From: Candidatus Parcubacteria bacterium
Lineage (GTDB): Bacteria; Patescibacteriota; Patescibacteriia; Patescibacteriales; UBA12075
Direction: 5' to 3'
NCBI GenBank assembly: GCA_002869165.1
Contig: PKTK01000012.1
Span: forward strand, 7,275 to 71,274
DNA length: 64,000 bases
Shown here: piece after piece, positions 1-64,000 of the stretch
How the letters are laid out: the number at the start of each line of letters is the position of its first letter
Position numbering within the stretch: position 1 is the first letter of the stretch
Notes under the pieces: generated by a model
What the model was told of the DNA's origin: nothing
Databases searched by the model: none
The model's input: the letters and a program-made list of their open reading frames with translations, nothing else
Program-made: the position numbers and the translations under genes

Positions 1-99
1 ATTTTCGAAATAACATTTTCAAAACTTTAACACAAAAATTTACAATTATCAACTATGACCCTATATCAAAAACGGTGATCACTTTTGTCATTTCGTAAC

Positions 100-340
100 G
101 TAGTGAAGAAATCCCTTAAACGTGTTATGTTTTTGTTATTATTGGGTTTTATCAAGACGTGGAAGGGATTCACCCAAGGGGGCACTTCACCTCCAGTCGC
201 TTCGCTCCTTACAAAATGACAAGTTGTACCCACAGGGCATGATAAATTGCGAAGTAAAACAAGGTGAATCACGAAGCCCACCTGTATGAAATTACTTTCG
301 GGCAGGTGAGGGGAGATCCCCTGGGGTACAAAATATCTGA
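100..340. other. G+C-rich, inverted-repeat-dense non-coding block; candidate structured RNA of unknown class
   Basis: G+C visibly above the flanks. Complementary pairs: GTACCC 226-231/GGGTAC 324-329, CACCTG 279-284/CAGGTG 303-308, GGGG 310-313/CCCC 318-321. Only short overlapping ORFs (66-281 minus, 264-452 plus) with no RBS or recognisable motif. Confidence 0.25.
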
Positions 341-426
341 TTATTTGAAAAAAATAACTTCTGATAACCTTTTATTGGGGAAAATAGACTTTTGCACCAC
401 CGTTAATATTTTAGAATCTCAACTAT

Positions 427-453
427 TTGACCAATTTAAGAAATTGATATAAT
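427..453 (+). promoter_or_regulatory. sigma70-type promoter candidate with extended -10
   Basis: TTGACC 427-432, 15-nt spacer, TGaTATAAT 445-453. The mini-ORF ATG lies about 9 nt downstream. Confidence 0.3.
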
Positions 454-461
454 ATAAAAGA

Positions 462-580
462 ATGAAAAAAATAAACCAACAAAACAATAATAACAATAAT
501 AGCTACGGGCGACTATAGTTTTGGTTTGTAAATTCAATCAAAGATAGTCGCCTGAGACAAAGGCGATTTTTTGTTTTTTT
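462..580 (+). promoter_or_regulatory. candidate leader-peptide attenuator: mini-ORF MKKINQQNNNNNNSYGRL (462-518) plus alternative hairpins
   Basis: GGCGACTAT 508-516 can pair with ATAGTCGCC 544-552. Alternatively TCGCC 548-552 pairs with GGCGA 562-566, followed by a T-run at 567-580. The stop codon TAG 516-518 lies in the first arm. Confidence 0.3.
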
Positions 581-601
581 TAAAACAATAGGGAGGGAAA
601 A

Positions 602-778
602 ATGTATTCAAAATGTAATTGCTGTAAAATTGTCAAAATTATTAGCAATGCTTGCAAATTTTGCCCAGTAACCTTTGATTGGGCGGAGTGGAAACCAAAA
701 CAAGAAATACAAAAATCTAAATCGTTTTCAAAGCGAACACCCTCAGCCTCAGAAGTAAATTTAGATTTACCAGTCTAA
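602..778 (+). CDS. small Cys-rich protein, 58 aa (MYSKCNCCKIVKIISNACKFCPV...), below the ORF-track cutoff
   Basis: GGGAGGG RBS 591-597 upstream of ATG 602. Contains CxCC and CxxC motifs. Terminator directly downstream. Confidence 0.45.
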   Translation: MYSKCNCCKIVKIISNACKFCPVTFDWAEWKPKQEIQKSKSFSKRTPSASEVNLDLPV

Positions 779-796
779 AAACTCTCTATTAATCTA

Positions 797-828
797 AGGC
801 ATTCAACAATCCGTTGAATGCCTTTTTA
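797..828 (+). terminator. rho-independent terminator
   Basis: AGGCATTCAAC 797-807 pairs with GTTGAATGCCT 813-823, followed by TTTTT. Confidence 0.6.
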
Positions 829-1123
829 AATAACTTAATTACATAAATTAAAAGCGGATTTAAATATTAATTTTTTTGCTAGTTTCTGGCATTTCAAAAT
901 AATCAAATGCCTCTGGAATTTCCAGCCTATATCCAAAACTGCCATTTCCAAACACTAGACTCTTTTTTGTCTTCTTTCTCTTTTTTAAAAAAGAATTGTT
1001 TAGGTACTAATTTACATTTCTTTGACCCTGCCAAAATCATGCGCCCTTTTACAATTTTTGACATATATTTAAGTATAAATCAATATATAATATTTAATAT
1101 TAGCTAAAATAATAATATAATAA

Positions 1124-1152
1124 TTGACAAAATTTCTAAAATATGCTATGAT
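1124..1152 (+). promoter_or_regulatory. sigma70-type promoter candidate
   Basis: TTGACA 1124-1129, 17-nt spacer, TATGAT 1147-1152. Confidence 0.45.
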
Positions 1153-1210
1153 AAAATGTTGGAATAATCCAACTATTTGTATATTAAAAATTATATCACA
1201 GGAGGACATC

Positions 1211-2440
1211 ATGGAAAAAGTCACTCATTTGGAACCGGAAAGCTTTTGCAAATTTGTAGGAGCAATCATGGAAGGGATGAAAAAGGGTGCTTCTGATGAT
1301 GACCTCTTTACAAGTATTTCGGAAAAAGTTTCAGGCTACTCTGATCATCTGATCAACTCAGGTATCAAAAAAGCTCGAAGCAATTATGAGAAAATCCAGG
1401 CAAAAGAACGGGAAAAACAGACATGGTTCAATACTGAGATCCTCACACCAATTCTCAATTCTGCTGATACTGAGATTGGTCTCAGGGAACTCCTGACCAC
1501 CGAACCAAAAGAGCTTACAGAAAAATGGCTACAGATGATCAAGTCTTCGCACAATGTCATCTACGCCGGTATCTCCCAGGCAGCCAAGATCTCTCTTGAG
1601 AAAATGGTTGAAGAAAAGTTTCACTACAATCATCTGGCCATGAGCATTCCCGACGCTGCCAAGGATATAGCCAACATGTGGATGCTACCCCGGTATTTTT
1701 TTACTCTCTGCTCCACAGTTGAAGCAAAGATCGCCCAGGACAAGGAGAGGCTCGAAACCAAGCGGGAAAATGCCAGGAAAAAGGCCAGAGAGGCAATCCA
1801 AAAAACTCAGGCTGAACTTGCCAAAAAGCAAGAAAAGAAAAGCCGGAGAAAAAGCCGGAGAAAAGAAAGCGTCGAAGCCTTATTGAGTCGACCCAAAGAA
1901 ATGGTCAGCCTCAAAGGCATCAAGATCCCGGTTATCATTATTGAGTCGAATCAAGAACTTGACCTTATCGGTACCGAGGAATTCTGTCAGCTTTCAGGTA
2001 TCATTCCCGACAAGCCAGTGCTGGTCAAGATGGACGGTGAATACTTCTGGATCTCCAAAACCAAAAGCGGTCGAACCAACAAGAACCTGGCCGAAAATGT
2101 TTCCAAACTTCAGACGAAAAAAGACAAACCTGAGATCGTTGACAACACCATTATTCCGCAAAACTTTACAGCAATGTGGGTAAAGGTAAATGGAAATGTA
2201 ACCAGGGCCATTATCGTCCCTAGTGATCTCTGGGACAACTCTGAGGTTATAAACAAACTAACAACTCCTCGGTACTTGATGAATACTGCTCCCAGCAAAG
2301 AAAACCGGGAGCCTGTATTCTATCATGACGGTCGAAAAATCGCCAAACTCGGTGAAGCCCGTCAGGCAACTCCTGAAGAAAGGAGATCTGCCAAAAATCC
2401 AAAAAGGGGAAAGGTAGACTGGTCCTCAACCAGTCTTTAA
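1211..2440 (+). CDS. hypothetical protein, compositional outlier with a Lys/Arg-rich coiled-coil middle
   Basis: AGGAGG RBS precedes ATG 1211, an internal Met of ORF 1124-2440. Long open frame with no motif I recognise. G+C visibly higher than neighbours. Confidence 0.7.
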   Translation: MEKVTHLEPESFCKFVGAIMEGMKKGASDDDLFTSISEKVSGYSDHLINSGIKKARSNYEKIQAKEREKQTWFNTEILTPILNSADTEIGLRELLTTEPKELTEKWLQMIKSSHNVIYAGISQAAKISLEKMVEEKFHYNHLAMSIPDAAKDIANMWMLPRYFFTLCSTVEAKIAQDKERLETKRENARKKAREAIQKTQAELAKKQEKKSRRKSRRKESVEALLSRPKEMVSLKGIKIPVIIIESNQELDLIGTEEFCQLSGIIPDKPVLVKMDGEYFWISKTKSGRTNKNLAENVSKLQTKKDKPEIVDNTIIPQNFTAMWVKVNGNVTRAIIVPSDLWDNSEVINKLTTPRYLMNTAPSKENREPVFYHDGRKIAKLGEARQATPEERRSAKNPKRGKVDWSSTSL

Positions 2441-2452
2441 AAAACAAAATAT

Positions 2453-2487
2453 GGGTATCTAGTGTAAACTAGATACCCGTTTTTTTA
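2453..2487 (+). terminator. rho-independent terminator
   Basis: GGGTATCTAGT pairs with ACTAGATACCC, followed by T7. Confidence 0.7.
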
Positions 2488-2536
2488 TACTTTAATAAAT
2501 ATGTTATAATGTAATTAAATATTAATAAAAAAACAT

Positions 2537-4297
2537 ATGGAAATAATTCTAACATTGATATTGTTTTTTATTCTACTTAGTAGACAAAACAATATTCAAA
2601 AAGAGCTTAATAGGCTAAAACAAACATTAAATGAAAGTTCGCCAATCAATATCCCCCAACCTCCTAGCCCTGAATCAAAAAGTCCTGAAAACATAAAAAC
2701 CGAACAATTCAGTCAAGACGATTTTTCTTTCTTGCAAGAAAATAAAACAGAAACTAATAACACAGAAAAAGTGGAAGAACATAAGGATATATTTTACCAA
2801 TTCATCGCTTGGATGATGAAAGATCCTCTTCTTAAAATCGGGGCCTTCTTGATGATACTAGCTGTTGCTTGGTTTATAAGCTATGCTTTCATGAATAACT
2901 GGATTGGTCCAATTGGTAGAATAACTCTTGGGATTGTTTCTGGATCTTTACTTATGCTCTTTGGACTTAAAAGAGCTGAAAAATTCCTTGACCAAGGTGC
3001 AGTATTTATAACTCTTGGGGGGGTTATTGCAATTATCAGTATTTTTGTAGCTCGAGAATTATACTCCCTTCTAACGCCACTAATAGCGCTGGGAAGCATA
3101 TTTTTAATTGCTTCTTTTATGGCTTATGTAAGTTTGAAATACAAAAGTCTCGCTCTATCGGTTCTAGCAATTTTTGCTGGTGGCATAGCACCACTTCTAA
3201 CTAACACACCCGAACCAAGCATGGTCGGGCTTTTTTCTTATTTATTCATCCTATCTGCTTCTGTTTTAATGATAGTTTCGGCAATGGGATGGCGAATACT
3301 AGCTCCTGTTTCATTTTCAATTGTTTTTCTCTATAACTTACCCTATATATTTTCTTACCATCTAAGCTCAACAGAAAAATTAAATGCAATTTTATTTGCT
3401 TTTGCTTTTGCTCTTCTTTTTTATTTAACCAGTGTTATAAATATTGTTATTCACAAAAAAGCAACTAACTCTGATCTAGCTCTAAGCGCTTTAAATGCAT
3501 TACTTTTAATTATTTGGATATCAATAGCTGTAATTGAAAATTTCCAGGGCTTAATAAGTCTTGCCACTGCTCTAGTTTTTGTCTTTGGTGCCTTTATAGT
3601 CTTTCAATTTTCCCGTATCAAAGAACCTTTTTACACTTATCTGGGAATAGCTCTTATATTTATCGGAGCAGCCACCATCTTTGAACTAGACGGATATGCT
3701 TTAGCGATTGCCTTTGTTATTGAAGCTACTACTGTGTCATTTTTGGCTTCAATGTTTGGTAAAACCAGAAACGATATCATTGTTCCAGCTTTTACTCTAA
3801 TCGTGCCTTTTATTTCAACAACCATGATAATTGATGACTTCCTACCAAGATACTTCAGCTTGAATGATTTTATCTTCTTACTCATCACCAGTCTTGCCTT
3901 ATTTATTCTCTTTTTACAATATTATTTCGTACAATACAAAAGAAATATTCACATTTCTCCTCTACCTCAATTAGTAGGTGTGGCTTCAATAGTTTATTTA
4001 TTTATTAATGTCTGGTATAGCTTAGAAACAATTATTTATTCTGACATGGCGGCTCATATGTTTGCCCTCATCTTTTACACTATTTTTGGACTTTCTATGT
4101 ATATCATCGGAGTAAATAATCATAGAAAAACTCAAATTAAAATTATCGGCGGTTCTATTCTAGGTCTAGTAGTAATTCGCTTACTCTCAGTTGAAGCATG
4201 GAATATGACTCTAAGTTTACGTATAATAACATTTTTTGTGATTGCTATTATTCTAATTGGCACAGCTTTCATTGGTAATAAATCTAAAGAACAATAA
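2537..4297 (+). CDS. polytopic membrane protein, DUF2339-like layout
   Basis: 586 aa. N-terminal TM, polar linker, then more than 12 hydrophobic helices. Confidence 0.7.
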   Translation: MEIILTLILFFILLSRQNNIQKELNRLKQTLNESSPINIPQPPSPESKSPENIKTEQFSQDDFSFLQENKTETNNTEKVEEHKDIFYQFIAWMMKDPLLKIGAFLMILAVAWFISYAFMNNWIGPIGRITLGIVSGSLLMLFGLKRAEKFLDQGAVFITLGGVIAIISIFVARELYSLLTPLIALGSIFLIASFMAYVSLKYKSLALSVLAIFAGGIAPLLTNTPEPSMVGLFSYLFILSASVLMIVSAMGWRILAPVSFSIVFLYNLPYIFSYHLSSTEKLNAILFAFAFALLFYLTSVINIVIHKKATNSDLALSALNALLLIIWISIAVIENFQGLISLATALVFVFGAFIVFQFSRIKEPFYTYLGIALIFIGAATIFELDGYALAIAFVIEATTVSFLASMFGKTRNDIIVPAFTLIVPFISTTMIIDDFLPRYFSLNDFIFLLITSLALFILFLQYYFVQYKRNIHISPLPQLVGVASIVYLFINVWYSLETIIYSDMAAHMFALIFYTIFGLSMYIIGVNNHRKTQIKIIGGSILGLVVIRLLSVEAWNMTLSLRIITFFVIAIILIGTAFIGNKSKEQ

Positions 4298-4298
4298 T

Positions 4299-5423
4299 AT
4301 GAAAAAACTTTTAATTTTTACATTTTTTTTGTTGTTTGCCTGGCAAGTTCAAGCAATCACCTTTTCTGATATAGAAAAAAATAAAACTGAGGCTTTCAAG
4401 TCAGTGATTGAAATTAACGACCTAGAACTCCAAGTCCCCACTGTTGTTGAAGTGCCAATTAATGACGAAAGTATTGAAAGATATGAATTTGCTGTTTTTG
4501 AATCAAGTTCAAATTCATTTCAACCAAGCCTGCTTATACGAAAAAATCTTAATTATATTATCCCATCAACTGTAAAGTCTAATTCAGATAATTGCCAAAA
4601 TTTAAATGATGATGATTATAGCACTTATTGTCAGTATAATATACCTGAAACTGGAATAGGATCAGTCACCATCACAGAAACTGGTACAAAAGAAATCACT
4701 TCTTCTCAACTAAACATCCAGCTTGATCAATATGTGGCCTTACCTATAAAAATTGAAATCAAAGCTGATGACACTATTGTTTATGCTTTGAGTAAAATGA
4801 CTAGTAACATAATAAAATTTCCTGAAACCAAGGCAAAAAAATGGGAAATAAAACTCTACTACTCTCAACTCCTGAGAATTTCTGAATTTGATCTAGTACA
4901 AAAAAGATTAAACAATGCCAATACTCATGGTCTCCGCTTCTTGGCTCGCCCAACTAGTAACTATCATATATACTATAAGCCAGACAGATTGGCTGACATT
5001 AATATTAGTACTGGAGAAAGCGCAAACATTAGTAACAACACAGGGATTAAAATAACTAGAACCTATGTAGGAGAACTTAACCCAGCCTACAGAGAATCTG
5101 ATATCGACAATGATGGGATCACAGATTTACTTGATAACTGCGTTCAAGCTCCAAACGCAGACCAGGAAGACATTGATAAAAATGGTAGAGGTGATATATG
5201 TGAAGATTTTGATAGAGATGGTATTCTAAATTATCAAGATAATTGCCCTGACCAACCAAATAGAAACCAATTGGATCAGGATGGTGATGGTATAGGAGAT
5301 TCTTGTGACGGTGAGGAAAGTAGACTTACGGAAAAATACTCTTGGCTGCCCTATCTCGGGATCGGTATTACAGTAATCCTCATTTTAATTATGTTTATCT
5401 CAGTTTTCAAAAGTAAAAAATAA
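4299..5423 (+). CDS. secreted, C-terminally anchored protein with thrombospondin type-3-like Ca-binding Asp repeats
   Basis: Signal peptide MKKLLIFTFFLLFAWQVQA from the internal Met. Repeats DIDNDGITDLLDNC..DQEDIDKNGRGDIC..DFDRDGILNYQDNC..DQDGDGIGDSCD. C-terminal TM. Confidence 0.75.
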   Translation: MKKLLIFTFFLLFAWQVQAITFSDIEKNKTEAFKSVIEINDLELQVPTVVEVPINDESIERYEFAVFESSSNSFQPSLLIRKNLNYIIPSTVKSNSDNCQNLNDDDYSTYCQYNIPETGIGSVTITETGTKEITSSQLNIQLDQYVALPIKIEIKADDTIVYALSKMTSNIIKFPETKAKKWEIKLYYSQLLRISEFDLVQKRLNNANTHGLRFLARPTSNYHIYYKPDRLADINISTGESANISNNTGIKITRTYVGELNPAYRESDIDNDGITDLLDNCVQAPNADQEDIDKNGRGDICEDFDRDGILNYQDNCPDQPNRNQLDQDGDGIGDSCDGEESRLTEKYSWLPYLGIGITVILILIMFISVFKSKK

Positions 5424-5430
5424 AATAAAT

Positions 5431-5465
5431 AAAAAACACCTTTTTAACAAAAAAGGTGTTTTTTA
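5431..5465. terminator. bidirectional terminator between convergent genes
   Basis: AACACCTTTTT pairs with AAAAAGGTGTT, flanked by A- and T-runs. Confidence 0.7.
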
Positions 5466-5473
5466 TTAGAAAA

Positions 5474-6220
5474 TTAATTCAATACTTTGGCTTGTTTCCA
5501 GAGAAGTTCATAGATTAAATTAATAGCTGAAACAATAGCTTCTGACTCAAAAACTACACTATACATATCTTCTCCAAGTGAAGTTAGACCAAACTTATTG
5601 TCATACAAAACAAAATTTATTTCTAAGCCGTTTAGTCCGTCCATGCACCTAACTGGCTTATCAGTTTCAATCACTCCTTTTATCTCTGGTCTTTCTGCTT
5701 CATTACAGGGAATAAGATAGCGAGAATTTTGCGGGTTGCGAAGCATTTTGTACTCCTTGTGCCATTTATCAAATATTCCTGGAAACTTTTTTTCGATAGC
5801 TGAGTACGATGCCAGATAGCTTACTTTTTTAGCTTTGGCCATTTCATTAAAAACTCTGAGTATCCCTTCTGTTGAATCATAATATTTTATCATGGATGAT
5901 TCATTATTCTTTTTCTGTCCCATTCTTTTAAGAAGAGGTAACATCTCACCAAAATACTTGGTAGTAACATTTAGATGATTAAGAATCATACTAGGATCAC
6001 TAGCTGAAAAAGTATGTACCTTAGAATTTGGCGCTTTAGCAACCAAACCCTTTTTGATCAAGTCTTCAATAATAACATAAAGACCTGTTCTTTTTAGTTT
6101 GGTAATATCAGAGATCTCTGATATTTTACATTCACCATTCTCAAGTAAAGCCAAATAAACCAAGGCTTCTTTTTCATTCAAACCAGAATCATTGAGAAGT
6201 TTTAGTATTTGCTCATCCAT
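5474..6220 (-). CDS. TrmB-family transcriptional regulator
   Basis: N-terminal winged HTH (LNEKEALVYLALLENGECKISEISDITKLKRTGLYVIIEDLIKKGLV) plus a C-terminal TrmB-type domain length. Confidence 0.75.
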   Translation of the reverse strand: MDEQILKLLNDSGLNEKEALVYLALLENGECKISEISDITKLKRTGLYVIIEDLIKKGLVAKAPNSKVHTFSASDPSMILNHLNVTTKYFGEMLPLLKRMGQKKNNESSMIKYYDSTEGILRVFNEMAKAKKVSYLASYSAIEKKFPGIFDKWHKEYKMLRNPQNSRYLIPCNEAERPEIKGVIETDKPVRCMDGLNGLEINFVLYDNKFGLTSLGEDMYSVVFESEAIVSAINLIYELLWKQAKVLN

Positions 6221-6412
6221 GTTTTTAATTAAATAATTAATAATTTATAATAACTAATTAAAACAAAAATGTCAATTCTTTTGACAAAATATAAAAAAAT
6301 TTATTTAATATTAGTTAATTTTATTATTATTTAATATTTTTTCTTTGACGTTTTGATTTAATTATTATAAATTTCTAAACACAATACGTTATTTAACAAA
6401 AGGAGATTAATT

Positions 6413-6622
6413 ATGGCAGAAAACGGAATGCATGAAATAAAATGCAAAGACTCTGAAGGTAAAACTTTTAGTAGATTTTTTGGAAGGAAAATAAATGCTA
6501 ATAAGGCAATAAGGCACTGGGTTGATCAGCACAATCTTCACAAAGCAGAATATCTTGGAGCTACAAATCAAATTGGCGCCTATCCGCCAGATGACCCAAG
6601 ATATGGTGAAGAATCCTGGTAA
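6413..6622 (+). CDS. hypothetical small protein
   Basis: AGGAG RBS. 69 aa. First gene of a small operon divergent from the TrmB regulator. Confidence 0.5.
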   Translation: MAENGMHEIKCKDSEGKTFSRFFGRKINANKAIRHWVDQHNLHKAEYLGATNQIGAYPPDDPRYGEESW

Positions 6623-6654
6623 AGTTTAAACAAATATATTAAAAGGAGATAAGC

Positions 6655-7179
6655 ATGAGTTATAAAAACCTCTTTAATGATCCATTTAACCCACGTTTTG
6701 ATCCCACTCTTGGGAAAAAGCCTGATCCCTACATTAAAGAAATTGATAATCCTAAATCACCGTTTAATCAAAAAAATGTATTTTATTGTGGTGAACCTGG
6801 ATGTCCTGGACACACTAACGGTAGCAAGTGTCCAAAAATCGGATTCTTCTGTAGTGAGCCTGGTTGTAAGGGTGTGCACTTTTCACCCAAAGATAAATGC
6901 CCACCAATAATAACATTTTGTGAGACAGTGGGATGCAAAGGTCATATAAATCCCTGGGAAAAATGTAATCCTCTGCCCTACAAATGTCCGGCAAATAATT
7001 GCCCAGGACATGCCAATCCCAATCGTATGTGTTTATCAATGTATTGCGTTGAAGAGGAATATGTAATTTTAAATGATTGTGGACACGAAAACTGTCCTGG
7101 TCATGAAGACTCTAATGAGACTTGTATTGGTTTAATTCTCGAAGCAATTTTAAAAGGAGACTACAAATTCCCTAAATAG
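6655..7179 (+). CDS. protein with five tandem C-x4-C-x-G-H-x6-7-C (CCHC knuckle-like) repeats
   Basis: AGGAGA RBS. Repeats: CGEPGCPGHTNGSKC, CSEPGCKGVHFSPKDKC, CETVGCKGHINPWEKC, CPANNCPGHANPNRMC, CGHENCPGHEDSNETC. Confidence 0.65.
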   Translation: MSYKNLFNDPFNPRFDPTLGKKPDPYIKEIDNPKSPFNQKNVFYCGEPGCPGHTNGSKCPKIGFFCSEPGCKGVHFSPKDKCPPIITFCETVGCKGHINPWEKCNPLPYKCPANNCPGHANPNRMCLSMYCVEEEYVILNDCGHENCPGHEDSNETCIGLILEAILKGDYKFPK

Positions 7180-7233
7180 GGATTTATATACGGCAACAAT
7201 TGATCATAATAAGAACAATTAAACCTAGGAGAA

Positions 7234-7329
7234 ATGCATAAAATGGCAGACAATTCCATTCAAGAAAGCCAGACAAAATTTGAATGCAATAAACATTCCG
7301 AGATTCTCCAAACACTAAGCCCTGTTTGA
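7234..7329 (+). CDS. possible 31-aa ORF (MHKMADNSIQESQTKFECNKHSEILQTLSPV)
   Basis: AGGAGA RBS. The stop is embedded in the terminator stem. Too short for composition support. Confidence 0.25.
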   Translation: MHKMADNSIQESQTKFECNKHSEILQTLSPV

Positions 7330-7356
7330 TATAAATCAAACAGGGCTATTTTTTTC
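7318..7356 (+). terminator. rho-independent terminator
   Basis: AGCCCTGTTTGAT pairs with ATCAAACAGGGCT, followed by a T-run. Confidence 0.7.
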
Positions 7357-7388
7357 TTTTAATTATTATTTTTTGCTATAATTAAAAT

Positions 7389-8153
7389 ATGAATAGAAAA
7401 ATTAAAAATCTTATATACATATTACTAATCACAGTTTTTGCTGTGTCTTTTTTTAAACTAAAAGACCTTCCAGATAAATCTAAAATTTTAAACAGCTTAT
7501 ACCAGGAGCCAATTCAAGCTAGCTCCACCTCTTTGAATAATTTTAGCTTTGATTATCTTGACACTAATTACAATGTAAAACCAATAGCTGACTATGATCT
7601 CTGGGGGCTAGTGGTCTCTGTTAACAACATCAAAGCCTGGTATAATATGTATCATGACAAAACCTCAGTTAACCTAAAAGACATCTGTGTAATCTGGGGA
7701 GATAATTTGCGTAACGATATTTACAAAGAAGTTAATTATAAAAGTGGTGAATGGACCTGCTATGCTAGCTGGGGAGCAAGTGCAAGTGGCAAATTCGACA
7801 TGCATCAACTCTCTAACAATCACTTGTTTAGTGATGATGAAAACGTAAGAGACGTGATCAAGGACATGAGAATTGGCGATCAAATTTATCTGCAAGGCAC
7901 TCTGTCAGAGTACGCTAAAAATGGACAGACGAATTATCGTGGCACTAGTCTTAGTCGTGATGATTCGGGTAATGGTGCTTGTGAAACTATTTATGTACAA
8001 AAGGCAGAAATTCTCGACTCTAGCAATACTAATTGGTATTTGATTAATAAAATTTCTAAACTATTATTTATTTTATTATTGCTACTTCAATTTATTATTT
8101 TTGTAATCAACTCAATCAAAACAAATTTAGAATTAAAAAGGTTTCAAAATTAA
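7389..8153 (+). CDS. hypothetical protein with N- and C-terminal TM anchors
   Basis: 254 aa open frame with hydrophobic termini. Confidence 0.6.
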   Translation: MNRKIKNLIYILLITVFAVSFFKLKDLPDKSKILNSLYQEPIQASSTSLNNFSFDYLDTNYNVKPIADYDLWGLVVSVNNIKAWYNMYHDKTSVNLKDICVIWGDNLRNDIYKEVNYKSGEWTCYASWGASASGKFDMHQLSNNHLFSDDENVRDVIKDMRIGDQIYLQGTLSEYAKNGQTNYRGTSLSRDDSGNGACETIYVQKAEILDSSNTNWYLINKISKLLFILLLLLQFIIFVINSIKTNLELKRFQN

Positions 8154-8205
8154 ACACTTGATTTTTAATTATTTAATACTAGTTTCGTTTTTAAATTTAC
8201 CGATA

Positions 8206-8374
8206 GGGGATGGAGTTCGCGTTGTTGCTAGTGGCAGGAAGATAAAAATTTGTACTAGCGAATCGGAATCCCCAAAATTTTTTATTACTTTTTCCCTTAC
8301 AAAAGTAAGTTTACACAAGCTATTAATATTTAGTGCGCCATTCTAAATTCCCGACTTCGCGGGAATAACAAAAA
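8206..8374. repeat. composite intergenic repeat, copy 1 (long imperfect hairpin + TTTACA box + ATTCC..GGAATAACAAAA palindrome)
   Basis: Collinear with 63604-63758: GGGGAyGGAGTTCGCGT...CTAGCGAATCGGA..CCCCAAAAyTTTT...GTTTACAMAA...ATTCC(n10)GGAATAACAAAA. Confidence 0.7.
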
Positions 8375-8390
8375 AGATGGGATGTTCACT

Positions 8391-8429
8391 GGATTCCCTT
8401 CCCTCGCTTCGCTCGCCGGGAATGACAAA
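8391..8429. repeat. member of the TGTCATTCC/GGAATGACA palindromic element family
   Basis: GGATTCCCTTCCCTCGCTTCGCTCGCCGGGAATGACAAA. This is the reverse complement of the 9549-9586 copy. Confidence 0.65.
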
Positions 8430-8485
8430 GAAAGCGCTCAAATGATACGCAAGAAAAAACTAAAATTTAGGGAGGTTTTAAAATA

Positions 8486-8514
8486 TTGACTTTTTTGAGC
8501 TGTTCTGTTACACT
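8486..8514 (+). promoter_or_regulatory. sigma70-type promoter candidate for the rpsP operon
   Basis: TTGACT 8486-8491, 17-nt spacer, TACACT 8509-8514. Confidence 0.45.
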
Positions 8515-8612
8515 AATCTTAGCTTTTAGTAAAAGAAAAGCTTTTTTATTTAAAAAAACTAAAGCAATCTGAACCGTCGTTCATGCTCAAAATTGCTTTA
8601 ATACTCGCAAAA

Positions 8613-8987
8613 ATGTTAACAATCAGATTATCAAGAATTGGTAAAAAGAAAAAACCAATGTATCGACTTATTGTATCTGAAAAAACTAGAGATCCTTATG
8701 GAAGAGCTCTGGAAATTTTAGGTTCATATAATCCTTTTACAAAGGAATTACAAGTAAAAAAAGATAGAATTGAATATTATATAGGAAATGGTGCTGGAAT
8801 GTCTAAAACCATAAATAATCTTTTAATTGAAAAAGATATAATTAAAGGTGAAAAAATAAGAGCTTCGAAGAGCGGAAAAAAGAAAAATACAGAAGAAGAA
8901 GCTAAATCTAGCGGAAAAACAGCTGAAAAACCTGCAGAAGATACTAAAACAGAAGAAGCTCCAAAAGAAGAAGCTAAAGCTGAATAA
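8613..8987 (+). CDS. rpsP: 30S ribosomal protein S16 with a Lys/Glu-rich C-terminal tail
   Basis: MLTIRLSRIGKKKKPMYRLIV..RDPYGRALEILGSYNP is the canonical S16 N-terminus. The start is at an internal Met of ORF 8583. Confidence 0.9.
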   Translation: MLTIRLSRIGKKKKPMYRLIVSEKTRDPYGRALEILGSYNPFTKELQVKKDRIEYYIGNGAGMSKTINNLLIEKDIIKGEKIRASKSGKKKNTEEEAKSSGKTAEKPAEDTKTEEAPKEEAKAE

Positions 8988-9115
8988 GCTAAGTTATTTG
9001 ACAAAAACTGTAAAATATGATATTATTTAAATATCAATTAGCCAATTTAGGCTAAATTATTATTAAAAACCTTTCGAAACAATTCTTTTTAAGAGTTGAT
9101 AGAAAGAAAAAACGT

Positions 9116-9439
9116 ATGGCAGAAAATTTCCAAGACCAAGAATTCCTAGAATTTGTAGTTAAGTCTATTGTAGGAACTCCTGACAAGGTTACTACAGACA
9201 GAACTGTAGACGAAAGAGGTGTTCTTCTAACACTTAACATTGATCCATCAGACATGGGCTATGTTATTGGAAGAAGAGGACAAACAGCACAAGCTATTAG
9301 AACTCTACTAAAAATCGTAGGTGCTAAACACAATGCTCGTGTTAATTTGAAAATCAACGAACCAGAAGGATCTCAAAGAAATGCTCCAAGAATGGATGCT
9401 GATATCGATACTTCTTCTGTTGACGATTTGAAAATCTAG
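9116..9439 (+). CDS. KH-domain RNA-binding protein (UPF0109/KhpA-like)
   Basis: VIGRRGQTAQAIRTLLKIV GxxG KH motif. Sits in the conserved position between rpsP and trmD. Confidence 0.8.
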   Translation: MAENFQDQEFLEFVVKSIVGTPDKVTTDRTVDERGVLLTLNIDPSDMGYVIGRRGQTAQAIRTLLKIVGAKHNARVNLKINEPEGSQRNAPRMDADIDTSSVDDLKI

Positions 9440-9548
9440 ATTTGAAACGCGACGCTACGAATGTCGCACATACGAATCAATAAAAAGACAACAAAATCAA
9501 ATATCAAAAAACCACACGCGCCAAGTTTGTGGTTTTTTGTTCACTTAC

Positions 9549-9586
9549 TGTCATTCCTGGCTGAGCGAAGCGAGGGGAAAGGAATC
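9549..9586. repeat. TGTCATTCC-family palindromic element
   Basis: TGTCATTCCTGGCTGAGCGAAGCGAGGGGAAAGGAATC. Confidence 0.65.
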
Positions 9587-9611
9587 TCGTCAATTCTAAT
9601 CTTCACGATAT

Positions 9612-9666
9612 CCCCTTCCCTATCTGCCGGCAGGCAGGCCTCCTTTCGGTCGCCGGGGATGACAAA
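9612..9666. repeat. TGTCATTCC-family element (GGGGATGACAAA end)
   Basis: CCCCTTCCC...CGGTCGCCGGGGATGACAAA. Confidence 0.55.
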
Positions 9667-9673
9667 TTTTCAC

Positions 9674-10381
9674 ATGACTTTTCACATTATTACAATTTTC
9701 CCTGAAATTTTTAACTCTTATTTTAATGAGAGTATTCTTGGACGTGCGCTAAAAGAAAAGAAAATAAAAATCAACATAGTTAATTTGCGTGACTACACCG
9801 AAGACAAGCACAAAACTGTTGATGATACTCCTTTTGGTGGTGGAGCTGGAATGTTAATAAAAGTAGAGCCACTATACAAAGCCTTAGAGTCTTTGAGTTT
9901 CCAATTTCCAATTTCCAATTTCCAAAAAAATTCAAAATTACAACCACCAAACACAAAAAACAAAGTATTTTTAACTTCTGCTAAAGGGAAAAAATGGAAT
10001 CAGCAACAAGCACAAAAAAATACCCAGCTTGATAATATTATAATAATCTGTGGTCGCTATGAAGGGGTTGATGAGAGAATTTTGAATTGGGTGGATGAAG
10101 AAATATCAATTGGAGATTTTGTTTTAACTGGAGGAGAGATCGGTGCCATGACCATAGTTGACTCTATCACTAGACTAATCCCTGGAGTACTTGGAAATGA
10201 TAACTCGTCTGTGAGTGAATCTCACTCCGAACCTGGAATTCTTGAGTACCCGCAATACACTCGCCCTGAAATTTTTATTGACAAAAAAGGAAGGGAACAC
10301 AAGGTGCCAGATGTACTTTTGTCAGGACATCACAAGAAAATTGAGAAGTGGAGAAAATCTCACAAATCACAAACCACATAA
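9674..10381 (+). CDS. trmD: tRNA (guanine37-N1)-methyltransferase
   Basis: MTFHIITIFPEIF..., GGGAGML and ICGRYEGVDERI motifs. The upstream 213 nt of ORF 9461 are repeat elements. Confidence 0.9.
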   Translation: MTFHIITIFPEIFNSYFNESILGRALKEKKIKINIVNLRDYTEDKHKTVDDTPFGGGAGMLIKVEPLYKALESLSFQFPISNFQKNSKLQPPNTKNKVFLTSAKGKKWNQQQAQKNTQLDNIIIICGRYEGVDERILNWVDEEISIGDFVLTGGEIGAMTIVDSITRLIPGVLGNDNSSVSESHSEPGILEYPQYTRPEIFIDKKGREHKVPDVLLSGHHKKIEKWRKSHKSQTT

Positions 10382-10405
10382 CACATATCACTTTTTATTT
10401 TTTTT

Positions 10406-10438
10406 AAAAGAGAGAGCTTAAAGCTCTCTCTTTTTTTG
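10406..10438. terminator. bidirectional terminator between trmD and ftsH
   Basis: AAAGAGAGAGCTT pairs with AAGCTCTCTCTTT. Confidence 0.7.
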
Positions 10439-10459
10439 TTATGTGATTTATGATACGTG

Positions 10460-12289
10460 TTATGTGATTTCCGGTTTTTCACCAAGAAGTTTTTCAAACT
10501 CTTCTTTTTCAATTGTCTCTTGCTTTAGCAGTAAATCAACTATTTTTTGTAATTCTTCTTTTTTATCTCTAATGATTTCATCGGCTTTTTTAACTGCTCG
10601 ATCAATAAATTTAGAAATTTCAGCGTCAATCTGTTCAGCTATTTTTTCAGAATAATCTTTTTGTTCGTGAATCTCACGACCCAAAAATATCATTTCTTCC
10701 TTTTGCCCAAATGTTCTTGGTCCAAGCTCATCTGACATACCAAAGTCAGTTATTAATTTTCTAGCTGTTTGAGTAGCTCGACGTAAATCAGAAGTAGCCC
10801 CAGTAGTTACTTCATTGTAAATATACTTCTCTGTTAAAAATCCAGCCAATAAAACTGACATCTCTTCTAAGTATTCTGACTTGGTGTGCATATGCTTGTC
10901 TTGACTAGGAAGTTTGAGAGTATAACCACCAGCCCGACCACGAGCAATAATTGATATCTTGTGAACTGGATCAGTGTTTGGCAAAAAATGTGCCACCAAA
11001 GCATGTCCTGCTTCGTGATAAGCTGTTATCTCTCTTTCTTTTTTGGTAATCACTCTTGACTTTCGTTCTGGACCTAACATAGTTTTTTCAATAGCTTCAA
11101 AAAGTTCTTCCATTTCAATGGTTTTGCGATTCTTCCTGGCTGTTAAAATAGCGGCTTCATTTAAAAGATTAGCTAAATCAGCACCAGAAAACCCGGGAGT
11201 TCTTTCAGCGATTCTTCTAAGCTCGACATCTTTTGATAATGGTTTTTTCTTGGCGTGAATTTTAAGTATTGCTTCTCTGTCAGCAATATCAGGATTATCA
11301 AGTATTACTTGTCTGTCAAAACGACCAGGTCTAAGAAGAGCTGGATCCAAAACGTCTGGTCTGTTAGTTGCTGCCATTACTATCACATTGGTATGAGGAT
11401 CAAAACCATCCATTTCAACCAATATTTGATTCAAGGTTTGTTCACGTTCATCATGTGATCCCCCTAGACCAGCACCTCTACGTCTACCAACAGCATCAAT
11501 CTCATCAACAAATACAATACAAGGGGAATTCTTTTTGGCCTTCTTGAATAAATCTCTAACTCTACTCGCACCGACACCAACAAACATCTCAACAAACTCA
11601 GAACCCGAAATATGAAAGAAAGGTACACCAGCCTCTCCGGCCACTGCTCGAGCCATTAGAGTTTTTCCTGTTCCTGGGCTACCAAGAAGCAATACACCAC
11701 GAGGAATACGAGCTCCGAGGTCTAAAAACTTTTTTGGATTGCGTAGAAATTCAACTACCTCGCTAAGCTCTTCTTTTGCTTCTTTTACTCCAGCTACATC
11801 TTTGAAGGTCACTTTATTCTTTTCGTCTTTATTGAACTCCTTGGCACCTGATTGACCAAACATAAGCGCTCTAGAATTAGCTCCTTGAATACTACGCATC
11901 ATGAAATAAATAAATACACCAATCAGCAAAAAAGGCAAAAGGAATGGTAAAATACTTCCCAAAACATAAGATGCTCCTTCATTTTCCCTTATATCAATAT
12001 TTATTTTGGTTGATTTTTCTGGCTCAACACCGTAATTCTTAAATAGCTCTGACAAAGACTCACCAGTTTCTTTTTTCACAACCTCCTTAGTATCATCATG
12101 TAGAGTTACAACCATTTTTGAACCTTCTACTACCACTTCTTTGACCTGTTCATTATTGACCTGTGTAATAAATTCCTGAATTCCTACTCTTTCTGGTTCT
12201 GTGCTAAAACCTGAAAAAGATGAAAAAACCACCGCAATTAACAAAAAAGCGGCTAATATTATTAAAAAATTCTTTAGTAAATTTCCCAT
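10460..12289 (-). CDS. ftsH: ATP-dependent zinc metalloprotease FtsH
   Basis: GPPGTGKT Walker A, DEIDA Walker B, HEAGHAL zinc site, N-terminal TM pair. Confidence 0.95.
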
Positions 12290-12316
12290 TTTTTTATCTA
12301 CTTTATTTATAATTAC

Positions 12317-12345
12317 TTGACATTTTTATAAAAAAATGATATAAT
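12317..12345 (+). promoter_or_regulatory. sigma70-type promoter candidate with extended -10
   Basis: TTGACA 12317-12322, 17-nt spacer, TGaTATAAT ending at 12345. Confidence 0.5.
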
Positions 12346-12438
12346 TATAATATATAGTTACTAGTTATTTTTTAGTTTATACCTAAAAAGTATAACGTAT
12401 ATAACGCTATTTGACAATAGAAAAAGGAGGAAAATAGT

Positions 12439-12840
12439 ATGAAATCCAGGATTATTGTGTTTTTTTTGGTTATTTTCAGTCTTTGTTCATGTGTTCAATA
12501 TGACAGGGCGCCAAACCAAGAATTACGCCCTCAACCAAGTCAGGGCGAAGGTTATTCTGTAATTAAAGTTGTCAACACTGCCGGTGATGTTGTTTTCAAT
12601 AGAGGAGTACTAAATGGGCTTATCCTAGCCCACCACCAAATGACTTTTGTTGAAATCCCCTGGGGAGCTCACAGAGTTTGCTGGTCACAAGCTCTACTCA
12701 ACGATAGGGTTGTGACATTCTGCCAAGACTTCATCATCACCAACCGGACTATGTCTATGGTGATTCGTCCACCTCGGAATGAAAGCGTGTTTCGCTACCG
12801 AGGACGAGGCAGTCTCCAGCTGTACGATTTTGACTATTAA
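12439..12840 (+). CDS. putative lipoprotein, compositional outlier
   Basis: AGGAGG RBS. Signal peptide ending in a lipobox-like LCSC. G+C visibly elevated. Confidence 0.6.
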   Translation: MKSRIIVFFLVIFSLCSCVQYDRAPNQELRPQPSQGEGYSVIKVVNTAGDVVFNRGVLNGLILAHHQMTFVEIPWGAHRVCWSQALLNDRVVTFCQDFIITNRTMSMVIRPPRNESVFRYRGRGSLQLYDFDY

Positions 12841-12845
12841 ATAAA

Positions 12846-12881
12846 AGGCGCTTATTCTTTCTACGAATAAGCGCCTCTTTT
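12846..12881 (+). terminator. rho-independent terminator
   Basis: AGGCGCTTATTC pairs with GAATAAGCGCCT, followed by a T-rich tail. Confidence 0.7.
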
Positions 12882-12894
12882 ATTTGAAAAATTT

Positions 12895-13311
12895 TTATGC
12901 TCCAATTATTCCACCAAGTGCCCTGAAAACAAAAGCTGAAATTATGTAAGCGGCTAGTATTATAATCAAACCAATTACTCCTCTGTTTAATGTAGCTTTG
13001 GCCTTAGCAGCCTTATCATCATTACCCGCTGCTGTCATCCAATTAAAACCACCTATAATAATCATAACTAAAAATATAATTCCCAAAAGCCCCAAAAAAG
13101 CTTGTATTATTGTTCCCATTACATCTCCAATCAAAAAATCACCTTCTCCTCCTTGAACATTATAATTACCTCCTCTTCCGCTGTCTTTGAGGTTATTAGT
13201 AACACTATTTTGCCCCTCATTATTTAGTAGCTGAGCATTTACTTAAAAAGCTACTATTAATCCAAAAAGTGAAAATGAAATATTAATTATTTTCTTGTAT
13301 ATTTTTTTCAT
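12895..13311 (-). pseudogene. TrbC/VirB2-like pilin paralogue interrupted by an in-frame TAA (13243-13245)
   Basis: ATG 13311 gives MKKIYKKIINISFSLFGLIVAF, then TAA, then 36 more in-frame sense codons joining ORF 12895-13134. The C-terminal core GGFNWMTAAGNDDKAAKAKATL is conserved. Confidence 0.6.
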
Positions 13312-13313
13312 AT

Positions 13314-13688
13314 TTATCCGACTATTGAATAAACAACAAACTGACTTATAGCATAAGCTGCTACCACTATAATCAAACCAACAGTTGCTCTGATCAAAGT
13401 AGTCTTAGCCTCATCTATCATTTGATCACGACCAGCTGCAATCATCCATCTAAAGCCAGCATATACTATCAAAACCAAAAAGATAATGCCAAGTAGACCC
13501 AAGAACACACTAATGATATCTCCTACAATAGTAGGCAAATCTGTGCTACTCTTACTGGTCTCAAATCCACCTTCTCCACCAACATTCTGCAGTCTATCCA
13601 TCGGACTATCAGCAAAAACAAAATAAGGCATAAGCATCACAGTAACAAGAGCTAGAACGATTAAGGTTGATTTAATAAATTTTAGCAT
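13314..13688 (-). CDS. TrbC/VirB2-like pilin family protein
   Basis: Signal peptide plus core AGFRWMIAAGRDQ..AK..L..VGLIIVVAAYAI. Confidence 0.75.
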   Translation of the reverse strand: MLKFIKSTLIVLALVTVMLMPYFVFADSPMDRLQNVGGEGGFETSKSSTDLPTIVGDIISVFLGLLGIIFLVLIVYAGFRWMIAAGRDQMIDEAKTTLIRATVGLIIVVAAYAISQFVVYSIVG

Positions 13689-13746
13689 ATATTTTTGTTT
13701 TTTATCACCTTTTATATTTAATTTGAATAAAAAGGCAAGTATTTTT

Positions 13747-14139
13747 TTAAAAGTCTAATGTAGATTTTGTTAGATTTTCTATTACAAAGGCGCTCAAAGC
13801 ATACGAAGCTACCACTATTATCATACCCACTATGGCAGCAGTTAATAAACTCTTGGCTTTTTCAATCTGAGATTCATTTCCCCTAGCAGTCATCCAAAGA
13901 AAACCACCATAAATTGCTAAAACCAAAAATATCACACCCAAGAAAGATAAGGCAAATCTAATAATAGTAGCAATCATTGGTTCAACAGAATCAACCTCAG
14001 TGTCATAGCCTGCTCCATTAGAACCAGCTGTATCATCTAACATGTTTTTCCAGTCACCTAAATTTTGTGCCAATGCAAAATCAGGCACAAAAGAAAAAAT
14101 CATAACCATTAATACTAATATCCAAATAAAATATTTCAT
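13747..14139 (-). CDS. TrbC/VirB2-like pilin family protein
   Basis: Signal peptide plus GGFLWMTARGNESQIEKAKSLL..IVGMIIVVASYAL. Confidence 0.75.
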   Translation of the reverse strand: MKYFIWILVLMVMIFSFVPDFALAQNLGDWKNMLDDTAGSNGAGYDTEVDSVEPMIATIIRFALSFLGVIFLVLAIYGGFLWMTARGNESQIEKAKSLLTAAIVGMIIVVASYALSAFVIENLTKSTLDF

Positions 14140-14143
14140 AATT

Positions 14144-14530
14144 TTAACTAAAAATACTTGCTATAGTTACGGTTATAGCATAAGCCGCTAAGACCACAAT
14201 TATACCAATTATTGCATTTTGCAAAGTCTTTTTTGCATCTCCTATTTTATCATCGTTGCCGGCTGAGGTCATCCATTTAAAACCAGCATACAATGCTAAA
14301 ATCAAAAAGAATACCCCAATAAAAGTTAAAACAAATCTAATAATGTCAGCGATTATTTCAGACAATGGCCTATTAATAACAACTGCATTATCTGATCCAT
14401 AAGCGTTTGTGCCAGTCACAAAAGCACCACTATCAGTTTCAAAATCATATGCTTGTGCCAGTCCTTGAAAAGAAAAAAACATCATTAGCAACAATATAAA
14501 AATATAAACTTTTTTATAAAACTTTATCAT
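14144..14530 (-). CDS. TrbC/VirB2-like pilin family protein
   Basis: Signal peptide plus AGFKWMTSAGNDDKIGDAKKTL..IIGIIVVLAAYAI. Confidence 0.75.
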   Translation of the reverse strand: MIKFYKKVYIFILLLMMFFSFQGLAQAYDFETDSGAFVTGTNAYGSDNAVVINRPLSEIIADIIRFVLTFIGVFFLILALYAGFKWMTSAGNDDKIGDAKKTLQNAIIGIIVVLAAYAITVTIASIFS

Positions 14531-14535
14531 AATTA

Positions 14536-14961
14536 CTATCTAGAATATACTCCCGCATCACTAGAGGTTAAGGCACTACCAATAAATACAGTAATAGCAT
14601 AGGCAGCTAGAACTATTATCATACCAATTATCGCAGACTGGATTATAGATTTTGCTTTTTCCACATTCTGTTCATTTCCTCTCGCAAACATCCAAGTAAA
14701 ACCACCATAGATCATCAAAAGAAAAAAGAAAACTCCAACAAGAGACAAAACTATTCCAACAATCCTACCGATAGCTTGAGGAATATCCGTCATAACACTA
14801 TTTCCATTCAAGCCCCCAGTACCAACTTCATTTCCCAAATATCCTGTATTAGCTGCCTCATTAAGACCTTCAAAAGCATTGTTAGCCATAGCAAACAACG
14901 GTGTCATTAATAACACAGCGAATAAAAAACTAAAAATATATTTTCTAAAAAATATTTTCAT
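14536..14961 (-). CDS. TrbC/VirB2-like pilin family protein
   Basis: The internal Met start (MKIFFRKY...) avoids overlap with the upstream gene. Core GGFTWMFARGNEQNVEKAKSII. Confidence 0.7.
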   Translation of the reverse strand: MKIFFRKYIFSFLFAVLLMTPLFAMANNAFEGLNEAANTGYLGNEVGTGGLNGNSVMTDIPQAIGRIVGIVLSLVGVFFFLLMIYGGFTWMFARGNEQNVEKAKSIIQSAIIGMIIVLAAYAITVFIGSALTSSDAGVYSR

Positions 14962-14965
14962 TATT

Positions 14966-15361
14966 TTAACCAATTGAAGTTTGTATTGCATTTAACACAA
15001 AAGTAGCTAAAGCAAATGCTGCTAATATTATAACTAAGCCAATGGTAGCATTAGCTAGTAATTTTTTGGCTTCTGTAACTTTATCTTCATTTCCTCCAGC
15101 TGTCATCCACTTAAAACCTGCAAATAATATTAGGCAAATAGCAACGATTCCCAAAAAACCCAAAACAACATTTATAATATCAGCTACTATTAATCTTGGA
15201 TCCTTTTCAGTGAAGCCTCCCATTTTGTTTCCAACTTCTTCTTTGTTTGGAAATATGTCAACTTTCGTATTGTCAGCTGAAACGCTAAGAGGAGTAGACA
15301 TAAAAGAAAAAGCTAATGACAAAAAGAAGACAAAAGCAAGTGTATTTTTTAAAAATTTCAT
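14966..15361 (-). CDS. TrbC/VirB2-like pilin family protein
   Basis: Signal peptide plus AGFKWMTAGGNEDKVTEAKKLL..IGLVIILAAFAL. Confidence 0.75.
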   Translation of the reverse strand: MKFLKNTLAFVFFLSLAFSFMSTPLSVSADNTKVDIFPNKEEVGNKMGGFTEKDPRLIVADIINVVLGFLGIVAICLILFAGFKWMTAGGNEDKVTEAKKLLANATIGLVIILAAFALATFVLNAIQTSIG

Positions 15362-15374
15362 TTTTTTTATTTAA

Positions 15375-15776
15375 TTATAAATCATTAGTTGTTACTCTAA
15401 AAATCGCATCCAAAACAAATGATGCTAGAGCATAAGACGCTAAAATTATTACCAAACCTATAACACCTGCTGACAAAGTCTTTTTGGCTGAATCAACTTG
15501 ATCGGTATTGCCCGCAGCAGTCATCCATCTAAAGCCAGCATATAGAATAATGCACACTGAAAGTATTCCTAAGAATCCTAATATTAAATTTATGATATTT
15601 GCAGCGATCAGTCTAGGATCATCATTTCCCAGTGCAGTTCGTGACTGAATATTTTCAGCTTGTCCTCCCCAAACAACATTATTTGCACTTCCAGAATTAG
15701 CATCAACTGCTGTGGCTAAACCTAAAAACAAAGAAAAGAGTAAAACAAAACTAAATATTTTTTTTGCTATTTGCAT
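15375..15776 (-). CDS. TrbC/VirB2-like pilin family protein
   Basis: Signal peptide plus AGFRWMTAAGNTDQVDSAKKTL..IGLVIILASYAL. Confidence 0.75.
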   Translation of the reverse strand: MQIAKKIFSFVLLFSLFLGLATAVDANSGSANNVVWGGQAENIQSRTALGNDDPRLIAANIINLILGFLGILSVCIILYAGFRWMTAAGNTDQVDSAKKTLSAGVIGLVIILASYALASFVLDAIFRVTTNDL

Positions 15777-15886
15777 CTTATTTATTTAATTATTAGCACC
15801 TTTTCCCAAATAATAATTTACTTGGGAAAAGGTGCTGCCCAAATATTTGAGCAACACAAAATTTCTAAAACCGGTTTTAGAAAATT

Positions 15887-16351
15887 TTAAAATCCTACGT
15901 TTGAGCCACTTGTTGTTACACGGAAAATAGCATCTAATACAAATGCGGCCAAAGCGTAAGCAGCTAGAATGATAACTAAACCAATCACACCTGAAACCAA
16001 AAGTCTCTTAGCTTCAGTTACCTTGTCCTCGTTACCTGCTGCAGTCATCCATTTAAATCCACCGAACAAGATCAAAACAACAGCTAAAATACCAAGGAAA
16101 CCTAGCATTAGGTTAATGATATTAGCTGCAATGTTTCTTGGATCATCATTTCCAAGAGAAGTTCTTGCTTGAATGTCATTGTTTCTAGTGTCCCATAGAG
16201 TATTGTTGGCACCTCCAACTTGAGTATTCCACCCTGTTCCACCTCCGACATCATTGTCATTACCTGCCATTGCTACTGTAGCGCTAAGCATAGAGAAAGC
16301 GAATACAAAAATAACAATAGCAGTGCTTATTTTTTTCAAAAATTTTGTCAT
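15887..16351 (-). CDS. TrbC/VirB2-like pilin family protein, first gene of the array
   Basis: Signal peptide plus GGFKWMTAAGNEDKVTEAKRLL..IGLVIILAAYAL. Followed by two hairpins at 15777-15886. Confidence 0.75.
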   Translation of the reverse strand: MTKFLKKISTAIVIFVFAFSMLSATVAMAGNDNDVGGGTGWNTQVGGANNTLWDTRNNDIQARTSLGNDDPRNIAANIINLMLGFLGILAVVLILFGGFKWMTAAGNEDKVTEAKRLLVSGVIGLVIILAAYALAAFVLDAIFRVTTSGSNVGF

Positions 16352-16606
16352 AAGTCACCCCCTATTCTATTTTATTTCAAAACAAAAAATTATTTCATTC
16401 CGAAATATATTTTAGTTATTAACATTTTCTTAATTTTACCATTTTTCTAAACTTTCTACAACATTTTTTTGGTTTTTTTTCAAATTTTTCTATTTTTCTT
16501 GATATTTTCTAAAAATCATTGTATTATTTTTGAGTAACTTGTAGTTTGTAACTTTTATCTTTTAGTTGCCCTAGAAGCTAAAAGCTAAGAACTAAAAACT
16601 AAATAA

Positions 16607-17671
16607 ATGTCATTATCAATTGGTATTGTCGGATTACCTAATGTTGGCAAATCTACACTATTCAACGCTCTGACTAACAAAAAAGCAGAGGCCTCAAATT
16701 ATCCTTTTTGTACAATTGATCCTAACGTAGGAATTGTAAAAGTTCCTGATGCTAGACTGGAAAAATTGGCTAATATTTCAAAATCTAAAAAAACAATCCC
16801 CACAACTATCGAATTTGTAGATATTGCCGGGCTGGTTAGTGGTGCTAGTGAGGGTGAAGGCTTAGGAAATAAATTTTTAGCTAATATAAGAGAATGTGAT
16901 GCTATTTGTATGGTTATCAGAAATTTTGAAGATGCTAATATCAATCATGTAAATGGAAAAATTGATCCTAAAGAAGACAAAGAAACAATTGAAATTGAAC
17001 TAATATTAGCTGACCTAAAAACTGTTGAAAAACGACTTGAGAAAGCCACCAAAGAAGCAAGATCAAATGATAAACTAGCTATAAAAAACAAAGAAATGCT
17101 AACTAGACTAGAAAAGCATTTGACAGACAACCAGCCAGCCAGGAGTTTTTCTCTGCTTGACGATGATGAAAAATCTCTTATAAGAGACCTTCACTTGTTA
17201 ACTATCAAGCCGATTCTTTATGTTATAAACACTCATGATAATAATGATGCTCAGATCGATTTTCAAAACGCCAAAGTTCTGAAACTTAATATAAAACAAG
17301 AAGAAGAAATATCATCACTATCAGAAGAAGAGCAAAAGGAATATATCGAAGAACTAGGACTTGAATCAAGCGGACTTGATAAACTCATCAAAGCATCATA
17401 TGAACTACTTGGTCTGATTACTTACTTTACATCTGGTGAACCAGAAACAAGAGCCTGGACTGTCAGGGAAGGATCAAAGGCACCTCAAGCAGCTGCAGTA
17501 ATCCACACTGATTTCGAAAAAGCTTTTATAAGAGCTGAGGTGGTAAACGTTGACACCTTCATAGATCTTGGTGGCTGGACCGGAGCCAAAGAAGCAGGCA
17601 AATGCGCCACCGAAGGAAAAGATTATATTGTAAAAGATGGTGATGTTTGTTATTTCCTAATCAATAAATAA
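16607..17671 (+). CDS. ychF: ribosome-binding ATPase YchF
   Basis: GIVGLPNVGKSTLFNALT P-loop, DIAGLV, C-terminal TGS-like GKDYIVKDGDV. Confidence 0.9.
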   Translation: MSLSIGIVGLPNVGKSTLFNALTNKKAEASNYPFCTIDPNVGIVKVPDARLEKLANISKSKKTIPTTIEFVDIAGLVSGASEGEGLGNKFLANIRECDAICMVIRNFEDANINHVNGKIDPKEDKETIEIELILADLKTVEKRLEKATKEARSNDKLAIKNKEMLTRLEKHLTDNQPARSFSLLDDDEKSLIRDLHLLTIKPILYVINTHDNNDAQIDFQNAKVLKLNIKQEEEISSLSEEEQKEYIEELGLESSGLDKLIKASYELLGLITYFTSGEPETRAWTVREGSKAPQAAAVIHTDFEKAFIRAEVVNVDTFIDLGGWTGAKEAGKCATEGKDYIVKDGDVCYFLINK

Positions 17672-17706
17672 AAGTGGGTTATAGTAACTAGAATATATAA
17701 TGAAAA

Positions 17707-17823
17707 GATACAAGGATACAAAACACAAACAAATTAAAATGCACAAATAAAAAATAACCAAACAGCGTAATGATGTTTGGTTATTTTTATTCTAATTTGT
17801 TTGTTTTTTGTGTCCTTGTGTCC
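17707..17823 (+). terminator. nested hairpin downstream of ychF: outer ~34-nt arms enclosing an inner terminator
   Basis: GATACAAGGATACAAAACACAAACAAATTAAAAT pairs with ATTCTAATTTGTTTGTTTTTTGTGTCCTTGTGTCC. Two of the four mismatches (T17709, T17719) are U-G wobbles on the plus strand only. Inner stem AATAACCAAAC pairs with GTTTGGTTATT, followed by a T-run. Confidence 0.55.
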
Positions 17824-17830
17824 TGTTTTT

Positions 17831-17918
17831 TGTCATTCTCGAGCCACTCCCTGTGTCATTATGCCTGTCCCGTCTTTTCTGCTGTTTACGGAATTCTTCG
17901 CTTATGCTCAGAATAACA
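17831..17918. repeat. TGTCATTC...GAATAACA palindromic-family element (degenerate)
   Basis: TGTCATTCTCGAGC...GCTCAGAATAACA termini. Confidence 0.45.
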
Positions 17919-17955
17919 CTTAAGGAAGGATATTCTTAATTCTTAAATACATTAC

Positions 17956-19137
17956 TTATTTTTTCTCCAATACAACGATCTCTCGCCAAACTTTCTGGCC
18001 ATCTCGACCATAAAGTAAATTATTTCTAAAACTTAAATTTCTTTTCAGCTTACTATTCAGTTCTTTTGGTAAAACATTTATATTCTTAAATCCTTTTATG
18101 TCTGGATCTAAATACAATTTCTTTTCTCCCAAGATTCTAACCGGCCATACCATTACCACTCGACCCTTGTCTTTTAAGATTTTATGGAAATTTTTTAAAG
18201 CTACCGAATACAGTTCATCAAGCTCTATCTTAATCTTTCTTTGATCAACTTGTCCTCTTTGTGGACCTAGATATGGTTCGGTAACTATTTTATCAACTGA
18301 TCTTTCATCTATTTCCTTGCTTAATTTTATTACATCACATTGAAAAATTTCTTTTTTACTTTTTTGAGTGATAAATGTTTTTTCAAACCAAGTTAAATTA
18401 TTTTGTGTATCTTTGACAGCTTTTGCGGAAACATCTGTGCCAATTAAATTTTCAACCCCCATGAGCAATGCTTCTCCCAAAACAGTTCCCGAGCCACAAA
18501 AAGGATCAAGCAATACATCATCTTCTTTTACTCCTGATAAATTAAGAAATATTTGAGCCAGCTTTGGCGGAAGCATGCCTGACTTATCATCACGACTTGG
18601 CCGGCCATAATCTCTTCTTGAGAGTTCTTTGAAAGCCTGGACTGATTTAGTCTGCGCTACCAGTCTTCTATCACCACTACCAAGCAAAACTATCTCCACC
18701 CCATTGTCTTTCATTAGATTTTGTTCTACTACCACACTGGACAAGGTTTTTTCCTTGGAAGTAACCCAACGACAAGATCTTGAAGCATCTTTTAGATTCC
18801 TTTTGATAACCATAGCCAATTTCTGTTCCTTTTTAAAATTTGCTTTTAGCGAATAATCAGAAATACCAAATTTTATTTTACCCTCGCTTACTAATAAGTC
18901 TGTCATAACTTTTTTATAAATTTCATCCCCATCAATCTGCTTGGTTTCAAAACTTACTTTACCAAATTTTATCACCCCACCCATTCGCTTGATAATATCT
19001 GAAGGAATTTTCTTTTTTGTTTCAATTAAAAAAACATCGTCATTAATTAATTCCCATGAATCAATATTGACGACTACTGATAATATTTCAGCAATGCTTA
19101 TTGCCTTGTTTTTTCCCAAAACAAAAAAGTATTTCAT
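17956..19137 (-). CDS. SAM-dependent RNA/DNA methyltransferase (UPF0020/Trm11-RlmL-like)
   Basis: LDPFCGSGTVLGEALLMG SAM motif and TEPYLGP (NPPY-like) motif. Confidence 0.7.
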   Translation of the reverse strand: MKYFFVLGKNKAISIAEILSVVVNIDSWELINDDVFLIETKKKIPSDIIKRMGGVIKFGKVSFETKQIDGDEIYKKVMTDLLVSEGKIKFGISDYSLKANFKKEQKLAMVIKRNLKDASRSCRWVTSKEKTLSSVVVEQNLMKDNGVEIVLLGSGDRRLVAQTKSVQAFKELSRRDYGRPSRDDKSGMLPPKLAQIFLNLSGVKEDDVLLDPFCGSGTVLGEALLMGVENLIGTDVSAKAVKDTQNNLTWFEKTFITQKSKKEIFQCDVIKLSKEIDERSVDKIVTEPYLGPQRGQVDQRKIKIELDELYSVALKNFHKILKDKGRVVMVWPVRILGEKKLYLDPDIKGFKNINVLPKELNSKLKRNLSFRNNLLYGRDGQKVWREIVVLEKK

Positions 19138-19183
19138 ACCTAAACTATAACAGCTTTTTTATTTTTTTCAAGCAATGGTAAAA

Positions 19184-19206
19184 GGGGCTCTTTTTTAGGG
19201 AGCCCC
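19184..19206 (-). terminator. orphan minus-strand terminator in a 0.73-kb gene-free gap
   Basis: On the minus strand, GGGGCTC-loop-GAGCCCC is followed by TTTTA. No annotated minus-strand gene lies upstream of it. Confidence 0.4.
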
Positions 19207-19873
19207 TCCGGACAGCTGATTTTTGTCAGCTTTCCTAGCAGTTGTCTCAATTTTGCTCAAAAGCATTTCTGCTTTATTTGGATTTTCTCCAAAAAACAAA
19301 CTGGTGGGTTTATTTTTCTTGTCATCCCTTGTCTAACAAACGAGTTCTTCCGTTTTTTTCAAAAAAGCGAAGTATCAAGGGCTATAAGCTTTTTTGAAAA
19401 TGAGCGAATCCCCACTATAACATTAAAGTTATATAACTTACCCTGATAGGGGCTTGCCAACGCTACTACGCGTTGCGGAGAATAGTTCTTTTGAGGCAAC
19501 TACGTTTTAATTATAAGGGATAATTATTAAGTTTTTATTAATTTCATTGTTATTCTTGCCAAAAACAAAAAATCCTGCTAATATAACCATACAATTAATT
19601 ACCTTTCCCAAATATTTGCTTAAATTAGCTAAATAAGTTATGGAAAATAACTAAAGGTATCCGAAAATTTATGAATTTTGCAAAATCATAAGGGATATCT
19701 TATGGTTTTTTTATTAAATTAATTGCTAAATAACTATATGGTTAAATTGTTAAAAATTTCAAATAACAATTTTGCCATATAACAATTTAACAATTAATAA
19801 AATCATAAGAAACATGTCTTAATTTGCAGATTACAAAATTTACGAATTAAAGATAAATACAAAAAGGAAATTT

Positions 19874-20374
19874 ATGGCAAAGAACAAAGATTCAAAAATG
19901 CCACATTATGAACTTCTTTTCATCATCCCAAATAAATATACAGAAGATGAAACAAAAGATGTTATAAATCATGTTCACAAGATAATTGAGGACATGGGTG
20001 GTAAAAAGACCTTAGATGAATTCTGGGGTAAGAAAAAATTCTGCTATCCGATTAATCATGAAATGCATGGTTATTATTCACTAGTAGAATTCGATTTAGA
20101 AGCAGAAAAAATCAACAAACTAAATCAAGAACTCAGAATGTCAGCCGAAGTTTTACGTCACATGATTGTAAATCGTGCACCAAAGACTGATGAGCAAATT
20201 GCTGCTGAAAAAAGATTACTTGAAAAACGCATCAAGAAATCTGAAAGCAAAAAAGAAGAGCCTAAAAAAACTGAAAGCAAAAAAGAAACAAAAACAACAA
20301 CATCCGAAAAGGTAGACACCAAGGAGCTTGATGACAAGCTAAACAAAATCTTGGAAACAGATGATCTATTGTAG
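19874..20374 (+). CDS. rpsF: 30S ribosomal protein S6 with a Lys/Glu-rich tail
   Basis: YELLFIIPNKY...GYYSLVEFD...LRHMIV. rpsF-ssb-rpsR synteny. Confidence 0.9.
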   Translation: MAKNKDSKMPHYELLFIIPNKYTEDETKDVINHVHKIIEDMGGKKTLDEFWGKKKFCYPINHEMHGYYSLVEFDLEAEKINKLNQELRMSAEVLRHMIVNRAPKTDEQIAAEKRLLEKRIKKSESKKEEPKKTESKKETKTTTSEKVDTKELDDKLNKILETDDLL

Positions 20375-20543
20375 CTCGCTACTCTCTACCCAAATATAAA
20401 TGGGTACATCCAAATATATCTATCTAATATTATAATATTAAACCAACATTAATAATATAATAATTATATTTCTCGGATTATAAAAAATAACATCTTGTAT
20501 TAGGCTCTCCTCTAATGGTTAGTCACATCAAGATAAAAATAAT

Positions 20544-21026
20544 ATGGATCTTAATAAAGTACAAATTATCGGTCGTCTAACTCGTGACCCAGAAATTAGA
20601 ACTACTCCCAATGGTCAATCTGTTGCTCAAATTGGTGTAGCTACTAACTTCGTTTGGACAGACGCACAAGGACAAAAACAAGAGAGAGTAGAATACCACA
20701 ATGTAGTAGCTTGGAGAAAATTAGCTGAAATTATTGGCCAATATCTTAAAAAAGGTGCCAAAGTTTATTTTGAAGGCAGACTACAAACAAGAGATTGGAC
20801 AGGCCAAGATAATGTAAAAAGATACCGAACTGAGATCATCGCAGAAAACATGATTATGTTGGATTCTCGTGGCGGTAGCGGAGCACCATTTAATAACTCA
20901 GCACCATTCCCAAGTGATGCACCAGCACCAAGCACTCCTCAAAACGACACTCCAGTAATCAATATTGACGAACCAACCGATAACTCCCCTGAAGACGAAA
21001 TAAAGGTTGAAAATATACCTTTCTAG
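20544..21026 (+). CDS. ssb: single-stranded DNA-binding protein
   Basis: [26 protein letters not shown]-fold N-terminus. Acidic C-terminal tip ...[10 protein letters not shown]. Confidence 0.9.
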
Positions 21027-21120
21027 CTTATAGCTTTTAGCTATTAGCTTCTAAAATAAATAATCTATAGTTTGTGTTTGTGACCTAAAAGCTACAAACT
21101 ACAAGCTAAAAGCTAAATAA

Positions 21121-21342
21121 ATGAAAGAACAACTTCAAAATGAAAAGGCTTGTTACTTTTGTGTAAATAACATTGATAATATCGATTACAAAGATATTCA
21201 TACCATCTCTAGATTTGTTAATATGTATAAAAAAATATTACCAAAAAGAAGAACTGGTACATGTTCAAAACACCAAAGACAACTTGCAACTGCAATTAAA
21301 AGAGCTAGAATCATGGCCCTTTTACCATTTACTAATCAATAA
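21121..21342 (+). CDS. rpsR: 30S ribosomal protein S18
   Basis: CYFC...IDYKD...RRTGTCSKHQRQLATAIKRARIMALLPF. Confidence 0.9.
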   Translation: MKEQLQNEKACYFCVNNIDNIDYKDIHTISRFVNMYKKILPKRRTGTCSKHQRQLATAIKRARIMALLPFTNQ

Positions 21343-21355
21343 AAATAGATAAACT

Positions 21356-21410
21356 GATAACAGACGACAGATAACAGTATACTGTCGTCTGTTATCTGTC
21401 GTCTGTTATC
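21356..21410 (+). terminator. 22-bp perfect-stem hairpin built from CTGTYRT heptamer words
   Basis: GATAACAGACGACAGATAACAG 21356-21377 pairs with CTGTTATCTGTCGTCTGTTATC 21389-21410. Confidence 0.55.
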
Positions 21411-21417
21411 TTAGTTT

Positions 21418-21975
21418 ATGTTAAGCATAAGTGATATTAAACTAGGAAAGATAATCCTAGAAAAAAATGAACCATATATTGTTGTAAAAGCAGATCATCA
21501 CAAAATGGGCAGAGGCGGAGCAGTTCTCAAAACTAAGCTTAAAAATCTCATTAACGGCAACATTCTAGAAAAGACATTTCAAGGCAATGATAAAGCTGAA
21601 CCTGCTAACACTGAAAGAAAAAAGGCAAATTTTATGTACAAAGATGACTCTCAAGCTTATTTGATGGACAATGAATCCTATGAACAATTTAGTCTCGAAC
21701 TTGAATCAATAGGCGAAAAACAGAAATTTCTAAAAGACGGGATTGATGTTGATGTGCTCTACTTCAATGGCCAGGCGGTTTCTCTTGATCTTCCTATCAA
21801 AATGGAATTCAAGGTTACCATGGCACCTCCAGGAGTAAAAGGCAACTCAGCTGGTAATGTACAAAAACAAATTGAAATCGAAACTGGCGCCACTCTACAA
21901 GCTCCTTTGTTTATAAACGAAGGTGATCTAATTAGAGTAAATACTGATACTGGTGAATATGTAGAAAGAGTGTAG
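21418..21975 (+). CDS. efp: elongation factor P
   Basis: DIKLGKII..EPYIVV..HHKMGRGGAVLKTKLKNL; 185 aa. Confidence 0.9.
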   Translation: MLSISDIKLGKIILEKNEPYIVVKADHHKMGRGGAVLKTKLKNLINGNILEKTFQGNDKAEPANTERKKANFMYKDDSQAYLMDNESYEQFSLELESIGEKQKFLKDGIDVDVLYFNGQAVSLDLPIKMEFKVTMAPPGVKGNSAGNVQKQIEIETGATLQAPLFINEGDLIRVNTDTGEYVERV

Positions 21976-22164
21976 AAACAATTACGATTTACGATAAAAA
22001 GAAGAGCTTAGCTCTTCTTTTTTGTTTATGAAAATATTTATAATTAACATTATCTTATAGACTGTTCATGCTAGCAGACACCTAAAGTGAATTATTCAAT
22101 ACCAAGACTAAGTAATTGCTCTTCGTCATCCGCAAACTGGTTGAAAACTAATCAAAACAAAAAA

Positions 22165-22222
22165 GTGTCATCCTGGTAGTAGTGAAGAATTCCGAGCTTC
22201 TTCGCTACTATCAGGATGACAC
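22165..22222 (+). repeat. GTGTCATCC...GGATGACAC palindromic element (25-bp arms)
   Basis: The two arm mismatches are both G-U/U-G compatible on the plus strand only. Confidence 0.55.
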
Positions 22223-22262
22223 CTAGGGATAAATTATTCTAAATTATTATTTGCTAACTGAT

Positions 22263-23309
22263 TTATTCATCGTTTTCTTTTTCCATAGCTTTGATTTCTT
22301 TAATTATTTCTTTGCGAATATCTTTTATCATTTTTTTATCTCCTCTTAGCGTTCTTTTAGCATTCTCTCTACCCAATCCAAGTTTTATTTCATTGAAAGC
22401 ATATGAATTACCTGATTTCTTAACTACGTTATAAGCAACTCCCAAATCAAGCAAATCTCCTGCAATTGAAATACCCTCGTTATACATAATATCAAACTCA
22501 CAAGTCTTAAATGGCGCTGCTACTTTATTCTTTACAATCTTGGTTTTTACACGATTGCCAATAATCTTATCAGCTTGTTTGATTTGAGCACTACGTCTGA
22601 CTTCAATTCTCACAGATGAATAAAACTTGAGAGCATTACCGCCAGTAGTTGTTTCTGGATTGCCAAAAAATACTCCAATCTTATGCCTAATCTGATTTAT
22701 GAAAATAACCACTGTTTTAGATTTGGAAACAACTCCGGTAAGCTTACGCAGAGCCTGGGACATAAGTCTAGCCTGTAAACCCATGTGTTGATCTCCCATC
22801 TCTCCTTCAATTTCCTTTTGGGGAACCAAAGCAGCCACTGAATCAACTACCACCACATCAATTGCATTTGATCTAACTAACGTCTCCAGGATCTCTAGAG
22901 CTTGCTCACCGGTGTCAGGCTGAGAAATAAGCATGTCTTTTACATTCACACCAATTTTGGCAGCGTAGTCAGGGTCAAGTGCGTGCTCAGCATCTATAAA
23001 AGCAGCTATCCCGCCGAGTTTTTGCACCTCAGAAACTATATGTTGGGCCAAGGTTGTCTTTCCTGAAGACTCAGGACCAAAAATCTCTATAATCCTCCCT
23101 CGAGGGACACCACCTATCCCTAGAGCTAAATCAAGCGATAAGCATCCAGTTGGCACAACATCTACATCAACCTTTTTGGCTTCACCAAATTTCATAATAG
23201 CCCCATCGCCAAATTTTGTTTTTATCTGGTCCATTGCAGCTATTGCTGCATCAGCTCTTTTGTCTTTTTCCTGGTTTTTTGATTGTTTTTCTTCTTCTTT
23301 TTTTGCCAT
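22263..23309 (-). CDS. recA: recombinase RecA
   Basis: [11 protein letters not shown] Walker [10 protein letters not shown], and L1/L2 loop motifs. Confidence 0.95.
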
Positions 23310-23465
23310 ATGTTTAAGAGAAAAAAACGTAATATTTTTCTAAAAAAATCTATTTTCGTTTTTTGTTCGTATTTTTTAGCCTTTAAAAAAGGAGTTTTTA
23401 TCTCCTTATCAACATTATAGCAAATTTTTTACTTTTAAACAATCTTTTTTATCCACATCCAAAAA

Positions 23466-24143
23466 TTATGGGTTATTAACCAATATTTTTCTTTCTTGTT
23501 TATTTTCTCGACTGTACTTTTTACTCGCTACCACCACAATCGTATTAAGGCCAGATTTTAACTTTATGGATTTCTCAAAGCTCCCTGTTTGATTGGTAAG
23601 GACTAAAACATTATTTATATAAACTTCTGCTTCTACATCACTTTGACCTTGAACTAAAACCTCCTTTTCTATGGTGACAAAATCTTCTGGCGGATAAATA
23701 ATCTGCAGTTCAGGTGGAGCTATAATATTGTTCAAATAAAAAGCCAAATAAACTAAACAAAAACTAACAGCAACTACAATGAGTAAATTTTTGATTAGTT
23801 TTGGAATAGTAACAAAATAATGTACATTGGTAGCTTTTTTTACAAAATAATTATTTATATTTACTTCTTTTTTTTCTTTTTCAGTTTCACCAAAAAGAGC
23901 TGTCAGCTCTTTGGCTGATAGCCCTAAATATATTGCATATTCTCTTAAAAAATTAACTCTATATACTCCAGTTGGCAATTCTTCAAAATTCCCTCTTTCT
24001 AAGGCTTCCAAATATTTCTGGTTCATTTTTAAATCTCTAGAGGCATCTTTCAAACTGATTTTCTTTTCCTGTCTGGCTCTTCTTAATTCTTTGGCAATAA
24101 TTTCATTATTTTCCAAAATTTTATAAGTATGAAACTCTTTCAT
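23466..24143 (-). CDS. RodZ-like HTH membrane protein
   Basis: N-terminal XRE-type HTH, a single TM, and a C-terminal beta-rich domain. Confidence 0.6.
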   Translation of the reverse strand: MKEFHTYKILENNEIIAKELRRARQEKKISLKDASRDLKMNQKYLEALERGNFEELPTGVYRVNFLREYAIYLGLSAKELTALFGETEKEKKEVNINNYFVKKATNVHYFVTIPKLIKNLLIVVAVSFCLVYLAFYLNNIIAPPELQIIYPPEDFVTIEKEVLVQGQSDVEAEVYINNVLVLTNQTGSFEKSIKLKSGLNTIVVVASKKYSRENKQERKILVNNP

Positions 24144-24147
24144 TTTT

Positions 24148-24564
24148 TTAAGGGGTTACATTCCAGTTAGAATTACTATTTTCTGTTCCCTTTATCCCTT
24201 TCATAAAGTAGTCTACAGCTGTATAGGCAAACAAAACAATTATAAGCCCCACTACTGCTGCAATTATTGCACTTTTTCCTTTGCTTATCATGTCCTTGTT
24301 TCCAGCTGCCAATATAAACATAAGTCCACCCACTATAAAAGCCAGCAAAGATAGTGAACCTGATAAATACAAAACCCATTTAGAAATAGTCACTAATACC
24401 AATATTAAATCATTTGCTGTATAGTCGCCAGTCTCCTTTCCGCTTTCAGGAACAATATGTTCATTAGCCAAATTACCAGCCTGAACTGAATCAATAGCTC
24501 CACTCAAAAAAATTCCCAGCAAAAAAACGGTAAATAAAATTATTAATACTTTTTTTGATTTCAT
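24148..24564 (-). CDS. TrbC/VirB2-like pilin family protein (dispersed copy)
   Basis: Signal peptide plus GGLMFILAAGNKDMISKGKSAI..VGLIIVLFAYTA. Confidence 0.65.
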   Translation of the reverse strand: MKSKKVLIILFTVFLLGIFLSGAIDSVQAGNLANEHIVPESGKETGDYTANDLILVLVTISKWVLYLSGSLSLLAFIVGGLMFILAAGNKDMISKGKSAIIAAVVGLIIVLFAYTAVDYFMKGIKGTENSNSNWNVTP

Positions 24565-24588
24565 AAAAAATAATAAATAAAACTATAG

Positions 24589-26013
24589 CTAATCATTCAA
24601 AAGACTTGCATTTATAGTCTGCTGAACTTTCTTTTCGGTATTTTTAATTGCTTTTCTCATCTCAACTTCTCCTGACAATACATTGGTAATCATATCTTTC
24701 ATGGCTTGTTCGGCGCTATTGGCATCATTGCCTTTGTACCATGACTTGGCTGTAAGAACCTGATCTACATAAGCTTCTAAATCAAGTTCTTCTTTTTGTA
24801 CATTCACTAAACTACGCAATGCAGTGGTCTTTCTGGTTGCATCAAGATAATTTATAGCATTTTGCGCTTGAGTAGCAAAGAGAATAAAATCCCAAGCCTC
24901 ATTTTGATGTCTACTTTTACTAGCAACTGACTCTACCCAATAATTAGCAAAATTAACAGGTGTATTTCCTTGAATTTGCGGAAATCTAGTAACCACTAAA
25001 TTCATTTTTGGATTTCCTGCTTCAATTTGAGGAATCATATAAGAATAACCAAACATTATTGCTAATTTACCACGAATAAACAGATCAAGCGAATTATCCA
25101 TACTACCATTCCAACAATACACTTCTTTAGCAGGATTGGCAAAATCTGTATAAAAACGTAAAGCATCTTCTCCTGGTGATTCTGAAATATTCTCATAATC
25201 ATCAGGTGTTTTAGATATTGTTACATTGGTAAAGGTCAAATCCATCATCTCTGTTCCGTTTTGCATCATTAGAGCTGAAAGAATATCACTAGACCTTTCA
25301 ATATTTTCACTTCCTCCAAGCGCTACACCTGATTGAATGATCTCGCCTTTATTGTTTTGCTTAGTTAATTTTCTAACAGTTTGCTGAAAATCTGTATCCC
25401 AATAGCTTGGAATATCAGTGATGCCAGCATTATTAAGCAAATCTCTGTTTACAAACATAAGCAGAGTATCAACCGCTACCGGAAGACCATAAACATAATT
25501 TTTCACTTGCTTGGTTTGACCATCTTTCACGCTAATAACCACATCATCATAAACTACATCAACAAACTCACTTTTAATATCATTAAGAGTTGGGCTGGCT
25601 TGAGTTTTTACAACTGGGACCAATTCTTTTTTGATAGTTCCCCTAGTTTCTGTAAAAAGCATAGTAGTAGTATCAGGCATTGGAGCTATCCAATCTCTAC
25701 TTTGATATTTTCGGGTCCAAGTATTATGAATAGAAAATATATCAGGCACCTGATCAGAGGCAAATGCTTCCAGTAATTTCTGCTCGTACTCTTCATAACG
25801 AATTAATTTATAATTTACATTCACAAATGGATGTAGAGCGTTATATTCATTGATAATAGTTTGGAATGTTTCTGACTCATCCCATACTCGCCAATATTCC
25901 AAAGTAACGTCCTGGCCCAATGAAGCTGTATTACTAGAAACACATTTACACCCAAAACCAGATAATAATATAAAAATAATAACCAATACAAATAAATTTA
26001 GATTTTTTCTCAT
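24589..26013 (-). CDS. ABC-transporter extracellular solute-binding lipoprotein (sugar-type SBP)
   Basis: Lipobox LLSGFGC from the internal Met. Size and motif pattern fit family-1 SBPs. No permease or ATPase genes adjacent. Confidence 0.65.
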   Translation of the reverse strand: MRKNLNLFVLVIIFILLSGFGCKCVSSNTASLGQDVTLEYWRVWDESETFQTIINEYNALHPFVNVNYKLIRYEEYEQKLLEAFASDQVPDIFSIHNTWTRKYQSRDWIAPMPDTTTMLFTETRGTIKKELVPVVKTQASPTLNDIKSEFVDVVYDDVVISVKDGQTKQVKNYVYGLPVAVDTLLMFVNRDLLNNAGITDIPSYWDTDFQQTVRKLTKQNNKGEIIQSGVALGGSENIERSSDILSALMMQNGTEMMDLTFTNVTISKTPDDYENISESPGEDALRFYTDFANPAKEVYCWNGSMDNSLDLFIRGKLAIMFGYSYMIPQIEAGNPKMNLVVTRFPQIQGNTPVNFANYWVESVASKSRHQNEAWDFILFATQAQNAINYLDATRKTTALRSLVNVQKEELDLEAYVDQVLTAKSWYKGNDANSAEQAMKDMITNVLSGEVEMRKAIKNTEKKVQQTINASLLND

Positions 26014-26134
26014 ATTTATAATAAAAAATATTTTATAAACTACCAATATTATAACACAAACAGAAAAAATTTGAAATTTTTAATTTTCAATCTTTTAAAC
26101 TACTTTAAATTATTAATATTATAATTTTTCATTA

Positions 26135-27664
26135 TTAAACCGCCTCCTGATTAACTGGTCTATACTGCAAACTTTCAGCGACATGTTTAGCATATATTGC
26201 TTCTTGGCCTTCCAAGTCTGCTATAGTTCTAGCAAGTTTTAATAATCGATAATAGGATCTAGCTGATAAATGAAGTTTTTCTACTGCACTTTTTAAAATT
26301 TGTTTTGACTCATTATCAAGTACGCAAAATTGTTTAACCATTTCTGAATTCATTTCTGTATTTGTTACTATTGGCAATTTGGCAAATCTTTTTGCTTGGA
26401 TCTTTCTAGCAACTTCTACTCGTTTTTTAATAAATTCAGAACTTTCTCCTTCACCCACTTCTGATAATTTTTCAAAATCAATTCTCGGGACCTCAATATG
26501 CAAATCTATTCTATCCATGATTGGCCCAGATATTTTCTTGCGATAATTAATAACCTGATTTGGTGAACAAGTACAAGTCCTATCAGGGTCGCTTGAATAA
26601 CCACATGGACAAGGATTCATGGCTGATACTAAAATAAATTTAGCAGGAAAACTCAAATTTCCGGCTGCCCGGGAAATATGAATCACTCCATCTTCAAGGG
26701 GCTGACGCAAATTTTCAAGAATTGACCGAGAAAATTCAGCAAACTCATCCAAAAACAATACCCCTCGATGAGCCAACGATATTTCTCCTGGCCTTGGCCA
26801 AGTTCCCCCTCCCACCAAGGCTACTCCAGAAGATGTGTGATGAGGTGATCTAAATGGCCTATTGTCAACTAGGGCTTGTTTTTCGGGTAATTCTCCAGCT
26901 ACAGAATATATTTTGGTTATCTCCAAAGCTTCTTCCAAAGTTAAATTAGGCAAAATTGACGGCATGGTTCTGGCTATCAAAGTTTTTCCAGAGCCAGGAG
27001 GACCAGACATCATCATATTATGAGCCCCTGCTGCGCTTATCTCCATGGCCCGCTTCACATGTTCTTGTCCTTTGATATGCGCCATATCAAAAAGTATTTT
27101 TTTATTTTGAAAATTAAATTCTTTCTTTTTTTCTGGAGATAAAAAAATCTGACCAGAAAGATGCTTGGCCAGCTCAAGTAAATTACTAACACCAATTACT
27201 TCAATATCTTTCACTAAACTTGCCTCAACTGCATTTTCTTTGGGTAAAAATATTTGTTTGATTCCTTCGCGCTTAGCCTTCAAAGTAATCGGTAATACCC
27301 CATTCACTCTTCGTAAATCACCGTTTAAAGCTAGCTCACCAACAAACAACATCTTCGTAAAATCACCATTAACGGTCAATTTACCTGAGGCTAAAAGAAC
27401 AGCTACAGCGATGGGTAGATCATAACTTGGCCCATGTTTACGCAAATCAGCTGGGGCTAAATTAACAACTAAACGTCTCTTGCTAATAGGTAAGTTAGAA
27501 TTTTTAATAGCTGAACGGACCCGCTCCTTAGATTCAGAAACTGCCATGTCAGGAAGACCGACTATGGCTATATTTCCCATCTCACCATGACCAATATCAG
27601 CTTCTACTTCAACAATCTCAGCATCAAGTCCGACTACAGCTGCGGAAAGAACTTTTGAAGACAT
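26135..27664 (-). CDS. YifB/ComM-family Mg-chelatase-like AAA ATPase
   Basis: N-terminal Lon-like domain, GPPGSGKT, LFLDEFAEF, C-terminal ChlI-type helix bundle. Confidence 0.9.
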   Translation of the reverse strand: MSSKVLSAAVVGLDAEIVEVEADIGHGEMGNIAIVGLPDMAVSESKERVRSAIKNSNLPISKRRLVVNLAPADLRKHGPSYDLPIAVAVLLASGKLTVNGDFTKMLFVGELALNGDLRRVNGVLPITLKAKREGIKQIFLPKENAVEASLVKDIEVIGVSNLLELAKHLSGQIFLSPEKKKEFNFQNKKILFDMAHIKGQEHVKRAMEISAAGAHNMMMSGPPGSGKTLIARTMPSILPNLTLEEALEITKIYSVAGELPEKQALVDNRPFRSPHHTSSGVALVGGGTWPRPGEISLAHRGVLFLDEFAEFSRSILENLRQPLEDGVIHISRAAGNLSFPAKFILVSAMNPCPCGYSSDPDRTCTCSPNQVINYRKKISGPIMDRIDLHIEVPRIDFEKLSEVGEGESSEFIKKRVEVARKIQAKRFAKLPIVTNTEMNSEMVKQFCVLDNESKQILKSAVEKLHLSARSYYRLLKLARTIADLEGQEAIYAKHVAESLQYRPVNQEAV

Positions 27665-27812
27665 AAAAAATAAATTAAGGATAAATGATAATTTAATTAT
27701 AGCACATTAGGCACATATCACGTATCATATAACACAAAACAAATTTTTTGATTTTCTAAAATAAAAATCCCTGAAACTTATTTTTAAGTTTCAGGGATCA
27801 AGAAATTATAAA

Positions 27813-28130
27813 TCATTTGAAAGCCCCTCTCATACGATGAAATTCTTCATGAGCTCTGGACTCTTCAACCAGGTGCTTGAAAGAATAACTTTCTTTGGAC
27901 CACACCTGTTTCTGTCCAATTCTCTCGCAAGCAAAAATCATTTCCTGGACCTTTTTGAAAACGCCCAGAGAAACTCTCTTTCCTACAGGCGAAAAACGAT
28001 TGTTTTTCCAAATCCACTTAACAGGAGATTTGGGATAATCTTTGCCAGTGATTTTTACGAAAAATTCATTAGAATTATTTCTATTCTGCCACACCTCTAT
28101 ATTTTCTATATTTTGCATTTTTTCCTCCAA
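27813..28130 (-). CDS. hypothetical protein, G+C-richer than its surroundings
   Basis: 105-aa ORF with a GGAGG-like RBS. No motif recognised. Confidence 0.5.
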   Translation of the reverse strand: MEEKMQNIENIEVWQNRNNSNEFFVKITGKDYPKSPVKWIWKNNRFSPVGKRVSLGVFKKVQEMIFACERIGQKQVWSKESYSFKHLVEESRAHEEFHRMRGAFK

Positions 28131-28325
28131 AAGAAATAAATTATTTTAAGGCACGATTTTATATAATAATTATATCATATTTATATAAATTTGTCAATGC
28201 TATTTAGGTTAATTTTTTCTATTATTAGCAATTATTAATATAATTACTTTTGACTTTTTATAAAAATAATGCTAAAAAAATAAAATAATATGCCCTTTTA
28301 AAAACCTATATTTATGAGGTAAAAA

Positions 28326-29219
28326 ATGATAAAAAATACAGTAACTTCACTGGAAAATGATTTTTTAGAAATCAGTACTCGAAATACTGGCGGAGGAATC
28401 AAGCATCTTTCTTTTGTTGAATCAAGAAAAGATGGTTCACAAATACCCAAACACAACAAAATTATAAACAGCTTGCAAATCCTGTCACCAGTAATAAAAG
28501 TACCGAATTTCAAACTAGAAAATCATCCAAAAACAAGCCTGATCTTAGATAGAATATTTGAACAAGCCCTTGCCAAAAAATCCACACTTTCATCTTTGTC
28601 TACAGACAAAAGACAACTTGTAGCTATTTCCAACAAAACAGAAAAGCAAAAGCAATTTGATCATCAATCAAAGGGTGTGTTTTCTCGAGTGCCAGATTTT
28701 GGAGATCTTAGACATTCGTCATGGACGCTAGAAAATAAGGCTGAAAATTCATGTATCTACAAGTACTATTATTGTCGATACGGAGTTGAACTCAATTTCT
28801 ATATCAATTATTTTCTTCTAGGAAATTCTTTAGCTATTATCTGCTTAATCGAAAATCTACAAGGCCTCCCAATTCCCATTCAATTTGGCTTGGCAATCAG
28901 TTTTAAAAATCAAAATGGCTACAATATGAGTTTTAGCGACAAAAATGGAGCTACGGTATTTTTTGGTAAATATAAACTTCTCAATCTTTCTTTGATTGAT
29001 AAATTTTATTTGGATCTAGTGGACAAGGCGAGAATTTCTTTAAAAGCTGACAAACAATTTGCTCAAGGGTTTATACAAATTGAAAGTCGAGATAATGAAG
29101 TCATGCTCATACCAATGCTAACAAAAGTCACTGATTTTGATACTGAAAAATCAATGATAAAAGGTTATGAAAAGATAACAGCAAGCTTGTCAATTAACTT
29201 TGAAAAATGGGAAGACTAA
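28326..29219 (+). CDS. hypothetical protein
   Basis: 297-aa ORF with a GAGG RBS. Confidence 0.6.
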   Translation: MIKNTVTSLENDFLEISTRNTGGGIKHLSFVESRKDGSQIPKHNKIINSLQILSPVIKVPNFKLENHPKTSLILDRIFEQALAKKSTLSSLSTDKRQLVAISNKTEKQKQFDHQSKGVFSRVPDFGDLRHSSWTLENKAENSCIYKYYYCRYGVELNFYINYFLLGNSLAIICLIENLQGLPIPIQFGLAISFKNQNGYNMSFSDKNGATVFFGKYKLLNLSLIDKFYLDLVDKARISLKADKQFAQGFIQIESRDNEVMLIPMLTKVTDFDTEKSMIKGYEKITASLSINFEKWED

Positions 29220-29455
29220 TGAAAGAATCTTTCAAAGCAAGCGCTACCTTAAGTCTTGCAGAATATCTTGATTTCATGAAACTTATCAGTGACTTTGAGA
29301 TTATAGATAATATTGAATTGGAACATACTGACAACGAAAAAGATATTAATCTCACTGTCAAAGCCCAAGGAAAAGCCGCAAAAGAACTAAAAACTGGCTT
29401 CAAAACTGGTATATTGAATTTCTTTAACTGGGACAAGTGTTTTACAATCACTTAA
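29219..29455 (+). CDS. hypothetical protein, translationally coupled (TAATG)
   Basis: ATG 29219 overlaps the stop of the upstream gene. Confidence 0.5.
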   Translation: MKESFKASATLSLAEYLDFMKLISDFEIIDNIELEHTDNEKDINLTVKAQGKAAKELKTGFKTGILNFFNWDKCFTIT

Positions 29456-29457
29456 AC

Positions 29458-29487
29458 CAAAAAGGAGACTCCTGAGTCTCCTTTTTT
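29458..29487. terminator. bidirectional terminator
   Basis: GGAGACT 29464-29470 pairs with AGTCTCC 29475-29481, flanked by A6 and T6. Confidence 0.7.
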
Positions 29488-29653
29488 ATTTATTCCAATC
29501 TTTTATAACTAATTCATTACCCTTTCTAGTAACTATTAATTTTTGATTATCCTGCCAACCAAGTTTTCTAATTTCTGAAATGGGCAAAGTAATAGCATAC
29601 GAGCTGTTACTTTTAAATAATTTTCTAATGTTTTGTTCTTCAATTTTTCTCAT
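29486..29653 (-). CDS. AbrB/SpoVT-type DNA-binding protein, 55 aa (not in the ORF track)
   Basis: My translation is MRKIEEQNIRKLFKSNSSYAITLPISEIRKLGWQDNQKLIVTRKGNELVIKDWNK. It follows the swapped-hairpin pattern (xxYxITLPxxIRKxLGWxxxxKL). Confidence 0.6.
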   Translation of the reverse strand: MRKIEEQNIRKLFKSNSSYAITLPISEIRKLGWQDNQKLIVTRKGNELVIKDWNK

Positions 29654-29693
29654 ATTATTATAATATTATATTTACAGTCTAGCATTTTTTATC

Positions 29694-29749
29694 TTTAATG
29701 TATATACATATCTCTATACATATGTATAGAGATATGTATATACATTAAA
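29694..29749. repeat. 56-bp perfect zero-spacer palindrome
   Basis: TTTAATGTATATACATATCTCTATACAT|ATGTATAGAGATATGTATATACATTAAA, verified base by base. Lies 41-96 bp upstream of the AbrB-like start. Confidence 0.9.
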
Positions 29750-29791
29750 AAAGAGAGCTAAAAAATAGCTCTCTTAAATGTTTTTTATTTC

Positions 29792-30082
29792 TTACAGACT
29801 TTGCACTTGCCTATGAAGTTTATTGTCTTCTTCAGCGATTCTTCCAGATCGACAATAATTACTCCATTTTAAATTTTCAGTAGCAAGTAACTCACTTTTT
29901 TTATCTTTTGACAGTTTTCCTCTTTTACTTGAGAAAATAATATCATTGGCCAATTCTTTCCACTGTTGTCTCTGATCTTTTGTTGCATTCCTTTCGATGT
30001 CGGCTCTTCGCAAATACATCGAAATAATAGCAAAGCTTCCCAAAAGAACAATTCCTACCAAAATAGTTTGCAAAGCTGTCAT
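29792..30082 (-). CDS. hypothetical N-terminally anchored protein
   Basis: GGAGGAG RBS. N-terminal TM. 96 aa. Confidence 0.55.
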   Translation of the reverse strand: MTALQTILVGIVLLGSFAIISMYLRRADIERNATKDQRQQWKELANDIIFSSKRGKLSKDKKSELLATENLKWSNYCRSGRIAEEDNKLHRQVQSL

Positions 30083-30471
30083 TTTCTCTCCTCCTGTTTC
30101 AAAAAATATGATTCACAAATCTTTTTTCTAAACTTTCACACCCCTTTTTCTTTAATAGAAAATTATAGATTCCAAATATATCTTTTCTCCTTTTTAAATT
30201 TTAAAATGAGCTGTTTTATTATTTTATAATAATAATTATTATCATTTTTCTATTTTTTTGTCAATCAAAATTTTACCTGAAACTTTTCACAAAAAACAGC
30301 CGCTTTCGGAAATGCTCTTCTTGTTATAAACGGGTAATTCCCCTTCGTTTCACTTCGAAGGGACACAGCGGGAGTTAAATGGGCTCTCGCATGTTTTCAA
30401 ACTCGAACACATATTTTTTATTATTTATTATTTGTACTGCCAAGCTACTCTTGATTAAATATTTTTCACTT

Positions 30472-30567
30472 CTACCACAAAGGGGTTGATTCGATACACA
30501 GCTCATAATACAAAAAAAACCTTTTTCGAGGTTACTTCTGTATTATGAGCTCCAAACGCGATGGTAG
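30472..30567. other. nested long hairpin (candidate structured RNA or terminator module)
   Basis: CTACCA 30472-30477 pairs with TGGTAG 30562-30567. AGCTCATAATACA 30500-30512 pairs with TGTATTATGAGCT 30539-30551. Inner stem AACCT/AGGTT. Confidence 0.35.
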
Positions 30568-30690
30568 TCAAACCTGTTTATATCAATTATTGCTGGAAGT
30601 AAAAATAATATAAAGAATGCTAAGTTGTTACAATAAATAAAATAGCCAAAATTAGGTAAATATGTAATTTGAATAAAAATTACGTTATGC

Positions 30691-30719
30691 TTGACAAAAT
30701 ATTTATTATGTGGTATATT
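30691..30719 (+). promoter_or_regulatory. sigma70-type promoter candidate
   Basis: TTGACA 30691-30696, 17-nt spacer, TGgTATATT ending at 30719. Confidence 0.5.
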
Positions 30720-30787
30720 AATATATAAACATTGTTAATTTTTTTATATAAACAAACAAATAAACGCTCATTACAAGGAGAAATTAA

Positions 30788-31348
30788 ATGGAAAAAACAA
30801 TCGTTTTGTCGAGTACACAGAAAGGTTACATATCAGATTACTTCTGGGCAATCATCTGGTCTGTGGGATTATGGATTTTTGCATCATGGTGTTGTAGTTT
30901 TTATGAAACCATGATGGACTCATATGCCCCGTTTCAGTTTCTTGTATTTATTTTTGGGGTTTTGACTTACATCGCAATAGCAGCTATCGCCCTGTACAAC
31001 ATCCATTCGGCCATATATAAAACCAGGACAGTAGACACCTTTTATCTGAATGATAAAGGATATTGGAATAAACTTTCCAGTAACAGCTACGGATTCCCGT
31101 TTTCAAAATCAAACAAGCAAGTTGTCTTTGACAGAATCATCCACATTGATGTTGACCAAGGAAGTATTTGTCGAATTTTGAATACGGGAATCCTGAAAGT
31201 CAAAATGATTACCTTCACCAATGCGGATTCTAAGGAAGAAGACTGGAATATTTACGGTATCAAAAATCCTTATGACCGAAAAGCCGAACTTGAAAAGGCT
31301 CTTTTGGACCATGAAGGATTAATGGTAAAAATGTCTGCTGACAAATAG
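30788..31348 (+). CDS. membrane protein with a bacterial PH (bPH_2/YdbT-like) domain
   Basis: AAGGAG RBS. Two TM helices, then ..VVFDRIIHIDVDQGSICRILNTGILKV... Confidence 0.6.
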   Translation: MEKTIVLSSTQKGYISDYFWAIIWSVGLWIFASWCCSFYETMMDSYAPFQFLVFIFGVLTYIAIAAIALYNIHSAIYKTRTVDTFYLNDKGYWNKLSSNSYGFPFSKSNKQVVFDRIIHIDVDQGSICRILNTGILKVKMITFTNADSKEEDWNIYGIKNPYDRKAELEKALLDHEGLMVKMSADK

Positions 31349-31454
31349 TATTTATTCCATTTTTCTTCAACAAAAGCCCTCAGTTTTGATCGAGGGCTTT
31401 TTTCTTTTCAATTATATTGTTTTTAGACAATAAATAAAATGATATACTAAATAT

Positions 31455-31643
31455 ATGAGCAAAAAATATAAACAAGAAAAACTAGAACAAAGATATAAAG
31501 CAATTTTTTCAACCTCAAAAAGCAAAATAGATTTTCCCTTTTTTCTGGCAATTAACGAATATGTAAAATCTATTGACCAAGATGATTATTTGAGAAATTT
31601 GATGTATCGGTCAAAGCCATTTGTAAAAATCAAATCCATATAA
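31455..31643 (+). CDS. hypothetical small protein
   Basis: 62-aa ORF. Weak support only. Confidence 0.3.
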   Translation: MSKKYKQEKLEQRYKAIFSTSKSKIDFPFFLAINEYVKSIDQDDYLRNLMYRSKPFVKIKSI

Positions 31644-31733
31644 TTTACTAATTGAAAGAGGTCTATCCGGCAACTGACATAAACCAAGTTTTCAAAAATA
31701 AAATATCAATATCAGATCTTTAATCATAGGGCT

Positions 31734-31781
31734 CTGTAATAGTGTCATCTATAGTGTACACTATAGATGACACTATTACAG
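31734..31781. repeat. 48-bp perfect zero-spacer palindrome
   Basis: CTGTAATAGTGTCATCTATAGTGT|ACACTATAGATGACACTATTACAG, verified base by base. Confidence 0.9.
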
Positions 31782-31841
31782 ATATGATATTGAATGCCTA
31801 ATACAAAAAAACAAGCTCTTTCGAGCTTGTTTTTATATTCT

Positions 31842-32026
31842 GAGCGGGTAACGGGAATCGAAGTGGCGGAAGCCACACACCATCACTTATTTATGTTTTT
31901 TTATCTTAAATTCAATAATCTTTTATTTTTATATTCTATTATTTAAATACGCTTCTCAATCAGATTCATTACCGAAACTCACTCAGAAATAACAAAACAG
32001 CTCTGTTCGAGCTGTCTTGTTATTTC
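31842..32026 (-). mobile_element. cargo-less mini-insertion at the tRNA-Gly 3' end (element C)
   Basis: 31842-31862 is 21/21 identical to 32029-32049 (tRNA T-loop to 3' end), offset 187 bp. A hairpin GTGGC-TTCC-GCCAC (tRNA orientation; 31863-31876) abuts the ghost copy. A terminator follows each copy. Confidence 0.5.
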
Positions 32027-32101
32027 TGGAGCGGGTAACGGGAATCGAACCCGTCTATCCACCTTGGCAAGGTGATGTAATAGCCACTATACCATACCCG
32101 C
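32027..32101 (-). tRNA. tRNA-Gly (anticodon GCC), CCA encoded
   Basis: Reverse complement: GCGGGTATGGTATAGTGGCTATTACATCACCTTGCCAAGGTGGATAGACGGGTTCGATTCCCGTTACCCGCTCCA. The cloverleaf and T-loop GTTCGATTC are intact. Confidence 0.9.
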
Positions 32102-32282
32102 AAGTTTATAATTTTCAATTTCAAAACAAATAAGTTCTTTTTGAAAAGAAAAGAAAAGGCTTTTGGCCTTAACTAAATGTATTATAGATAATATTTTAAT
32201 ATTTGGCAAGGGCTTGATTTTGTTTTAAAATTAGGATATAATCAGACAGATATGTCAATTATGACATAAATGTATAAAAAAT

Positions 32283-32744
32283 ATGCCAGTACTAGCAATA
32301 AACAAAAGAGCGAAATTTGATTATGAAATCATCTCATCTCATGAGGCTGGGGTTGTTTTGTTTGGGCATGAAGTTAAATCTATTAAAACTAGAAAGCCAA
32401 GCATGAAAGGCTCTTTTGTTACTATTAAGTCTAGTGGTAAAAATGCTGAATTATTTTTGACCAATTGCCATATCTCTCTTTATGATAAGACTACTACTGT
32501 AGAAAACTACAATCCCGAAAGACCAAGAAAACTTCTAATGCATAGAAAAGAGATTGATAAATTAATTGGCAAAAAACAAGAACAAGGACTGACCCTGGTG
32601 CCGATAAAAATATATACCAAAGGCAATCTGATTAAACTTGAGTTCGGAGTGGGTAGAGGAAAAAAGAAACATGATAAGCGTGAAGATATAAAAAAGAGAG
32701 ATACAGACAGACAGATCAGACGAGTAATGAAAGAAAGAAGGTAA
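32283..32744 (+). CDS. smpB: SsrA-binding protein SmpB
   Basis: NKRAKFDYEI...GHEVKSIK...L.NCHISLY...RPRKLLMHRKEI. Confidence 0.9.
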   Translation: MPVLAINKRAKFDYEIISSHEAGVVLFGHEVKSIKTRKPSMKGSFVTIKSSGKNAELFLTNCHISLYDKTTTVENYNPERPRKLLMHRKEIDKLIGKKQEQGLTLVPIKIYTKGNLIKLEFGVGRGKKKHDKREDIKKRDTDRQIRRVMKERR

Positions 32745-32749
32745 TATTT

Positions 32750-32773
32750 TGTCATTCCCTACCGGAAATGACA
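32750..32773. repeat. short TGTCATTCC...GAAATGACA palindrome
   Basis: TGTCATTCCCTACCGGAAATGACA lies between smpB and ssrA. Confidence 0.5.
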
Positions 32774-32849
32774 AAATTTTGAACATTAAAAATTAAATAT
32801 ATAAATTGTTTAAAAATTTAAAATAACATAATTTAAAATTTTTAATTTT

Positions 32850-33237
32850 GGGGATGCTGGGTTTCGATAGAGAGACTATCATTTTGCATTCGAGATGAGT
32901 TCGTGGGAGTCTCATAAAAACTTTCACACCTAAATAAGTGCAAAAAATGTACTAGCAAAAGCTAAAGCTGCTTTCAGCATGCCAGCTTTTGCACCTGTTG
33001 TCGCTTAAAATTGCCACAACCATCCGACTTCTTGATGTCTAGTAGGGAAGACCCGGGTGTCATATCACTAGACTGGACCCGAGTGTGCGGTTAACTTTGG
33101 TCGAGATTTATCAAACTGCTCGCTGTTTATTTTTTTGTTTGGTTTTTAGATAAACAGTTAAATCACAAACTAATCTAGTCTTCGTAAAATTGTAAAATGT
33201 AACTTTCTAGACGCGAGTTCAACTCTCGCCATCTCCA
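32850..33237 (+). ncRNA. ssrA: tmRNA (SsrA)
   Basis: 5' GGGGATGCTGGGTTTCGA. 3' T-arm GCGAGTTCAACTCTCGC plus acceptor CATCTCC-A with the G3:U pair. Candidate tag ORF 32940-33008 is AKNVLAKAKAAFSMPAFAPVVA*. Adjacent to smpB. Confidence 0.9.
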
Positions 33238-33238
33238 C
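33216..33238 (+). repeat. attL core (part of the functional tmRNA 3' end)
   Basis: Identical to 41857-41879. Confidence 0.85.
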
Positions 33239-34418
33239 AATCAGAAGCAGAACCGAAAGGTTCTGTTTTTGGTTTATTGTTAGCATTAAACTGGACTCCT
33301 AATGACTTCATAATATCTACAAATTGAGCCTTGTTTATTTGCTCACTGTCCATATACTGTCCTTTTTTAGACAAAAGCTTGATTGAGTCCTCTAAAGTTG
33401 AAGGTGAAAGATGGGCGTATCGCATCGTAGTGGAGACACTGCTGTGTCCCATTAACTTTTGAATAACGACTATTGGACAGCCTTTCATCGCCAGATGACT
33501 GGCAAAACTGTGACGAAGGGCGTGCCACATAATCTTTCTGTCTTCCTTATTTTTTAGGTCTAAATTGCTTATAGCTTTTTTTAATGCCCTACGAGCGAGG
33601 TTTTCCTCAAGAAAGTTTCCATTTTTGTCTGTAAAAACAAAACCTTTTGATTTTTTCCTTCTTTCAAATATTTCACGAACCTCATAATCAAAAGGAATAT
33701 GTCTTTCCTTGCTGTTTTTTGGCACTCCTAATATATTTCGGTAGAAAGACTTTCTGACTGAAATAACATTCGTCTCAAAATTTATATCTGACCAACTTAA
33801 TGCACGAATTTCGCCATAACGAAGTCCTGTTCGCAAAACAAGCAATATCATATCTTTTAACATCCCATCAGTTGAACTTAATAATAAATCACTTTCTTCA
33901 AATGAAAGAAAATCATAATCTTGTGGAGGGACTTTTAAAAGTTTTATTTTAGGTTTCTTTTCAAGTTCGCTCCACTCAACCGCAAATTTAAGTATCGTGT
34001 TTAGAACAGTGATGTGTTCATTGATAGTCTTGTTGGCTAATCCCTTATTTTTGTTTAATGCCTTAAACTCTTCTATATTTAAACTTGTAATTAAATCCAG
34101 TTTTTTCTTTCCAAAAAAGGGGATGAGGTGCTTATTGAGAATGCTTGCCCTACCACGCACTCCTGAAATTTTACAATTATTCTTCACATAAACTTCGTGC
34201 CATTTCCAGGCAAATTTTTCAAATACTTCAACTTCCTTTTGCACTTTCTTAACAAAAGGATTTTCACCCTTTACCAATTTTTGCATTATCAATCTTTCAA
34301 AAGCTAAAGCTCCGTTTCTACTATTTTCAGGAGACTTCTTTCTGTATCTTTTACCTTGGTAACGAATATCAATGAACCACTTATTATTGGTGGTGTGTTT
34401 ATTTTTTATTACTGCCAT
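33219..34418 (-). CDS. tyrosine-type site-specific integrase
   Basis: Motifs: TGLRYGEIRAL (Arg I), HALRHSFASHL (H-x-x-R), GHSSVSTTMRYAHL (catalytic Tyr). The start is taken at MAVIKNK.... The last codons run into attL. Confidence 0.9.
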   Translation of the reverse strand: MAVIKNKHTTNNKWFIDIRYQGKRYRKKSPENSRNGALAFERLIMQKLVKGENPFVKKVQKEVEVFEKFAWKWHEVYVKNNCKISGVRGRASILNKHLIPFFGKKKLDLITSLNIEEFKALNKNKGLANKTINEHITVLNTILKFAVEWSELEKKPKIKLLKVPPQDYDFLSFEESDLLLSSTDGMLKDMILLVLRTGLRYGEIRALSWSDINFETNVISVRKSFYRNILGVPKNSKERHIPFDYEVREIFERRKKSKGFVFTDKNGNFLEENLARRALKKAISNLDLKNKEDRKIMWHALRHSFASHLAMKGCPIVVIQKLMGHSSVSTTMRYAHLSPSTLEDSIKLLSKKGQYMDSEQINKAQFVDIMKSLGVQFNANNKPKTEPFGSASDCGDGES

Positions 34419-34614
34419 ATACATCTTCAATACTGTCAATATTAAAACTATTTTTGACCTTATCAAGATTAAAACGGATTTGTCTGCCGACTTTAAAAAA
34501 AGGAATTTTGCGTTCTGTTACAAGACGATAAACAGTTGTAACAGAAACTTGCAACTCATCAGCAAGTTCTTCACCCTTTAAAAAATCTTTAGTTTTATTA
34601 TATTCAGTATTCAT
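34399..34614 (-). CDS. excisionase / MerR-AlpA-type HTH DNA-binding protein
   Basis: LKGEELADELQVSVTTVYRLVTERKIPFFKVGRQIRF. Lies immediately upstream of and overlapping the integrase. Confidence 0.8.
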   Translation of the reverse strand: MNTEYNKTKDFLKGEELADELQVSVTTVYRLVTERKIPFFKVGRQIRFNLDKVKNSFNIDSIEDVYGSNKK

Positions 34615-34704
34615 TACAATTTTTAAGGAGCAACATAGAGCCGACGGGTGATGTCGGGTGGACTATGTCGCAACCTTATCACAATTTTTATTAAATTCAA
34701 ATAT

Positions 34705-35580
34705 CTAATTTCTATTTAAATATTTTTCTAAAATTTTCTCCATTTCTCTTTTTTCTTCCTCTGTAATCTCTACTGATTTATTTATATCTGCAATTACATC
34801 CAAAAAATCATTTTCAGCCAAATTTTCATTCATTATACTACCTCTTTTATTAAGTTTATTGTAAAAATCAATAATGGTAATTATACTTTCATTTTCCAGA
34901 AATTTTTTAATTTCATTTTTATAGTCATCAACCAGCTCCCAGTCGGATTTTTTAATAAAATTTATATCATAATTTGAATGTATTAAATCAATTAAGTATA
35001 AATGCTTTTGAATGTGTTTAATTGCTTTTACTGTGTTTACTAATTTTCTTTGAAAAATAATATTTGGCTGGTTGTTTGGCTCAAGCTCTTCTGGCTCAAC
35101 ACCTTGAGGCGAAAAATAATCAATAAGCTTGATTACATCAAAACCTAAATAATTTTTATCATCAAAAATTTCTTCTATTTTTTTGAACACCCTGTCAGCA
35201 TCCTCTTGGTCTAAACTTTCATTCAATAAATTATAAATTTTCTCTAAATTATTTTCTTCTTTTCTTAATAAAATAAGTTTTACATCAAGCCCAATTATAA
35301 AAGTGTTTAAACTATTTAAAGCTGATTTATAATTTAAATATGCGGTTTGTAAATCCAGGATTATATAAGTAAAACTATTATAAAAAGCAATTAGCTTATT
35401 ATATTCTTCAACTTCTCTTGGGGTGGTGCAAATACCATTCTCCAGCCTCTCTTGCTCTAAAACGCTTATTATTCGCTCTCCACCATCAGTAACTGAATTA
35501 TTATTGGCAAACAATAACTCCACTTTCTCTTTAAAGGGTAAATTTTTTGATAAATTTTTAAAATCAATTTTGCTCTTCAT
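34705..35580 (-). CDS. hypothetical island protein
   Basis: 291-aa ORF. No motif recognised. Confidence 0.55.
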   Translation of the reverse strand: MKSKIDFKNLSKNLPFKEKVELLFANNNSVTDGGERIISVLEQERLENGICTTPREVEEYNKLIAFYNSFTYIILDLQTAYLNYKSALNSLNTFIIGLDVKLILLRKEENNLEKIYNLLNESLDQEDADRVFKKIEEIFDDKNYLGFDVIKLIDYFSPQGVEPEELEPNNQPNIIFQRKLVNTVKAIKHIQKHLYLIDLIHSNYDINFIKKSDWELVDDYKNEIKKFLENESIITIIDFYNKLNKRGSIMNENLAENDFLDVIADINKSVEITEEEKREMEKILEKYLNRN

Positions 35581-35584
35581 ATGT

Positions 35585-35962
35585 TTAGTTTAATTTTATT
35601 TTCTTTTTAACCACTATTGCTTCAATGGTTTCAATTTTTGACTTGATAGATATTTGCTCATAAGCTTTTAGTAGTTGCCCAGAAAGAACTCCGATGCAGT
35701 TGGCAGTTTTGTTATCCATTCTTCCTCCTCTAACCTCATTTATTACTTCGTTTAGTAGAGAAATTATATCCTCTGCTTGTTTAATCTCTATGGGATGTAA
35801 GTTGTGTTTAATTAAATTTTTATTTGCAATACCACCATTTCTGCGAGCTTGCATTTTTTCTTTTTCAGATATTTTTTCACTGTGCCAAAAACAGTGCTGT
35901 TCTCCTTTCAATGCCCGTGATAAACATTGACCTCCTTTTTCTTTTTTGTGTTCACATTGCAT
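35585..35962 (-). CDS. hypothetical island protein with an N-terminal C-x10-C-x12-C-x2-H knuckle
   Basis: MQCEHKKEKGGQCLSRALKGEQHCFWH resembles the CxxKxxxGxxCxxxAxxGxxxCxxH motif common in phage and plasmid proteins. Confidence 0.55.
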   Translation of the reverse strand: MQCEHKKEKGGQCLSRALKGEQHCFWHSEKISEKEKMQARRNGGIANKNLIKHNLHPIEIKQAEDIISLLNEVINEVRGGRMDNKTANCIGVLSGQLLKAYEQISIKSKIETIEAIVVKKKIKLN

Positions 35963-36080
35963 ATAAGTTAACTTATGGGGGGGCTATATTGTTACTCTAT
36001 TGTTTGTTTATTTAACCTTAAAGGAGATAACTATATAGTTCCTATATTTAGTATTATAGTAATATACTACTGTTCTATAA

Positions 36081-36425
36081 TTAAAAATTAATTTTATCCA
36101 CTTCAATTTCCGTGTCATTATCACGAATACTTTTGCCTATTAAATAGTTATCATACTCTTCGCTAAACTGATTTAATGCTTTTTTTGTCAATTCGTCCCA
36201 AAATATTTTATCTTCTGTAAAAAATATTTTCTTCCATTTTTTGTCCCCATAAGGCACGGACGGAGGGTAAAGAACAAATTGTTGGGTATTAGTTTCAAAT
36301 TTTGATTTACGAATTGTAAATCCGTTGATTTCAAATTGAGCAACTAACATTGTTCCGATTGCTGGCAATTTTTCATCATCACGATAAGTAAATTTAAAAT
36401 TTACATCCTCAATGCTAATTTTCAT
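36081..36425 (-). CDS. hypothetical island protein
   Basis: 114-aa ORF. Confidence 0.5.
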   Translation of the reverse strand: MKISIEDVNFKFTYRDDEKLPAIGTMLVAQFEINGFTIRKSKFETNTQQFVLYPPSVPYGDKKWKKIFFTEDKIFWDELTKKALNQFSEEYDNYLIGKSIRDNDTEIEVDKINF

Positions 36426-36583
36426 AAAAATATATTAATAATTAAAAAACCTATACTAATTATATTATTAGTATAGGCTATAAATATTGGCTAAAAATAA
36501 TAGGTTACATTATTTATTTTTTTAATCAATTTTGTAAATTATTAATAAATTCCACTATAATAAATAATCTAACGGGTTACATT

Positions 36584-37597
36584 TTAGGTTACATTCTTTT
36601 TTCTGTGCTTATTAACCTTTCTTGCATTTCTTTTCCTTTTGCATTCTGGTCTAATTTTTTCCGAACAAACTTCACCTGAATACCTTCTTCCATCTGGATT
36701 AAATAAAGGTAAAATTCTATTACATTCTGCACATCTTCGGACTTCATTTTCAGAAAGATAAAGTAATTCATAATATAAAAGCGATTTATAGTCATTAAAT
36801 ACTATTACACAATCCTCTCTTTCGTCAAAGGTGCATCTTTTAGTAAAGTTTTCAATGTTTTTTTTATTTATTTTTTTAGTTTTTAGTGCATTATTATTCA
36901 GAACTCCATCACACATCTCTACTAATTCCCATATTGCCTTGTTGCAATTAAAAATTTTCTTATACTTTAAATCTTGTCTTAAAAATTCAACATCCTCTTC
37001 TGTTATTTGGTTTAAATATATTTTTTCTTCATATTTTTTTATTATTTTGTATATTTTATTTGCCTCATCTTGTGTAATTCCAAAAATATCTAAATTATCT
37101 TTTTTTTCAAAAACATCAGTAAAGCTATACATTCTCCATTCCAGCAAGCCACCATAATCTACATACTCCACATTTATAGCAGGCATTGTCTTGTATGTAA
37201 TATCATCTTTCATATTGCTAAAATATTGTTTAATAGAGTCGCTACCCTTGGGCATTAAAGACCCTTTTAAGTATACTTGATTTCCAGCATTGTGATATTC
37301 CACAGAAACTAAAAAAACCAAGGAAAATTGCTTGTCATAAGGAGGTGATAGTTCGTAATTAAAAATATCACAAGAAACAGTAATATCACAAACTTCATTT
37401 ACTATCCTTTCAAGCTCGCCCTCATTTTTAAGGTATAATTCTACCAAGGAATTATCTTCCTTTTCTATATCTAAATCTTCTAATTTTAATTCGCTTGCTT
37501 GCCATCTCGGTATTATAGCAATACATTTATGTTCAACATAACCCAAATTTTCATTAATAACATCTCTTGCCCTTTTTGTTGTATACTTTTTAGCCAT
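36584..37597 (-). CDS. hypothetical island protein with a C-terminal Cys cluster and basic tail
   Basis: 337 aa, ending ...RRCAECNRILP...GEVCSEKIRPECKRKRNARKVNKHRKK. Confidence 0.6.
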   Translation of the reverse strand: MAKKYTTKRARDVINENLGYVEHKCIAIIPRWQASELKLEDLDIEKEDNSLVELYLKNEGELERIVNEVCDITVSCDIFNYELSPPYDKQFSLVFLVSVEYHNAGNQVYLKGSLMPKGSDSIKQYFSNMKDDITYKTMPAINVEYVDYGGLLEWRMYSFTDVFEKKDNLDIFGITQDEANKIYKIIKKYEEKIYLNQITEEDVEFLRQDLKYKKIFNCNKAIWELVEMCDGVLNNNALKTKKINKKNIENFTKRCTFDEREDCVIVFNDYKSLLYYELLYLSENEVRRCAECNRILPLFNPDGRRYSGEVCSEKIRPECKRKRNARKVNKHRKKNVT

Positions 37598-37803
37598 TTT
37601 AAAAATTAAAAAACTATGTCATTATAGCCGAGAAGCTATTCAGAGACGCAGAAAGGTTTAACTCCTCTGGACAAGAAGAGTAATCTCTAAATTAAATCTC
37701 GGCTACAAGGACAGAGCCATAATTTATTTCCTTTCTGCTTTGTTAATGTTTAAATGAAGTGTCCAGTTTCACTATTATTAATATATCAATTATATTATTA
37801 TAG

Positions 37804-38667
37804 TCAATTATTTTTAATTGTATTTTTAATAATAAATTCTAAATACTCTTTGTTATTGCCAAAAACTGTTTTTGCACTTCTAACTGTTCTTTTGATTATA
37901 TTATCAAACTGCCTTTCGGTTATATCAATATATTTTATATCGTTATTGGTAAGTAGGTCCCAGTTTGCATACAAAACAATATTAGAAGTTAAAGGCAAAG
38001 TAAACTCTATGTCTTTATGTCCAAACCCAGCTCTTGCACCAATTGCGTTAGGTCCAAATTTTTTTTCTCTTTCAGGGCTACATATATGTGCTGGATTATC
38101 AGAGGATATAAAATTTTTATCCTTTGGTGCTGTTAATAGCTTCCAGTGCATATTATATAAATAATTTGCAACATACAAAGAAGTGTTCATTGAACTATTT
38201 GCGAAGTGCGAATTAAAATTTTCTAAACCTTCTTTAATTTCGTCTATGCTAACACCCTTACCAGAAGAGGCTGGAGGCAAATAACTATCACTGTTATTTA
38301 CAGAAAAATTTTTTGAGCTTTCTGCAATATCATTCAAAAATCCCCTAAACTGCTCTCTATTTAATCTAATTCTGTTAAAAATTGTTGATGTATAAATGGA
38401 TAGCCATAATTTATCGGTGGTGTTAATTGGTTCTTTATTATTTATTTTATTTTTAATAATTTTTGAATATTCACTTTCTAATTCCGACAAACTCTCCTCA
38501 ATATCAAGAGAGCCATTAACAGTATTATAATGACCTTCTTTAAATTTATTTAGCGGGTTAGTTTTATAAATCCTGTCGTCCTCTTCTAAAACCCAAATTT
38601 TACCATCTTTATCGGCAAAATTTTTCTGGTAAGTTACACTAATGTAATGGTGATAGACTTTTTTCAT
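37804..38667 (-). CDS. DUF4238-family protein
   Basis: N-terminal HHYISVTYQKNF and C-terminal W..L......FISSDNP are signatures I associate with DUF4238. Confidence 0.6.
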   Translation of the reverse strand: MKKVYHHYISVTYQKNFADKDGKIWVLEEDDRIYKTNPLNKFKEGHYNTVNGSLDIEESLSELESEYSKIIKNKINNKEPINTTDKLWLSIYTSTIFNRIRLNREQFRGFLNDIAESSKNFSVNNSDSYLPPASSGKGVSIDEIKEGLENFNSHFANSSMNTSLYVANYLYNMHWKLLTAPKDKNFISSDNPAHICSPEREKKFGPNAIGARAGFGHKDIEFTLPLTSNIVLYANWDLLTNNDIKYIDITERQFDNIIKRTVRSAKTVFGNNKEYLEFIIKNTIKNN

Positions 38668-38718
38668 AATTTTAGATTATTATATGTAGTTACTATATTA
38701 TTTTTTATATAATTAAAC

Positions 38719-38766
38719 AAGAAAAAACCTGCGAAAGCGTTGTTTTGCTATCGCAGGTTGTGTTGT
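38719..38766 (-). terminator. terminator, copy 1 of a duplicated ~48-bp module
   Basis: On the minus strand, CCTGCGA...TCGCAGG is followed by TTTTTTCTT. It nearly matches 40122-40169. Confidence 0.6.
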
Positions 38767-38782
38767 ATAAAGTTTCAAGTTT

Positions 38783-39436
38783 TTAACTTATGATATTTTT
38801 TGCATTATGTATAAATGCTTTTAATTTTTCATTGCTTTTAAATCCGCTTTCTCCTTTCGTGCCAGAGTTGGCATCAACACCGAAAGGTTTTACTGCCTGG
38901 ATTGCCTCATTAACATTTTCAGGATTAAGTCCTCCTGCTAAAAAGACAGGCTTTCTGTATTTTTCTACTATCTCACGACTTAAATCCCAATCGTGTGTTA
39001 TTCCGGTTCCTCCAACTTGGTCAGTTTCAAGGTTCACGGTATCCAACAATATTGCATCTACGGCATTTAAATATCCATAACCATTAGCAATAGATTTTTC
39101 ATTTACCACGTGCAGGGATTTAATCAGTTTTATATATGGTATTTTCTCCCTGATAATTTGGGCGTCATCTGGCGTGCTGTCACCGTGCAACTGAATAGTT
39201 GTTACTCCGATGAATTGAGCAAGCGAAACAATTTCTTCATTATCAACAAGATGGGTTACAAATACGGATGAACAAAATGGAGGCAAATGACTCACTATTT
39301 TTTTAGCAAATTCTTTATCAATAAAATCAGTTGATGAATGTTTTTGCCCAACCAGCAAACCGATTGCATCAGCACCATAGAATACTGCCATCAATGCATC
39401 CTCTGTGCTTTTTATACCGCATACTTTAACTCTCAT
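38783..39436 (-). CDS. trpF: phosphoribosylanthranilate isomerase
   Basis: MRVKVCGIKSTEDA...GADAIGLLV...TIQLHG...GGTGITHDW...FLAGGLNPENV...PFGVDANSG matches canonical TrpF along its full length. AAGGAG RBS. The ORF-track N-terminal extension is rejected. Confidence 0.9.
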   Translation of the reverse strand: MRVKVCGIKSTEDALMAVFYGADAIGLLVGQKHSSTDFIDKEFAKKIVSHLPPFCSSVFVTHLVDNEEIVSLAQFIGVTTIQLHGDSTPDDAQIIREKIPYIKLIKSLHVVNEKSIANGYGYLNAVDAILLDTVNLETDQVGGTGITHDWDLSREIVEKYRKPVFLAGGLNPENVNEAIQAVKPFGVDANSGTKGESGFKSNEKLKAFIHNAKNIIS

Positions 39437-40019
39437 TTTTTTCTCCTTTTGTTCTATGTTTAAGAATAAGTTCAAGTAAAATTTCAGCATACCAGTCTGC
39501 GACTTCAACCATTGCATCGGTTGCTTCCTTGTCATTGGAATAAAGTCTCTTGCCAAAGTTATCAATTTTTCTTTCGCATTTTGAAAAAAGAATACTAACA
39601 AGAGAGGAATGGTGGTTGCATAGACAAAATTCAATATATGCAATCATTGCTCTTTTGAGAAATTCTGGAGACTCTGCATTAATACAGTCAATAAAATGTT
39701 CTGCTATTGCGTTAGCCACTTCTTTGTCATCGCCAGCTTCTGTGAAATGGGCATAAGGCAACAAAAAAAGCATTTCAGTTTCTTTGTTGAAATCAATCAC
39801 TTCCTCAAGATAGCCCTTAACTTCAACTATTGCCTTTTTCGCTAAATCACTCAAAATGCCTGGATAATGCTCTTTATCTAAATACACAGCAAGAGCTTCA
39901 ACACCATCACCTCCGTTATTAAAAACAGATGCTTCCATAATCATCTTTTTGTTCAATCCAATAATATATGGTATTTCGTGCCATTTGATTGCTCCAACTC
40001 CACCGCCTATTGTAAGCAT
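39426..40019 (-). CDS. hypothetical island cargo protein
   Basis: 197 aa with a GGAGGAGG RBS. Overlaps the trpF start by 11 nt. Confidence 0.6.
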   Translation of the reverse strand: MLTIGGGVGAIKWHEIPYIIGLNKKMIMEASVFNNGGDGVEALAVYLDKEHYPGILSDLAKKAIVEVKGYLEEVIDFNKETEMLFLLPYAHFTEAGDDKEVANAIAEHFIDCINAESPEFLKRAMIAYIEFCLCNHHSSLVSILFSKCERKIDNFGKRLYSNDKEATDAMVEVADWYAEILLELILKHRTKGEKNES

Positions 40020-40121
40020 AATTTCCTCCTCCAGTTTGAATATTTTGTATTACAAATTATTATCAAGGTTCAAATATGATTATATATGTTTATCATATTT
40101 TATATAAAAAATCAAGAATAA

Positions 40122-40169
40122 AAGAAAAACCTGCTAAAGCGTTGTTTTGCTCTTCGCAGGTTGTGTTGT
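40122..40169 (-). terminator. terminator, copy 2 of the duplicated ~48-bp module
   Basis: AAGAAAAACCTGCTAAAGCGTTGTTTTGCTCTTCGCAGGTTGTGTTGT compared with 38719-38766. Confidence 0.55.
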
Positions 40170-40184
40170 TTGTGGGTTTATTGG

Positions 40185-40415
40185 TTAAAGCCACCAAAAG
40201 GTTTTGTTGTTTTTGGCTAACCCTTTTCCAATTTGCTCACGGACATCTGCAAATGAATGAAGGGCGAAAAGATTGAAAGTTTTTCCATCTCTTTCTATGC
40301 TACGACCGGTGTCACTCACTTCCATAGCGTCAAAATCAATCATTAGCATTCCGCCGTCTTTTACAGACATTATCCGTAGTTCGTCAAAATTTGCGTCTAC
40401 TGCTATTACAGCCAT
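40185..40415 (-). CDS. hypothetical small island cargo protein
   Basis: 76 aa with an AAGGAGGG RBS. Confidence 0.55.
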   Translation of the reverse strand: MAVIAVDANFDELRIMSVKDGGMLMIDFDAMEVSDTGRSIERDGKTFNLFALHSFADVREQIGKGLAKNNKTFWWL

Positions 40416-40427
40416 TGAAGCCCTCCT

Positions 40428-40931
40428 TTATTCATCGTAAAGATAATTAGCCAACACGGCGAATATCTCGTTGTTGTTTCTTTTGGCGATGTCTTCTGCG
40501 TTTATAAGGGACAACAAATCCAGTTCAATGGCGACAGCCATCATCACGGCTTCATCGGCTTGTTCAGGCAGTCCAGAAAAGGAAAGGATGTAGTTGTCGG
40601 CAACGATAGCTCCGCCCCATTTCCCGTTATCAGGGTCACGGCTTTCATAGCTGGTCATATGACCAAGCTCAAAGTGTGTAGAAATAAGCCTTGCTCCTTT
40701 CTCTTCGGAGTTGTAGGAGTAAGCTGACCATTTTTCTTGCGGAACAGGTTTGCCGACAATACTTACAAACTCAAGTCTTTTAGCGCCAAGGCTGTAAATA
40801 CTGACATAGCCTCCTTTTTTGAGGATGCCTTTACTTGTTGCAAGTTCTGGGTAATTTTTAACAAGAATGTTAACAATCTCCCCGGTTTTTTCAATTACCT
40901 TTTCAACAACTTTTGCTGTAAATTCGTTCAC
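40428..40931 (-). CDS. hypothetical protein with a GlcG/DUF336-like C-terminal motif
   Basis: GTG start with an AGGAGGG RBS. WGGAIVADNYILSFSGLPEQADEAV parallels the DUF336 GGA(I/V)..G..IGAIGVSG....DE motif. The call is weak. Confidence 0.5.
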   Translation of the reverse strand: MNEFTAKVVEKVIEKTGEIVNILVKNYPELATSKGILKKGGYVSIYSLGAKRLEFVSIVGKPVPQEKWSAYSYNSEEKGARLISTHFELGHMTSYESRDPDNGKWGGAIVADNYILSFSGLPEQADEAVMMAVAIELDLLSLINAEDIAKRNNNEIFAVLANYLYDE

Positions 40932-40943
40932 GCTTCCCTCCTG

Positions 40944-41252
40944 TTATTTAGATTTTTCGGTTTTCATTTCACCAGCCGAGAAAAACCCCTCAACCGCCAT
41001 TGTTTCAGTGTCAATATCAATATTGGCTTCTTTGAGCTTTTCCTTGATTTCATTGCGTGTTTTTTCTTCGGTGGAACAGATGCGGATGTAAGGTGCTGAT
41101 TTGACACTGCTATCAAAAGTCCACACAGTAGATGGGACAAATGTAACAATTGCGTCTTTCTGCAACCCCATATCGTGCATTACCAGTCCGATAATTGAAG
41201 TAAGGTTGCTTGCCTTATTTTCATCCATTCCAAAAATCATAATGTTTGGCAT
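40944..41252 (-). CDS. hypothetical protein starting Met-Pro (tautomerase-superfamily-like N-terminus, speculative)
   Basis: 102 aa beginning MPNIMIFG.... Confidence 0.5.
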   Translation of the reverse strand: MPNIMIFGMDENKASNLTSIIGLVMHDMGLQKDAIVTFVPSTVWTFDSSVKSAPYIRICSTEEKTRNEIKEKLKEANIDIDTETMAVEGFFSAGEMKTEKSK

Positions 41253-41305
41253 TTTCTTTCTCCTAATAAGTCTGTGTTTAAATAATGATAAATAATAAAT
41301 AATAA

Positions 41306-41560
41306 TTACAAAATAGATTTTTTTATTTCAATTTTTGGATTTGACAAGGTGATTACCATTTCAAATTCTAATGTTTTTAACATTTTAATCAAGGTTTCAA
41401 AAGATAAATTTTTTTTACCACCTTCAACAAGTGCAATATAATTTGAGGTTAGCTCCATTTTATCAGCCAGTGTTTTTTGAGATATGCCGTTGTTTATTCT
41501 TGCAGTCTTTAATAAGATGCCCATATCTTTCATTGCTTGTATCTTTATTTTTTCTATCAT
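41306..41560 (-). CDS. XRE-family HTH transcriptional regulator
   Basis: LKTARINNGISQKTLADKMELTSNYIALVEGGKKNLSFETLIKM. Confidence 0.8.
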   Translation of the reverse strand: MIEKIKIQAMKDMGILLKTARINNGISQKTLADKMELTSNYIALVEGGKKNLSFETLIKMLKTLEFEMVITLSNPKIEIKKSIL

Positions 41561-41856
41561 TTAACTCTCCTTTTTCGCTTTATATAATTGTAAAATGAAC
41601 AAAAATTAATATTACAGTATATCACGAAAACTACAAAAAGTCAACTATTTTAGCTGACTCTGAAATTTAATCCCTAATGTCACTTCCTCTATGTTGCATT
41701 GAGCATTTCACTGCCCAAATACTGTCCACGAAGTGGTAATTAATGATTAAATGTGAATAGTAGTGACGACTTCTGCAAATCGGTTTTTTCTTTAAGTTAA
41801 AGCAAATTATTGAATTTTGTTTAACCTTGCAGAAATACTCAATTTGCCTCTTTTAC

Positions 41857-41879
41857 AGTTCAACTCTCGCCATCTCCAC
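41857..41879 (+). repeat. attR core (displaced native tmRNA 3' end, continues ..CCA plus native terminator)
   Basis: Identical to 33216-33238. Followed by an 18-bp-stem terminator at 41881-41922. Confidence 0.85.
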
Positions 41880-42068
41880 CATAATAAAACAGTCATTTGA
41901 AATGGCTGTTTTATTATGGTGTAAATGGTGGGTATGTTTAAATTGCTATGATTATACGCATTATTATCACAAAAAAAACAAATAGCAGGTAGACGGTACA
42001 AAACAGAAAAATTAAAAATATTTTGAGGGGGTGAGGCTTCTGCCTCTCTACTCTCACCATCTCCACCA
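41880..42068 (+). mobile_element. cargo-less mini-insertion at the tmRNA 3' end (element B), in tandem with the island
   Basis: A degenerate third copy of the tmRNA end, TCTACTCTCACCATCTCCACCA 42047-42068 (offset 187 bp), is preceded by TTGAGGGGGTG 42023-42033 and hairpin GAGGC-TTCT-GCCTC 42033-42046. Confidence 0.5.
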
Positions 42069-42139
42069 ACATAAAACAACCACACAAAGTGGTTGTTTTA
42101 TTTTATAAGACTATTGAAAATAAAGTTACTATAAATTAT

Positions 42140-42508
42140 TTAATAATTTAATGCTTTTATAAAATTAAAAATAATAGAAAAAATAAACCAAAAAATAAAT
42201 GCAATAAAAACAATAAAACGGACTTTTCTATATACTGATCTATACGCTAAACCAAGTTTTTTCAAAATGTTAATTATTTTAATTCGTTGTTCCATGGAAA
42301 GAAGCCCCACATATAATGAATAGCCAATACCTACAAAAATCATTGGACCAAAAATAAAATACAGCCAAGCTGGGTTATTTATAAATATACTTAACAAATC
42401 AGAAAAATCAAAATCTTTATCTAGGAAGATAAATATTGGTATTATAAGAATTAAACCAATCAAAGCTATTATAAGATCTCTTTTGTTCAATTTACGATCT
42501 TGATCCAT
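42140..42508 (-). CDS. small polytopic membrane protein
   Basis: 122 aa with 3-4 hydrophobic helices. Confidence 0.55.
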   Translation of the reverse strand: MDQDRKLNKRDLIIALIGLILIIPIFIFLDKDFDFSDLLSIFINNPAWLYFIFGPMIFVGIGYSLYVGLLSMEQRIKIINILKKLGLAYRSVYRKVRFIVFIAFIFWFIFSIIFNFIKALNY

Positions 42509-42693
42509 TTTTTATTATTATTTCAAATTATACCATTAAATTAGCAATTAGAAAATATAAAAAAGACATTTAAGAAGTCGAACAATTATCCATAAAGCAG
42601 TGACTACCAATTAGTAAAGACTTAAACAATTAATATAATATGTATTATAAATAAAAAACGCCCAAATTATATTAGGGCGTTTGAATTTTTGAA

Positions 42694-43131
42694 TTAATTT
42701 TTCTGAGTACTGAAACCTGCTTGCACAACTGACCGAAAAGCAATATCATGAGCTCCTTCATTGTTTTCATCATCCAGAGAAATACCGATTGCACCTATCA
42801 ATGACTGACCATTATATATCGGTACTCCGCCACCTTCACAGATAAATCTCTCTGTCTGAATTCCCATAATCTCAGGTGTTGTTCCTCTTTCATCAAGTGC
42901 ACGTTGACAGTACTTAGTACTTTCACCAGTCCACAATGATTGTCTGGCTTTCAAAAAAGCCTCGTTGGATAAACCTGGGCTCATGTTTTCCATTATGCTT
43001 CTGGCAATCTCTACGCCACTCACATTAACAATTTTGATTGATGCATTTAACATTCTCTCCGTGGTCTCATTGTATGCCAAATTAAGTATTTGCATAGCCT
43101 CTTTGGCAACTAGCGATTTAACTTGTCCCAT
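42694..43131 (-). CDS. GlcG/DUF336 (heme-binding-like) family protein
   Basis: GGGVPIYNGQSLIGAIGISLDDENNEGAHDIA. Confidence 0.7.
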   Translation of the reverse strand: MGQVKSLVAKEAMQILNLAYNETTERMLNASIKIVNVSGVEIARSIMENMSPGLSNEAFLKARQSLWTGESTKYCQRALDERGTTPEIMGIQTERFICEGGGVPIYNGQSLIGAIGISLDDENNEGAHDIAFRSVVQAGFSTQKN

Positions 43132-43277
43132 TTAATTCTCCTTTTTTAAAGTAACGTTTAAAAAAATATCAAGTACATTATATTAATATTTTTATCTCAA
43201 AATGTCAAATTTATGTTGACATTTTTACTAAAGTATAATATTTTTATTAAAATTGATCTTTTAAAATGAGGTGAATA

Positions 43278-43616
43278 ATGTTTGCAAAAAACTCCGATAA
43301 TATAAACCTAGTATTTCGTGAAATAAATGAATTTATTCTACTGATAAACAATACTCAAAAATGTTTATATATTATCAAAGAGCATGAAACGCATATAGAT
43401 ATTTACAAAATATGTTATGTAAATAAAAGAGGTAAAGCAGAATTAATCAAAGAACAATTACTAGCAAATCATAACTGGGAAATCGTGTCTAGAAAAGACC
43501 TAGAAGACAAAAAAGATATTGCTGATAAAATAGTGGCGATGTGTCTTGAAATAGTATCAATTTCTAACAAAAATCTAAACAAATTGAATAATCAAATCGA
43601 AAACATTTTTTATTAA
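43278..43616 (+). CDS. hypothetical protein
   Basis: 112-aa ORF with a GAGGTG RBS. Confidence 0.5.
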   Translation: MFAKNSDNINLVFREINEFILLINNTQKCLYIIKEHETHIDIYKICYVNKRGKAELIKEQLLANHNWEIVSRKDLEDKKDIADKIVAMCLEIVSISNKNLNKLNNQIENIFY

Positions 43617-43629
43617 AAAAGGAGAACTC

Positions 43630-44082
43630 ATGCATAATACAATTGATATTGAAGATTTAAAACCCTTCTATAAACTTGATGATGGAAAAGTATTTTTAGC
43701 TTGTTTTATTCATAAGCCCCATCTAACTTTAATAATAAATGTTAAAGATGATATAAATGAAAATACCTACTTTCTAAAATTAAAAAAGAGTGACAAAATA
43801 TGGTTGCTTCTAATAACGGCCGTAGCTGAAAAAGTTTGTGATGAAGACTTTCATCTTTATGAGCCCATTATTGATTTTGACTGTGAAGTAGTAGGCCTGG
43901 ACTATTCAACACCAAATTTAATTGACATTAATTTAAACTATAGGACACTTGAGCATCTAGCTATTAAAGGAACAAAAAAGGCTCTAAGTAATAAAAATGT
44001 TGACTGTAAAGTGTTTAATGTTGGTAAAATTAGAGCTGAGATTAAGAAGGCTCTTATAGATAAATTTGCAGATTTGATCTAA
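43630..44082 (+). CDS. hypothetical protein
   Basis: 150-aa ORF with an AAGGAGAA RBS. Confidence 0.55.
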   Translation: MHNTIDIEDLKPFYKLDDGKVFLACFIHKPHLTLIINVKDDINENTYFLKLKKSDKIWLLLITAVAEKVCDEDFHLYEPIIDFDCEVVGLDYSTPNLIDINLNYRTLEHLAIKGTKKALSNKNVDCKVFNVGKIRAEIKKALIDKFADLI

Positions 44083-44138
44083 ACATCAAAAAACGGACCC
44101 ACAAAGTCCGTTTTTTTATTTTTTCAAAGTTATCAACA

Positions 44139-44168
44139 TTGACTTGAATGGTAAAAATATGCTATAAT
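44139..44168 (+). promoter_or_regulatory. sigma70-type promoter candidate
   Basis: TTGACT 44139-44144, 18-nt spacer, TATAAT 44163-44168. Confidence 0.5.
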
Positions 44169-44227
44169 AGTAACATAAAGATCAAAAAATACTCTTTTTT
44201 GATATAAAAAAACAAAAATAAAATACT

Positions 44228-47191
44228 TTGCCAAAATTAGCAAAGAAAAATAAAAATATGTTAAAAAATTATCTTCATAGCTTGACCACAATACTAGGTA
44301 TAACTATTGTGGTTTTTTTGTTGTCTATAAGTGTTAGACAAATACTGGCGGTAGACACAAGTACTACCAAAATAAGTTTAGGTTTTAATCAAGAATCAGC
44401 TACAAATTCCAATTTATTATCTGCTACAAGTGATGTTTATGCATTAATAGACGAAAGTTTAATTGCAAACACTGATATTAATGAAGTAATTCTTTATGTT
44501 GTTCCAGAAAATGGTGTCTATGTAACATATAACATGAATAAAAGCGATAATCCTTTGAAATACGTTGTTAGCTTAGATACTACCATCTTTGAAGATAATT
44601 ACTACAAAATATATGCAATTGCTAAAATAGGGGATATTGACTATAAATCAGATGTTCAAAATATTGCCTTTGATAACACTGAGCTTAATTTTATCAATTT
44701 GTCCAACTACAACACAATTAAAGGACATTTTTTACTCGAGTCGACCAGTATTGGTTTAAACCAAATTGTAACGCTTGAAATAATGGATTTATATGAAAAT
44801 GTTGTATATACTATGGATTTATTTTTTAACTCAGATAGTAACACAAATTCTTACACGATATTAACAGAATATTACGACAATGGGTCATTTTATTTTAAAA
44901 TATCCGGTTACAGTACTTTTGATAAATACCACGAAAATACCATCCTTGTAAATATAAATAATTCTGAAATTACTAGCCATAATCTAACAATTACCTCAGA
45001 AGATATTATTGGTGGTGTTGTTGAATCTTCAAATATTACAGTTAACTTAAACATAGCACCTACTCTAAATCCAAATCATATTGATGTAAAATTTTTAGAT
45101 AATAATGGAATCACAAAAGATACAATTGTTTATGATAAAAATATCTCTGATTCAACTATTCTAAATCCTAGTGATGGTAATTTTATATTAGAAAATTATA
45201 ACATAAACCACTTAGACAATGGAGCTTACACCATTCAAGCTTATGCTGAATTTGATAATGAATCAATTAATAGCAATATCCTTATCTTTCAATTATCCAA
45301 TACTTCAACTGAAGTTACAGATGTAAACAATAGTGAGGAAACAAGTAGTACCAATACAGAAGAAACTATTAGCAATACAAACACAACAAATGATAGTGAA
45401 ATCACACAAACAACCGCCGAAGAAGAACCACAAATCATTCAAAGAAATTTAACTTTTATTAATAGTTCAAACTATATTGAAGGAAACGCAGATTTTTTTA
45501 TAGAAACAGATTTTCAAATACAAGAATTAAAATTTGTCCTGAAAAACAGACAAACACAAGAAACTACTCAGGGCAATGGCACGATTGTTTCAACTTATTC
45601 TGGTAAATACAGTTTTGTTGCTGACTCATTCCCTGAAGGTCAATATACTATTTATGCTTTGGTAACACCAGTCGATAGTACCATTGCTTTACAAAAAGAT
45701 TTTAACTTTGAATACGCTCTACCGGTAATTGAAGCCCCTATAGTAGAAGAGCCAGTTGATGTCACGCCCATAACAACACCGGACCCCGAACCAGAAACAA
45801 ATACAAAAATCACTAACAGCTATGTTCCTGAAACAGAGAATACACCCAAAGAAATTCAAACACCTATTGAAGAAAAAAATGAAACCATCACTCCCCAAAC
45901 AACTCCACAAACCACAGCCAAAGATGTAAGCTATGTTGAAAAAAGAGAACTGTGTGTCAAATTCGATATAACTAATAAATATAAATGTGACCGTTTGATG
46001 AATATGCCAGCAGTTTGTCAGGAAAAGGGAATTACATCTGTATCAGAATGTGAAATGCTTGAGTATCTTCCTCAAACATGTATTGATGCCGGTATTTTAG
46101 ATAGAAACGAATGCTCAAGTTTAATGGAAAAATTATCTTTACCAACAATATGTAAAGAAGCAAATATAGAATCTCAAGAAGAATGTTTTAATTATCAGAT
46201 TGCAAAAAGTTTGCCAAGTGAATGTGTAGAAAAAAATATTTATAATATAGGTGACTGCGAATCTTTACTCAACGAGCAGAGCAAAATCGAAGAACTTGAC
46301 GAAAAATGCATAAAGAACAACATCCTTGATGAAAAAGATTGTCAGGCTTTTATTCTTGGAATAAAACTTGATCCAATATGTATAGAAAATGGCATCATAG
46401 ATCTAAATGAATGTGATGCATTTTTGTTAACAAAATATAAAAAAGAAATTTGCTCAGAGATAAATGTTCTATCCTCTTCTCCCGCTTGTGAATCATATAT
46501 AAAAAATAAGTTTATAAACCAAGCTACCTGTGATACTGACAACTGGAATTGTCTTTTAATGATTCAAAATAACATCGGTCAAATAGCTAAAAAAGAATAT
46601 ACATACAAAAAATTGCTAGATATTTCCATGAGCGAAAATAACCACACTGATACGCTAAGCCTGAAAAATGCTTTAGAAGAAAATAAAGACGTCGTCTCTC
46701 TAACAAGTAATGAAATTGAAATAAGTTTTATTCAGGCTAAACCGGAGTTTAAGATTGAAGATGATATTGAAAAAACATCACCGGTAATTATCATTATAGA
46801 CTCAGATCAAGATGGTTTAAATGATGACTTAGAAAAAATAATTGGTACAAATATAAACTTAAAAGACACTGACCAAGACGGTTATGATGACTTTACTGAA
46901 TACAAAAGCGGTTATAATCCACTCGGGGCTGGAAAAATGAATGACTCAAGTAAAGTAAATATAATGACAGTGCTGGCTGATAAAAAAATCGAACATCCAA
47001 AAACAAATGGAGATATAAGTTCAAATATTATCTTTAATAATCCTAAAAATTCAGATCAAGAAGGAATTGTTCTTTCAGGTAAAGCTAATCCTAATCAAGA
47101 CTACCTACTCTATATTTATTCAGATCTACCTATTTTAACAACTGTTGAAACTGATGAATACGGTAACTGGAAGTACAACTTCAAAGAATAA
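44228..47191 (+). CDS. large secreted surface protein (Ig-like-repeat style N-half, Thr/Pro/Glu linker, Cys-pair repeats, Asp-rich Ca-binding motifs)
   Basis: 987 aa. N-terminal TM/signal peptide. About 8 repeats of P..C...GI.....EC. Contains DSDQDGLNDDLE..DTDQDGYDD. Ends at a TAA that is followed by 92 in-frame sense codons. Confidence 0.8.
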   Translation: MPKLAKKNKNMLKNYLHSLTTILGITIVVFLLSISVRQILAVDTSTTKISLGFNQESATNSNLLSATSDVYALIDESLIANTDINEVILYVVPENGVYVTYNMNKSDNPLKYVVSLDTTIFEDNYYKIYAIAKIGDIDYKSDVQNIAFDNTELNFINLSNYNTIKGHFLLESTSIGLNQIVTLEIMDLYENVVYTMDLFFNSDSNTNSYTILTEYYDNGSFYFKISGYSTFDKYHENTILVNINNSEITSHNLTITSEDIIGGVVESSNITVNLNIAPTLNPNHIDVKFLDNNGITKDTIVYDKNISDSTILNPSDGNFILENYNINHLDNGAYTIQAYAEFDNESINSNILIFQLSNTSTEVTDVNNSEETSSTNTEETISNTNTTNDSEITQTTAEEEPQIIQRNLTFINSSNYIEGNADFFIETDFQIQELKFVLKNRQTQETTQGNGTIVSTYSGKYSFVADSFPEGQYTIYALVTPVDSTIALQKDFNFEYALPVIEAPIVEEPVDVTPITTPDPEPETNTKITNSYVPETENTPKEIQTPIEEKNETITPQTTPQTTAKDVSYVEKRELCVKFDITNKYKCDRLMNMPAVCQEKGITSVSECEMLEYLPQTCIDAGILDRNECSSLMEKLSLPTICKEANIESQEECFNYQIAKSLPSECVEKNIYNIGDCESLLNEQSKIEELDEKCIKNNILDEKDCQAFILGIKLDPICIENGIIDLNECDAFLLTKYKKEICSEINVLSSSPACESYIKNKFINQATCDTDNWNCLLMIQNNIGQIAKKEYTYKKLLDISMSENNHTDTLSLKNALEENKDVVSLTSNEIEISFIQAKPEFKIEDDIEKTSPVIIIIDSDQDGLNDDLEKIIGTNINLKDTDQDGYDDFTEYKSGYNPLGAGKMNDSSKVNIMTVLADKKIEHPKTNGDISSNIIFNNPKNSDQEGIVLSGKANPNQDYLLYIYSDLPILTTVETDEYGNWKYNFKE

Positions 47192-47470
47192 ATTGTCGAT
47201 GGTAGACATGAAATTTATTTAACAGTCAACGATAACACTGGAAAGATACTAGAAAAAAGTTCAATACTAGAACTATTCATCAAAGAAGCCAAAGCTGTTT
47301 CAGCTGAAGACTTTGTAAATACTGCTTTACTTGATGACAAAGACGAATCTGATTCAATGATAATGATCTATATACTAACTGCTCTATTTGCAACCTTTGG
47401 CGCTATTCTTATATTTATTGCTTACTTCAAATTCCTCAAAAATACTAATAACACAAACAATGAGGTTTAA
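47192..47470 (+). other. in-frame continuation of the surface-protein gene beyond TAA 47189-47191, encoding an Ig-like strand pattern and a C-terminal TM anchor
   Basis: My translation is IVDGRHEIYLTVNDNTGKILEKSSILELFIKE...MIMIYILTALFATFGAILIFIAYFKFL..., with no stop for 92 codons in A+T-rich DNA. Confidence 0.55.
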
Positions 47471-48842
47471 AAACTACATAGATCAACACAGAGAAATAGC
47501 TCAAATTATTTATGGGGTGGTTTTAATTATTCTCATACCTCTTTTGATTAGTTATAATACAATTTCAATAATCTCTAAGTACAATCAAAGTATTGATGTA
47601 ACCTTGCAACGACAAGCCTTGAGTCTGGTTAACACTATCAATGCTTTAATAAGTGACGAGCTGAATGATCATGACAAACTACAAGATAAAATTGAAAATA
47701 TCAAAGAAAGAGATTCAGATATTATTGAAATTTCGGTTTTAATTCCCCAAGGTGATGATTTTATAATAATTGCTGCTGATAATCAAAATATTGTTGGAGA
47801 AAATATTAATTATTATTACTATAATGTAGCTTGGGCGCAAAAAAACTCCGATGCCTTAGTTACTGACTCGATTAAATTATCAAGACTTGATAAAAGCACA
47901 AGTTTTCAAACTGAAAACAACGAAAGATTTTGGTTGGTTACAAAAACTCTTACCAATGAAGATGGTAAAAAAATTGCCCTACTATCACTTAATATTTCTT
48001 CTGAAATTGTTGATCAGCTCACTGAGAGCAACCGCAACTCCTCCTTGCTTATTTTGTTTGCTACGATAATAATAACTATCCTGTTTTTAGTAATTGCTGT
48101 TAGGCTTTGGGATTATGTTCTGCTTTACAAAAAAATCAAAGAATTAGATAAAATGAAAAATGAATTCATTTCGATTGCTTCACACGAACTTCGAACTCCA
48201 ATTACTAGTATAAAAGGTTACAGTTCAATGGTATTAGATGGTACTATGGGAAAGATAAATGACGATGTTAAAAACGCAGCAAAAGTTATAAAAGACTCTT
48301 CAGTAAGACTTGGCACCCTGGTTGAGGATTTATTAAATGTGAGTCGTATAGAGCAAAATCGAATACAAATAAACCTTCAAGTAATTTCTCCAAAAAAAAT
48401 TATTGAAGAAGCTATAACAGAACTCAAAGTACAAGCCAAAAATAAAAATTTATCACTCAAATTTTTACCCCACAACAAAAAATTACCTTTATTAAACATT
48501 GATCCAGAAAAACTAAAACAAATTTTAATTAATTTGATTGGAAATTCCATTAAATACACTAACAAGGGCGGCATTGAAATAAAAACTCAAGAAAAAGAAA
48601 ACAAATTTTTAGAAATTATAATCAAAGATACAGGTATAGGCATGACCAGCAAAGAAAAGGAGAAGCTTTTTCAAAAATTCTATCGAGTAAAAAATGAAGA
48701 CACTGAAAAAATAACTGGCACAGGACTTGGACTGTGGATCACTAAAGAGCTAGTAGAGATGATGGATGGAAAAATTACATTAGACTCTATAAAAGACGTT
48801 GGTACACAAATAAACCTCATATTCAAAATTGAACAAATGTAA
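47460..48842 (+). CDS. sensor histidine kinase (no cognate response regulator in the window)
   Basis: HisKA H-box SIASHELRTPITSIKGY. HATPase N and G boxes (NLIGNSIKYT, DTGIGM, GTGLGLWI). The start at MRFKNY overlaps the end of the preceding frame. Confidence 0.85.
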   Translation: MRFKNYIDQHREIAQIIYGVVLIILIPLLISYNTISIISKYNQSIDVTLQRQALSLVNTINALISDELNDHDKLQDKIENIKERDSDIIEISVLIPQGDDFIIIAADNQNIVGENINYYYYNVAWAQKNSDALVTDSIKLSRLDKSTSFQTENNERFWLVTKTLTNEDGKKIALLSLNISSEIVDQLTESNRNSSLLILFATIIITILFLVIAVRLWDYVLLYKKIKELDKMKNEFISIASHELRTPITSIKGYSSMVLDGTMGKINDDVKNAAKVIKDSSVRLGTLVEDLLNVSRIEQNRIQINLQVISPKKIIEEAITELKVQAKNKNLSLKFLPHNKKLPLLNIDPEKLKQILINLIGNSIKYTNKGGIEIKTQEKENKFLEIIIKDTGIGMTSKEKEKLFQKFYRVKNEDTEKITGTGLGLWITKELVEMMDGKITLDSIKDVGTQINLIFKIEQM

Positions 48843-48885
48843 CTATAAAAGGAGATTTTTGAAAATCTCCTTTTTTTCATTTTTT

Positions 48886-49164
48886 TCATAATTCTCCAAT
48901 ACTCCAACCTGGTATTGTTTTATTTAAATACTCTCCAAACAATGGCCGGATATCTCCTTTTACAAGTTCAACCAAATTTCTCTCTCTATCCAGTATAAGC
49001 ATACTGTCATTTACAGTTTCAAGCCAAGGATCATCTGCTTCCTTTTTTGCCTCTTCTTTGGCTAAAAACAAATTGTTAGAAAAACTTGAAAGAACTAAAT
49101 ACAAATGCTTGTCTTTTTTTTGAAAACACAAAGTTTCAAATCTTTTATTTCTATTTTTATACAT
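48886..49164 (-). CDS. hypothetical protein
   Basis: 92-aa ORF with a GGAGG RBS. Confidence 0.5.
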   Translation of the reverse strand: MYKNRNKRFETLCFQKKDKHLYLVLSSFSNNLFLAKEEAKKEADDPWLETVNDSMLILDRERNLVELVKGDIRPLFGEYLNKTIPGWSIGEL

Positions 49165-49306
49165 ATTCTACCTCCAGTTTATTTATATTAGTATTTGTCT
49201 TTTCATTTTTTTGTATTTAAACTAACATTATCACAAAATAATTAAATATTTATTAGACTATTTAACTTGATTTGTTGTATTAACTAGAATATAATATAAT
49301 TTATAT

Positions 49307-50488
49307 ATGAATAAATTTCTAATATTTTCAATTCGAGTCGGGGCATTTCTAGTGCTTTGTTTTTTTATTCTTCAAACACTTGCTTTTTTTGGAGTAAAAT
49401 ATGAGCTAACAAAAGTTTTGGGTGAAATTGATGACAACTCTGCAGAATACAATAAGATTGCAAAAGAAAATGCCAAATTAATTGAAGATAACTACAAATT
49501 GATTAAAAATTCAAGAAATTTAAACACTTTTTAAACAACAACGAAAAACAAGTTTGCTTTACCAAAAAATATTTCTATTTATGGGCCAAGAGCAGATGAA
49601 AACTGGTGTAAAATAAAAGTTGCTAGCCAGTATAATGACTTTACAACCAATTCAATCTTCAAAGCCTATCGAGATTCAAAATCAGAAATACTTCTAAACA
49701 ATATGTTGCTTGCTTTGGAATTGCGACATCCAAACAAAGATGAATTTTCCAATGATTTGCTTACCTGTCAAAATACCACCGAAAGTTTTGTTCCTGAGGA
49801 TTTGGAAGAATTATTTTTTGAAATAAATGATAAAAATCTATATTCATGGCAAAATGGCGAACCATGGCAGATAATTTCCAAGGCAATAAAGAAGGACAAA
49901 GATCTTATTTACAAAACTTCTGAACTGAGCGGAGTTCAGCCAAGACTTTTAGTTTCTGTTGCTATTGTTGAACAACTTAGATTGTACTACACTCAACGAG
50001 AACTTTTTGAAAAAGTCTTTAAGCCTTTAGAAATATTGGCTAATGCCAATAAAATGGCCTGGGGGATAATGGCTATCAAAGAACGAATGGCTATTGAAAC
50101 CGAAGACCATCTTCATGATATTAATTCTGATTTTTATTTAGGTTCTTCAACCGAAGCATTACTTGACTATAAGGAGGGAGATGATAAAGGAAGAATCCGT
50201 TATAATCGCTTGACTGATAATAGTTCGCATTATTGGTCTTATCTTTATGGCTCTTTGATTATTGCCCAACTTGAGAATCAATGGGAAAAAGCTGGATATT
50301 CTATCAAGTATAGACCTGAGATTATTGCCACCTTATTTAACATAGGATTTTCAAAATCCAAACCAAAAGACAATCCACAAGTCGGGGGCTCAACTCTTCA
50401 AATAGAAGGAGATAAATATTTTTTCGGATCACTGGCCTTTGAATTTTACTATTCTGGAGCTTTAATAGACGAATTTCCTTTTGAATAG
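49307..50488 (+). pseudogene. membrane-anchored protein with a single in-frame TAA (49532-49534); alternatively two genes, 49307-49534 and 49703-50488
   Basis: Both ORFs are in the same frame. 56 stop-free codons link the TAA to the first Met of the downstream ORF. There is no RBS or alternative start in between. Confidence 0.5.
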
Positions 50489-50636
50489 ACAATACTACTA
50501 TGTAAAATATATCAATTACACCCTATTTATAAAAATACAAAAAATTTAAATTCATTGCTTTGACAAAATAAAATAAATAACATATAATATTCAAAGTAAT
50601 ACCTCTTTAGACAGGTATTTATTTTTTTCAAATCTA

Positions 50637-50720
50637 GCCCAGGTGGTGGAATTGGTAGACACGAGGGACTTAAAATCCCTTGGCCGCAAGGCTGTGCGAG
50701 TTCGATTCTCGCCCTGGGCA
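50637..50720 (+). tRNA. tRNA-Leu (anticodon UAA), long variable arm, CCA not encoded
   Basis: GCCCAGGTGGTGGAATTGGTAGACACGAGGGACTTAAAATCCCTTGGCCGCAAGGCTGTGCGAGTTCGATTCTCGCCCTGGGCA. Confidence 0.9.
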
Positions 50721-50901
50721 CAAAAAGGAGAAAACTGAAAAGTTTTCTTTTTTTGTGAAGCCAGGGTGGAAGCGAACTCGCATATGAAGTGCAAAGACTT
50801 CCATTAAAAAAAGGCTCATAAAAAAATAATATTAAAATTGAAAACAAAAAAAATTCTTGAGGGGGTGCCCTTTTCAGGGCTTCGATTCTAGCCCTGGGCA
50901 C
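50721..50901 (+). mobile_element. cargo-less mini-insertion at the tRNA-Leu 3' end (element A)
   Basis: 50881-50901 repeats 50701-50721 (20/21), offset 180 bp. TTGAGGGGGTG 50857-50867 and hairpin GCCCT-TTTC-AGGGC 50867-50880 abut the ghost copy. Terminators at 50729-50755 and 50909-50928. Confidence 0.5.
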
Positions 50902-50960
50902 ATAAATACCTTCTTTTGAAGGGTTTTTACATAAATGTTCTTATAAAAAGGAGAGGAATA

Positions 50961-51719
50961 ATGGGATGGGTTTTAGCTTTGAGGACACATGTTTCATTTG
51001 TTTGTTTGCTAATAACTATAGCAAGTTTCAAGTTAAACGGCTGGGATGAGAGTGTGTGGCTATGTTCATTTTTTGTATTTCTATCTTGTTCATCATCCAT
51101 GCTTTATAATGACTGGATTGACCGAGATCATGACAAAAGAAAAGGCAAATATTTCACATCAGAAAAAGAAAAATATTTTTTCTGTTATGTTGTTATTTTC
51201 TACCTTGCACAAATTGCTTATTGTGTCTATCTGTTCAAGATAAACAATTTTTATGGCATCATCGGTTTATGCATGATGATACTAGGAGTCTTATACAACT
51301 ATGTAAGAAACTTTGACTTACTTTCAAACCTAATTGTTTCCTTATCATTTGCCTTAACTTGTTTGTTTGCTATTACAAATAGTTATACACTTGAAGGGAT
51401 TGTTTGGATGGTATTTATTTTTTTAACTGCTTACGCTCGGGAAATAATTAAAGACTTAATTGATATGGGAATAGACAAGGGCTACAAAAGATCAATGGCT
51501 CTTAGATTTGGAACCAAGACTACTTCAATTTCTGCTGCTTATATTTTGGTTTGGTCAATGATATTGCTTTTTTTTATCGGAAAAATTGCCTTAGCTTACA
51601 GTGTGCCAGTTTTTATTTATGTTATTTATCTAGCTACCAAAAATGTTCACTATAGACAATCAAAACACTCTATAGATCTGGCTCTTTTTATTTGTTCTTT
51701 GGCAATTATCCTTACCTAA
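50961..51719 (+). CDS. UbiA-family prenyltransferase
   Basis: NDWIDRDHDKRKG (NDxxDxxxD) motif, about 8 TM helices, AGGAGAGG RBS before the internal Met. Confidence 0.7.
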   Translation: MGWVLALRTHVSFVCLLITIASFKLNGWDESVWLCSFFVFLSCSSSMLYNDWIDRDHDKRKGKYFTSEKEKYFFCYVVIFYLAQIAYCVYLFKINNFYGIIGLCMMILGVLYNYVRNFDLLSNLIVSLSFALTCLFAITNSYTLEGIVWMVFIFLTAYAREIIKDLIDMGIDKGYKRSMALRFGTKTTSISAAYILVWSMILLFFIGKIALAYSVPVFIYVIYLATKNVHYRQSKHSIDLALFICSLAIILT

Positions 51720-51737
51720 ATTATAAAACCGCTGATT

Positions 51738-51932
51738 TTAATCAGCGGTTTTTTTGTTTAATTTATTGAAAAAAGATCGGTTCATTCTAGAAATGCGCTC
51801 AAGATTTGGATCATGCCTTTTTACTTGAGAATGAAATTCTTCAATACTTGACCTACCCTGCCTTCTCATCTTTTCTCTATGATTATAAAGATCGCTTACA
51901 CCTGAGTCAATAAAAAAATACTGTTTTGGCAT
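51738..51932 (-). CDS. hypothetical small basic protein
   Basis: 64-aa ORF with a GGAGGA RBS. Confidence 0.45.
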   Translation of the reverse strand: MPKQYFFIDSGVSDLYNHREKMRRQGRSSIEEFHSQVKRHDPNLERISRMNRSFFNKLNKKTAD

Positions 51933-51982
51933 TTTATCCTCCTTTTTTTATTTATCTTAAAACAAATTAATAAAAAATCAAC

Positions 51983-52513
51983 TTAGGTCCATTTTTCAAG
52001 TAGCTCATCATTTATCTTTTTTATTTCATCACTTTCCAAGTCTCTATCCCCGTCTTCACTTTCTTTGTTTGTTTTTCTATCCAAAATATCTAGAAATATA
52101 TCATTCTTTATTATTTTGACCCTAACCCCTTCCTCTCTCACTTTCTCTATCTTATTCGTTAAATCAATGTCATCACTTACAAATGTTAAACCTTCTTTGT
52201 CTAATAATTCAAACAGTGATTTGTTTATTTTGATGTCTTGATCTTTTATAAAGTCCTCCCACTCTCTTGTAATTTCTATAATTTTGTCATCAGCATTGTT
52301 ATAATATTCATCTCTTGGAGTATAAATTGAAATTATTTCTCCATCAATCCGCTTATCTCCCATCTTTTCTAAACTATCGAACACCAAAATAATTTTCTTC
52401 TGCTTGTCTCCTAACCACTTGCTGATTTTCTCAACTAAAAGCATATCAAAATCTTCTTCATCCAAGATTCCAATTTTACCTGCTAAATTATTGGCATCAA
52501 TTAAATAGTTCAT
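51983..52513 (-). CDS. YacP-like NYN/PIN-type nuclease-domain protein (tentative)
   Basis: MNYLIDANNLAGK......ILVFD pattern typical of NYN_YacP. Confidence 0.5.
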   Translation of the reverse strand: MNYLIDANNLAGKIGILDEEDFDMLLVEKISKWLGDKQKKIILVFDSLEKMGDKRIDGEIISIYTPRDEYYNNADDKIIEITREWEDFIKDQDIKINKSLFELLDKEGLTFVSDDIDLTNKIEKVREEGVRVKIIKNDIFLDILDRKTNKESEDGDRDLESDEIKKINDELLEKWT

Positions 52514-52522
52514 TTACTTAAA

Positions 52523-52620
52523 GGCTACGAAAATACAAATCGGTACGAATTTACAAATAATTTTAACACGTTCGTGATGAACCAATTCGTAAATTCGTAC
52601 CGATTTGTATTTTCGTAGCC
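52523..52620 (-). terminator. 32-bp perfect-stem hairpin downstream of tig
   Basis: GGCTACGAAAATACAAATCGGTACGAATTTAC 52523-52554 pairs with its exact complement at 52589-52620. Confidence 0.6.
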
Positions 52621-52636
52621 TGTATTTTATTTTCTA

Positions 52637-53923
52637 CTATTTAGCAACATTCCATTCAAGCAACTTATCTATTGTTTTTCTAGAAGTCTGTACATTTACA
52701 AAATAATTTCGATATTCAGGAGTACCCAACCTCTTAATCACATCTGCATTTTCCTTATAGTGCATTTTCATATGCTCAATATGTTCATCGATTTCCTTGT
52801 CTTCCACTTTAATATTTTCTTTTTCTGCAATTTCCCTGATTAATAAAGAAACTTTTACTCTATTAGTAGCATCAGGCAACATATCAATCTGCAATTGCTC
52901 TCTGGATTTACCAATACTTTTCAGGTAATCATCAAACTTAGCACCTTGTTGCGCGAGACCATTTTCCAACTCAGATAACATAGTTTGACCCTCCTGTTCA
53001 ATCAACATTGGAGGGATATCACCAAATTTTGTATTTTTAACAATTTTATCAAGCAACTCCTTCTCTGTCTCTCTTCCTTGTTCTTGCTCTTTTTGTCCTT
53101 TAATACTTTTTTCGATATTTTCTTTCAGTTCTTTGAGACTTTTAAGTCCAAAAGCGATAGCAAATTCATCGTTTAGCTCAGGAAGCTTTCTGTCATAAAC
53201 TTCTTTAATATCAACTTTAAAATCAACCATTTTACCAGCAATATTTTTCATATAATTATCTTCTGGATATGGCAAGCTAAATTCCTTATGATCACCCTTT
53301 TTAGCACCATTAAGCTGTTTATCAAAACCTGGCACTAAAAAATCCTTGCCCATCAATACAGCTGTGCCTTGAGCCTGTCCTCCTTCAATTGGAACATTAT
53401 CGTGAAACATCTGAATATCTACAAGCACTTTATCACCTTCTTTTACTTCTCTATCAGCTAGGGTTTCAACCACTCTTGATTCTTTTAGTTCATCAAGGGT
53501 TTTAGTTATTTCATCTTCTTCAACTTTAATTTCTTTTGGTTTAATTTTTAAATCTTTGTAACTTTCAATGGCAACTTCTGGAATAATAGCTACAGATATT
53601 TTATATTCTACAGGGTTATTTGGAGCTAACTTTACAATATCAACTTTTGGTTGACCTATTAGTTTGCCGTCTCCAAGTTCAGCGAGAGCTTTTTCAATTG
53701 TTTTATTAATAGCTATTCGTGCAGCTTCCTCTAATATTGCCATTTCACCAATTTTCCCTTTCAAAACATCATAAGGAATTTTTCCTGATCTGAAGCCGTC
53801 AATTTTTACTTCCTTAGAGATCTTGGATACACCCTGATCGATGTATGGCTTGAACTCATCAACTGAAAGTTCAACTGTAAGTTCTATTTGAGATTTTACA
53901 ATCTCTCCTTTTTTTACATTCAT
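52637..53923 (-). CDS. tig: trigger factor
   Basis: N-terminal ribosome-binding GFRSGKIP motif, central FKBP-like domain, 428 aa. Confidence 0.9.
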   Translation of the reverse strand: MNVKKGEIVKSQIELTVELSVDEFKPYIDQGVSKISKEVKIDGFRSGKIPYDVLKGKIGEMAILEEAARIAINKTIEKALAELGDGKLIGQPKVDIVKLAPNNPVEYKISVAIIPEVAIESYKDLKIKPKEIKVEEDEITKTLDELKESRVVETLADREVKEGDKVLVDIQMFHDNVPIEGGQAQGTAVLMGKDFLVPGFDKQLNGAKKGDHKEFSLPYPEDNYMKNIAGKMVDFKVDIKEVYDRKLPELNDEFAIAFGLKSLKELKENIEKSIKGQKEQEQGRETEKELLDKIVKNTKFGDIPPMLIEQEGQTMLSELENGLAQQGAKFDDYLKSIGKSREQLQIDMLPDATNRVKVSLLIREIAEKENIKVEDKEIDEHIEHMKMHYKENADVIKRLGTPEYRNYFVNVQTSRKTIDKLLEWNVAK

Positions 53924-54000
53924 AATATATTTTATTAATTTATTATTTAAGTTCTTGATTTTTTAAATTTTGGCAGGACTTTTTAGGGTCCTGCCTTTTT

Positions 54001-54216
54001 TTATACGCAACCGCAAGTTTGCCCACCTCCTGGAATGTAGTTTTTACGTAAATACACCGGTGTTGTAACTAGAATGCCTGTATCCTTTCCACAAACCACA
54101 CATCTTTCAGTCTCTTTACTTATATCACCAGTAAATATTTTTCCGCAATCAACACAATCAATTCTTCCGCCTTCAGTAATATTAAATCTTTCACAAGCAC
54201 ATTCTTCACATTTCAT
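54001..54216 (-). CDS. small zinc-ribbon protein
   Basis: CEECAC..., CVDCG and CVVCG motifs. 71 aa. Confidence 0.55.
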   Translation of the reverse strand: MKCEECACERFNITEGGRIDCVDCGKIFTGDISKETERCVVCGKDTGILVTTPVYLRKNYIPGGGQTCGCV

Positions 54217-54226
54217 TTTTTCTCTC

Positions 54227-55156
54227 CTATTTGTCGAATTCTTCTGAAAATTTTGGAGCTACCTGTTTTTTTCGTGACATTATTCCATCAATATACAGTC
54301 TTTTATTCTCCAAACTAGAGCCTAAGGCCTTCTCTACTCTAGCTTCATCAGTACTAGTTACTAAAAATCTTGAGCCTCCTTTGATTATATCCGTTAAAAA
54401 CAGTACTACACTATGATATGCTTCTTGCTCTATCATTTCTTCCATTTTTTCAAGTAGTGCACCTTCTCTTGGTTCAAAAACACTTAAATCAGCTGTTTCT
54501 ACTTGTCCGATGCCAAACTTACCATCTTTAAAATTAAAATCTTTAAAATCGCTTTTAATTATTTCTTCATCGCTTAAATCGGAAATATCACTGCGAACTT
54601 TAAATATTTCCATGCCAAAGTCCTCGAATGAAGAAACTTCTGCTACTCCTGACAAATGTTTAATAAGTTCTATGTCAATATCAGTACAAGTTGGTGATTT
54701 GGTAATAACAGTATCAACTAACATAGCAGCAAGCATACAAGTAGCCATACTCTTCTCAATTTCTACTAAATTCTGCATATAAAGAGATGTAATAATAGAA
54801 CAACTTGCCCCCCATGGCTTAATAATAACTTCAATTGGATTGCTATATTTAAAATCAAGCTTATGATGATCAAGGATCTCAACAATTTCAGCATCTTCAA
54901 TTCCTTCTTGGGCTTGGGCAAATTCATTATGATCTACCAAGATTACTTTTTTCCCTGCTAATGAGTCAAGTTTTTCTGGTAATGCTACATTATATTTTTC
55001 CAAAATATATTTAGTTTCTTTGTTGGCTTCACCCGCTATTACAGGTTTGTAGATATCGGTATTCTCAATCTTATTCTTTAGATTAGCGTATGAAATTGCT
55101 GCCACCACTGAATCTAAGTCTGGTGACTTATGACCGATTACATAAATATTAGACAT
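54227..55156 (-). CDS. ppaC: manganese-dependent inorganic pyrophosphatase (family II, DHH)
   Basis: VIGHKSPDLDSV, VDHNE, LDHHKL and the DHHA2 region. Confidence 0.9.
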   Translation of the reverse strand: MSNIYVIGHKSPDLDSVVAAISYANLKNKIENTDIYKPVIAGEANKETKYILEKYNVALPEKLDSLAGKKVILVDHNEFAQAQEGIEDAEIVEILDHHKLDFKYSNPIEVIIKPWGASCSIITSLYMQNLVEIEKSMATCMLAAMLVDTVITKSPTCTDIDIELIKHLSGVAEVSSFEDFGMEIFKVRSDISDLSDEEIIKSDFKDFNFKDGKFGIGQVETADLSVFEPREGALLEKMEEMIEQEAYHSVVLFLTDIIKGGSRFLVTSTDEARVEKALGSSLENKRLYIDGIMSRKKQVAPKFSEEFDK

Positions 55157-55167
55157 ATTGTTTTGCT

Positions 55168-55262
55168 TGTCATTTCAAACGAAGTGAGAGATCTGTGTTT
55201 ATAATCAAAAATAATTTTGTATTATCAATTTATCTCTTCATTTCGCTACGTTTAAAATAACA
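55168..55262. repeat. TGTCATTTC...AAATAACA palindromic-family element (degenerate)
   Basis: TGTCATTTCAAACGAAGTGAGAGAT...ATCTCTTCATTTCGCTACGTTTAAAATAACA. Confidence 0.45.
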
Positions 55263-55282
55263 AAAATAATAATTTCTAAAAA

Positions 55283-56530
55283 CTATTTTTCTTCGGTTGG
55301 TGCTTCTGTTTCAATTTCTGCTTTTTCTTCAAGCTCCTTTTCTTCAAGTGTATCATCATTATCTTCTTCTCCTTCAAGTTGAAGGACATCAATATTCCAA
55401 CCAGTTAATTTGGCAGCTAGTCTTGCATTTTGACCTGATTTTCCAATTGCAAGCGACAACTGATCAGAACTAACAAAAACCTTAGCTTTTTTACTTTCCT
55501 CATCAGTCTCTACTTTAATAATCTTAGCTGGAGATAAAGCATTGGAAATATATGCCACAGGATCATCATCGTATTCAATAATATCAACCTTTTCACCACC
55601 AAGCTCGGTTATAATTGTTTGGATACGAGCACCACGTTGACCCACACAAGATCCGATTGGGTCAACATTTTCTGAGTCAGTAAAAACTGCTACTTTTGAT
55701 CTAGCGCCTGCTTCCCGGGCTACTCCTTTTAGATCAATTAAACCGTTTGAAATCTCTGGAATTTCTAAATAGAATATTTTCTTCAAGATCTCTTCTGACG
55801 TTCTTGAGAGTAAAATTTCTGGTCCTCGAGGTTTAAGAGACACTTGTTTTACATAAACTTTAATTCTCTCGCCTGGTAAGTATTTCTCGCCTCTGATTTG
55901 TTCATCCATTGGAAGAACTCCAACGGATTTACCCAAGTCTACCAAAATAACTGAACCTTCTCTTCTTTGCACAGAACCGCTAACTACTTCGCCTTCTTTG
56001 TCCTTAAATTCAGAAAATACCATTTCTCTTTCAGCTTCTCTAAGTTTTTGGATAATAACCTGTTTGGCAGTTTGAGCTGCCATTCTACCATAAGCAGGAG
56101 GAGTCTCTAGTTTTATTTTTAATTCGTCGCCAACTTTGACTGTTTTTTTGATCATCTTAGCATCTGATATTTGAATATCAGTTTTGTGATTAAATTTTCT
56201 TTCTTCTTCCTCGCCGTCCTCTTCAACTTTTACTGTTTCAATCTTTTTGTCTTCCTTTTTTTCTTTTTTATTATCTTCTTTTTCTTCCGCTTCTCCCTCT
56301 TCAAGCTCTTGAAGTTCTTCTTCAGGTAAATCGTCTACCACTGTTTTTACATCATAGATTTTAGACTTAGTAATTTCTTCAGCAAACTCTACTTTAATAT
56401 TTTGGTTCTTTTTACCAAAATCTTTTCTATAAGCAGCTGCTAGAGCTGATTCAATAGTTTCAATAACAGCATCATATTCCAGCTGTTTTTCATCACAAAT
56501 TTGCTTAATAGCATTTGTAATTTCTTTCAT
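55283..56530 (-). CDS. nusA: transcription termination/antitermination factor NusA
   Basis: S1 domain and two KH domains (GQRGARIQ, GKSGQNARLA), with an acidic insertion and tail. Confidence 0.9.
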   Translation of the reverse strand: MKEITNAIKQICDEKQLEYDAVIETIESALAAAYRKDFGKKNQNIKVEFAEEITKSKIYDVKTVVDDLPEEELQELEEGEAEEKEDNKKEKKEDKKIETVKVEEDGEEEERKFNHKTDIQISDAKMIKKTVKVGDELKIKLETPPAYGRMAAQTAKQVIIQKLREAEREMVFSEFKDKEGEVVSGSVQRREGSVILVDLGKSVGVLPMDEQIRGEKYLPGERIKVYVKQVSLKPRGPEILLSRTSEEILKKIFYLEIPEISNGLIDLKGVAREAGARSKVAVFTDSENVDPIGSCVGQRGARIQTIITELGGEKVDIIEYDDDPVAYISNALSPAKIIKVETDEESKKAKVFVSSDQLSLAIGKSGQNARLAAKLTGWNIDVLQLEGEEDNDDTLEEKELEEKAEIETEAPTEEK

Positions 56531-56705
56531 ATATTTATTTCTATCCTCCTATTTAATTGGAGTTATTAATAATTAAAAAATTTAAAAAAAATACTAGTTT
56601 ATCGATATTGATAACTAGTCTTAATATGAATTATACTAACATATAAAAATGTAAATGTCAAACTCCCATACCGGTTTATTAATATCTAATAATTATCACA
56701 CACTT

Positions 56706-56776
56706 TGTCATTCCCACGAAGGCGGGAATCCACAACAATGCTACAAACCTGAATTCCCGCCTTCGTGGGAATGACA
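56706..56776. repeat. archetypal TGTCATTCC palindromic element (24-bp perfect arms)
   Basis: TGTCATTCCCACGAAGGCGGGAAT 56706-56729 pairs with ATTCCCGCCTTCGTGGGAATGACA 56753-56776. Confidence 0.85.
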
Positions 56777-56864
56777 AAAAAATAAAACTAAAACGGCAAA
56801 ACAATTAAATAAAAAATGTACATACATATGTACGTACATTTTTTATTTAGATTATTTCAAGATT

Positions 56865-59267
56865 TTATTTTTTCTTTTTCTTTCCCTTAAGACTTTCTTC
56901 TTTCTTGTTAACTGCAATTGTTGTTTTTACAACTGTGTCTGGGATCAAAGAAATGGAATCGATACCACATTCAACTAGGAATGTTGCAAAGTCTGGAAAA
57001 TCAGATGGAGCTTGACCACAGATTCCAACTTTGGTCTTTGTTTCCTTGGCAACTTCAATTAAGTATTTTACCAGCGTCTTTACAGCTTCGTTCTTTTCGT
57101 TAGAAACACCAGCTACTTCCAAAGTTCCACCTGCATCACGATCAATTCCTAGAGTTAATTGAGTCAGATCATTAGATCCGATTGAAAAACCATCGAACTC
57201 TTTGGCAAACTCATGAGCTAAAATAATATTTGCAGGAATCTCTGCCATCACATAAATTTCAAGTCCGTTCTTGCCTCTCTTGAGCCCGTGTTTAGCCATA
57301 ATTCCTTTTACCTTTTTACCTTCTTCAACGGTTCTACAAAAGGGAATCATAATTTTAATATTTGTTAGCCCCATATCATCTCGGACTTTTCGTAAGGCTT
57401 CACATTCGAGTTCAAAAGCAGGTAAAAATAAATCTGAATAATACCTGCTAGCACCACGCCAACCAATCATTGGATTTGATTCAACTGGCTCATATTCTCG
57501 CCCACCTATCAAATTAGCATATTCGTTAGATTTAAAATCAGAAAGTCTAACAATCACATCCTTTGGATAAAAAGCTGCTCCAATTGTAGCAATTCCTTCA
57601 GCCATTTTGTCCACAAAAAACTGTTTTTTGTTATTGTAGTCCTTGGTAATCTCAGCAATTTCTGCTTTTACTTTTTTGTCCTTTAGTTTGGCAAAATTCA
57701 TTAAAGCCAAAGGGTGAACTTTGATAAAATTGTTGATAATAAACTCAAGGCGAGCCAAACCAACTCCATCATTTGGAATAAATGAATCAGCAAATGCAGC
57801 ATCAGGTTCTCCGACATTCATCATAATCTTGGTCTTTGGCCTCTTTAAATCCTTGATATTAGTTTTACCAACTTTGTAAGGTAAAATTCCAGAATATACA
57901 AAGCCGTCTTCCCCTTCAGCACAACTTACTGTTATGTTGGCTCCTGTTTTTATTTTTTGAGAAGCAACCTCTGTTCCTACCACACAAGGAATTCCCATCT
58001 CCCGAGAAATAATAGCAGCGTGACAAGTTCTACCACCTTTATCAGTTACAATAGCTCCCGCAATCTTCATAATTGGCTCCCAGTCAGGATCTGTCATGTC
58101 AGTTACTAATACTTCACCTGCTTTAAATTTATGAATATCTTTAATATCCATTATACGATTCGCTTTACCGGCGCCAATTTTTGAACCAACTGATTGACCT
58201 TCGAGTATTGGTTTGGCAGAGCCTTTTTCTATTTTATATTTCTCTATAACATTCACGTCCTTTTGTGATTGAACTGTTTCAGGTCTAGCTTGCACGATAT
58301 AGAGTTGCTTATCAACACCATCCAATGCCCACTCCATATCCATAGGACGCTTATAGTGCTTCTCAATTATCATTGCCCATTTTGCCAACTTCTTTGCCTG
58401 TGCATCTGTGATAGAATATTTCTTCTGATCTTTTACAGGAACTTTTATATCCTTAACTGGGTTTGCTGGATCATTTGAGTAAACCATTCTCAATCCTTTT
58501 TTACCCAGTTTTTTTGAAATAATAGCTCCAGTCGGTTTAAAGACAAAAAATTCATCTGGATTAACCTTGCCTTGTACGATATTTTCTCCTAGTCCATAAA
58601 TTGAATTGATTAAAACCGCGTTTTCAAAACCACTTTCAGTATCAATTGAAAACATAACACCTGAAGCTGCCTTATCTGAACGAGCCATTTTTTGAACTCC
58701 AGCTGACAAAGCAATTTTAAAATGATCAAAACCCTTATCAACACGATATGAAATTGCCCTATTAGTAAACAATGAAGCAATACATTTCTTCACGGCTTCA
58801 AGTACATATTTTTCTCCCTTCACATTCAAGAAGGTTTCTTGCTGACCTGCAAATGAAGCATCGGGCAAATCCTCAGCTGTAGCTGAAGAACGAATCGCTA
58901 CATCGACATTAGCTTTCTTGTAAGTCTTGGAAAGTTTTTTGTAAGCTTTAGCTACTTCGTCTTCAAGTTCTTTAGGTACTTTAGCTTTTAAAATTGTTTT
59001 TCTAACTTCAGCCCCTCTTTTCATAAGATCACGAACATCACCTGTATCGAGTCCCTTTAAGATTCTCTTGATCTCTTTTTTAAGTCCGGCCTTTTCCATG
59101 AAATAATCATAGGCATAAGCTGTGGTTGCAAAACCATTTGGTACCTTAACACCTTCTTTTGTTAGGTTTCGATACATTTCACCAAGACTGGCGTTTTTAC
59201 CACCAACACTTGGCACATCCTTGATGCCTAACTCATCAAAAAATTTAACGAATTGTTTTTTTGCCAT
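56865..59267 (-). CDS. ppsA: phosphoenolpyruvate synthase (pyruvate, water dikinase)
   Basis: 800 aa. GGKNASLGEM, swivel phospho-His GGRTCHAAIISRE, C-terminal PEP-utilising GSNDLTQ. Confidence 0.9.
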   Translation of the reverse strand: MAKKQFVKFFDELGIKDVPSVGGKNASLGEMYRNLTKEGVKVPNGFATTAYAYDYFMEKAGLKKEIKRILKGLDTGDVRDLMKRGAEVRKTILKAKVPKELEDEVAKAYKKLSKTYKKANVDVAIRSSATAEDLPDASFAGQQETFLNVKGEKYVLEAVKKCIASLFTNRAISYRVDKGFDHFKIALSAGVQKMARSDKAASGVMFSIDTESGFENAVLINSIYGLGENIVQGKVNPDEFFVFKPTGAIISKKLGKKGLRMVYSNDPANPVKDIKVPVKDQKKYSITDAQAKKLAKWAMIIEKHYKRPMDMEWALDGVDKQLYIVQARPETVQSQKDVNVIEKYKIEKGSAKPILEGQSVGSKIGAGKANRIMDIKDIHKFKAGEVLVTDMTDPDWEPIMKIAGAIVTDKGGRTCHAAIISREMGIPCVVGTEVASQKIKTGANITVSCAEGEDGFVYSGILPYKVGKTNIKDLKRPKTKIMMNVGEPDAAFADSFIPNDGVGLARLEFIINNFIKVHPLALMNFAKLKDKKVKAEIAEITKDYNNKKQFFVDKMAEGIATIGAAFYPKDVIVRLSDFKSNEYANLIGGREYEPVESNPMIGWRGASRYYSDLFLPAFELECEALRKVRDDMGLTNIKIMIPFCRTVEEGKKVKGIMAKHGLKRGKNGLEIYVMAEIPANIILAHEFAKEFDGFSIGSNDLTQLTLGIDRDAGGTLEVAGVSNEKNEAVKTLVKYLIEVAKETKTKVGICGQAPSDFPDFATFLVECGIDSISLIPDTVVKTTIAVNKKEESLKGKKKKK

Positions 59268-59333
59268 ATAAAAATTTTTACAATCAGTAAAGTCGTTCCT
59301 TTACTCCTTGTTGTTATTAAATTATTAGAGTAT

Positions 59334-59699
59334 TTAAAATTTTAGATATTTACTTGCATAAGAACCAATATAAGGAAGCTCTTTCTTGTCTCCGTTATTA
59401 GCATTGATAATGCCCATAACTGCAAGAACTAAATATGCAGCATACAAAAGCGGATACAAAAGCATGCCAATCAAAGTCAAAGCAACCAGGATACTTACCG
59501 CAATATCTGCAATTATCAAACCAAGGGCTTGTTTAACATGAAATTTGGCAAACTCGCTTTTTTTCATTTTCTCATCTAGAAAAAACCAAATAACGCCAAT
59601 TAGCAAATATGCCAAAATAGCGCAGACTTTTTCATTCTCCACTTTTTTGTTTTCTTCTTTTTTTTCTTCCTCTTTTTTTACTTGTTTTTCTTCTTGCAT
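59334..59699 (-). CDS. DUF4870-like small membrane protein
   Basis: CAILAYLLIG..FAKFHVKQAL pattern with three TM helices. Confidence 0.55.
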   Translation of the reverse strand: MQEEKQVKKEEEKKEENKKVENEKVCAILAYLLIGVIWFFLDEKMKKSEFAKFHVKQALGLIIADIAVSILVALTLIGMLLYPLLYAAYLVLAVMGIINANNGDKKELPYIGSYASKYLKF

Positions 59700-59872
59700 A
59701 AAGTTTCAGATAAACATACAATCAAGACAAGCCTGGTTATATGTTTAGATAGATTTTAATCTTTTTTATTATAACATATTTTTTGATATAATTGTAATGA
59801 ATTACAATTATAAGCGCATATACCAAATCAACAAACACAAATTCAAATCTCATAAATAAATCAAACCCAAAA

Positions 59873-61531
59873 ATGAATTTTTTCACAAACAAACTAAAAA
59901 AAATTCTTCCTTGGTTTAGTTTTTACTTAGCTGTCTTTTTTTTGGCTTTAAATATTTCATATTCTTATCTTGATTATGATCTTGGTTGGCACTTACAGGT
60001 TGGAAAAACTATCTTAGAAAACAAATCAGTTCCCCATATAAATACTGATTTAAATATTATAGGACCAATCGAGTGGGTTGATCACGAGTGGCTTCTAAAT
60101 CTAGGTAATTATTATATTTTCAATAATTTTGGCTATTTAGCGCTAAATATTATCTATGCTCTTCTTCTTTGCTTGTTTGTATATCTGGTTCAAGTACTTT
60201 TTTACAGATTTTACCTAGAACCGAAACTAAGCAACAAAAAAAGCAAAGATATCTCTCTTTATAATAGAGCATTTTTTATATTTAGTTCCCTTTCTTTTTT
60301 TGCTGTGATAGCCATGTCTCCTTTCATCGGGATTCGCTTCCAAATATTTGGTAATATTCTATTTGTTCTGCTCTTATTAATACTTGCTCAAGCTAGCCAC
60401 AAAACTTATTTATATCTTTGGTGGCTGTCTCCCTTATTTATTGCTTGGGTAAATCTTCATGGAAGTTTTTTGATAGGTATAGCTGTGATGTGGATCTTGT
60501 TGTTTTATGTTTTGGTCTCAAAATTTTTCCGCAACAGCTTTTTTGCTAAATACTTTTATTTTGAATTACTTCAAAACAAAATTAGAATATTTGTCTTTGT
60601 TTTAGTCGCTTCTTTTTCAACTCTGATAAACCCATACTGGATTAAACTTTTTTCTTTTTTAAAAGATTATTCCAACACTCTCTATATGAAAAAGATAGTT
60701 GAATGGCGAAGTTTTTATGAATTACCAATTTTATATAATGAATTTTTATATACTGCTATTTTTGCTTATGCTCTAAGTATCATTGGGCTAAATATTTTTC
60801 TAAAAAATAAAAATAGTGGGTTTCTGATATATATAAAAAAAATAAATGCTTGGTATTTTTTTCTTGGAATATTCTTTTTCTTAATGTCGCTCAAATCAAA
60901 AAGACATTTCCCTTTGTTTTTCGTTACTAGTTTGCCCTTATTGCTTCAATTTATTTATTTTGAATTTTCAGATATTACCAAAACTCGCGCTTTTGAAATT
61001 ACAAACAAATATTTAAAAATATTATCTACAATAATCTTTTTTATTTTATCAATATATTATTTTATTAACATTAATTTTTTTACTGATCCTTTTGATAATA
61101 AATATTGCGCCTTCCAGCCCTGTAAGGTTTTTTCCTTCGTTCAAGCACTACCTGATTATCAGGAATTAAACATATTGAATGAATATTCCTGGGGAGGATA
61201 TATGCTCTGGAAAGATTCAAATAAAGGCGTTTTTATAGATGGGCGTATGCCTCAACTTAGCATGAAAGGCTCAAGCATTCTTGAGGAATATTTAAGCTTT
61301 TTTGATACCACAACAAACCAAGAAAAATTGGATGAATACGATATAGATTTGATAATCCTAAAAAAAGAAGCTAAACTAAAGCTAAGCAAACTAGAACAAA
61401 GTTTTCTAGACTTAAATCCAGATGACTACAACTATGAGGAAGAAAACATTGTGACATTTCTTAATACTAGCTCTCTGTGGAGCAAGGTTTACGAAGACAG
61501 TATTAGTCTAGTATATCTTAAAAATTTATAA
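59873..61531 (+). CDS. large polytopic membrane protein (possible GT-C-type glycosyltransferase)
   Basis: 552 aa with more than 10 TM helices and a C-terminal soluble domain. Adjacent to a GT2 gene. Confidence 0.6.
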   Translation: MNFFTNKLKKILPWFSFYLAVFFLALNISYSYLDYDLGWHLQVGKTILENKSVPHINTDLNIIGPIEWVDHEWLLNLGNYYIFNNFGYLALNIIYALLLCLFVYLVQVLFYRFYLEPKLSNKKSKDISLYNRAFFIFSSLSFFAVIAMSPFIGIRFQIFGNILFVLLLLILAQASHKTYLYLWWLSPLFIAWVNLHGSFLIGIAVMWILLFYVLVSKFFRNSFFAKYFYFELLQNKIRIFVFVLVASFSTLINPYWIKLFSFLKDYSNTLYMKKIVEWRSFYELPILYNEFLYTAIFAYALSIIGLNIFLKNKNSGFLIYIKKINAWYFFLGIFFFLMSLKSKRHFPLFFVTSLPLLLQFIYFEFSDITKTRAFEITNKYLKILSTIIFFILSIYYFININFFTDPFDNKYCAFQPCKVFSFVQALPDYQELNILNEYSWGGYMLWKDSNKGVFIDGRMPQLSMKGSSILEEYLSFFDTTTNQEKLDEYDIDLIILKKEAKLKLSKLEQSFLDLNPDDYNYEEENIVTFLNTSSLWSKVYEDSISLVYLKNL

Positions 61532-61685
61532 TTATTAATTTAAAATTTGTAAACAATTTATAATATTTTTTTAAATTACAAAATAACTTTTTTATCCGCC
61601 TTCTCTTCTACGATCGAAAGACCTCAGACGTCCCGGGGACGTCGGAGGTCTAAATAGCTCGAATAATGTTATAAATCTATAAATA

Positions 61686-62429
61686 ATGTATCTATCTCTA
61701 ATAATTCCAATTTATAACGAAGAAGAAAATCTGGAAAACAATATTTTTCAAATTTTGTCATACTTAAAAACACGGAAGTTTCCTTTTGAAATAATTTTAG
61801 TTAATGACGGCTCCACTGATGATACACTTAAAATTGCCAAAAGGCTTAGCAAAAAACACCAATCTATCAAACTAATCTCATATAAACAAAACAAAGGCAA
61901 AGGTCATGCCATCCGCCAAGGATTACTGGCTGGAAAGGGTGAATATCTAGGCTTTGTTGATGCTGACAATGCCAGTCCGATTAAAAACATCCAAAGATCT
62001 TTGATTAGCTTGCAAAATGCATATGATGTGGTTATTGGCAGTAGAAATGAAGCGGATGTTTTTGGAGCTAGACAAATCAAACCACAAAATAGAATTAAAA
62101 GAGTCCTAGGTACTGGTGGAAATAAATTAATTAAGATAATTATCAGACAAAACATCAATGACACTCAATGTTGTTTTAAAATGTTTACTAGAAGATTTGT
62201 TGACTCAGTAATCCCTAAAACAAAAATCAATCGCTGGGCGATTGATGTTGAAATACTACTACTTGCCAAAAGGCATAATTACAAAATAGACATTATTCCA
62301 ATTGAATGGACTTGTGGACCAGTAAGTCGGGTTGGAGTGCTTGGGTATTTTATAACCCTAAAAGAATTATTAGAAATATTGCTAAGAGATACACGAGGAA
62401 TATACAAGAATACAAGAAATAAATTATAA
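61686..62429 (+). CDS. GT2-family polyprenol-phosphate glycosyltransferase
   Basis: LSLIIPIYNEEENL, ILVNDGSTD, FVDADN and the QCCFK region. Confidence 0.8.
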   Translation: MYLSLIIPIYNEEENLENNIFQILSYLKTRKFPFEIILVNDGSTDDTLKIAKRLSKKHQSIKLISYKQNKGKGHAIRQGLLAGKGEYLGFVDADNASPIKNIQRSLISLQNAYDVVIGSRNEADVFGARQIKPQNRIKRVLGTGGNKLIKIIIRQNINDTQCCFKMFTRRFVDSVIPKTKINRWAIDVEILLLAKRHNYKIDIIPIEWTCGPVSRVGVLGYFITLKELLEILLRDTRGIYKNTRNKL

Positions 62430-62482
62430 TTATTATTTTTCAAATAACAAAAATAAAGTTCTTTATCAAAAAGTAGGAGAAT

Positions 62483-62680
62483 ATGGCTATTGGTTGTTTT
62501 AGGTTAAATGCACCTCGCAAAAGCAAAGGAATTAAAATTTCTGAGAATATTCAAACTGTTTGCAGTGCATGTAAATGTGATAATTGCAAAGATGCAAATT
62601 GTGAAAAAAGAATAAGGCCAGACGGAACAAAAGTACCCGTCTCTGTAACCAATCGTCGCATTTCTGTAAAAGAAGACTAA
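62483..62680 (+). CDS. small Cys-rich protein
   Basis: AGGAGAA RBS. Contains CSACKCDNCKDANC. Confidence 0.5.
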   Translation: MAIGCFRLNAPRKSKGIKISENIQTVCSACKCDNCKDANCEKRIRPDGTKVPVSVTNRRISVKED

Positions 62681-62802
62681 AAGTCAAAAAACCAAACTTA
62701 TTTATGTTTGGTTTTTTTATTATTCCCATTTGTAGTAATGCGCTTTAGTAAATTACATCGGATAGGTAAATCTACGCATTAAAGTATAGTTGCGTGTAGA
62801 TT

Positions 62803-62852
62803 CTCTTCCCTTCTGCCCTTGCCTTCGGCGAGCTTCAACCGGGAATGACAAA
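62803..62852. repeat. half TGTCATTCC-family element overlapping the truB 3' end
   Basis: ...CGGCGAGCTTCAACCGGGAATGACAAA. The last five truB codons (FVIPG) and the stop are encoded by it. Confidence 0.55.
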
Positions 62853-63521
62853 TTGTAGCCAAGAATCTCCACTTAAATCATCTAAATTTACAGCATCTTT
62901 AATATCAAAATCCCCGATCCTCGTTCTTCTTAAATTCTGGCAATACGCTCCTGTCTCTAGTTTCTCGCCAATATCATTTACTAATGAACGGATATACGTT
63001 CCACTTGATACATGTGTTCTTATTTTCAGACTAGGATAGTTATAATCTAATATCTCAATATCAAATATCTCAATCTCTCGTGGCTTGCGCTCAATCTCAA
63101 TCCCTTTGCGAGCAAGATTGTACAATTTCTGACCATTAATCTTGATAGCTGAGTGCATGGGAGGAATCTGTTCTTGTTTTCCTTTAAATGTTTTGACTAT
63201 AGTTTCAACCTCGTCTTCACTTGGGATGTTGTCGTTGACCTTTTTTATCTCCCCTTCTGGATCCATGGTGCTAGACACTTCACCAAGTTTAAGCTCGGCT
63301 TCATAGACTTTGTTTTGTTTAACAAACTTGTCAATCTCTCTGGTGGCTTCTCGGCCAATAGCCACTATCAAAAGACCGGTCGCAAAAGGATCCAAAGTCC
63401 CAGCATGACCGATCTTCTTGATCCCAGTAATTTTTCTGAGTTTGGCAATAACTGAAAAAGAAGTGATACCAGCTGGTTTGTCTATCAGAATATTTCCTGA
63501 TTTATTATTTTCTTTGTTCAT
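62835..63521 (-). CDS. truB: tRNA pseudouridine(55) synthase
   Basis: DKPAGITSF...GHAGTLDPFATGLL catalytic Asp motif. Confidence 0.9.
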   Translation of the reverse strand: MNKENNKSGNILIDKPAGITSFSVIAKLRKITGIKKIGHAGTLDPFATGLLIVAIGREATREIDKFVKQNKVYEAELKLGEVSSTMDPEGEIKKVNDNIPSEDEVETIVKTFKGKQEQIPPMHSAIKINGQKLYNLARKGIEIERKPREIEIFDIEILDYNYPSLKIRTHVSSGTYIRSLVNDIGEKLETGAYCQNLRRTRIGDFDIKDAVNLDDLSGDSWLQFVIPG

Positions 63522-63603
63522 GTATAAATAATATCACGTATCACGTATCACGCAACATCATAATTTTTTATTATTAATTATTTCTAAGTCACCATGGGGG
63601 TTT

Positions 63604-63758
63604 GGGGGACGGAGTTCGCGTCATTGCTTACATTACGAGTAATAATCCTTGCGCTAGCGAATCGGAGACCCCCAAAACTTTTGCTTCTTTTAATTATAAA
63701 AGAAGGTTTACAAATTTAACTTAATTTCTGGATTCCTGCATTAGCAGGAATAACAAAA
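63604..63758. repeat. composite intergenic repeat, copy 2
   Basis: Collinear with 8206-8374. Confidence 0.7.
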
Positions 63759-63797
63759 TATTAAAAAACGGAGCAAGGTTAATCGCTCCGTAAATAT

Positions 63798-64000
63798 TTA
63801 TTTTTTTTCAAACAATTCAATAGCTTCTTCAACTGTATGTTTTTTTTGTAAATTATTAATTATTATTACCTTGCCTGTTTTTACTGCAACCATTAATCCC
63901 AAATGATGTATATCTGGAATTTTTGTTTCAAGCGTAACTTTTCCTTCTGGAATTCCTAGCTGATTTGCAGCAGTTTCAACAACTGCGTCATAAATACTCA
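63798..64000 (-). CDS. 3' end of a gene truncated by the window edge, unknown product
   Basis: The open frame reads ...SIYDAVVETAANQLGIPEGKVTLETKIPDIHHLGLMVAVKTGKVIIINNLQKKHTVEEAIELFEKK*. Confidence 0.5.
   Translation of the reverse strand, partial: SIYDAVVETAANQLGIPEGKVTLETKIPDIHHLGLMVAVKTGKVIIINNLQKKHTVEEAIELFEKK

Follow-up and report, generated by a model that had tools for sequence, protein, structure and literature searches.

The window, a 64,000-nucleotide stretch from a Candidatus Parcubacteria bacterium (PKTK01000012.1:7275-71274), carries a chromosomal operon of VirB2-like pilin-family genes from an ultrasmall, Falkowbacteria-like member of the Patescibacteria (CPR), a lineage presumably belonging to GTDB class ABY1. 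Eight pilin-family genes lie head to tail on the minus strand at 12895-16351 and encode products of 124-154 aa, within the 120-155 aa proposed originally. A solitary ninth copy, c9, lies on the same strand at 24148-24564. An HMM built from the array's own copies and searched against all six-frame ORFs of the window found no further copies. By this count, the tandem minus-strand array of the original prediction stands with eight members and not nine, and the additional copy beside a RodZ-like gene is present as the ninth, not the tenth.

Starting from the first gene, the array order is type A (three copies), B, C, D, E, F. The 255-bp divergent gap between the first pilin gene and ychF (16352-16606) contains weak sigma-70-like minus-strand matches at 16433-16404 and 16398-16369, and we infer that this region serves as the array promoter. 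The type-A genes are c1 (15887-16351, 154 aa), the candidate major subunit, c2 (15375-15776, 133 aa) and c3 (14966-15361, 131 aa). c1 shares 64% identity with R1, its orthologue in the syntenic relative L008, and 53% with c2, whose reciprocal best hit in L008 is R2; c3 is an extra copy, with a core 74% identical to that of c1 and no one-to-one orthologue in L008. Type B is c4 (14536-14991; orthologues R3, S2 and T4), which has 151 aa from its first ATG. A start at 14961 (141 aa) is more likely than this ATG; it does away with a 26-nt overlap with c3, and the JGI gene call for c4 is also 141 aa. Next come c5 (type C, 14144-14530, 128 aa; orthologues R4 and S3), c6 (type D, 13747-14139, 130 aa), whose orthologue R5 is 55% identical overall and 64% identical in the "variable" segment, c7 (type E, 13314-13688, 124 aa; orthologues R6 and S5), and c8 (type F, 12895-13311, 138 codons with an in-frame TAA; orthologue R7, 55% identity). 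When paired by reciprocal best hits, the genes of the window and of L008 run in the same order. Between c8 and the convergent gene at 12439-12840 lies a bidirectional terminator-like hairpin (12846-12876), with a 12-bp stem containing 6 GC pairs as listed on the plus strand, and a T-run also stands 3' of it on the minus strand.

The solitary c9 (type G, 138 aa) belongs to an SBP, pilin and RodZ-like gene string, 4 nt upstream of the RodZ-like HTH_25 gene, and the same SBP/pilin/HTH_25 arrangement is present in L008. It shares 22% identity with the array copies, and about 25 relatives likewise have a lone type-G copy, located a few kb upstream of their array. In another genome, BM507 (L029), the TruB locus bears a nine-gene array of its own, and the TruB locus of the window has none.

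By sequence reading, all nine copies have a K-rich n-region, a hydrophobic h-region and an AxA-type site, which bears out the signal peptide predicted for each of them. The signal peptide is followed by an exposed Gly/Asn/Asp-rich N-terminal segment (41% G+N+D overall), whose composition was described correctly but whose length is 24-42 aa, not 30-60 aa. The C-terminal core consists of two hydrophobic helices and a conserved joining loop, WMTAAGNEDK..AK. Both helices are conserved, but the core is not "nearly invariant", as its pairwise identity among the array copies averages 47% (31-75%) with 8 invariant columns; whole-array identity averages 30% (20-53%). In the AF2 model of c1, a signal helix (residues 2-28) and a disordered stretch (29-56) precede a helical hairpin (71-103/108-148) with pLDDT >90. 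The copies lack the signature of type IV pilins: N_methyl PF07963 gave no match at E <= 1 in any copy, and the signal peptides end in AxA-type sites, not in the G|F(T/S)LxE cleavage and methylation motif of class III signal peptides.

The Pfam family PF18895 (T4SS_pilin, gathering threshold 26.6 bits) matches all nine copies. Eight exceed the threshold, at 28.6-42.5 bits (c1, 42.5; c2, 33.7; c3, 36.3; c4, 36.4; c5, 33.4; c7, 40.6; c8, 40.1, from the part downstream of its TAA; c9, 28.6), and c6, at 25.3 bits, is slightly below it. The same family is carried by each of the best 120 database homologues. For PF04956 (TrbC/VirB2, threshold 27.9 bits), c1 passes with 31.8 bits, c6 (18.6 bits, E 0.002), c3 (17.7 bits) and c9 (12.4 bits) stay below, and the remaining copies have no match. 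The Mbov_0395 pilin-like conjugal transfer protein model NF045849 (cut-off 40 bits) matches 8 of the 9 copies, with a best E of 3.7e-10; c1 reaches 33.7 bits, and on these scores the copies are related to NF045849 but not members of it. When the family profile was aligned with mature Agrobacterium tumefaciens VirB2 by hhalign, the probability was 80% (E 1.3e-5, 40% identity over 52 columns). These results agree with the conjugative T4SS pilin-like family proposed at the outset. Searched against the PDB, the family profile found VirB2 only at a weak E of 2.7-5.5. Foldseek with the c1 model found no VirB2 or TraA match in the PDB and nothing at E <= 0.001; its best match was ATP-synthase subunit c (E 0.23), all matches were generic helical hairpins, and the fold is so small that this search is uninformative. 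A tblastn search of c1 against plasmid and phage collections returned no match.

The order of the types recurs in other species. Among arrays with at least five copies (n = 68), 61 begin with type A, 55 finish with E-F, and 49 can be written as A+ B x(1-3) E F; tandem runs most often comprise six genes. The c1-c2 spacer (15777-15886) contains a 19-bp stem-loop on the minus strand (15795-15836; inverted repeat I6, 95% complementary), and the spacer has an MFE of -40.6 kcal/mol and a z of -7.4. Hairpins 3' of type-A genes are also found in the relatives (median z -5.8, n = 97), where post-type-A spacers have a median length of 101 nt, a median MFE of -36 kcal/mol and a median z of -5.8. The spacers after B-E genes measure 5-10 nt, so that B-F genes stand almost end to end. 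This difference between the long hairpin spacers after type A and the tight packing of B-F suggests one major (type A) and five minor (B-F) subunits, as well as graded expression of the major type versus the minor types. Type A, operon-first and the only type amplified, would be the abundant subunit, and B-F would be of low copy and held in fixed proportion. The hairpin could stabilise the type-A transcript or attenuate read-through; as the hairpins after type-A genes have no U-tracts, a role in expression is a guess.

The statement that no secretion machinery lies nearby held. Pfam scans of 40 ORFs found no VirB4, VirB6, VirD4 or PilB/PilT in the window, where the Walker-A proteins detected by a Walker-A scan were YchF, ComM, FtsH and RecA only. 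Secretion machinery was likewise absent from the 10 kb past the right end of the window, and no VirB4-like ATPase or other secretion machinery was found within ±10 kb of 79 related arrays.

We consider it fairly probable that the locus is a VirB2-array operon of old, ordered paralogue types, whose products would be used by a T4SS elsewhere in the genome for a heteromeric surface or pilus-like structure with A as major and B-F as minor subunits. Once exported by Sec and cleaved by signal peptidase, the proteins would lie in the membrane, both termini facing outward; a T4SS of the VirB4 type, presumably encoded elsewhere, would build the structure from them, and the structure would mediate host-cell contact or uptake from the host cell. 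The PF18895, PF04956 (c1), hhalign and NF045849 matches, together with the AF2 hairpin, support this reading, as do the likeness to known VirB2 arrays, the fixed type order and the spacer pattern. Against it stand the missing VirB4-like ATPase in all the regions scanned, and the lack of a significant Foldseek match along with the weak similarity to solved VirB2 structures (E 2.7). Also, fused proteins exist in which 2-17 pilin cores follow one signal peptide, one such fusion lying within an array, and these are hard to square with simple monomer polymerisation. Reviews treat a pilus made of these proteins as a possibility and not as an observation (PMC12857230).

The same fusions would suit a T4SS-independent membrane hetero-oligomer (for example a ring, a channel or a scaffold of the envelope) in which two-helix hairpins of each type hold a fixed place and are not pilus subunits. 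The fixed order and number of types, the 79 related arrays of the lineage, which never adjoin VirB4, and the nearest, though weak, fold match, the ring-forming ATP-synthase c subunit, point the same way. However, VirB2/TrbC homology is detectable, and other Patescibacteria encode the family within T4SS loci, where pilins and T4SS are jointly essential (PMC10633639, PMC12102498). A membrane hairpin is, moreover, the pre-assembly state of conjugative pilins too. Overall, we regard the T4SS-independent oligomer as unlikely.

The original prediction suggested diversification of a surface filament or adhesin or, alternatively, antigenic or phage-receptor variation; in such a system the exposed segments would evolve fast or be swapped, so that an adhesin or antigen changes or phages are evaded. 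Two features fit: identity between paralogues is 11% in the N-terminal segment versus 47% in the core, and species have anywhere from 1 to 10 type-A copies; adaptation to different host strains has also been proposed (PMC12102498). Between species, however, the segment is kept. Its identity is 42% between orthologues versus 22% between non-orthologous pairs (p = 2e-5, window against another species), and within the segment pN (0.38) lies well below pS (0.72) between orthologues; dS is saturated, so that the exact ratio is not derivable and only the pN versus pS and identity contrasts are given. Types keep their order from species to species, each copy forms a full-length gene bearing a signal peptide of its own rather than a silent cassette, no long identical repeats able to drive cassette exchange were found, and independent assemblies of the population differ at 3 sites only across the 3.4-kb array. 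Diversification in any of these forms is thus very doubtful. Judged from these comparisons, the array is an old, fixed-order set of distinct subunit types, not a rapidly varying family. The fixed type order, the conserved type-specific exposed segments and the natural fusions, across about 80 species, point to paralogues that would be non-redundant components of a single assembly rather than interchangeable variants. This reading shifts the useful experiments to stoichiometry, heteromer modelling and glycoproteomics, and away from antigenic-variation assays.

One gene had been described as interrupted, and c8 does have a single in-frame TAA, at codon 23 (13243-13245). The codon is TCA (Ser) in two assemblies from this population, JGI and Logan (L001 and L002). 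The window differs from the other assemblies at 19 sites, and at 17 of them it has T or A and the others G or C. It is thus likely that the stop reflects a consensus error or else a rare variant. That the copies are redundant recent duplicates drifting into decay, the interrupted copy being the first to become a pseudogene, has next to no likelihood: the stop codon in one window copy would fit, but two other assemblies do not have it, it agrees with an error pattern of G>T / C>A, and each type has conserved orthologues in other species.

The array in the window is a further example of a kind already described in 2023-2025, not a new system. According to Quiñonero-Coronel et al. 2025 (PMC12102498), Patescibacteria have 441 VirB2-like arrays of 2-11 pilin genes with a mean identity of 25% and a maximum of 54%, and only 1135 of 1948 assemblies have the pilin gene near virB4. 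The window array resembles these in its Pfam family (PF18895), its same-strand tandem of divergent copies, its identity (mean 30%, maximum 53%), its chromosomal location, often far from virB4 in the published arrays, and its Sec signal peptide ahead of two hydrophobic helices. The published arrays are most abundant in Microgenomatia and Saccharimonadia, whereas the lineage here is Falkowbacteria-like. The "Sec secreted array" of TM7x is likewise one of the VirB2-like pilin arrays of Patescibacteria. Patescibacteria depend on host cells, and in the one genetic study available the T4SS and the pilin array of Ca. Southlakia epibionticum ML1 were essential for epibiotic growth (Wang et al. 2023, PMC10633639). 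The ML1 array is inside a T4SS locus; the window array and the arrays of the 79 relatives are not. The A(n)-B-C-D-E-F order, the post-type-A hairpin and the GT-C neighbour described below are not mentioned in the available portions of PMC12102498 and PMC10633639.

The TrbC/VirB2 pilins of diderms (PF04956; the A. tumefaciens T-pilin, PDB 8cue/8exh) share the signal peptide and the two-helix hairpin, whose helix 1 starts with DP..I..NI...LG..G and ends with G(F/I)xWM, and c1 passes their Pfam threshold. Unlike them, the proteins here have a 24-42-aa N-terminal extension and a loop longer by 8 residues, 8 of the 9 copies fall under the PF04956 threshold, the host is monoderm, and VirB5, VirB7, VirB9 and VirB10 genes are absent nearby. 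Tandem amplification of divergent VirB2 genes is also known from the Anaplasma and Bartonella T4SS, an analogy drawn in PMC12102498; those paralogues are read as antigenic or host-range variants, whereas the types here correspond one-to-one between species and keep their order. The Mycoplasma ICE proteins Mbov_0395 and MMCAP2_0565 (NF045849) match the two-helix core of 8 of the 9 copies and come, like these, from wall-poor or monoderm hosts with MPF_FATA-type T4SS, but the score is 33.7 versus 40 bits and the Mycoplasma genes are single-copy ICE genes. In design only, the array resembles major/minor pilus operons (chaperone-usher pap/fim; type IV pilus), in which a stable stem-loop comes after a first or amplified subunit gene and tightly packed genes for distinct, conserved subunits come next; the families are unrelated, and a class III (N-methyl) signal peptide, an usher, a chaperone and PilB/PilC are all missing here.

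Two glycosyltransferase genes of the window are tentative candidate partners of the pilins. The first encodes a 552-aa GT-C-fold protein (59873-61531, plus strand, 43.5 kb from the array; AF2 pLDDT 89.8); its Foldseek matches are DPY19, STT3 and AglB, with E values from 2e-6 to 1e-4. A homologue stands divergent from the first pilin gene, less than 600 bp away, in 40 of 79 relatives; a functional link between the GT-C enzyme and the pilins may exist. Adjoining it is a GT2 gene (61686-62429, plus strand, PF00535), whose homologue is within 2.5 kb of 30 of the 41 GT-C genes in the relatives. C-mannosylation of a conserved type-A Trp was considered and rejected; an exposed-segment Trp is present in only 54% of type-A copies and the WxxW motif is missing, so this modification is speculation. 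The full picture of a monoderm T4SS structure that is heteromeric and of fixed composition, with an amplified major A, five conserved minors B-F and exposed segments glycosylated by the DPY19/STT3-like GT-C enzyme and its GT2 partner, is, in our estimate, improbable as a whole. Solved conjugative pili have five subunits per layer, the same number as the minor types B-F.

Eight consecutive ORFs on the minus strand were read between 12895 and 16351 of the window, which we named c1 (15887-16351, 154 aa), c2 (15375-15776, 133 aa), c3 (14966-15361, 131 aa), c4 (14536-14991, 151 aa), c5 (14144-14530, 128 aa), c6 (13747-14139, 130 aa), c7 (13314-13688, 124 aa) and c8 (12895-13311, 138 codons). According to the JGI gene call, c4 more likely starts at 14961 and encodes 141 aa. 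A solitary copy, c9 (24148-24564, minus strand), has a solute-binding-protein gene on one side and a RodZ-like HTH_25 gene on the other. Searching the six-frame ORFs of the window with an HMM of these copies detected no further pilin copies, and the total is therefore eight plus one. Thus, the tandem array and the solitary copy of the original prediction are real, but its count of nine array genes and a tenth solitary gene is not.

One array copy had been described as interrupted, and c8 does carry a single in-frame TAA, at codon 23. The same locus is present in a 239-kb JGI metagenome contig (L001), in a Logan assembly (L002) and in ENA assemblies; in L001 and L002, codon 23 reads TCA (Ser), leaving c8 intact. 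Five sites differ between the window and L001 over 20.5 kb, and fourteen between the window and the ENA contig over 11 kb (positions 13244, 14740, 15256, 6596 and 8961, plus 14 sites in 53257-63743). At 17 of these 19 sites the window carries T or A against G or C in the other assemblies, a bias resembling that of oxidative-damage-type consensus errors, here in the MAG. The c8 stop codon results from one of the 19 differences; a consensus error or a rare MAG variant explains it most simply, not gene decay. Separately, c2 in a low-coverage ENA contig (L003, 804-1262, 1.9x) is missing eight helix-1 residues (CIILYAGF), which reflects either misassembly or strain variation.

Each copy begins with a signal peptide, K-rich and hydrophobic, that terminates at an AxA-type site. 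A Gly/Asn/Asp-rich segment of 24-42 aa (41% of these residues overall) comes next, and the C-terminal part consists of two hydrophobic helices joined by a conserved loop, WMTAAGNEDK..AK. Pairwise identity of the eight array copies was 30% (20-53%) over the whole protein, 47% (31-75%) in the core and 11% in the N-terminal segment. The core, previously called nearly invariant, is conserved but has only eight invariant columns.

All nine copies matched the Pfam family PF18895 (T4SS_pilin), with eight exceeding its gathering score; c1 exceeded that of PF04956 (TrbC/VirB2) too. A 77-sequence profile aligned with mature A. tumefaciens VirB2 in hhalign with a probability of 80%, an E of 1.3e-5 and 40% identity over 52 columns. 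These results support the assignment of the family to VirB2-like pilins, as originally proposed. The AF2 model of c1 (mean pLDDT 78, core >90) starts with a signal helix, continues with an exposed, disordered segment and ends in a long helical hairpin. Foldseek of this model against the PDB gave no significant match, as expected because c1 is a bare hairpin, and this result counts neither for nor against the assignment. Eight of the nine copies also matched, below its cut-off, the NCBIfam model NF045849 (Mycoplasma ICE pilin-like conjugal transfer protein), which fits them better than the VirB2 models do. PMC12102498 describes Mollicutes MPF_FATA systems as having no VirB2 homologues; the NF045849 matches suggest that PF18895-like pilins may exist in these systems as well.

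To compare the array across species, we used L008 (GCA_964539005.1), a relative that shares the gene order YchF, array, FtsH and whose housekeeping proteins are 49-81% identical to those of the window. Reciprocal best matches between the window copies and the L008 copies (R1-R9) were collinear: c1/R1, c2/R2, c4/R3, c5/R4, c6/R5, c7/R6, c8/R7 and c9/R9, with c3, an extra copy of the first paralogue type, left without a partner. Between the two genomes, orthologues were more alike than non-orthologues in the N-terminal segment (42% vs 22% identity, p 2e-5) as well as in the core (62% vs 39%, p 7e-6). In the N-terminal segment pN was 0.38 vs a pS of 0.72, with dS saturated so that an exact ratio is not derivable.

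A scan of GTDB species genomes yielded 79 related loci, mostly labelled Falkowbacteria, Magasanikbacteria, Uhrbacteria or Patescibacteria group, in which the tandem run most often has six genes (42/79) and reaches up to thirteen. We typed the genes with HMMs for paralogue types A to G, represented in the window by c1-c3 (A), c4 (B), c5 (C), c6 (D), c7 (E), c8 (F) and c9 (G), the separation of C from D being fuzzy. Arrays of five or more copies numbered 68; type A came first in 61 of them, E-F stood at the end of 55, and the pattern A+ B x(1-3) E F fitted 49. Most of these 68 arrays have one leading type-A copy, the extremes being none (7 arrays) and ten; the window has three. The N-terminal segment had been taken as hypervariable, suggesting diversification of a surface filament or adhesin. 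Judging from these comparisons, it is instead paralogue-type-specific and conserved, not diversifying, because orthologues retain it and the order of types is kept across species; the lower pN than pS likewise argues against diversification.

The spacers also differ by type. The 110-nt spacer between c1 and c2, in which a 19-bp stem-loop lies at 15795-15836, has an MFE of -40.6 kcal/mol (z -7.4). Across the related loci, 97 folded spacers after type-A genes had a median length of 101 nt, a median MFE of -36 kcal/mol and a median z of -5.8, with 76% at z < -3. Spacers after types B-E had medians of 5-10 nt and z of -1.5 to 0.05, with 11-33% at z < -3; their MFE is not comparable, since few are long enough to fold. 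The hairpins after type A are conserved in position and differ in sequence among genomes (L006, L008, L029 and other loci), and they are long, very stable and have no U-tracts. A terminator-like hairpin (12846-12876) closes the array. Some pilus operons have a stem-loop after the gene of the major subunit. By this analogy, we infer that type A may be the abundant subunit and types B-F minor ones.

An exhaustive profile search (E <= 1e-3) gave 75,182 family representatives at 50% identity, many of them with 2-17 matched stretches. Fusion proteins such as P0241, P0243, P0245, P0270 and P0007 have 2-17 two-helix cores downstream of one signal peptide. The three proteins inspected contain four or six hairpin cores each, and their only signal peptide precedes all of these. 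One fusion with two cores occupies the fifth gene position of a six-gene array (L089, 6001-6723). With as many as about 34 helices, such fusions would be polytopic "poly-pilins". They indicate that neighbouring paralogues probably work together in one membrane assembly, and they fit a heteromeric structure. Because multi-core fusions are awkward for simple polymerisation of monomers, the alternative that these proteins form a membrane-embedded oligomer stays alive, although we hold it to be less likely than a surface or pilus-like structure built by a T4SS. A pilus made of this family's proteins has not been observed in the papers cited here, and a 2025 review calls a T4SS pilus in these monoderms an intriguing possibility (PMC12857230).

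Type G, the most divergent pilin and a solitary one, occurs in about 25 related loci. The string of solute-binding protein, pilin and RodZ-like HTH_25 gene is found at 23466-26046 in the window, with gaps of 24 nt and 4 nt, and at 1613-4107 in L008. The conserved string suggests a role distinct from that of the main array.

The array is flanked by housekeeping genes, on one side FtsH and a small secreted protein, and on the other YchF, a methyltransferase, S6/SSB/S18, EF-P and RecA. Pfam scans of forty window ORFs revealed no VirB4, VirB6, VirD4, PilB or PilT, the only Walker-A proteins of the window being YchF, ComM, FtsH and RecA, and the 10 kb past its right end hold housekeeping genes only. 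No VirB4-like ATPase lies within 10 kb at any of the 79 related loci (0/79). The reported absence of nearby secretion machinery is therefore confirmed for the window and is the rule in this lineage. According to Quiñonero-Coronel et al. 2025, who screened 3,035 Patescibacteria genomes for PF18895 and PF04956, 441 VirB2 arrays of 2-11 genes occur in 383 assemblies, with a mean within-array identity of 25% and a maximum of 54%; virB4 is close to pilin genes in only 1135 of 1948 assemblies, and in the class ABY1 T4SS loci lie near comF, recG and radA (PMC12102498). The window array is therefore a further instance of a published feature, separation from the machinery included. In Southlakia epibionticum, a predicted pilin series in the T4SS cluster is essential, as shown by Wang et al. 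2023 (PMC10633639).

The gene most often found next to the array in relatives encodes a polytopic membrane protein (about 500-670 aa) without a Pfam match, CPR-only and unannotated, which we assign to the GT-C glycosyltransferase fold class. This gene is present at 40 of the 79 related loci (L009-L087), where it is always divergent and less than 600 bp away from the first pilin gene. The homologue in the window (59873-61531, plus strand, 552 aa) is 43.5 kb from the array; that in the related locus L029 is at 8269-9891. The AF2 model of the window protein (pLDDT 89.8, pTM 0.91) matched in Foldseek the DPY19 C-mannosyltransferase (E 2e-6), eukaryotic OST STT3 and archaeal AglB, the last including AglB's C-terminal globular domain (E range 2e-6 to 1e-4). 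The acidic residues D34 and D36 are invariant, and their position suggests a place in the first external loop. A gene for a GT2 enzyme adjoins the GT-C gene in 30 of 41 cases, in the window at 61686-62429 (plus strand), and the block of GT2, GT-C and array is kept in at least three differing wider gene contexts. Drawing only on gene neighbourhood in related species, it is a reasonable hypothesis that the GT-C/GT2 pair glycosylates the pilins. The linkage of GT-C to the array is broken in the window's own lineage.

Elsewhere in the window, a tyrosine integrase gene (33219-34466, minus strand) abuts the 3' end of the tmRNA (32850-33240). Beyond the integrase, about 17 kb of low-GC DNA extends up to tRNA-Leu (50637-50721), near which, at about 50655, the ENA contig starts. 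The proteins encoded in this stretch include a histidine kinase, a DUF4238 protein and one of 987 aa with TSP3 repeats; the stretch probably represents a genomic island that inserted at ssrA.

Follow-up and report, generated by a model that had tools for sequence, protein, structure and literature searches.

The tRNA-Gly(GCC) locus and its displaced 3' end

The window, that is, the whole 64-kb stretch of DNA analysed here, carries an intact tRNA-Gly(GCC) gene on the minus strand at 32101-32027 (ARAGORN; Rfam tRNA, 61 bits), and the 3' end of this gene is present a second time downstream. The 21-nt sequence TTCGATTCCCGTTACCCGCTC, which runs from the first T-loop base to the discriminator, has two exact occurrences in the window, at 32049-32029 and 31862-31842, where 0.01 matches would be expected by chance; the perfect recurrence described in the first-pass annotation is therefore real. 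The proximal repeat, X_A (TTCGATTCCCGTTACCCGCTCCA, minus strand, 32049-32027), continues from the first T-loop base to an encoded CCA and forms the left end of the element. The distal repeat, X_B (TTCGATTCCCGTTACCCGCTCA, minus strand, 31862-31841), has a CA end and is the displaced ghost of the original tRNA 3' end, with the same GCTCA end as in relatives. The contrast between a proximal CCA and a distal CA, also pointed out earlier, can be read directly from the sequence, and neither the ghost nor the tRNA-Gly(GCC) gene in any of five relatives has the CCA that X_A encodes. The 5' part of the gene (32101-32050) is native, and the last 23 nt are inferred to come from the element.

Each copy of the repeat is followed by a terminator on the minus strand. 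Terminator A (31984-32028) is a long palindrome of an A-tract, a GC stem and a T-tract (RNA fold -20 kcal/mol, z = -6.0) whose arms begin within the last bases of tRNA-Gly, and terminator B (31800-31839), found by a terminator scan with a 12-pair stem, is presumably the original tRNA-Gly terminator. Both fold strongly and they are related to each other, as the first-pass annotation had proposed, with a local alignment score of 33 over ~36 nt that was reached by only 2 of 1000 shuffles. The direct repeat thus consists of 21 exact nt and roughly 36 nt at ~80% identity, close to the ~55 bp originally estimated. Only X and the terminator are repeated at this locus. The intervening ~125 nt have no second copy and end in the box and hairpin of the family described below, and because foreign sequence without a second copy lies at the joint, the locus does not qualify as a simple tandem duplication. 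The 331-nt locus is identical base for base in three independent assemblies (JGI, ENA and Logan), so it is not an assembly artefact. The contig of the window has been seen again in several metagenomes.

The direction of the event can be read from related genomes. SmpB is encoded beside tRNA-Gly, and its homologues come from Parcubacteria and Falkowbacteria. The tRNA-Gly(GCC) site is empty, with a plain terminator, in L187 (78% SmpB identity), in L182, L183 and L184 (70%) and in L185 (71%), and in these empty-site relatives the gene ends in GCTCA without an encoded CCA, matching the distal ghost of the window. In L150 (84% SmpB identity) the gene also has the GCTCA end, and no element is found in the 152 nt before the contig ends, short of the position where a ghost would lie. 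The empty-site count is accordingly given as four relatives with 70-78% SmpB identity, and L150, whose contig is too short, is not counted. The tRNA-Leu(TAA) gene is likewise occupied in the window and in L182 and empty in L147 and L153. At the Falkowbacteria tRNA-Ala gene, the ghost is directly followed by a 30-nt native spacer and then by the next tRNA gene, which indicates that the strong intergenic terminator came with the element. Together, the empty sites, the GCTCA ends and the tRNA-Ala locus identify the proximal 3' end and its terminator as the newcomers and the distal copy as the displaced original.

Right end, inverted copy and interior of the element

Directly before the ghost, in tRNA orientation, lie a G-box (GTGATGGTGT, minus strand, 31886-31877; family consensus TGAGGGGGT) and a terminal hairpin (GTGGC-TTCC-GCCAC, minus strand, 31876-31863) with a 5-bp stem and a 4-nt loop. 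The hairpin abuts the first T-loop base of the ghost and marks the right end of the element, so the arrangement is as first described. The Gly box, TGATGGTGT, deviates from the consensus TGAGGGGGT and resembles the box of the Falkowbacteria tRNA-Ala copy, TGAAGGTGT; it had been remarked on as more diverged, and it falls within the variation of the family. A covariance model trained without the Gly copy gives the Gly right end 41.0 bits, with a rough E of ~1e-7. With filters off, nothing in the background of the 64 kb exceeds 11.4 bits, and the model makes no match to the gene's own intact T-arm. One model scores all three right ends of the window, those at tRNA-Gly, tRNA-Leu and tmRNA.

The hairpin shows the compensatory changes that the first-pass annotation had suggested looking for. 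In an alignment of eight right ends, 95% of the cells are paired and all five base pairs have changes on both sides. Pair 2 occurs as A-T, T-A, G-C, C-G and G.T, and the Leu copy has its whole stem flipped. Covariation as high is not reached in any of 500 shuffles, and slid registers all score far lower. According to RNAalifold, no further helix is conserved from the terminator to the ghost, and a search of 31700-32150 against Rfam 15 returns the tRNA only, everything else being far below the gathering threshold. The interior was also considered as a structured RNA, and this was rejected on the same RNAalifold and Rfam results.

The element contains a further copy of the target, in inverted orientation, which is an addition to the earlier picture. 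X' (CTGAGTGAGTTTCGGTAATGAATCTGA, minus strand, 31986-31960; alignment and folding) is an imperfect inverted copy of the 5' strand of the T-stem, the T-loop and the 3' strand of the acceptor; aligned with the reverse-complemented 3' part of the tRNA, it agrees in 20 of 31 columns. Every element has the T-arm and acceptor strand of its own tRNA in this imperfect inverted form 3' of the terminator (222 of 309 aligned columns match), giving a long palindrome that starts in the T-arm, passes through the terminator loop and returns. Compared with the direct repeat, the inverted copy extends 5-6 nt deeper into the tRNA. When 230 nt are searched by strict local alignment, the inverted copy is significant for the Leu element only; position-constrained alignment and head-swap folding find it in all copies. 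When tRNA heads are exchanged among loci, the tails of eight of nine elements fold best with the cognate head, and none of 20,000 permutations has a mean energy as low; the Gly head ranks first of eight (-51.5 kcal/mol, against -47.2 kcal/mol for the best non-cognate head). Most empty sites lack both the inverted copy and the palindrome. Transition mismatches in the X/X' pairing are biased towards those that would form G.T on the tRNA-sense strand (22 versus 7), which hints that the sense strand does the folding.

The remainder of the interior is an AT-rich spacer (minus strand, 31959-31887) that starts with TTGAGAAG (31959-31952). This start contains the TGAGAA motif common to several copies, where it lies at the position expected for the complement of the T-loop. 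The spacer has no conserved structure and no significant similarity to the copies of other genomes. An nhmmer profile built from copies outside the window does not find the Gly interior, its best match in the window being the Leu interior with E = 0.49. Since interiors show no significant similarity across genomes, a copy is assigned to the family by its right end, architecture and length, and not by its spacer sequence.

No ORF lies within the 187-bp element. Transposase, reverse transcriptase, cas-like, cas1, tnpB and iscB-like domains are absent from the window ORFs that were scanned (those of at least 150 aa and a few shorter ones), so the element must be non-autonomous. An autonomous, gene-carrying relative with the same ends was not found, and no helper enzyme has been identified for the element.

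Sister elements and distribution in CPR genomes

All three tRNA-type genes of the window are occupied by such a unit. The tRNA-Leu(TAA) gene (50637-50721) carries an element on the plus strand at 50701-50902, recognised by its repeat, its G-box and hairpin and the covariance model. Its X_A lies at 50701-50722, the inverted copy at 50754-50782, the G-box TTGAGGGGGT with the hairpin GCCCT-TTTC-AGGGC at 50857-50880, and the ghost, with one mismatch and a spacing of 180, at 50881-50902. The element of the tmRNA gene (32850-33238) was recognised by the same kinds of evidence and is found on the plus strand at 41859-42068, beyond a genomic island. Here a first ghost (41859-41881) is followed by the G-box TTGAGGGGGT with the hairpin GAGGC-TTCT-GCCTC (42023-42046) and by a second, diverged ghost (42047-42068), 188 bp beyond the first. 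The layout is the same as at tRNA-Gly, as the first-pass annotation had recognised. Its view that the Gly locus holds a mini-insertion akin to these two is supported by the shared model, the covariation and the empty sites in relatives. Two observations would have spoken against it, namely a lack of statistical support for the box and hairpin, or the same duplication without a hairpin in relatives; the similarity is statistically supported and the sites of the relatives are empty.

The island lies directly after the tmRNA gene, is 8.6 kb long and is of the T-loop integrase class, with a tyrosine integrase at 33219-34466 (Phage_integrase, 1.9e-31). This is the sole integrase in the window, and it belongs to the tmRNA island and is separate from the 187-bp element. 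The island arrived after the mini-element and separates it from the tmRNA gene. Neither a G-box nor a hairpin is present at the right end of the island itself, and its integrase was for this reason rejected as an obvious helper.

The family comprises 12 complete copies with a repeat-to-repeat spacing of 178-187 bp and the same order of parts throughout. They occupy at least six kinds of gene (Gly, Leu, Lys, Tyr and Ala tRNA genes and the tmRNA gene) in at least five CPR lineages. Apart from the three copies of the window (tRNA-Gly, tRNA-Leu and tmRNA), copies are found in Falkowbacteria at tRNA-Lys, tRNA-Tyr, tRNA-Ala(CGC), tRNA-Leu(CAG) and tRNA-Gly(TCC), in the pair of Parcubacteria MAGs L182/L184 at tRNA-Leu(TAA), in L142 at tRNA-Tyr (from the metagenome scan), in L189 at the tmRNA gene, and in L147 at an unidentified tRNA at a contig end. 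A strict right-end pattern gave 11 matches in a set of one genome per species, two of them real and both from Candidatus Falkowbacteria RIFOXYD12_FULL_34_57 (at tRNA-Lys and at a tRNA-Tyr ghost), and 11 matches in metagenome contigs, three of them real. These real matches identified the CPR host range. The further copies (Falkowbacteria Ala, Leu and Gly, L182, L184, L147 and L189) come from loci fetched via SmpB homologues. Overall, of some 35 tRNA-type genes that were sampled across these CPR genomes, about one third carry the unit. A ghost, or its intact tRNA gene, lies at or near the end of several contigs. In viral contigs, the strict right-end pattern has no match and all 120 loose-pattern hits among the matches listed are due to chance; viral scans with the 3' segment of the Gly gene return only ordinary intact tRNA-Gly genes, and those with the Tyr segment return no match.

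In every tRNA copy the junction falls at position 53/54; in the tmRNA copies it is shifted inwards by one base. The block of identity between the functional copy and the ghost is 22-30 nt long, with a minimum of 22 nt and the same tRNA start position in every young copy. The ghost is identical to the functional copy in five young copies, and its divergence ranges from 0 to ~25%, the box and hairpin decaying roughly in parallel. Such joint decay is as expected for a selfish element after insertion. In most copies nothing is duplicated past X (plus at most 8 nt), and terminators A and B, which are related at the Gly locus, are unrelated in most copies. Copies in different tRNA genes of one genome have homologous interiors and differ in X; the interiors in the Lys, Ala and Gly genes of one genome are closely related. 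Lineages of the element also follow the target, as for two Falkowbacteria Gly genes and for the tmRNA copies of the window, L147 and L189. Only the left part is present at the Falkowbacteria tRNA-Gly(GCC) gene, at the L147 tmRNA gene and probably at the L153 tmRNA gene, and L147 also has a 1.6-unit tandem.

Nature of the element and possible modes of movement

The segment 32049-31863 (187 bp, minus strand) is one copy of a non-coding, non-autonomous family of insertions at the 3' parts of tRNA and tmRNA genes. The insertion, its membership in the family and its anatomy are demonstrated by the comparisons above, and the enzyme and the mode of movement are inferred. The hosts are CPR bacteria of the Parcubacteria/Falkowbacteria type. 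In its constant size, its presence or absence between relatives, its decay and its shared interiors, the family behaves as a selfish site-specific mobile element, and it is very probably a mobile, site-specific insertion family.

Tyrosine-integrase elements at tRNA genes are classically recognised by a direct repeat from the T-loop to the gene end (PMC4383910, Islander database). As with the genomic islands and prophages of tRNA and tmRNA genes, the element splits the gene, supplies a new 3' end and leaves a displaced T-loop-to-end repeat, and repeated insertions produce tandem ghosts, as at the tmRNA gene of the window. Of the features that define such elements, the displaced 3' repeat, the T-loop boundary and the unoccupied sites in relatives are all present, and only the integrase gene inside the element is missing. 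A T-loop sublocation of tyrosine integrases in tRNA and tmRNA genes was reportedly described by Williams in 2002. Unlike the islands, the element consists of only ~160 bp of non-coding DNA without integrase or cargo, its ends are a conserved box, a covarying hairpin and an inverted target copy, and related copies occur in many different tRNA genes of one small genome.

Other non-autonomous elements can be compared as well. CIMEs of streptococcal ICEs are non-autonomous and kilobases long, MITEs of DDE transposons have terminal inverted repeats and 2-10 bp target duplications, and PATEs of IS200/IS605 have subterminal hairpins and a precise insertion point, 3' of a fixed tetra- or pentanucleotide, without target duplication or rebuilding of a gene, and depend on a Y1 transposase in the genome. 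The element resembles all three in being short, non-coding, present in several copies and presumably moved by an enzyme encoded elsewhere, but we know of no parent element for it. It does not fit the MITEs, since its two ends, X_A and the hairpin, do not form an inverted repeat and the duplication is 22-30 nt. Like the PATEs it has hairpins near both ends, yet it has a 22-nt repeat; G53 precedes the junction and a variable T-stem lies upstream. No Y1 transposase was found in the 64-kb window, which leaves the rest of the genome uncovered.

Overall, the best explanation is a site-specific, non-autonomous element moved by a recombinase acting in trans, which we regard as reasonably probable; the trans-recombinase mechanism taken by itself is more tentative, a plausible proposal that falls a little short of being probable. 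Given the classic repeat from the T-loop to the gene end, recombination in trans at the edge of the T-loop is the simplest model. The element sits at the 5' edge of the T-loop, with tRNA positions 53 and 54 on either side of it, and brings a replacement segment from the T-loop to the 3' end (with CCA in the Gly case), so that the gene stays intact. This segment is followed by the element's own long palindromic terminator, the imperfect inverted copy of the T-arm and acceptor, ~70 nt of AT-rich spacer, and a TGAGGGGGT-like box with the 5-bp, 4-nt-loop hairpin, whose end coincides with the junction. The gene's earlier 3' end (CA) and its earlier terminator are thereby displaced 187 bp downstream as a decaying ghost. 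Strand exchange by the recombinase would take place at the edge of the T-loop, much as with the integrases of islands that target tRNA genes, and X/X' and the terminal hairpin may work within a folded single strand or cruciform resembling the duplex target. A folded circle cut at position 54 would present a target-like segment, a loop, the inverted copy, the remainder of the circle and then the hairpin before the junction. The covarying hairpin, the target-specific X/X' and the strand-biased G.T mismatches suggest that structure, and not sequence alone, is recognised.

Folded single-strand recombination sites are known from the attP(+) of CTX phage with XerCD (PMC3442271) and the attC of integrons (PMC4792948). 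As in these, the inverted repeat of the element can fold into a mimic of the duplex target with imperfect pairing around the crossover, structure is kept over sequence, integration would be hard to reverse and copies accumulate in tandem. Unlike the element, CTX attP and attC target dif or attI and not tRNA genes, and they carry genes or cassettes. The signs that single strands are involved are indirect only, and consist of the X/X' complementarity, the covariation and the G.T bias. A more specific form of the proposal holds that elements of ~160 nt move as folded single strands in which X/X' mimics the target and the terminal hairpin provides the other half-site, that a host or phage recombinase inserts them into nearly every kind of tRNA or tmRNA gene at the edge of the T-loop, and that the target parts are re-templated by fold-back synthesis. 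It is on balance unlikely, though worth keeping in view, since re-templating from the target gene would explain how one family comes to occupy many tRNA genes of a roughly 1-Mb genome. Reverse transcription from the mature tRNA was rejected as a source, because the complement of the tRNA end matches the gene version (…CACA) and not the mature CCA; the reported absence of group II introns from Patescibacteria (PMC13011429) was also counted against reverse-transcription models.

Among the alternatives, transposition with a long target-site duplication would involve staggered cuts, one at the T-loop edge and the other shortly beyond the end of the tRNA, with gap filling that duplicates 22-30 nt, and the element proper would then extend from the terminator to the hairpin. 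Cas1-type integrases, which duplicate the CRISPR repeat, and casposases, which duplicate 14-15 bp, are parallels. Such a process would account for a repeat of at least 22 nt with a constant tRNA start in each young copy and for the identity of ghost and functional copy in five of them, and related interiors in different tRNA genes would follow easily if X were copied from the target. It is nevertheless quite unlikely, because at the Gly locus the proximal copy has CCA and the distal copy CA, and because the palindromic terminator and the inverted copy are complementary to a particular target, so that the element is matched to it beforehand. That lineages follow target identity (the Falkowbacteria Gly pair and the tmRNA copies of the window, L147 and L189), that the identity block varies from 22 to 30 nt, and that the scanned window ORFs hold no transposase or cas1 domain also weigh against it. 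The observation that fragments of tRNA and tmRNA genes are a known footprint of island integration (PMC4383910, PMC9897764), together with the intact island in the tmRNA gene of the window, suggests instead scars of multi-kilobase islands whose interiors were deleted and whose att arms fused. Independent deletions would not yield 12 copies in several genes and genomes with one spacing and one order of parts, however, the resident island lacks the G-box and hairpin at its right end, and many different target-specific islands would be required in tiny CPR genomes; this origin is very unlikely.

Two further explanations are both highly implausible. A local replication error, with fold-back priming at the terminator hairpin and template switching, could produce a direct-inverted-direct triplication without any mobile element. 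The order of the copies, the extension of the inverted copy past the repeat into the 5' strand of the T-stem, the related terminators A and B at the Gly locus and the fact that the tmRNA gene of L149 shows a simple tandem duplication of 81 bp are all in its favour, but the filler is not random, with the same box and covarying hairpin at every junction, interiors are homologous between different tRNA genes of one genome, and the duplication in most copies stops at X (plus at most 8 nt). The other explanation is a guide-type RNA of the host or of an element, in which the box and hairpin would be the handle, followed by a 22-nt match to the tRNA 3' end and a terminator, as in a crRNA or a TnpB right-end RNA. 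Type V-K CASTs have delocalised crRNA homing spacers, and TnpB right-end RNAs have guides derived from the flank; the hairpin handle adjoining ~20 nt that match the 3' end of a tRNA gene is similar, the 5-bp stem and 4-nt loop stand directly before the target match and terminator, and G.T pairs are tolerated on the sense strand. Unlike these systems, the element has no effector gene (no cas, tnpB or iscB-like domain in the scanned window ORFs) and no structured scaffold, its interior having neither conserved structure nor an Rfam match, and old copies decay, so they are not maintained by the host. A role of the G-box as a target guide was rejected as well, since duplex energies with cognate and non-cognate targets show no preferential pairing with its own (permutation p = 0.65).

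The favoured model, a recombinase acting in trans on a site-specific non-autonomous element, accounts better than any of these for the combination of a shared box and hairpin, a constant length and an inverted copy matched to the target. It has difficulties of its own. A target-specific 3' segment carried by the element is hard to square with the closely related interiors that occupy Lys, Ala and Gly genes of one genome, a double-stranded circle of only 183 bp makes a poor substrate for recombination, and the covariation of the hairpin is unlike the legacy of a recombinase that reads sequence in double-stranded DNA. The loci with only the left part and the 1.6-unit tandem require additional steps of deletion or tandem insertion.

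No description of a tRNA-rebuilding element of roughly 160 bp was found in the full-text literature searched, where multi-kilobase islands appear as the sole source of tRNA fragments and group I introns are described in tRNA genes of Patescibacteria. The element belongs with the tRNA-targeting integrative elements and could form a separate class if the single-strand mechanism holds. Fragments of tRNA and tmRNA genes are routinely attributed to multi-kilobase islands, and here ~160 bp of non-coding DNA leave the same footprint. With its 9-nt box and a 5-bp hairpin set precisely against tRNA position 54, the conserved right end offers a compact candidate recombination site that can be put to the test. 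The ghosts and hairpins can break assemblies at tRNA loci. For the host, the element exchanges the terminators and 3' ends of essential RNA genes, and in the Gly case turns a gene without CCA into one that encodes it. If the family is mobile, it would represent a new class of non-autonomous element for site-specific rather than DDE recombination. To our knowledge, the mobile elements of CPR bacteria are poorly known, and a mobile family of this kind would offer a handle on DNA mobility in these organisms.

Tandem and partial mini-elements

L147, a locus of a relative, carries the mini-element (the short non-coding unit inserted in tRNA and tmRNA genes) as 1.6 tandem units on the minus strand (15250-15675). 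After the ghost, the displaced original 3' end of the gene, the terminator, the inverted copy and the left spacer appear again over about 103 nt with one mismatch, and beyond this second partial copy lies unrelated DNA. Three loci at tRNA-Gly(GCC) and tmRNA genes have only the left part of the element: L153 9200-9395 (minus strand), L147 10954-11040 and, probably, L153 10900-10990. Each has an element-type terminator and an inverted copy, and the G-box, the hairpin and the ghost are all absent from these three loci.

Surroundings of the Gly ghost

A 50-nt perfect palindrome, TCTGTAATAGTGTCATCTATAGTGTACACTATAGATGACACTATTACAGA, lies at 31733-31782, just past the terminator of the Gly ghost, with a fold energy of -29.9 kcal/mol (z = -7.8). 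The contig L003, from one assembly, begins about 20 nt past this palindrome. The short contig L004, from another sample, starts inside the ghost itself (L004 1-20 correspond to window 31843-31862) and differs there from the window by one base, G to C; this difference could reflect either true variation between samples or an error at the end of the contig.

Gene 3' ends and the tmRNA island

Most tRNA and tmRNA genes of the window genome and of the relatives L147, L150, L153 and L182 end in ...N-CA-A and not in an encoded CCA (for example, window 50720-50722 and 33236-33240), and the terminator stems of these genes start right at the final bases of the gene. The window tmRNA gene holds an 8.6-kb island integrated at the T-loop (33239-41858), with genes for a tyrosine integrase (minus strand, 33219-34466), an excisionase-like HTH_17 protein and a DUF4238 protein. 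The tmRNA 3' end supplied by the island lacks CCA, and CCA is encoded in both older tmRNA ghosts. Elsewhere in the window, two paralogous small proteins with T4SS pilin/TrbC-VirB2 domains (14536-14991 and 15887-16351) are encoded among otherwise housekeeping genes.

Other duplications at tmRNA genes

In the Parcubacteria MAG locus L182 (3985-4240), and also in L183 and L184, a unit of about 125 nt that contains GC-rich hairpins is present twice in tandem directly 3' of the tmRNA gene. In L184 the stretch that separates the tmRNA gene from tRNA-Ala additionally contains a small GIY-YIG ORF. The tmRNA gene of the Falkowbacteria relative L149 (10849-11010) has an 81-bp tandem duplication that begins at the T-loop and takes in the terminator, which is identical in the two copies; a 29-nt GC-rich hairpin interrupts the second copy. 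Since the G-box is absent from this L149 duplication, the hotspot was hit here by an event of another kind.

Follow-up and report, generated by a model that had tools for sequence, protein, structure and literature searches.

A probable tyrosine-integrase genomic island in the tmRNA gene of a Candidatus Parcubacteria bacterium

How did 8.66 kb of DNA come to lie between two identical copies of the 3′ end of a tmRNA gene, and can this DNA still move? The question was addressed for the ssrA locus of a Candidatus Parcubacteria bacterium, using 64,000 nt of contig PKTK01000012.1 (GCA_002869165.1), here called the window. The DNA between the copies (33216-41879) belongs to a known class, the tDNA-integrating genomic islands, and is of an ordinary kind in a little-studied lineage (CPR). 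It is very probably a small integrative genomic island, which entered when a tyrosine integrase recombined its attP with the ssrA 3′ end.

A sequence-only reading had reported perfect 23-bp direct repeats at both ends of the island, and these were recovered: AGTTCAACTCTCGCCATCTCCAC is present in exactly two copies in the window, 23/23 identical, and found 0 matches in 100 dinucleotide shuffles, with 3 mismatches tolerated. The following features were identified at the two junctions:

32283..32744, + strand, smpB, directly upstream of ssrA (Pfam SmpB, 2.2e-51)
32850..33240, + strand, full-length ssrA (tmRNA) (ARAGORN 32850-33238; Rfam RF00023 32850-33240)
33216-33238, + strand, attL core (perfect 23-bp repeat; alignment to the tmRNA structure)
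33239..33274, + strand, island-borne substitute ssrA terminator, CAGAACCgaaaGGTTCTG followed by TTTTTGGTTT (terminator scan)
41857-41879, + strand, attR core, the displaced ssrA 3′ fragment (followed by CA, which makes CCA, and by a hairpin terminator)
41880..42104, + strand, integrase-less unit of 187 nt, closed by a third and degenerate copy of the tmRNA 3′ end

This arrangement corresponds to the anatomical part of the Islander signature, with a full-length tmRNA gene and a displaced direct 3′ fragment downstream on the same strand, a tyrosine integrase of neither the Xer nor the integron type inside the interval and a size of 8.66 kb (range 2-200 kb); only the tail of the integrase overlaps attL, an overlap that the signature allows, whereas one with a conserved coding domain would not be.

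The gene models of ARAGORN and Rfam end at 33238-33240, which makes the first repeat the functional 3′ end of ssrA, as had been proposed. The gene matches RF00023 with 116 bits (gathering score 47) over model positions 1-374 and encodes the tag peptide AKNVLAKAKAAFSMPAFAPVVA. Together with smpB, which has 526 relatives in genome contigs and its best matches (70% identity) in Ca. Parcubacteria, it forms a conserved pair, which is the chromosomal anchor of the locus. The attL core begins 2 nt ahead of the T-loop TTCAACT, within the 5′ half of the T-stem, and runs through the 3′ half of the T-stem and the 3′ strand of the acceptor to the discriminator A and one C. At least the last 23 nt of ssrA come from the island, and the encoded end reads ...CATCTCC-A-CAA, without CCA. 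The reported change of the terminus was read directly, with ...TCCACCA at attR and ...TCCACAA at attL. The dependence on CCA addition deduced from it is only partly correct: attL indeed lacks CCA, but this is the norm of the lineage and not a consequence of integration, as an encoded CCA is also missing from 15 of 16 related ssrA genes and from the tRNA-Leu gene of the window.

The attR core is followed by a long hairpin (~41882-41916; inverted repeat of 29 nt, 90% complementary), which is similar to the native ssrA terminator of a Falkowbacteria locus (L010). The second repeat, with its CCA and terminator, is thus the displaced native end, yet this description is incomplete, because the copy is itself part of a recurrent unit of ~180 nt. 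At attL, the opposite strand of the substitute terminator (33239-33274) codes for the integrase tail ...KPKTEPFGSAS. The hairpin and TGTTTTTGTTTT are also found at attL of L037, L186, and L188, four islands in all, and the changes in the stem are compensatory.

The island contains 13 ORFs of at least 70 aa, all on the minus strand. The single orientation had been noticed before, with a count of 12 genes. They comprise a tyrosine integrase, an excisionase-type HTH gene, an XRE regulator and ten cargo ORFs:

33219..34424, − strand, tyrosine integrase (Pfam Phage_integrase 1.9e-31, Phage_int_SAM_3 1.8e-9)
34399-34614, − strand, excisionase-type (RDF) HTH protein, 71 aa (HTH_17 3.6e-11, TIGR01764)
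34705-35580, − strand, o291, paired with o125 (no PDB or PHROG function)
35585-35962, − strand, o125, paired with o291
36081-36425, − strand, o114 (no family hits)
36584-37597, − strand, o337 (no family hits; C-terminal CxxC...C...C motif, basic tail)
37804..38667, − strand, DUF4238 protein (Pfam DUF4238 1e-24; PADLOC DUF4238-Pers 1.4e-6)
38783-39436, − strand, TrpF-like phosphoribosylanthranilate isomerase, stand-alone, 217 aa (Pfam PRAI 1.3e-32)
39426-40019, − strand, o197, overlapping the TrpF-like gene
40185..41252, − strand, o76, o167 and o102 (o167 with a divergent DUF336/GlcG/HbpS-like fold)
41306..41560, − strand, XRE-family HTH regulator, first gene at the attR end (Pfam HTH_3 6.5e-9)

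The integrase and the excisionase which the sequence-only reading had recognized at the ssrA-proximal end are both supported by the family models. The integrase has 401 aa if translation starts with the ATG at 34424; upstream of this codon the frame stays open as far as a TTG at 34466 (33219-34466). It adjoins ssrA at attL in opposite orientation and runs into the repeat, as had been described: its TGA stop (33219-33221) lies opposite the T-loop TCA. All six catalytic residues of the tyrosine recombinase superfamily (R-K-H-x-x-R-H/W-Y) are present, with R216, K250/K253, H315-x-x-R318, H341, and Y350 (numbering of the 415-aa ORF) aligning to solved integrases and XerA in the contexts TGLR(216)YGE, H315ALR318, GH341SS, and RY350AH. 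The scores for the Xer and integron NCBIfam models are far below their cutoffs. Tails of the type K[QT]K[QT]E are common in homologues of this integrase, and 8 of the 120 closest integrases terminate with ...GDG[GE]S, which is the translated tmRNA acceptor and T-arm. The excisionase-type gene extends into the beginning of the integrase gene. Its product scores above the cutoffs of HTH_17 (43.6 bits against 27) and of the “excise” family TIGR01764 (43.1 bits against 28.8), and a role as recombination directionality factor is predicted from this family membership. Such a gene is also located beside the integrase in L086, L186, L188-L190, and L037.

The search for defense systems gave a sole match in the island, the candidate single gene DUF4238-Pers (1.4e-6), from a family that is catalogued among the candidate genes of anti-phage defense. 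The TrpF-like protein matches NCBIfam NF002298 (4.6e-49) with 166.9 bits, which is below the equivalog cutoff of 215 bits. For o167, the AlphaFold model (pLDDT 88.6) suggests a divergent relative of the DUF336/GlcG/HbpS fold, with EfgA, the DUF336 protein ORFY and HbpS as best PDB matches (E 3.5e-3 to 4e-2, TM 0.42-0.57). The model of o337 is unusable (pLDDT 33), and only the protein itself was recovered among 5.8 billion proteins. There are 54 full-length relatives of o291 among cluster representatives. In the single context that was read, its homologue P0130 is preceded by a 131-aa gene which overlaps its start and has no detectable similarity to o125, and a serine recombinase gene lies nearby. 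Near the XRE gene, a promoter-like site was predicted at 41644-41616. Neither capsid, portal, terminase nor tail genes were found among the island proteins by Pfam and PHROG, which sets the island apart from prophages, and neither the relaxases, coupling proteins and type IV secretion genes of ICEs nor the relaxase or oriT of IMEs turned up in Pfam and NCBIfam; a novel mobilization gene may be among the five unannotated ORFs. With respect to composition, which had been suggested as a check, the tetranucleotide usage between 34 and 39 kb lies over 1.5 SD away from the mean of the window, but the GC content of the island is not sharply distinct.

None of 80 related smpB loci carries genes of the island. 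A conserved block (homologous to window positions 51983-56530) starts 0.24-1.5 kb past ssrA in L013, L008, L005, L030, and L016 versus 18.7 kb in the window. Since the closest relatives reach at most 70% SmpB identity, these loci are not empty sites of the same species. Homologous int/xis modules are located at the same ssrA position in at least four other CPR assemblies. In L086, L186, and L037, integrase homologues with 44-53% identity are found at ssrA in the order smpB, ssrA, reversed integrase and excisionase. L086 shows a perfect 22-bp repeat ~10.5 kb away at equivalent positions and a native-type terminator after its attR, the integrase of L186 likewise terminates inside the tmRNA gene, and L188 has an identical 22-nt core. 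The att cores of these sister islands match the tmRNA sequence of each host, and their cargo (RM, SIR2, OLD/UvrD and AAA_15+PDDEXK genes) is of defense or restriction type, with no phage genes. The earlier statement that mobile islands are rarely documented in CPR genomes holds only in part: relatives of the integrase family number in the hundreds, with many in Patescibacteria, and att-flanked prophages of Patescibacteria have been published (PMC13059738).

A third copy of the ssrA 3′ end (att3, ACTCTCaCCATCTCCACCA at 42050-42068) lies 187 nt past attR and has its own terminator (~42069-42104). In the same orientation as the core, att3 (42047-42068) matches it in 18 of 20 nt; its T-loop is TCTACT compared to TTCAACT, and the T-stem differs as well. 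Due to its position beyond attR, the ssrA locus is a tandem structure with att3 as the older copy. The unit bounded by 41857-41879 and 42047-42068, with 167 nt of non-coding DNA in between, contains in this order a terminator, a weak inverted copy resembling the acceptor, a spacer rich in A, TTGAGGGGGTG at 42024-42034, the GAGGCttctGCCTC hairpin, ACTCTCaCCATCTCCACCA and the second terminator. It has att-type copies at both ends and neither integration nor transfer genes, as a CIME does. A unit in L064 retains a remnant of an integrase tail (DKTKT..CGDGGN), as would suit descent from a larger ICE or IME by decay. However, units of the present class (178-187 nt; 183 ± 3 nt) recur at many tDNAs with constant length, a shared motif and a covarying hairpin, which is not what random decay predicts. 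They are also present at tDNAs without any island, which makes the 187-nt unit older than the island and independent of it. These units are a side finding and more unusual than the island.

All three tDNAs of the window, ssrA and both tRNA genes, are followed by such integrase-less units of ~183 nt, with copies of the tDNA 3′ end at both ends and the covarying hairpin.

According to the proposed mechanism, the crossover would have occurred in or beside the T-loop, because the identity with ssrA begins 2 nt ahead of it. The attP would hold a copy of the region from the T-loop to the discriminator, one C and its own intrinsic terminator, so that integration would restore a working ssrA at attL, while the former end with CCA and terminator would be shifted 8.64 kb downstream to attR. 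No arm-type repeats of at least 10 nt were found in the reconstructed attP. Since the rebuilt gene lacks an encoded CCA, like most tDNAs of the lineage, its RNA would be completed by the CCA-adding enzyme. The integrase gene crosses the island-borne terminator and stops at the TGA opposite the T-loop TCA, and with this stop inside the identity block the same protein would be made in the integrated and in the excised state. Judging from the family functions, excision would require the integrase and the adjacent excisionase-type HTH protein, and control of the gene set, which has a single direction, probably falls to the XRE regulator located at the opposite end of the island. As capsid, replication and conjugation genes are absent, transfer from cell to cell would depend on other means. 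The cargo (DUF4238, TrpF, the DUF336-like protein and ORFans) would be accessory. Finally, the island seems to have entered an ssrA end that was already part of the ~187-nt att-flanked unit, and landing there would have created a two-member tandem (“accretion”) locus.

Repeats of ~23 bp can mislead short-read assemblers, and foreign DNA might have been joined to a CPR contig at the short shared repeat during assembly or binning; the sequence-only reading had named an assembly artefact as one way in which the island could be refuted. Such an artificial joining is highly improbable, as four other, independent assemblies (JGI, two ENA, Logan), obtained from different samples with different pipelines and with contigs of 19-239 kb, reproduce the repeats and the same joins at 99.95% identity, and both junctions have the polarity and content of attL and attR. 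More weight is due to the idea that the island integrated as proposed but is now fixed, as a domesticated or decaying remnant which has ceased to excise and persists because of its cargo; we regard this as possible, though on balance doubtful. It would agree with the identical site of the island in all five versions of the population, which contain neither an empty attB nor a circular junction, with the absence of the attP junction from IMG/VR, and with the older scar att3. It would also agree with premature stops, in o76 in one assembly and in the integrase in another, L001, where codon E167 reads TAA instead of GAA; the latter may be a sequencing error but would also fit relaxed selection. 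However, the five assemblies represent essentially one clone, so that fixation among them says little; all differences between them are A/C or G/T transversions. Moreover, the repeats are identical, the integrase has its complete catalytic residues and is full-length in four of the five versions, and neither the excisionase gene nor the XRE gene is disrupted. The sequence-only reading had held that an inactivated integrase at a locus fixed and syntenic in all relatives would speak against an island; the catalytic residues are intact, and the island is absent from the relatives.

The order of integrase, excisionase and repressor and the size of 8-9 kb resemble phage satellites, and structural or hijacking genes could hide in a cargo of mostly unknown function. 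A cryptic prophage remnant or a satellite packaged by a helper phage is nevertheless unlikely, given that 0 of 13 proteins match PHROG structural, terminase, primase or replication families, that IMG/VR contains no integrase relative above 30% identity, and that the cargo of the sister islands is of defense or restriction type. Equally improbable seems a larger mobile unit, in which the island together with the 187-nt unit, or with the further 8.5 kb without synteny that extend to tRNA-Leu, would use an outer att site and be mobilized in cis after accretion. Accretion in which an island joins an att-flanked element lacking an integrase has been documented elsewhere (PMC5704250, PMC3146451), att3 shares the orientation and 18 of 20 nt of the core and is followed by a terminator, and the segment from 42.1 to 50.6 kb is missing in relatives and deviates in composition. 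On the other hand, the differences in its T-loop and T-stem would make att3 a poor partner for strand exchange, no additional att copy was found between 42.1 and 52 kb, and the presence of ~180-nt units at island-free tDNAs marks the unit as older and independent. Integration of a small island into the ssrA end thus remains the preferred reading.

Classic islands in tmRNA genes are CP4-57 of E. coli and VPI of Vibrio cholerae. Among Islander-type islands, ssrA is the most enriched target (PMC4383910). The island described here shares with them the integrase beside the tDNA, the restored gene, the displaced 3′ fragment at the far end and the T-stem/T-loop class of att site (PMC4383910). It differs in its Parcubacterium (CPR) host, its small size of 8.66 kb without recognizable phage or transfer genes, and its integrase ORF, which passes through the ssrA terminator brought by the island and stops within the T-loop.

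[quoted passage not shown] However, their recombinase, DsiB, is a CcrB-like serine recombinase and their cargo consists of reductive dehalogenases, whereas a tyrosine integrase and an excisionase are found here, and the array consists of one island and the 187-nt unit.

In CIMEs and their accretion (PMC5704250), an att-flanked element without integrase is likewise joined later by an integrase-bearing island that enters the att site at the gene end, in a three-step scenario. CIMEs are decayed ICEs or IMEs of kb size, in contrast to the units in the window with ~160 nt of non-coding DNA and a constant length of 183 ± 3 nt. Finally, an integrase coding sequence which overlaps the recombination core is also known from the SSV and Mx8 types (PMC4383910, PMC7253208). 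In the SSV type, integration splits the integrase gene, whereas the integrase of the window has its stop codon within the identity block and would be intact in both states.

Two exact copies of the 23-mer AGTTCAACTCTCGCCATCTCCAC were found on the same strand of the 64-kb window at 33216-33238 and 41857-41879, and dinucleotide shuffles of the window gave no match to it with up to three mismatches tolerated. A full-length tmRNA gene was identified at 32850-33238/33240 by ARAGORN and Rfam (116 bits, gathering score 47), with smpB (32283-32744) immediately upstream. As the tmRNA ends at the left repeat, this repeat is the working 3′ end of ssrA, so that the perfect direct repeats of the sequence-only reading, and the role it gave to the first one, are confirmed. 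In the tmRNA structure, the left repeat (attL) runs from the final two bases of the 5′ strand of the T-stem through the T-loop TTCAACT and the 3′ strand of the T-stem to the acceptor 3′ strand, in which a G3:U70 pair is retained, and includes the discriminator A and a single C. Beyond the repeat, attL reads AATCAG, whereas the right copy (attR), the displaced native end, reads CATAAT, which completes the CCA; a long hairpin terminator comes next. The island also brings its own hairpin terminator to attL (33248-33265 plus a T-run), and this one is conserved with compensatory stem changes in three fetched loci, L037, L186, and L188.

The change of the encoded CCA to CAA is real, but the special dependence on CCA addition or repair that had been attached to it does not hold. 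Related ssrA genes end with CCAC followed by bases other than CA in 15 of 16 cases, and the tRNA-Leu of the window ends with GGGCA-CAA and encodes no CCA, while its tRNA-Gly does. The lineage therefore relies on CCA addition regardless, which rules out the loss of CCA as a special burden of the integration. The locus shows a routine exchange of tmRNA 3′ ends in this lineage for element-borne copies, which bring their own terminator and lack the CCA, and this has a bearing on tmRNA processing. The T-arms of the tmRNA (GCGAG TTCaAcT CTCGCC, 33211-33230) and of tRNA-Leu(taa) (GCGAG TTCgAtT CTCGCC, 50696-50715) are near-identical, and in two relatives (L008, L013) the T-loop and the T-stem 3′ half are exactly common to both genes.

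The same locus, with the island at the same place, is present in four other assemblies (JGI 3300007102, ENA ERZ794999 and ERZ794998, Logan SRR5894289) with 99.95% identity. These carry identical joins, which excludes that the repeats are an assembly artefact. The differences from the window are all A/C or G/T transversions, without a single transition (window positions 28496, 30890, 32273, 32875, 34574, 37616, 39260, and 40135 and, in L001, a locus of the same population, the equivalents of 33968, 35070, and 40238). They look like sequencing or assembly errors rather than natural polymorphism, including the two nonsense codons of L001, one in the integrase (E167, GAA to TAA) and one in the 76-aa ORF o76. 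Since transversion-type differences alone separate them, the five versions are effectively one population and are uninformative on presence or absence of the island. The circular form attP would read GCCTCTTTTAC-AGTTCAACTCTCGCCATCTCCAC-AATCAGAAGCAG, an empty attB CTAGACGCG-AGTTCAACTCTCGCCATCTCCAC-CATAATAAAACAG, and a junction of attL with att3, a third tmRNA-end copy, GACGCGAGTTCAACTCTC.CCATCTCCACCAACATAAAAC. No empty attB was found: the contigs retrieved by exact protein match to SmpB, to the 122-aa protein encoded downstream or to the island XRE regulator all carry the island. The attP junction had no match in IMG/VR, and the reconstructed attP contains no arm-type repeats of at least 10 nt.

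All 13 ORFs between the repeats are located on the minus strand. Those with an assignment are as follows.

33219-34424 (open back to 34466), minus strand, integrase (Phage_integrase, 1.9e-31, with an N-terminal SAM-like domain)
overlapping the integrase start, minus strand, excisionase-type protein of 71 aa (HTH_17; TIGR01764 'excise' above cutoff)
38783-39436, minus strand, stand-alone TrpF-like phosphoribosylanthranilate isomerase (KVCGI and LLD motifs), overlapping the ORFan o197
40428-40931, minus strand, o167, 167 aa (AlphaFold pLDDT 88.6, best match DUF336/EfgA/HbpS fold)
island cargo, minus strand, DUF4238 protein (PADLOC candidate defence gene)
attR end, minus strand, XRE regulator with a promoter-like site upstream

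The integrase segments TGLR-YGE, K..K-ER, HALRHSF, GHSS, and RYAH align with the catalytic R, K, HxxR, H, and Y of solved integrases and XerA, in agreement with the tyrosine recombinase motifs seen earlier, and the excisionase near the ssrA end is supported by both profiles. The integrase was also correctly described as reading into attL: its stop codon TGA (33219-33221) is the complement of the TCA in the T-loop, so the protein is identical in the integrated and the excised state.

The lineage is not known for tryptophan synthesis, which makes the TrpF-like isomerase odd cargo. For o337, no relatives were found among 5.8 billion proteins, and its single-sequence AlphaFold model is unusable (pLDDT 33). 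The o291 family, with 54 representatives, is uncharacterised; in the single genomic context inspected, a serine recombinase is encoded nearby. Neither o337, o291 nor o197 had a match in the PDB sequence search, PHROGs, PADLOC or NCBIfam. Family profile searches detected no capsid, terminase, replication, relaxase or secretion genes among the island proteins; judged by this gene content, the island is neither a prophage nor an ICE. Just outside the island, the chromosomal gene at 42694-43131 encodes a Pfam HbpS-like protein with weak similarity to o167 (29% over 45 aa). A 69-nt intergenic module ending with AAAAACCTGC.AAAGCGTTGTTTTGCT occurs in two copies with 72% identity (38681-38749 and 40083-40151); the first precedes the DUF4238 gene and the second the o197-TrpF pair. 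Both could serve the cargo cassettes as a common promoter or terminator module.

The best SmpB relatives (up to 70% identity) belong to MAGs of Candidatus Parcubacteria, Falkowbacteria and other Patescibacteria, and NCBI lists one cargo protein under Candidatus Parcubacteria bacterium, so that the CPR assignment of the sequence-only reading is correct. The genes of the window island are present in none of 80 related smpB loci. Homologues of the window region 51983-56530 start 0.24-1.5 kb after ssrA in L013, L008, L005, L030, and L016, but 18.7 kb after it here. The comparison of composition with the flanks turned out divided: tetranucleotide usage at 34-39 kb is among the most deviant of the window, whereas GC content by itself does not distinguish the island. 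A region of about 8.5 kb between the ssrA locus and tRNA-Leu (42105-50636) is unmatched after ssrA in relatives, whose ssrA genes are closely followed by tRNA-Leu or the conserved block. It encodes the 122-aa membrane protein, the HbpS-like protein, a Cys-repeat/thrombospondin-type secreted protein of about 1000 aa, a HisKA sensor kinase and proteins without assignment, and contains no integrase and no further att copy. The stretch at 41-47 kb is compositionally deviant. The composition of a distant region (13314-16351, minus strand) also departs from the window mean; it holds about six paralogous ORFs of around 130 aa in tandem, with multiple paralogous matches in L014 and L019.

Sister islands were identified in other CPR genomes. 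Locus L086 shows the order smpB-ssrA-int-xis with an integrase of 44% identity; a perfect second copy of the tmRNA end of this host, GTTCGATTCCCGGCACTTCCAC, lies at a distance of about 10.5 kb and precedes a native-type terminator. In L186 (Ca. Parcubacteria), an integrase of 52% identity terminates inside the tmRNA, and the tRNA-Gly-smpB-ssrA synteny is as in the window. A 53% identical integrase lies directly after ssrA in L037, and in L188, where a neighbouring tmRNA is missing, the identical 22-nt core adjoins an integrase. Among the 120 closest integrases, eight have the C-terminus GDG[GE]S, the opposite-strand translation of the tmRNA acceptor/T-arm, and many more end with K[QT]K[QT]E, the translated T-run of a terminator. 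The predicted cargo of the sister islands is different from that of the window island and largely of defence type: SIR2, DUF87, a restriction-modification system and AAA_25 in L186, OLD plus UvrD (Gabija-like) beside the L188 integrase, and AAA_15 plus a PDDEXK nuclease in L086. In L190 (11243-11520), a further integrase relative (46% identity) directly adjoins a group I intron (RF00028, 65.5 bits) at a place without detectable tRNA or tmRNA; its target may be an intron-containing tRNA gene.

An integrase clade targeting ssrA in CPR is identified, with sister islands that bear defence genes. The view that mobile islands are rarely documented in CPR has to be softened: strong relatives of the integrase number more than 600, and descriptions of att-flanked prophages from Patescibacteria exist (PMC13059738). 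The island is a clean, precisely bounded case of integrase-mediated gene flow in Parcubacteria, whose genomes are tiny and whose mobile elements are poorly charted, and its integrase, excisionase and 23-bp core form a candidate site-specific integration tool for organisms currently without genetic tools.

The third, degenerate tmRNA 3′-end copy, att3 (ACTCTCaCCATCTCCACCA, 42050-42068), is located 187 nt beyond attR and has a CCA and its own terminator. Counted from the start of each copy, 56 nt are 79% identical, with compensatory terminator stems, and the T-stem halves GTGAG/CTCAC of att3 are one compensatory pair apart from GCGAG/CTCGC of the gene. That att3 could mark the far end of an older, large island extending to tRNA-Leu is rejected, since it is on the wrong side and 42.1-52 kb contains no further tmRNA-end copy. 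Integrase-less segments of about 183 nt bounded by tDNA 3′-end copies follow all three tDNAs of the window, and at least six additional unit-bearing tDNAs were found in three related Parcubacteria/Falkowbacteria MAGs (L005, L010, L030).

41880-42104, ssrA unit; TTGAGGGGGTG and the hairpin GAGGCttctGCCTC precede att3
50701-50925, tRNA-Leu(taa) unit; working end 50701-50721, inverted tRNA-end copy 50760-50781, TTGAGGGGGTG at 50859-50869, hairpin GCCCTtttcAGGGC, pseudo-copy TTCGATTCTaGCCCTGGGCAC at 50881-50901 (one mismatch over the last 21 nt, spacing 180 nt) with its own terminator
31838-32026, minus strand, tRNA-Gly(gcc) unit; 3′-end copy 187 nt downstream, after TGATGGTGTG and the hairpin TGGCttccGCCA
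L005 4798-4975, L010 after tRNA-Leu-cag, tRNA-Ala and tRNA-Gly-tcc, L030 2475-2660 and 2899-3079, each unit 178-186 nt long and built alike

We read the window locus as an 8.66-kb island integrated into an ssrA end that was already part of a unit of about 180 nt. In the layout common to the units, the working tDNA end is followed by a terminator, a degenerate tDNA-end copy in inverted orientation, an A-rich spacer, the G-rich motif TGAGGGNGTG, a hairpin of 4-5 bp and TTYN loop, tDNA identity beginning exactly at the first T of the T-loop, and a second terminator. The inverted copy is clear in about four of nine units (alignment score 10.6 for the cognate and 6.2 ± 2.4 for non-cognate tDNAs). 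The left part alone, terminator and inverted copy, follows the tmRNA and a second tRNA-Gly of L010 and the tRNA-Leu of L007.

In a survey of 75 tRNA genes from the fetched CPR loci and the window, same-strand copies of the last 18 nt with at most two mismatches were searched within 500 nt downstream. Ten genes had such a copy, one of which (L036) is merely an adjacent second tRNA-Gly gene, and the control with threefold sequence gave one match. The spacing is 178-187 nt in 7 of the 10 cases and, including the two ssrA cases (window, L030), 183 ± 3.3 nt. A scan for motif plus hairpin gave seven matches in 2.68 Mb. Six are located 149-156 nt past a tDNA, and the remaining one, at the equivalent distance after attR, belongs to the window ssrA unit. 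Of 32 hairpin cells, 31 are paired, with compensatory changes at all four pairs. Rfam assigned no family to the units, and a relaxed threshold gave noise alone.

Shorter variants were found at ssrA in L038, L040, L064, L018, and L021, and the unit of L064 keeps an integrase-tail remnant. Within a clade with tmRNAs of 91-97% identity and common flanks (L018, L021, L024, L025, L031, L032), two members contain an extra 87-98 nt (L018 10958-11044, L021 10958-11056), with a displaced end of T-arm GCGAG..CTCGCC, in whose T-loop a GC-rich palindrome is inserted, and a working gene with ATGGG..CCCAT. L024 has the first T-arm allele alone, and L025, L031, and L032 have the second alone. This is a natural presence/absence polymorphism with a swap of the ssrA 3′ end. 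Short GC-rich palindromes or repeats directly after tDNAs were also seen in these AT-rich CPR genomes, after ssrA in L005, L008, L014, and L016, as a 38-nt insert about 15 nt past the tmRNA end in L032 versus L031, and as TTCGACTCGCTTCGCTCGCTCAGTGCAGGC in several MAGs.

Miniature non-autonomous integrative elements, folded-DNA att sites and small RNAs are candidates for the nature of the units. Decayed tandem tRNA duplications are rejected, since the period is equal for 75-nt tRNAs and the 390-nt tmRNA, and the hairpin is unrelated to the tRNA arms. Guide RNAs of a nearby RNA-guided nuclease are rejected as well: the one large ORF without assignment in the vicinity, 44228-47191 (called as 1070 aa in JGI), encodes a secreted Cys-repeat, thrombospondin-type surface protein, and no Cas- or TnpB-like genes were seen. 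A joint reading, possible but rather doubtful, is that the units are no random scars but a distinct family of miniature non-autonomous elements integrating at tDNA T-loops, with the island as one autonomous partner. Under this joint reading, each non-coding unit would bring a replacement 3′ end and terminator and displace the native end, and integrases like that of the island could mobilise it in trans. The conserved G-rich motif and the covarying hairpin would sit directly beside the crossover point. The covariation suggests that the functional form is folded single-stranded DNA or RNA, which might be a folded attP, like integron attC sites or CTX phage, or a small RNA. The 8.66-kb island would then be one autonomous partner in a much larger, so far unseen mini-element traffic at CPR tDNAs. 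The units are a more unusual lead than the island itself. Should they turn out to form a family that is mobile or has a function, they would add a new class of tDNA-associated elements of very small size.

On its sequence, the island bears the signature by which tDNA-integrating genomic islands are defined (PMC4383910). Closest in layout are the ssrA-specific islands of Dehalococcoides (PMC3146451), which have in common with it the T-loop site, a repeat of about 20 bp, a recombinase ORF over attL, tandem arrays and the lack of transfer genes. However, they encode a serine recombinase, whereas the window island has a tyrosine integrase and an excisionase. In the Islander search (PMC4383910), the units of about 180 nt are too short for the length cutoff of 2 kb. 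They come nearest to a CIME that accretion has joined to an island (PMC5704250, PMC3146451), but their constant size, shared motif and covarying hairpin are unexpected for random decay.
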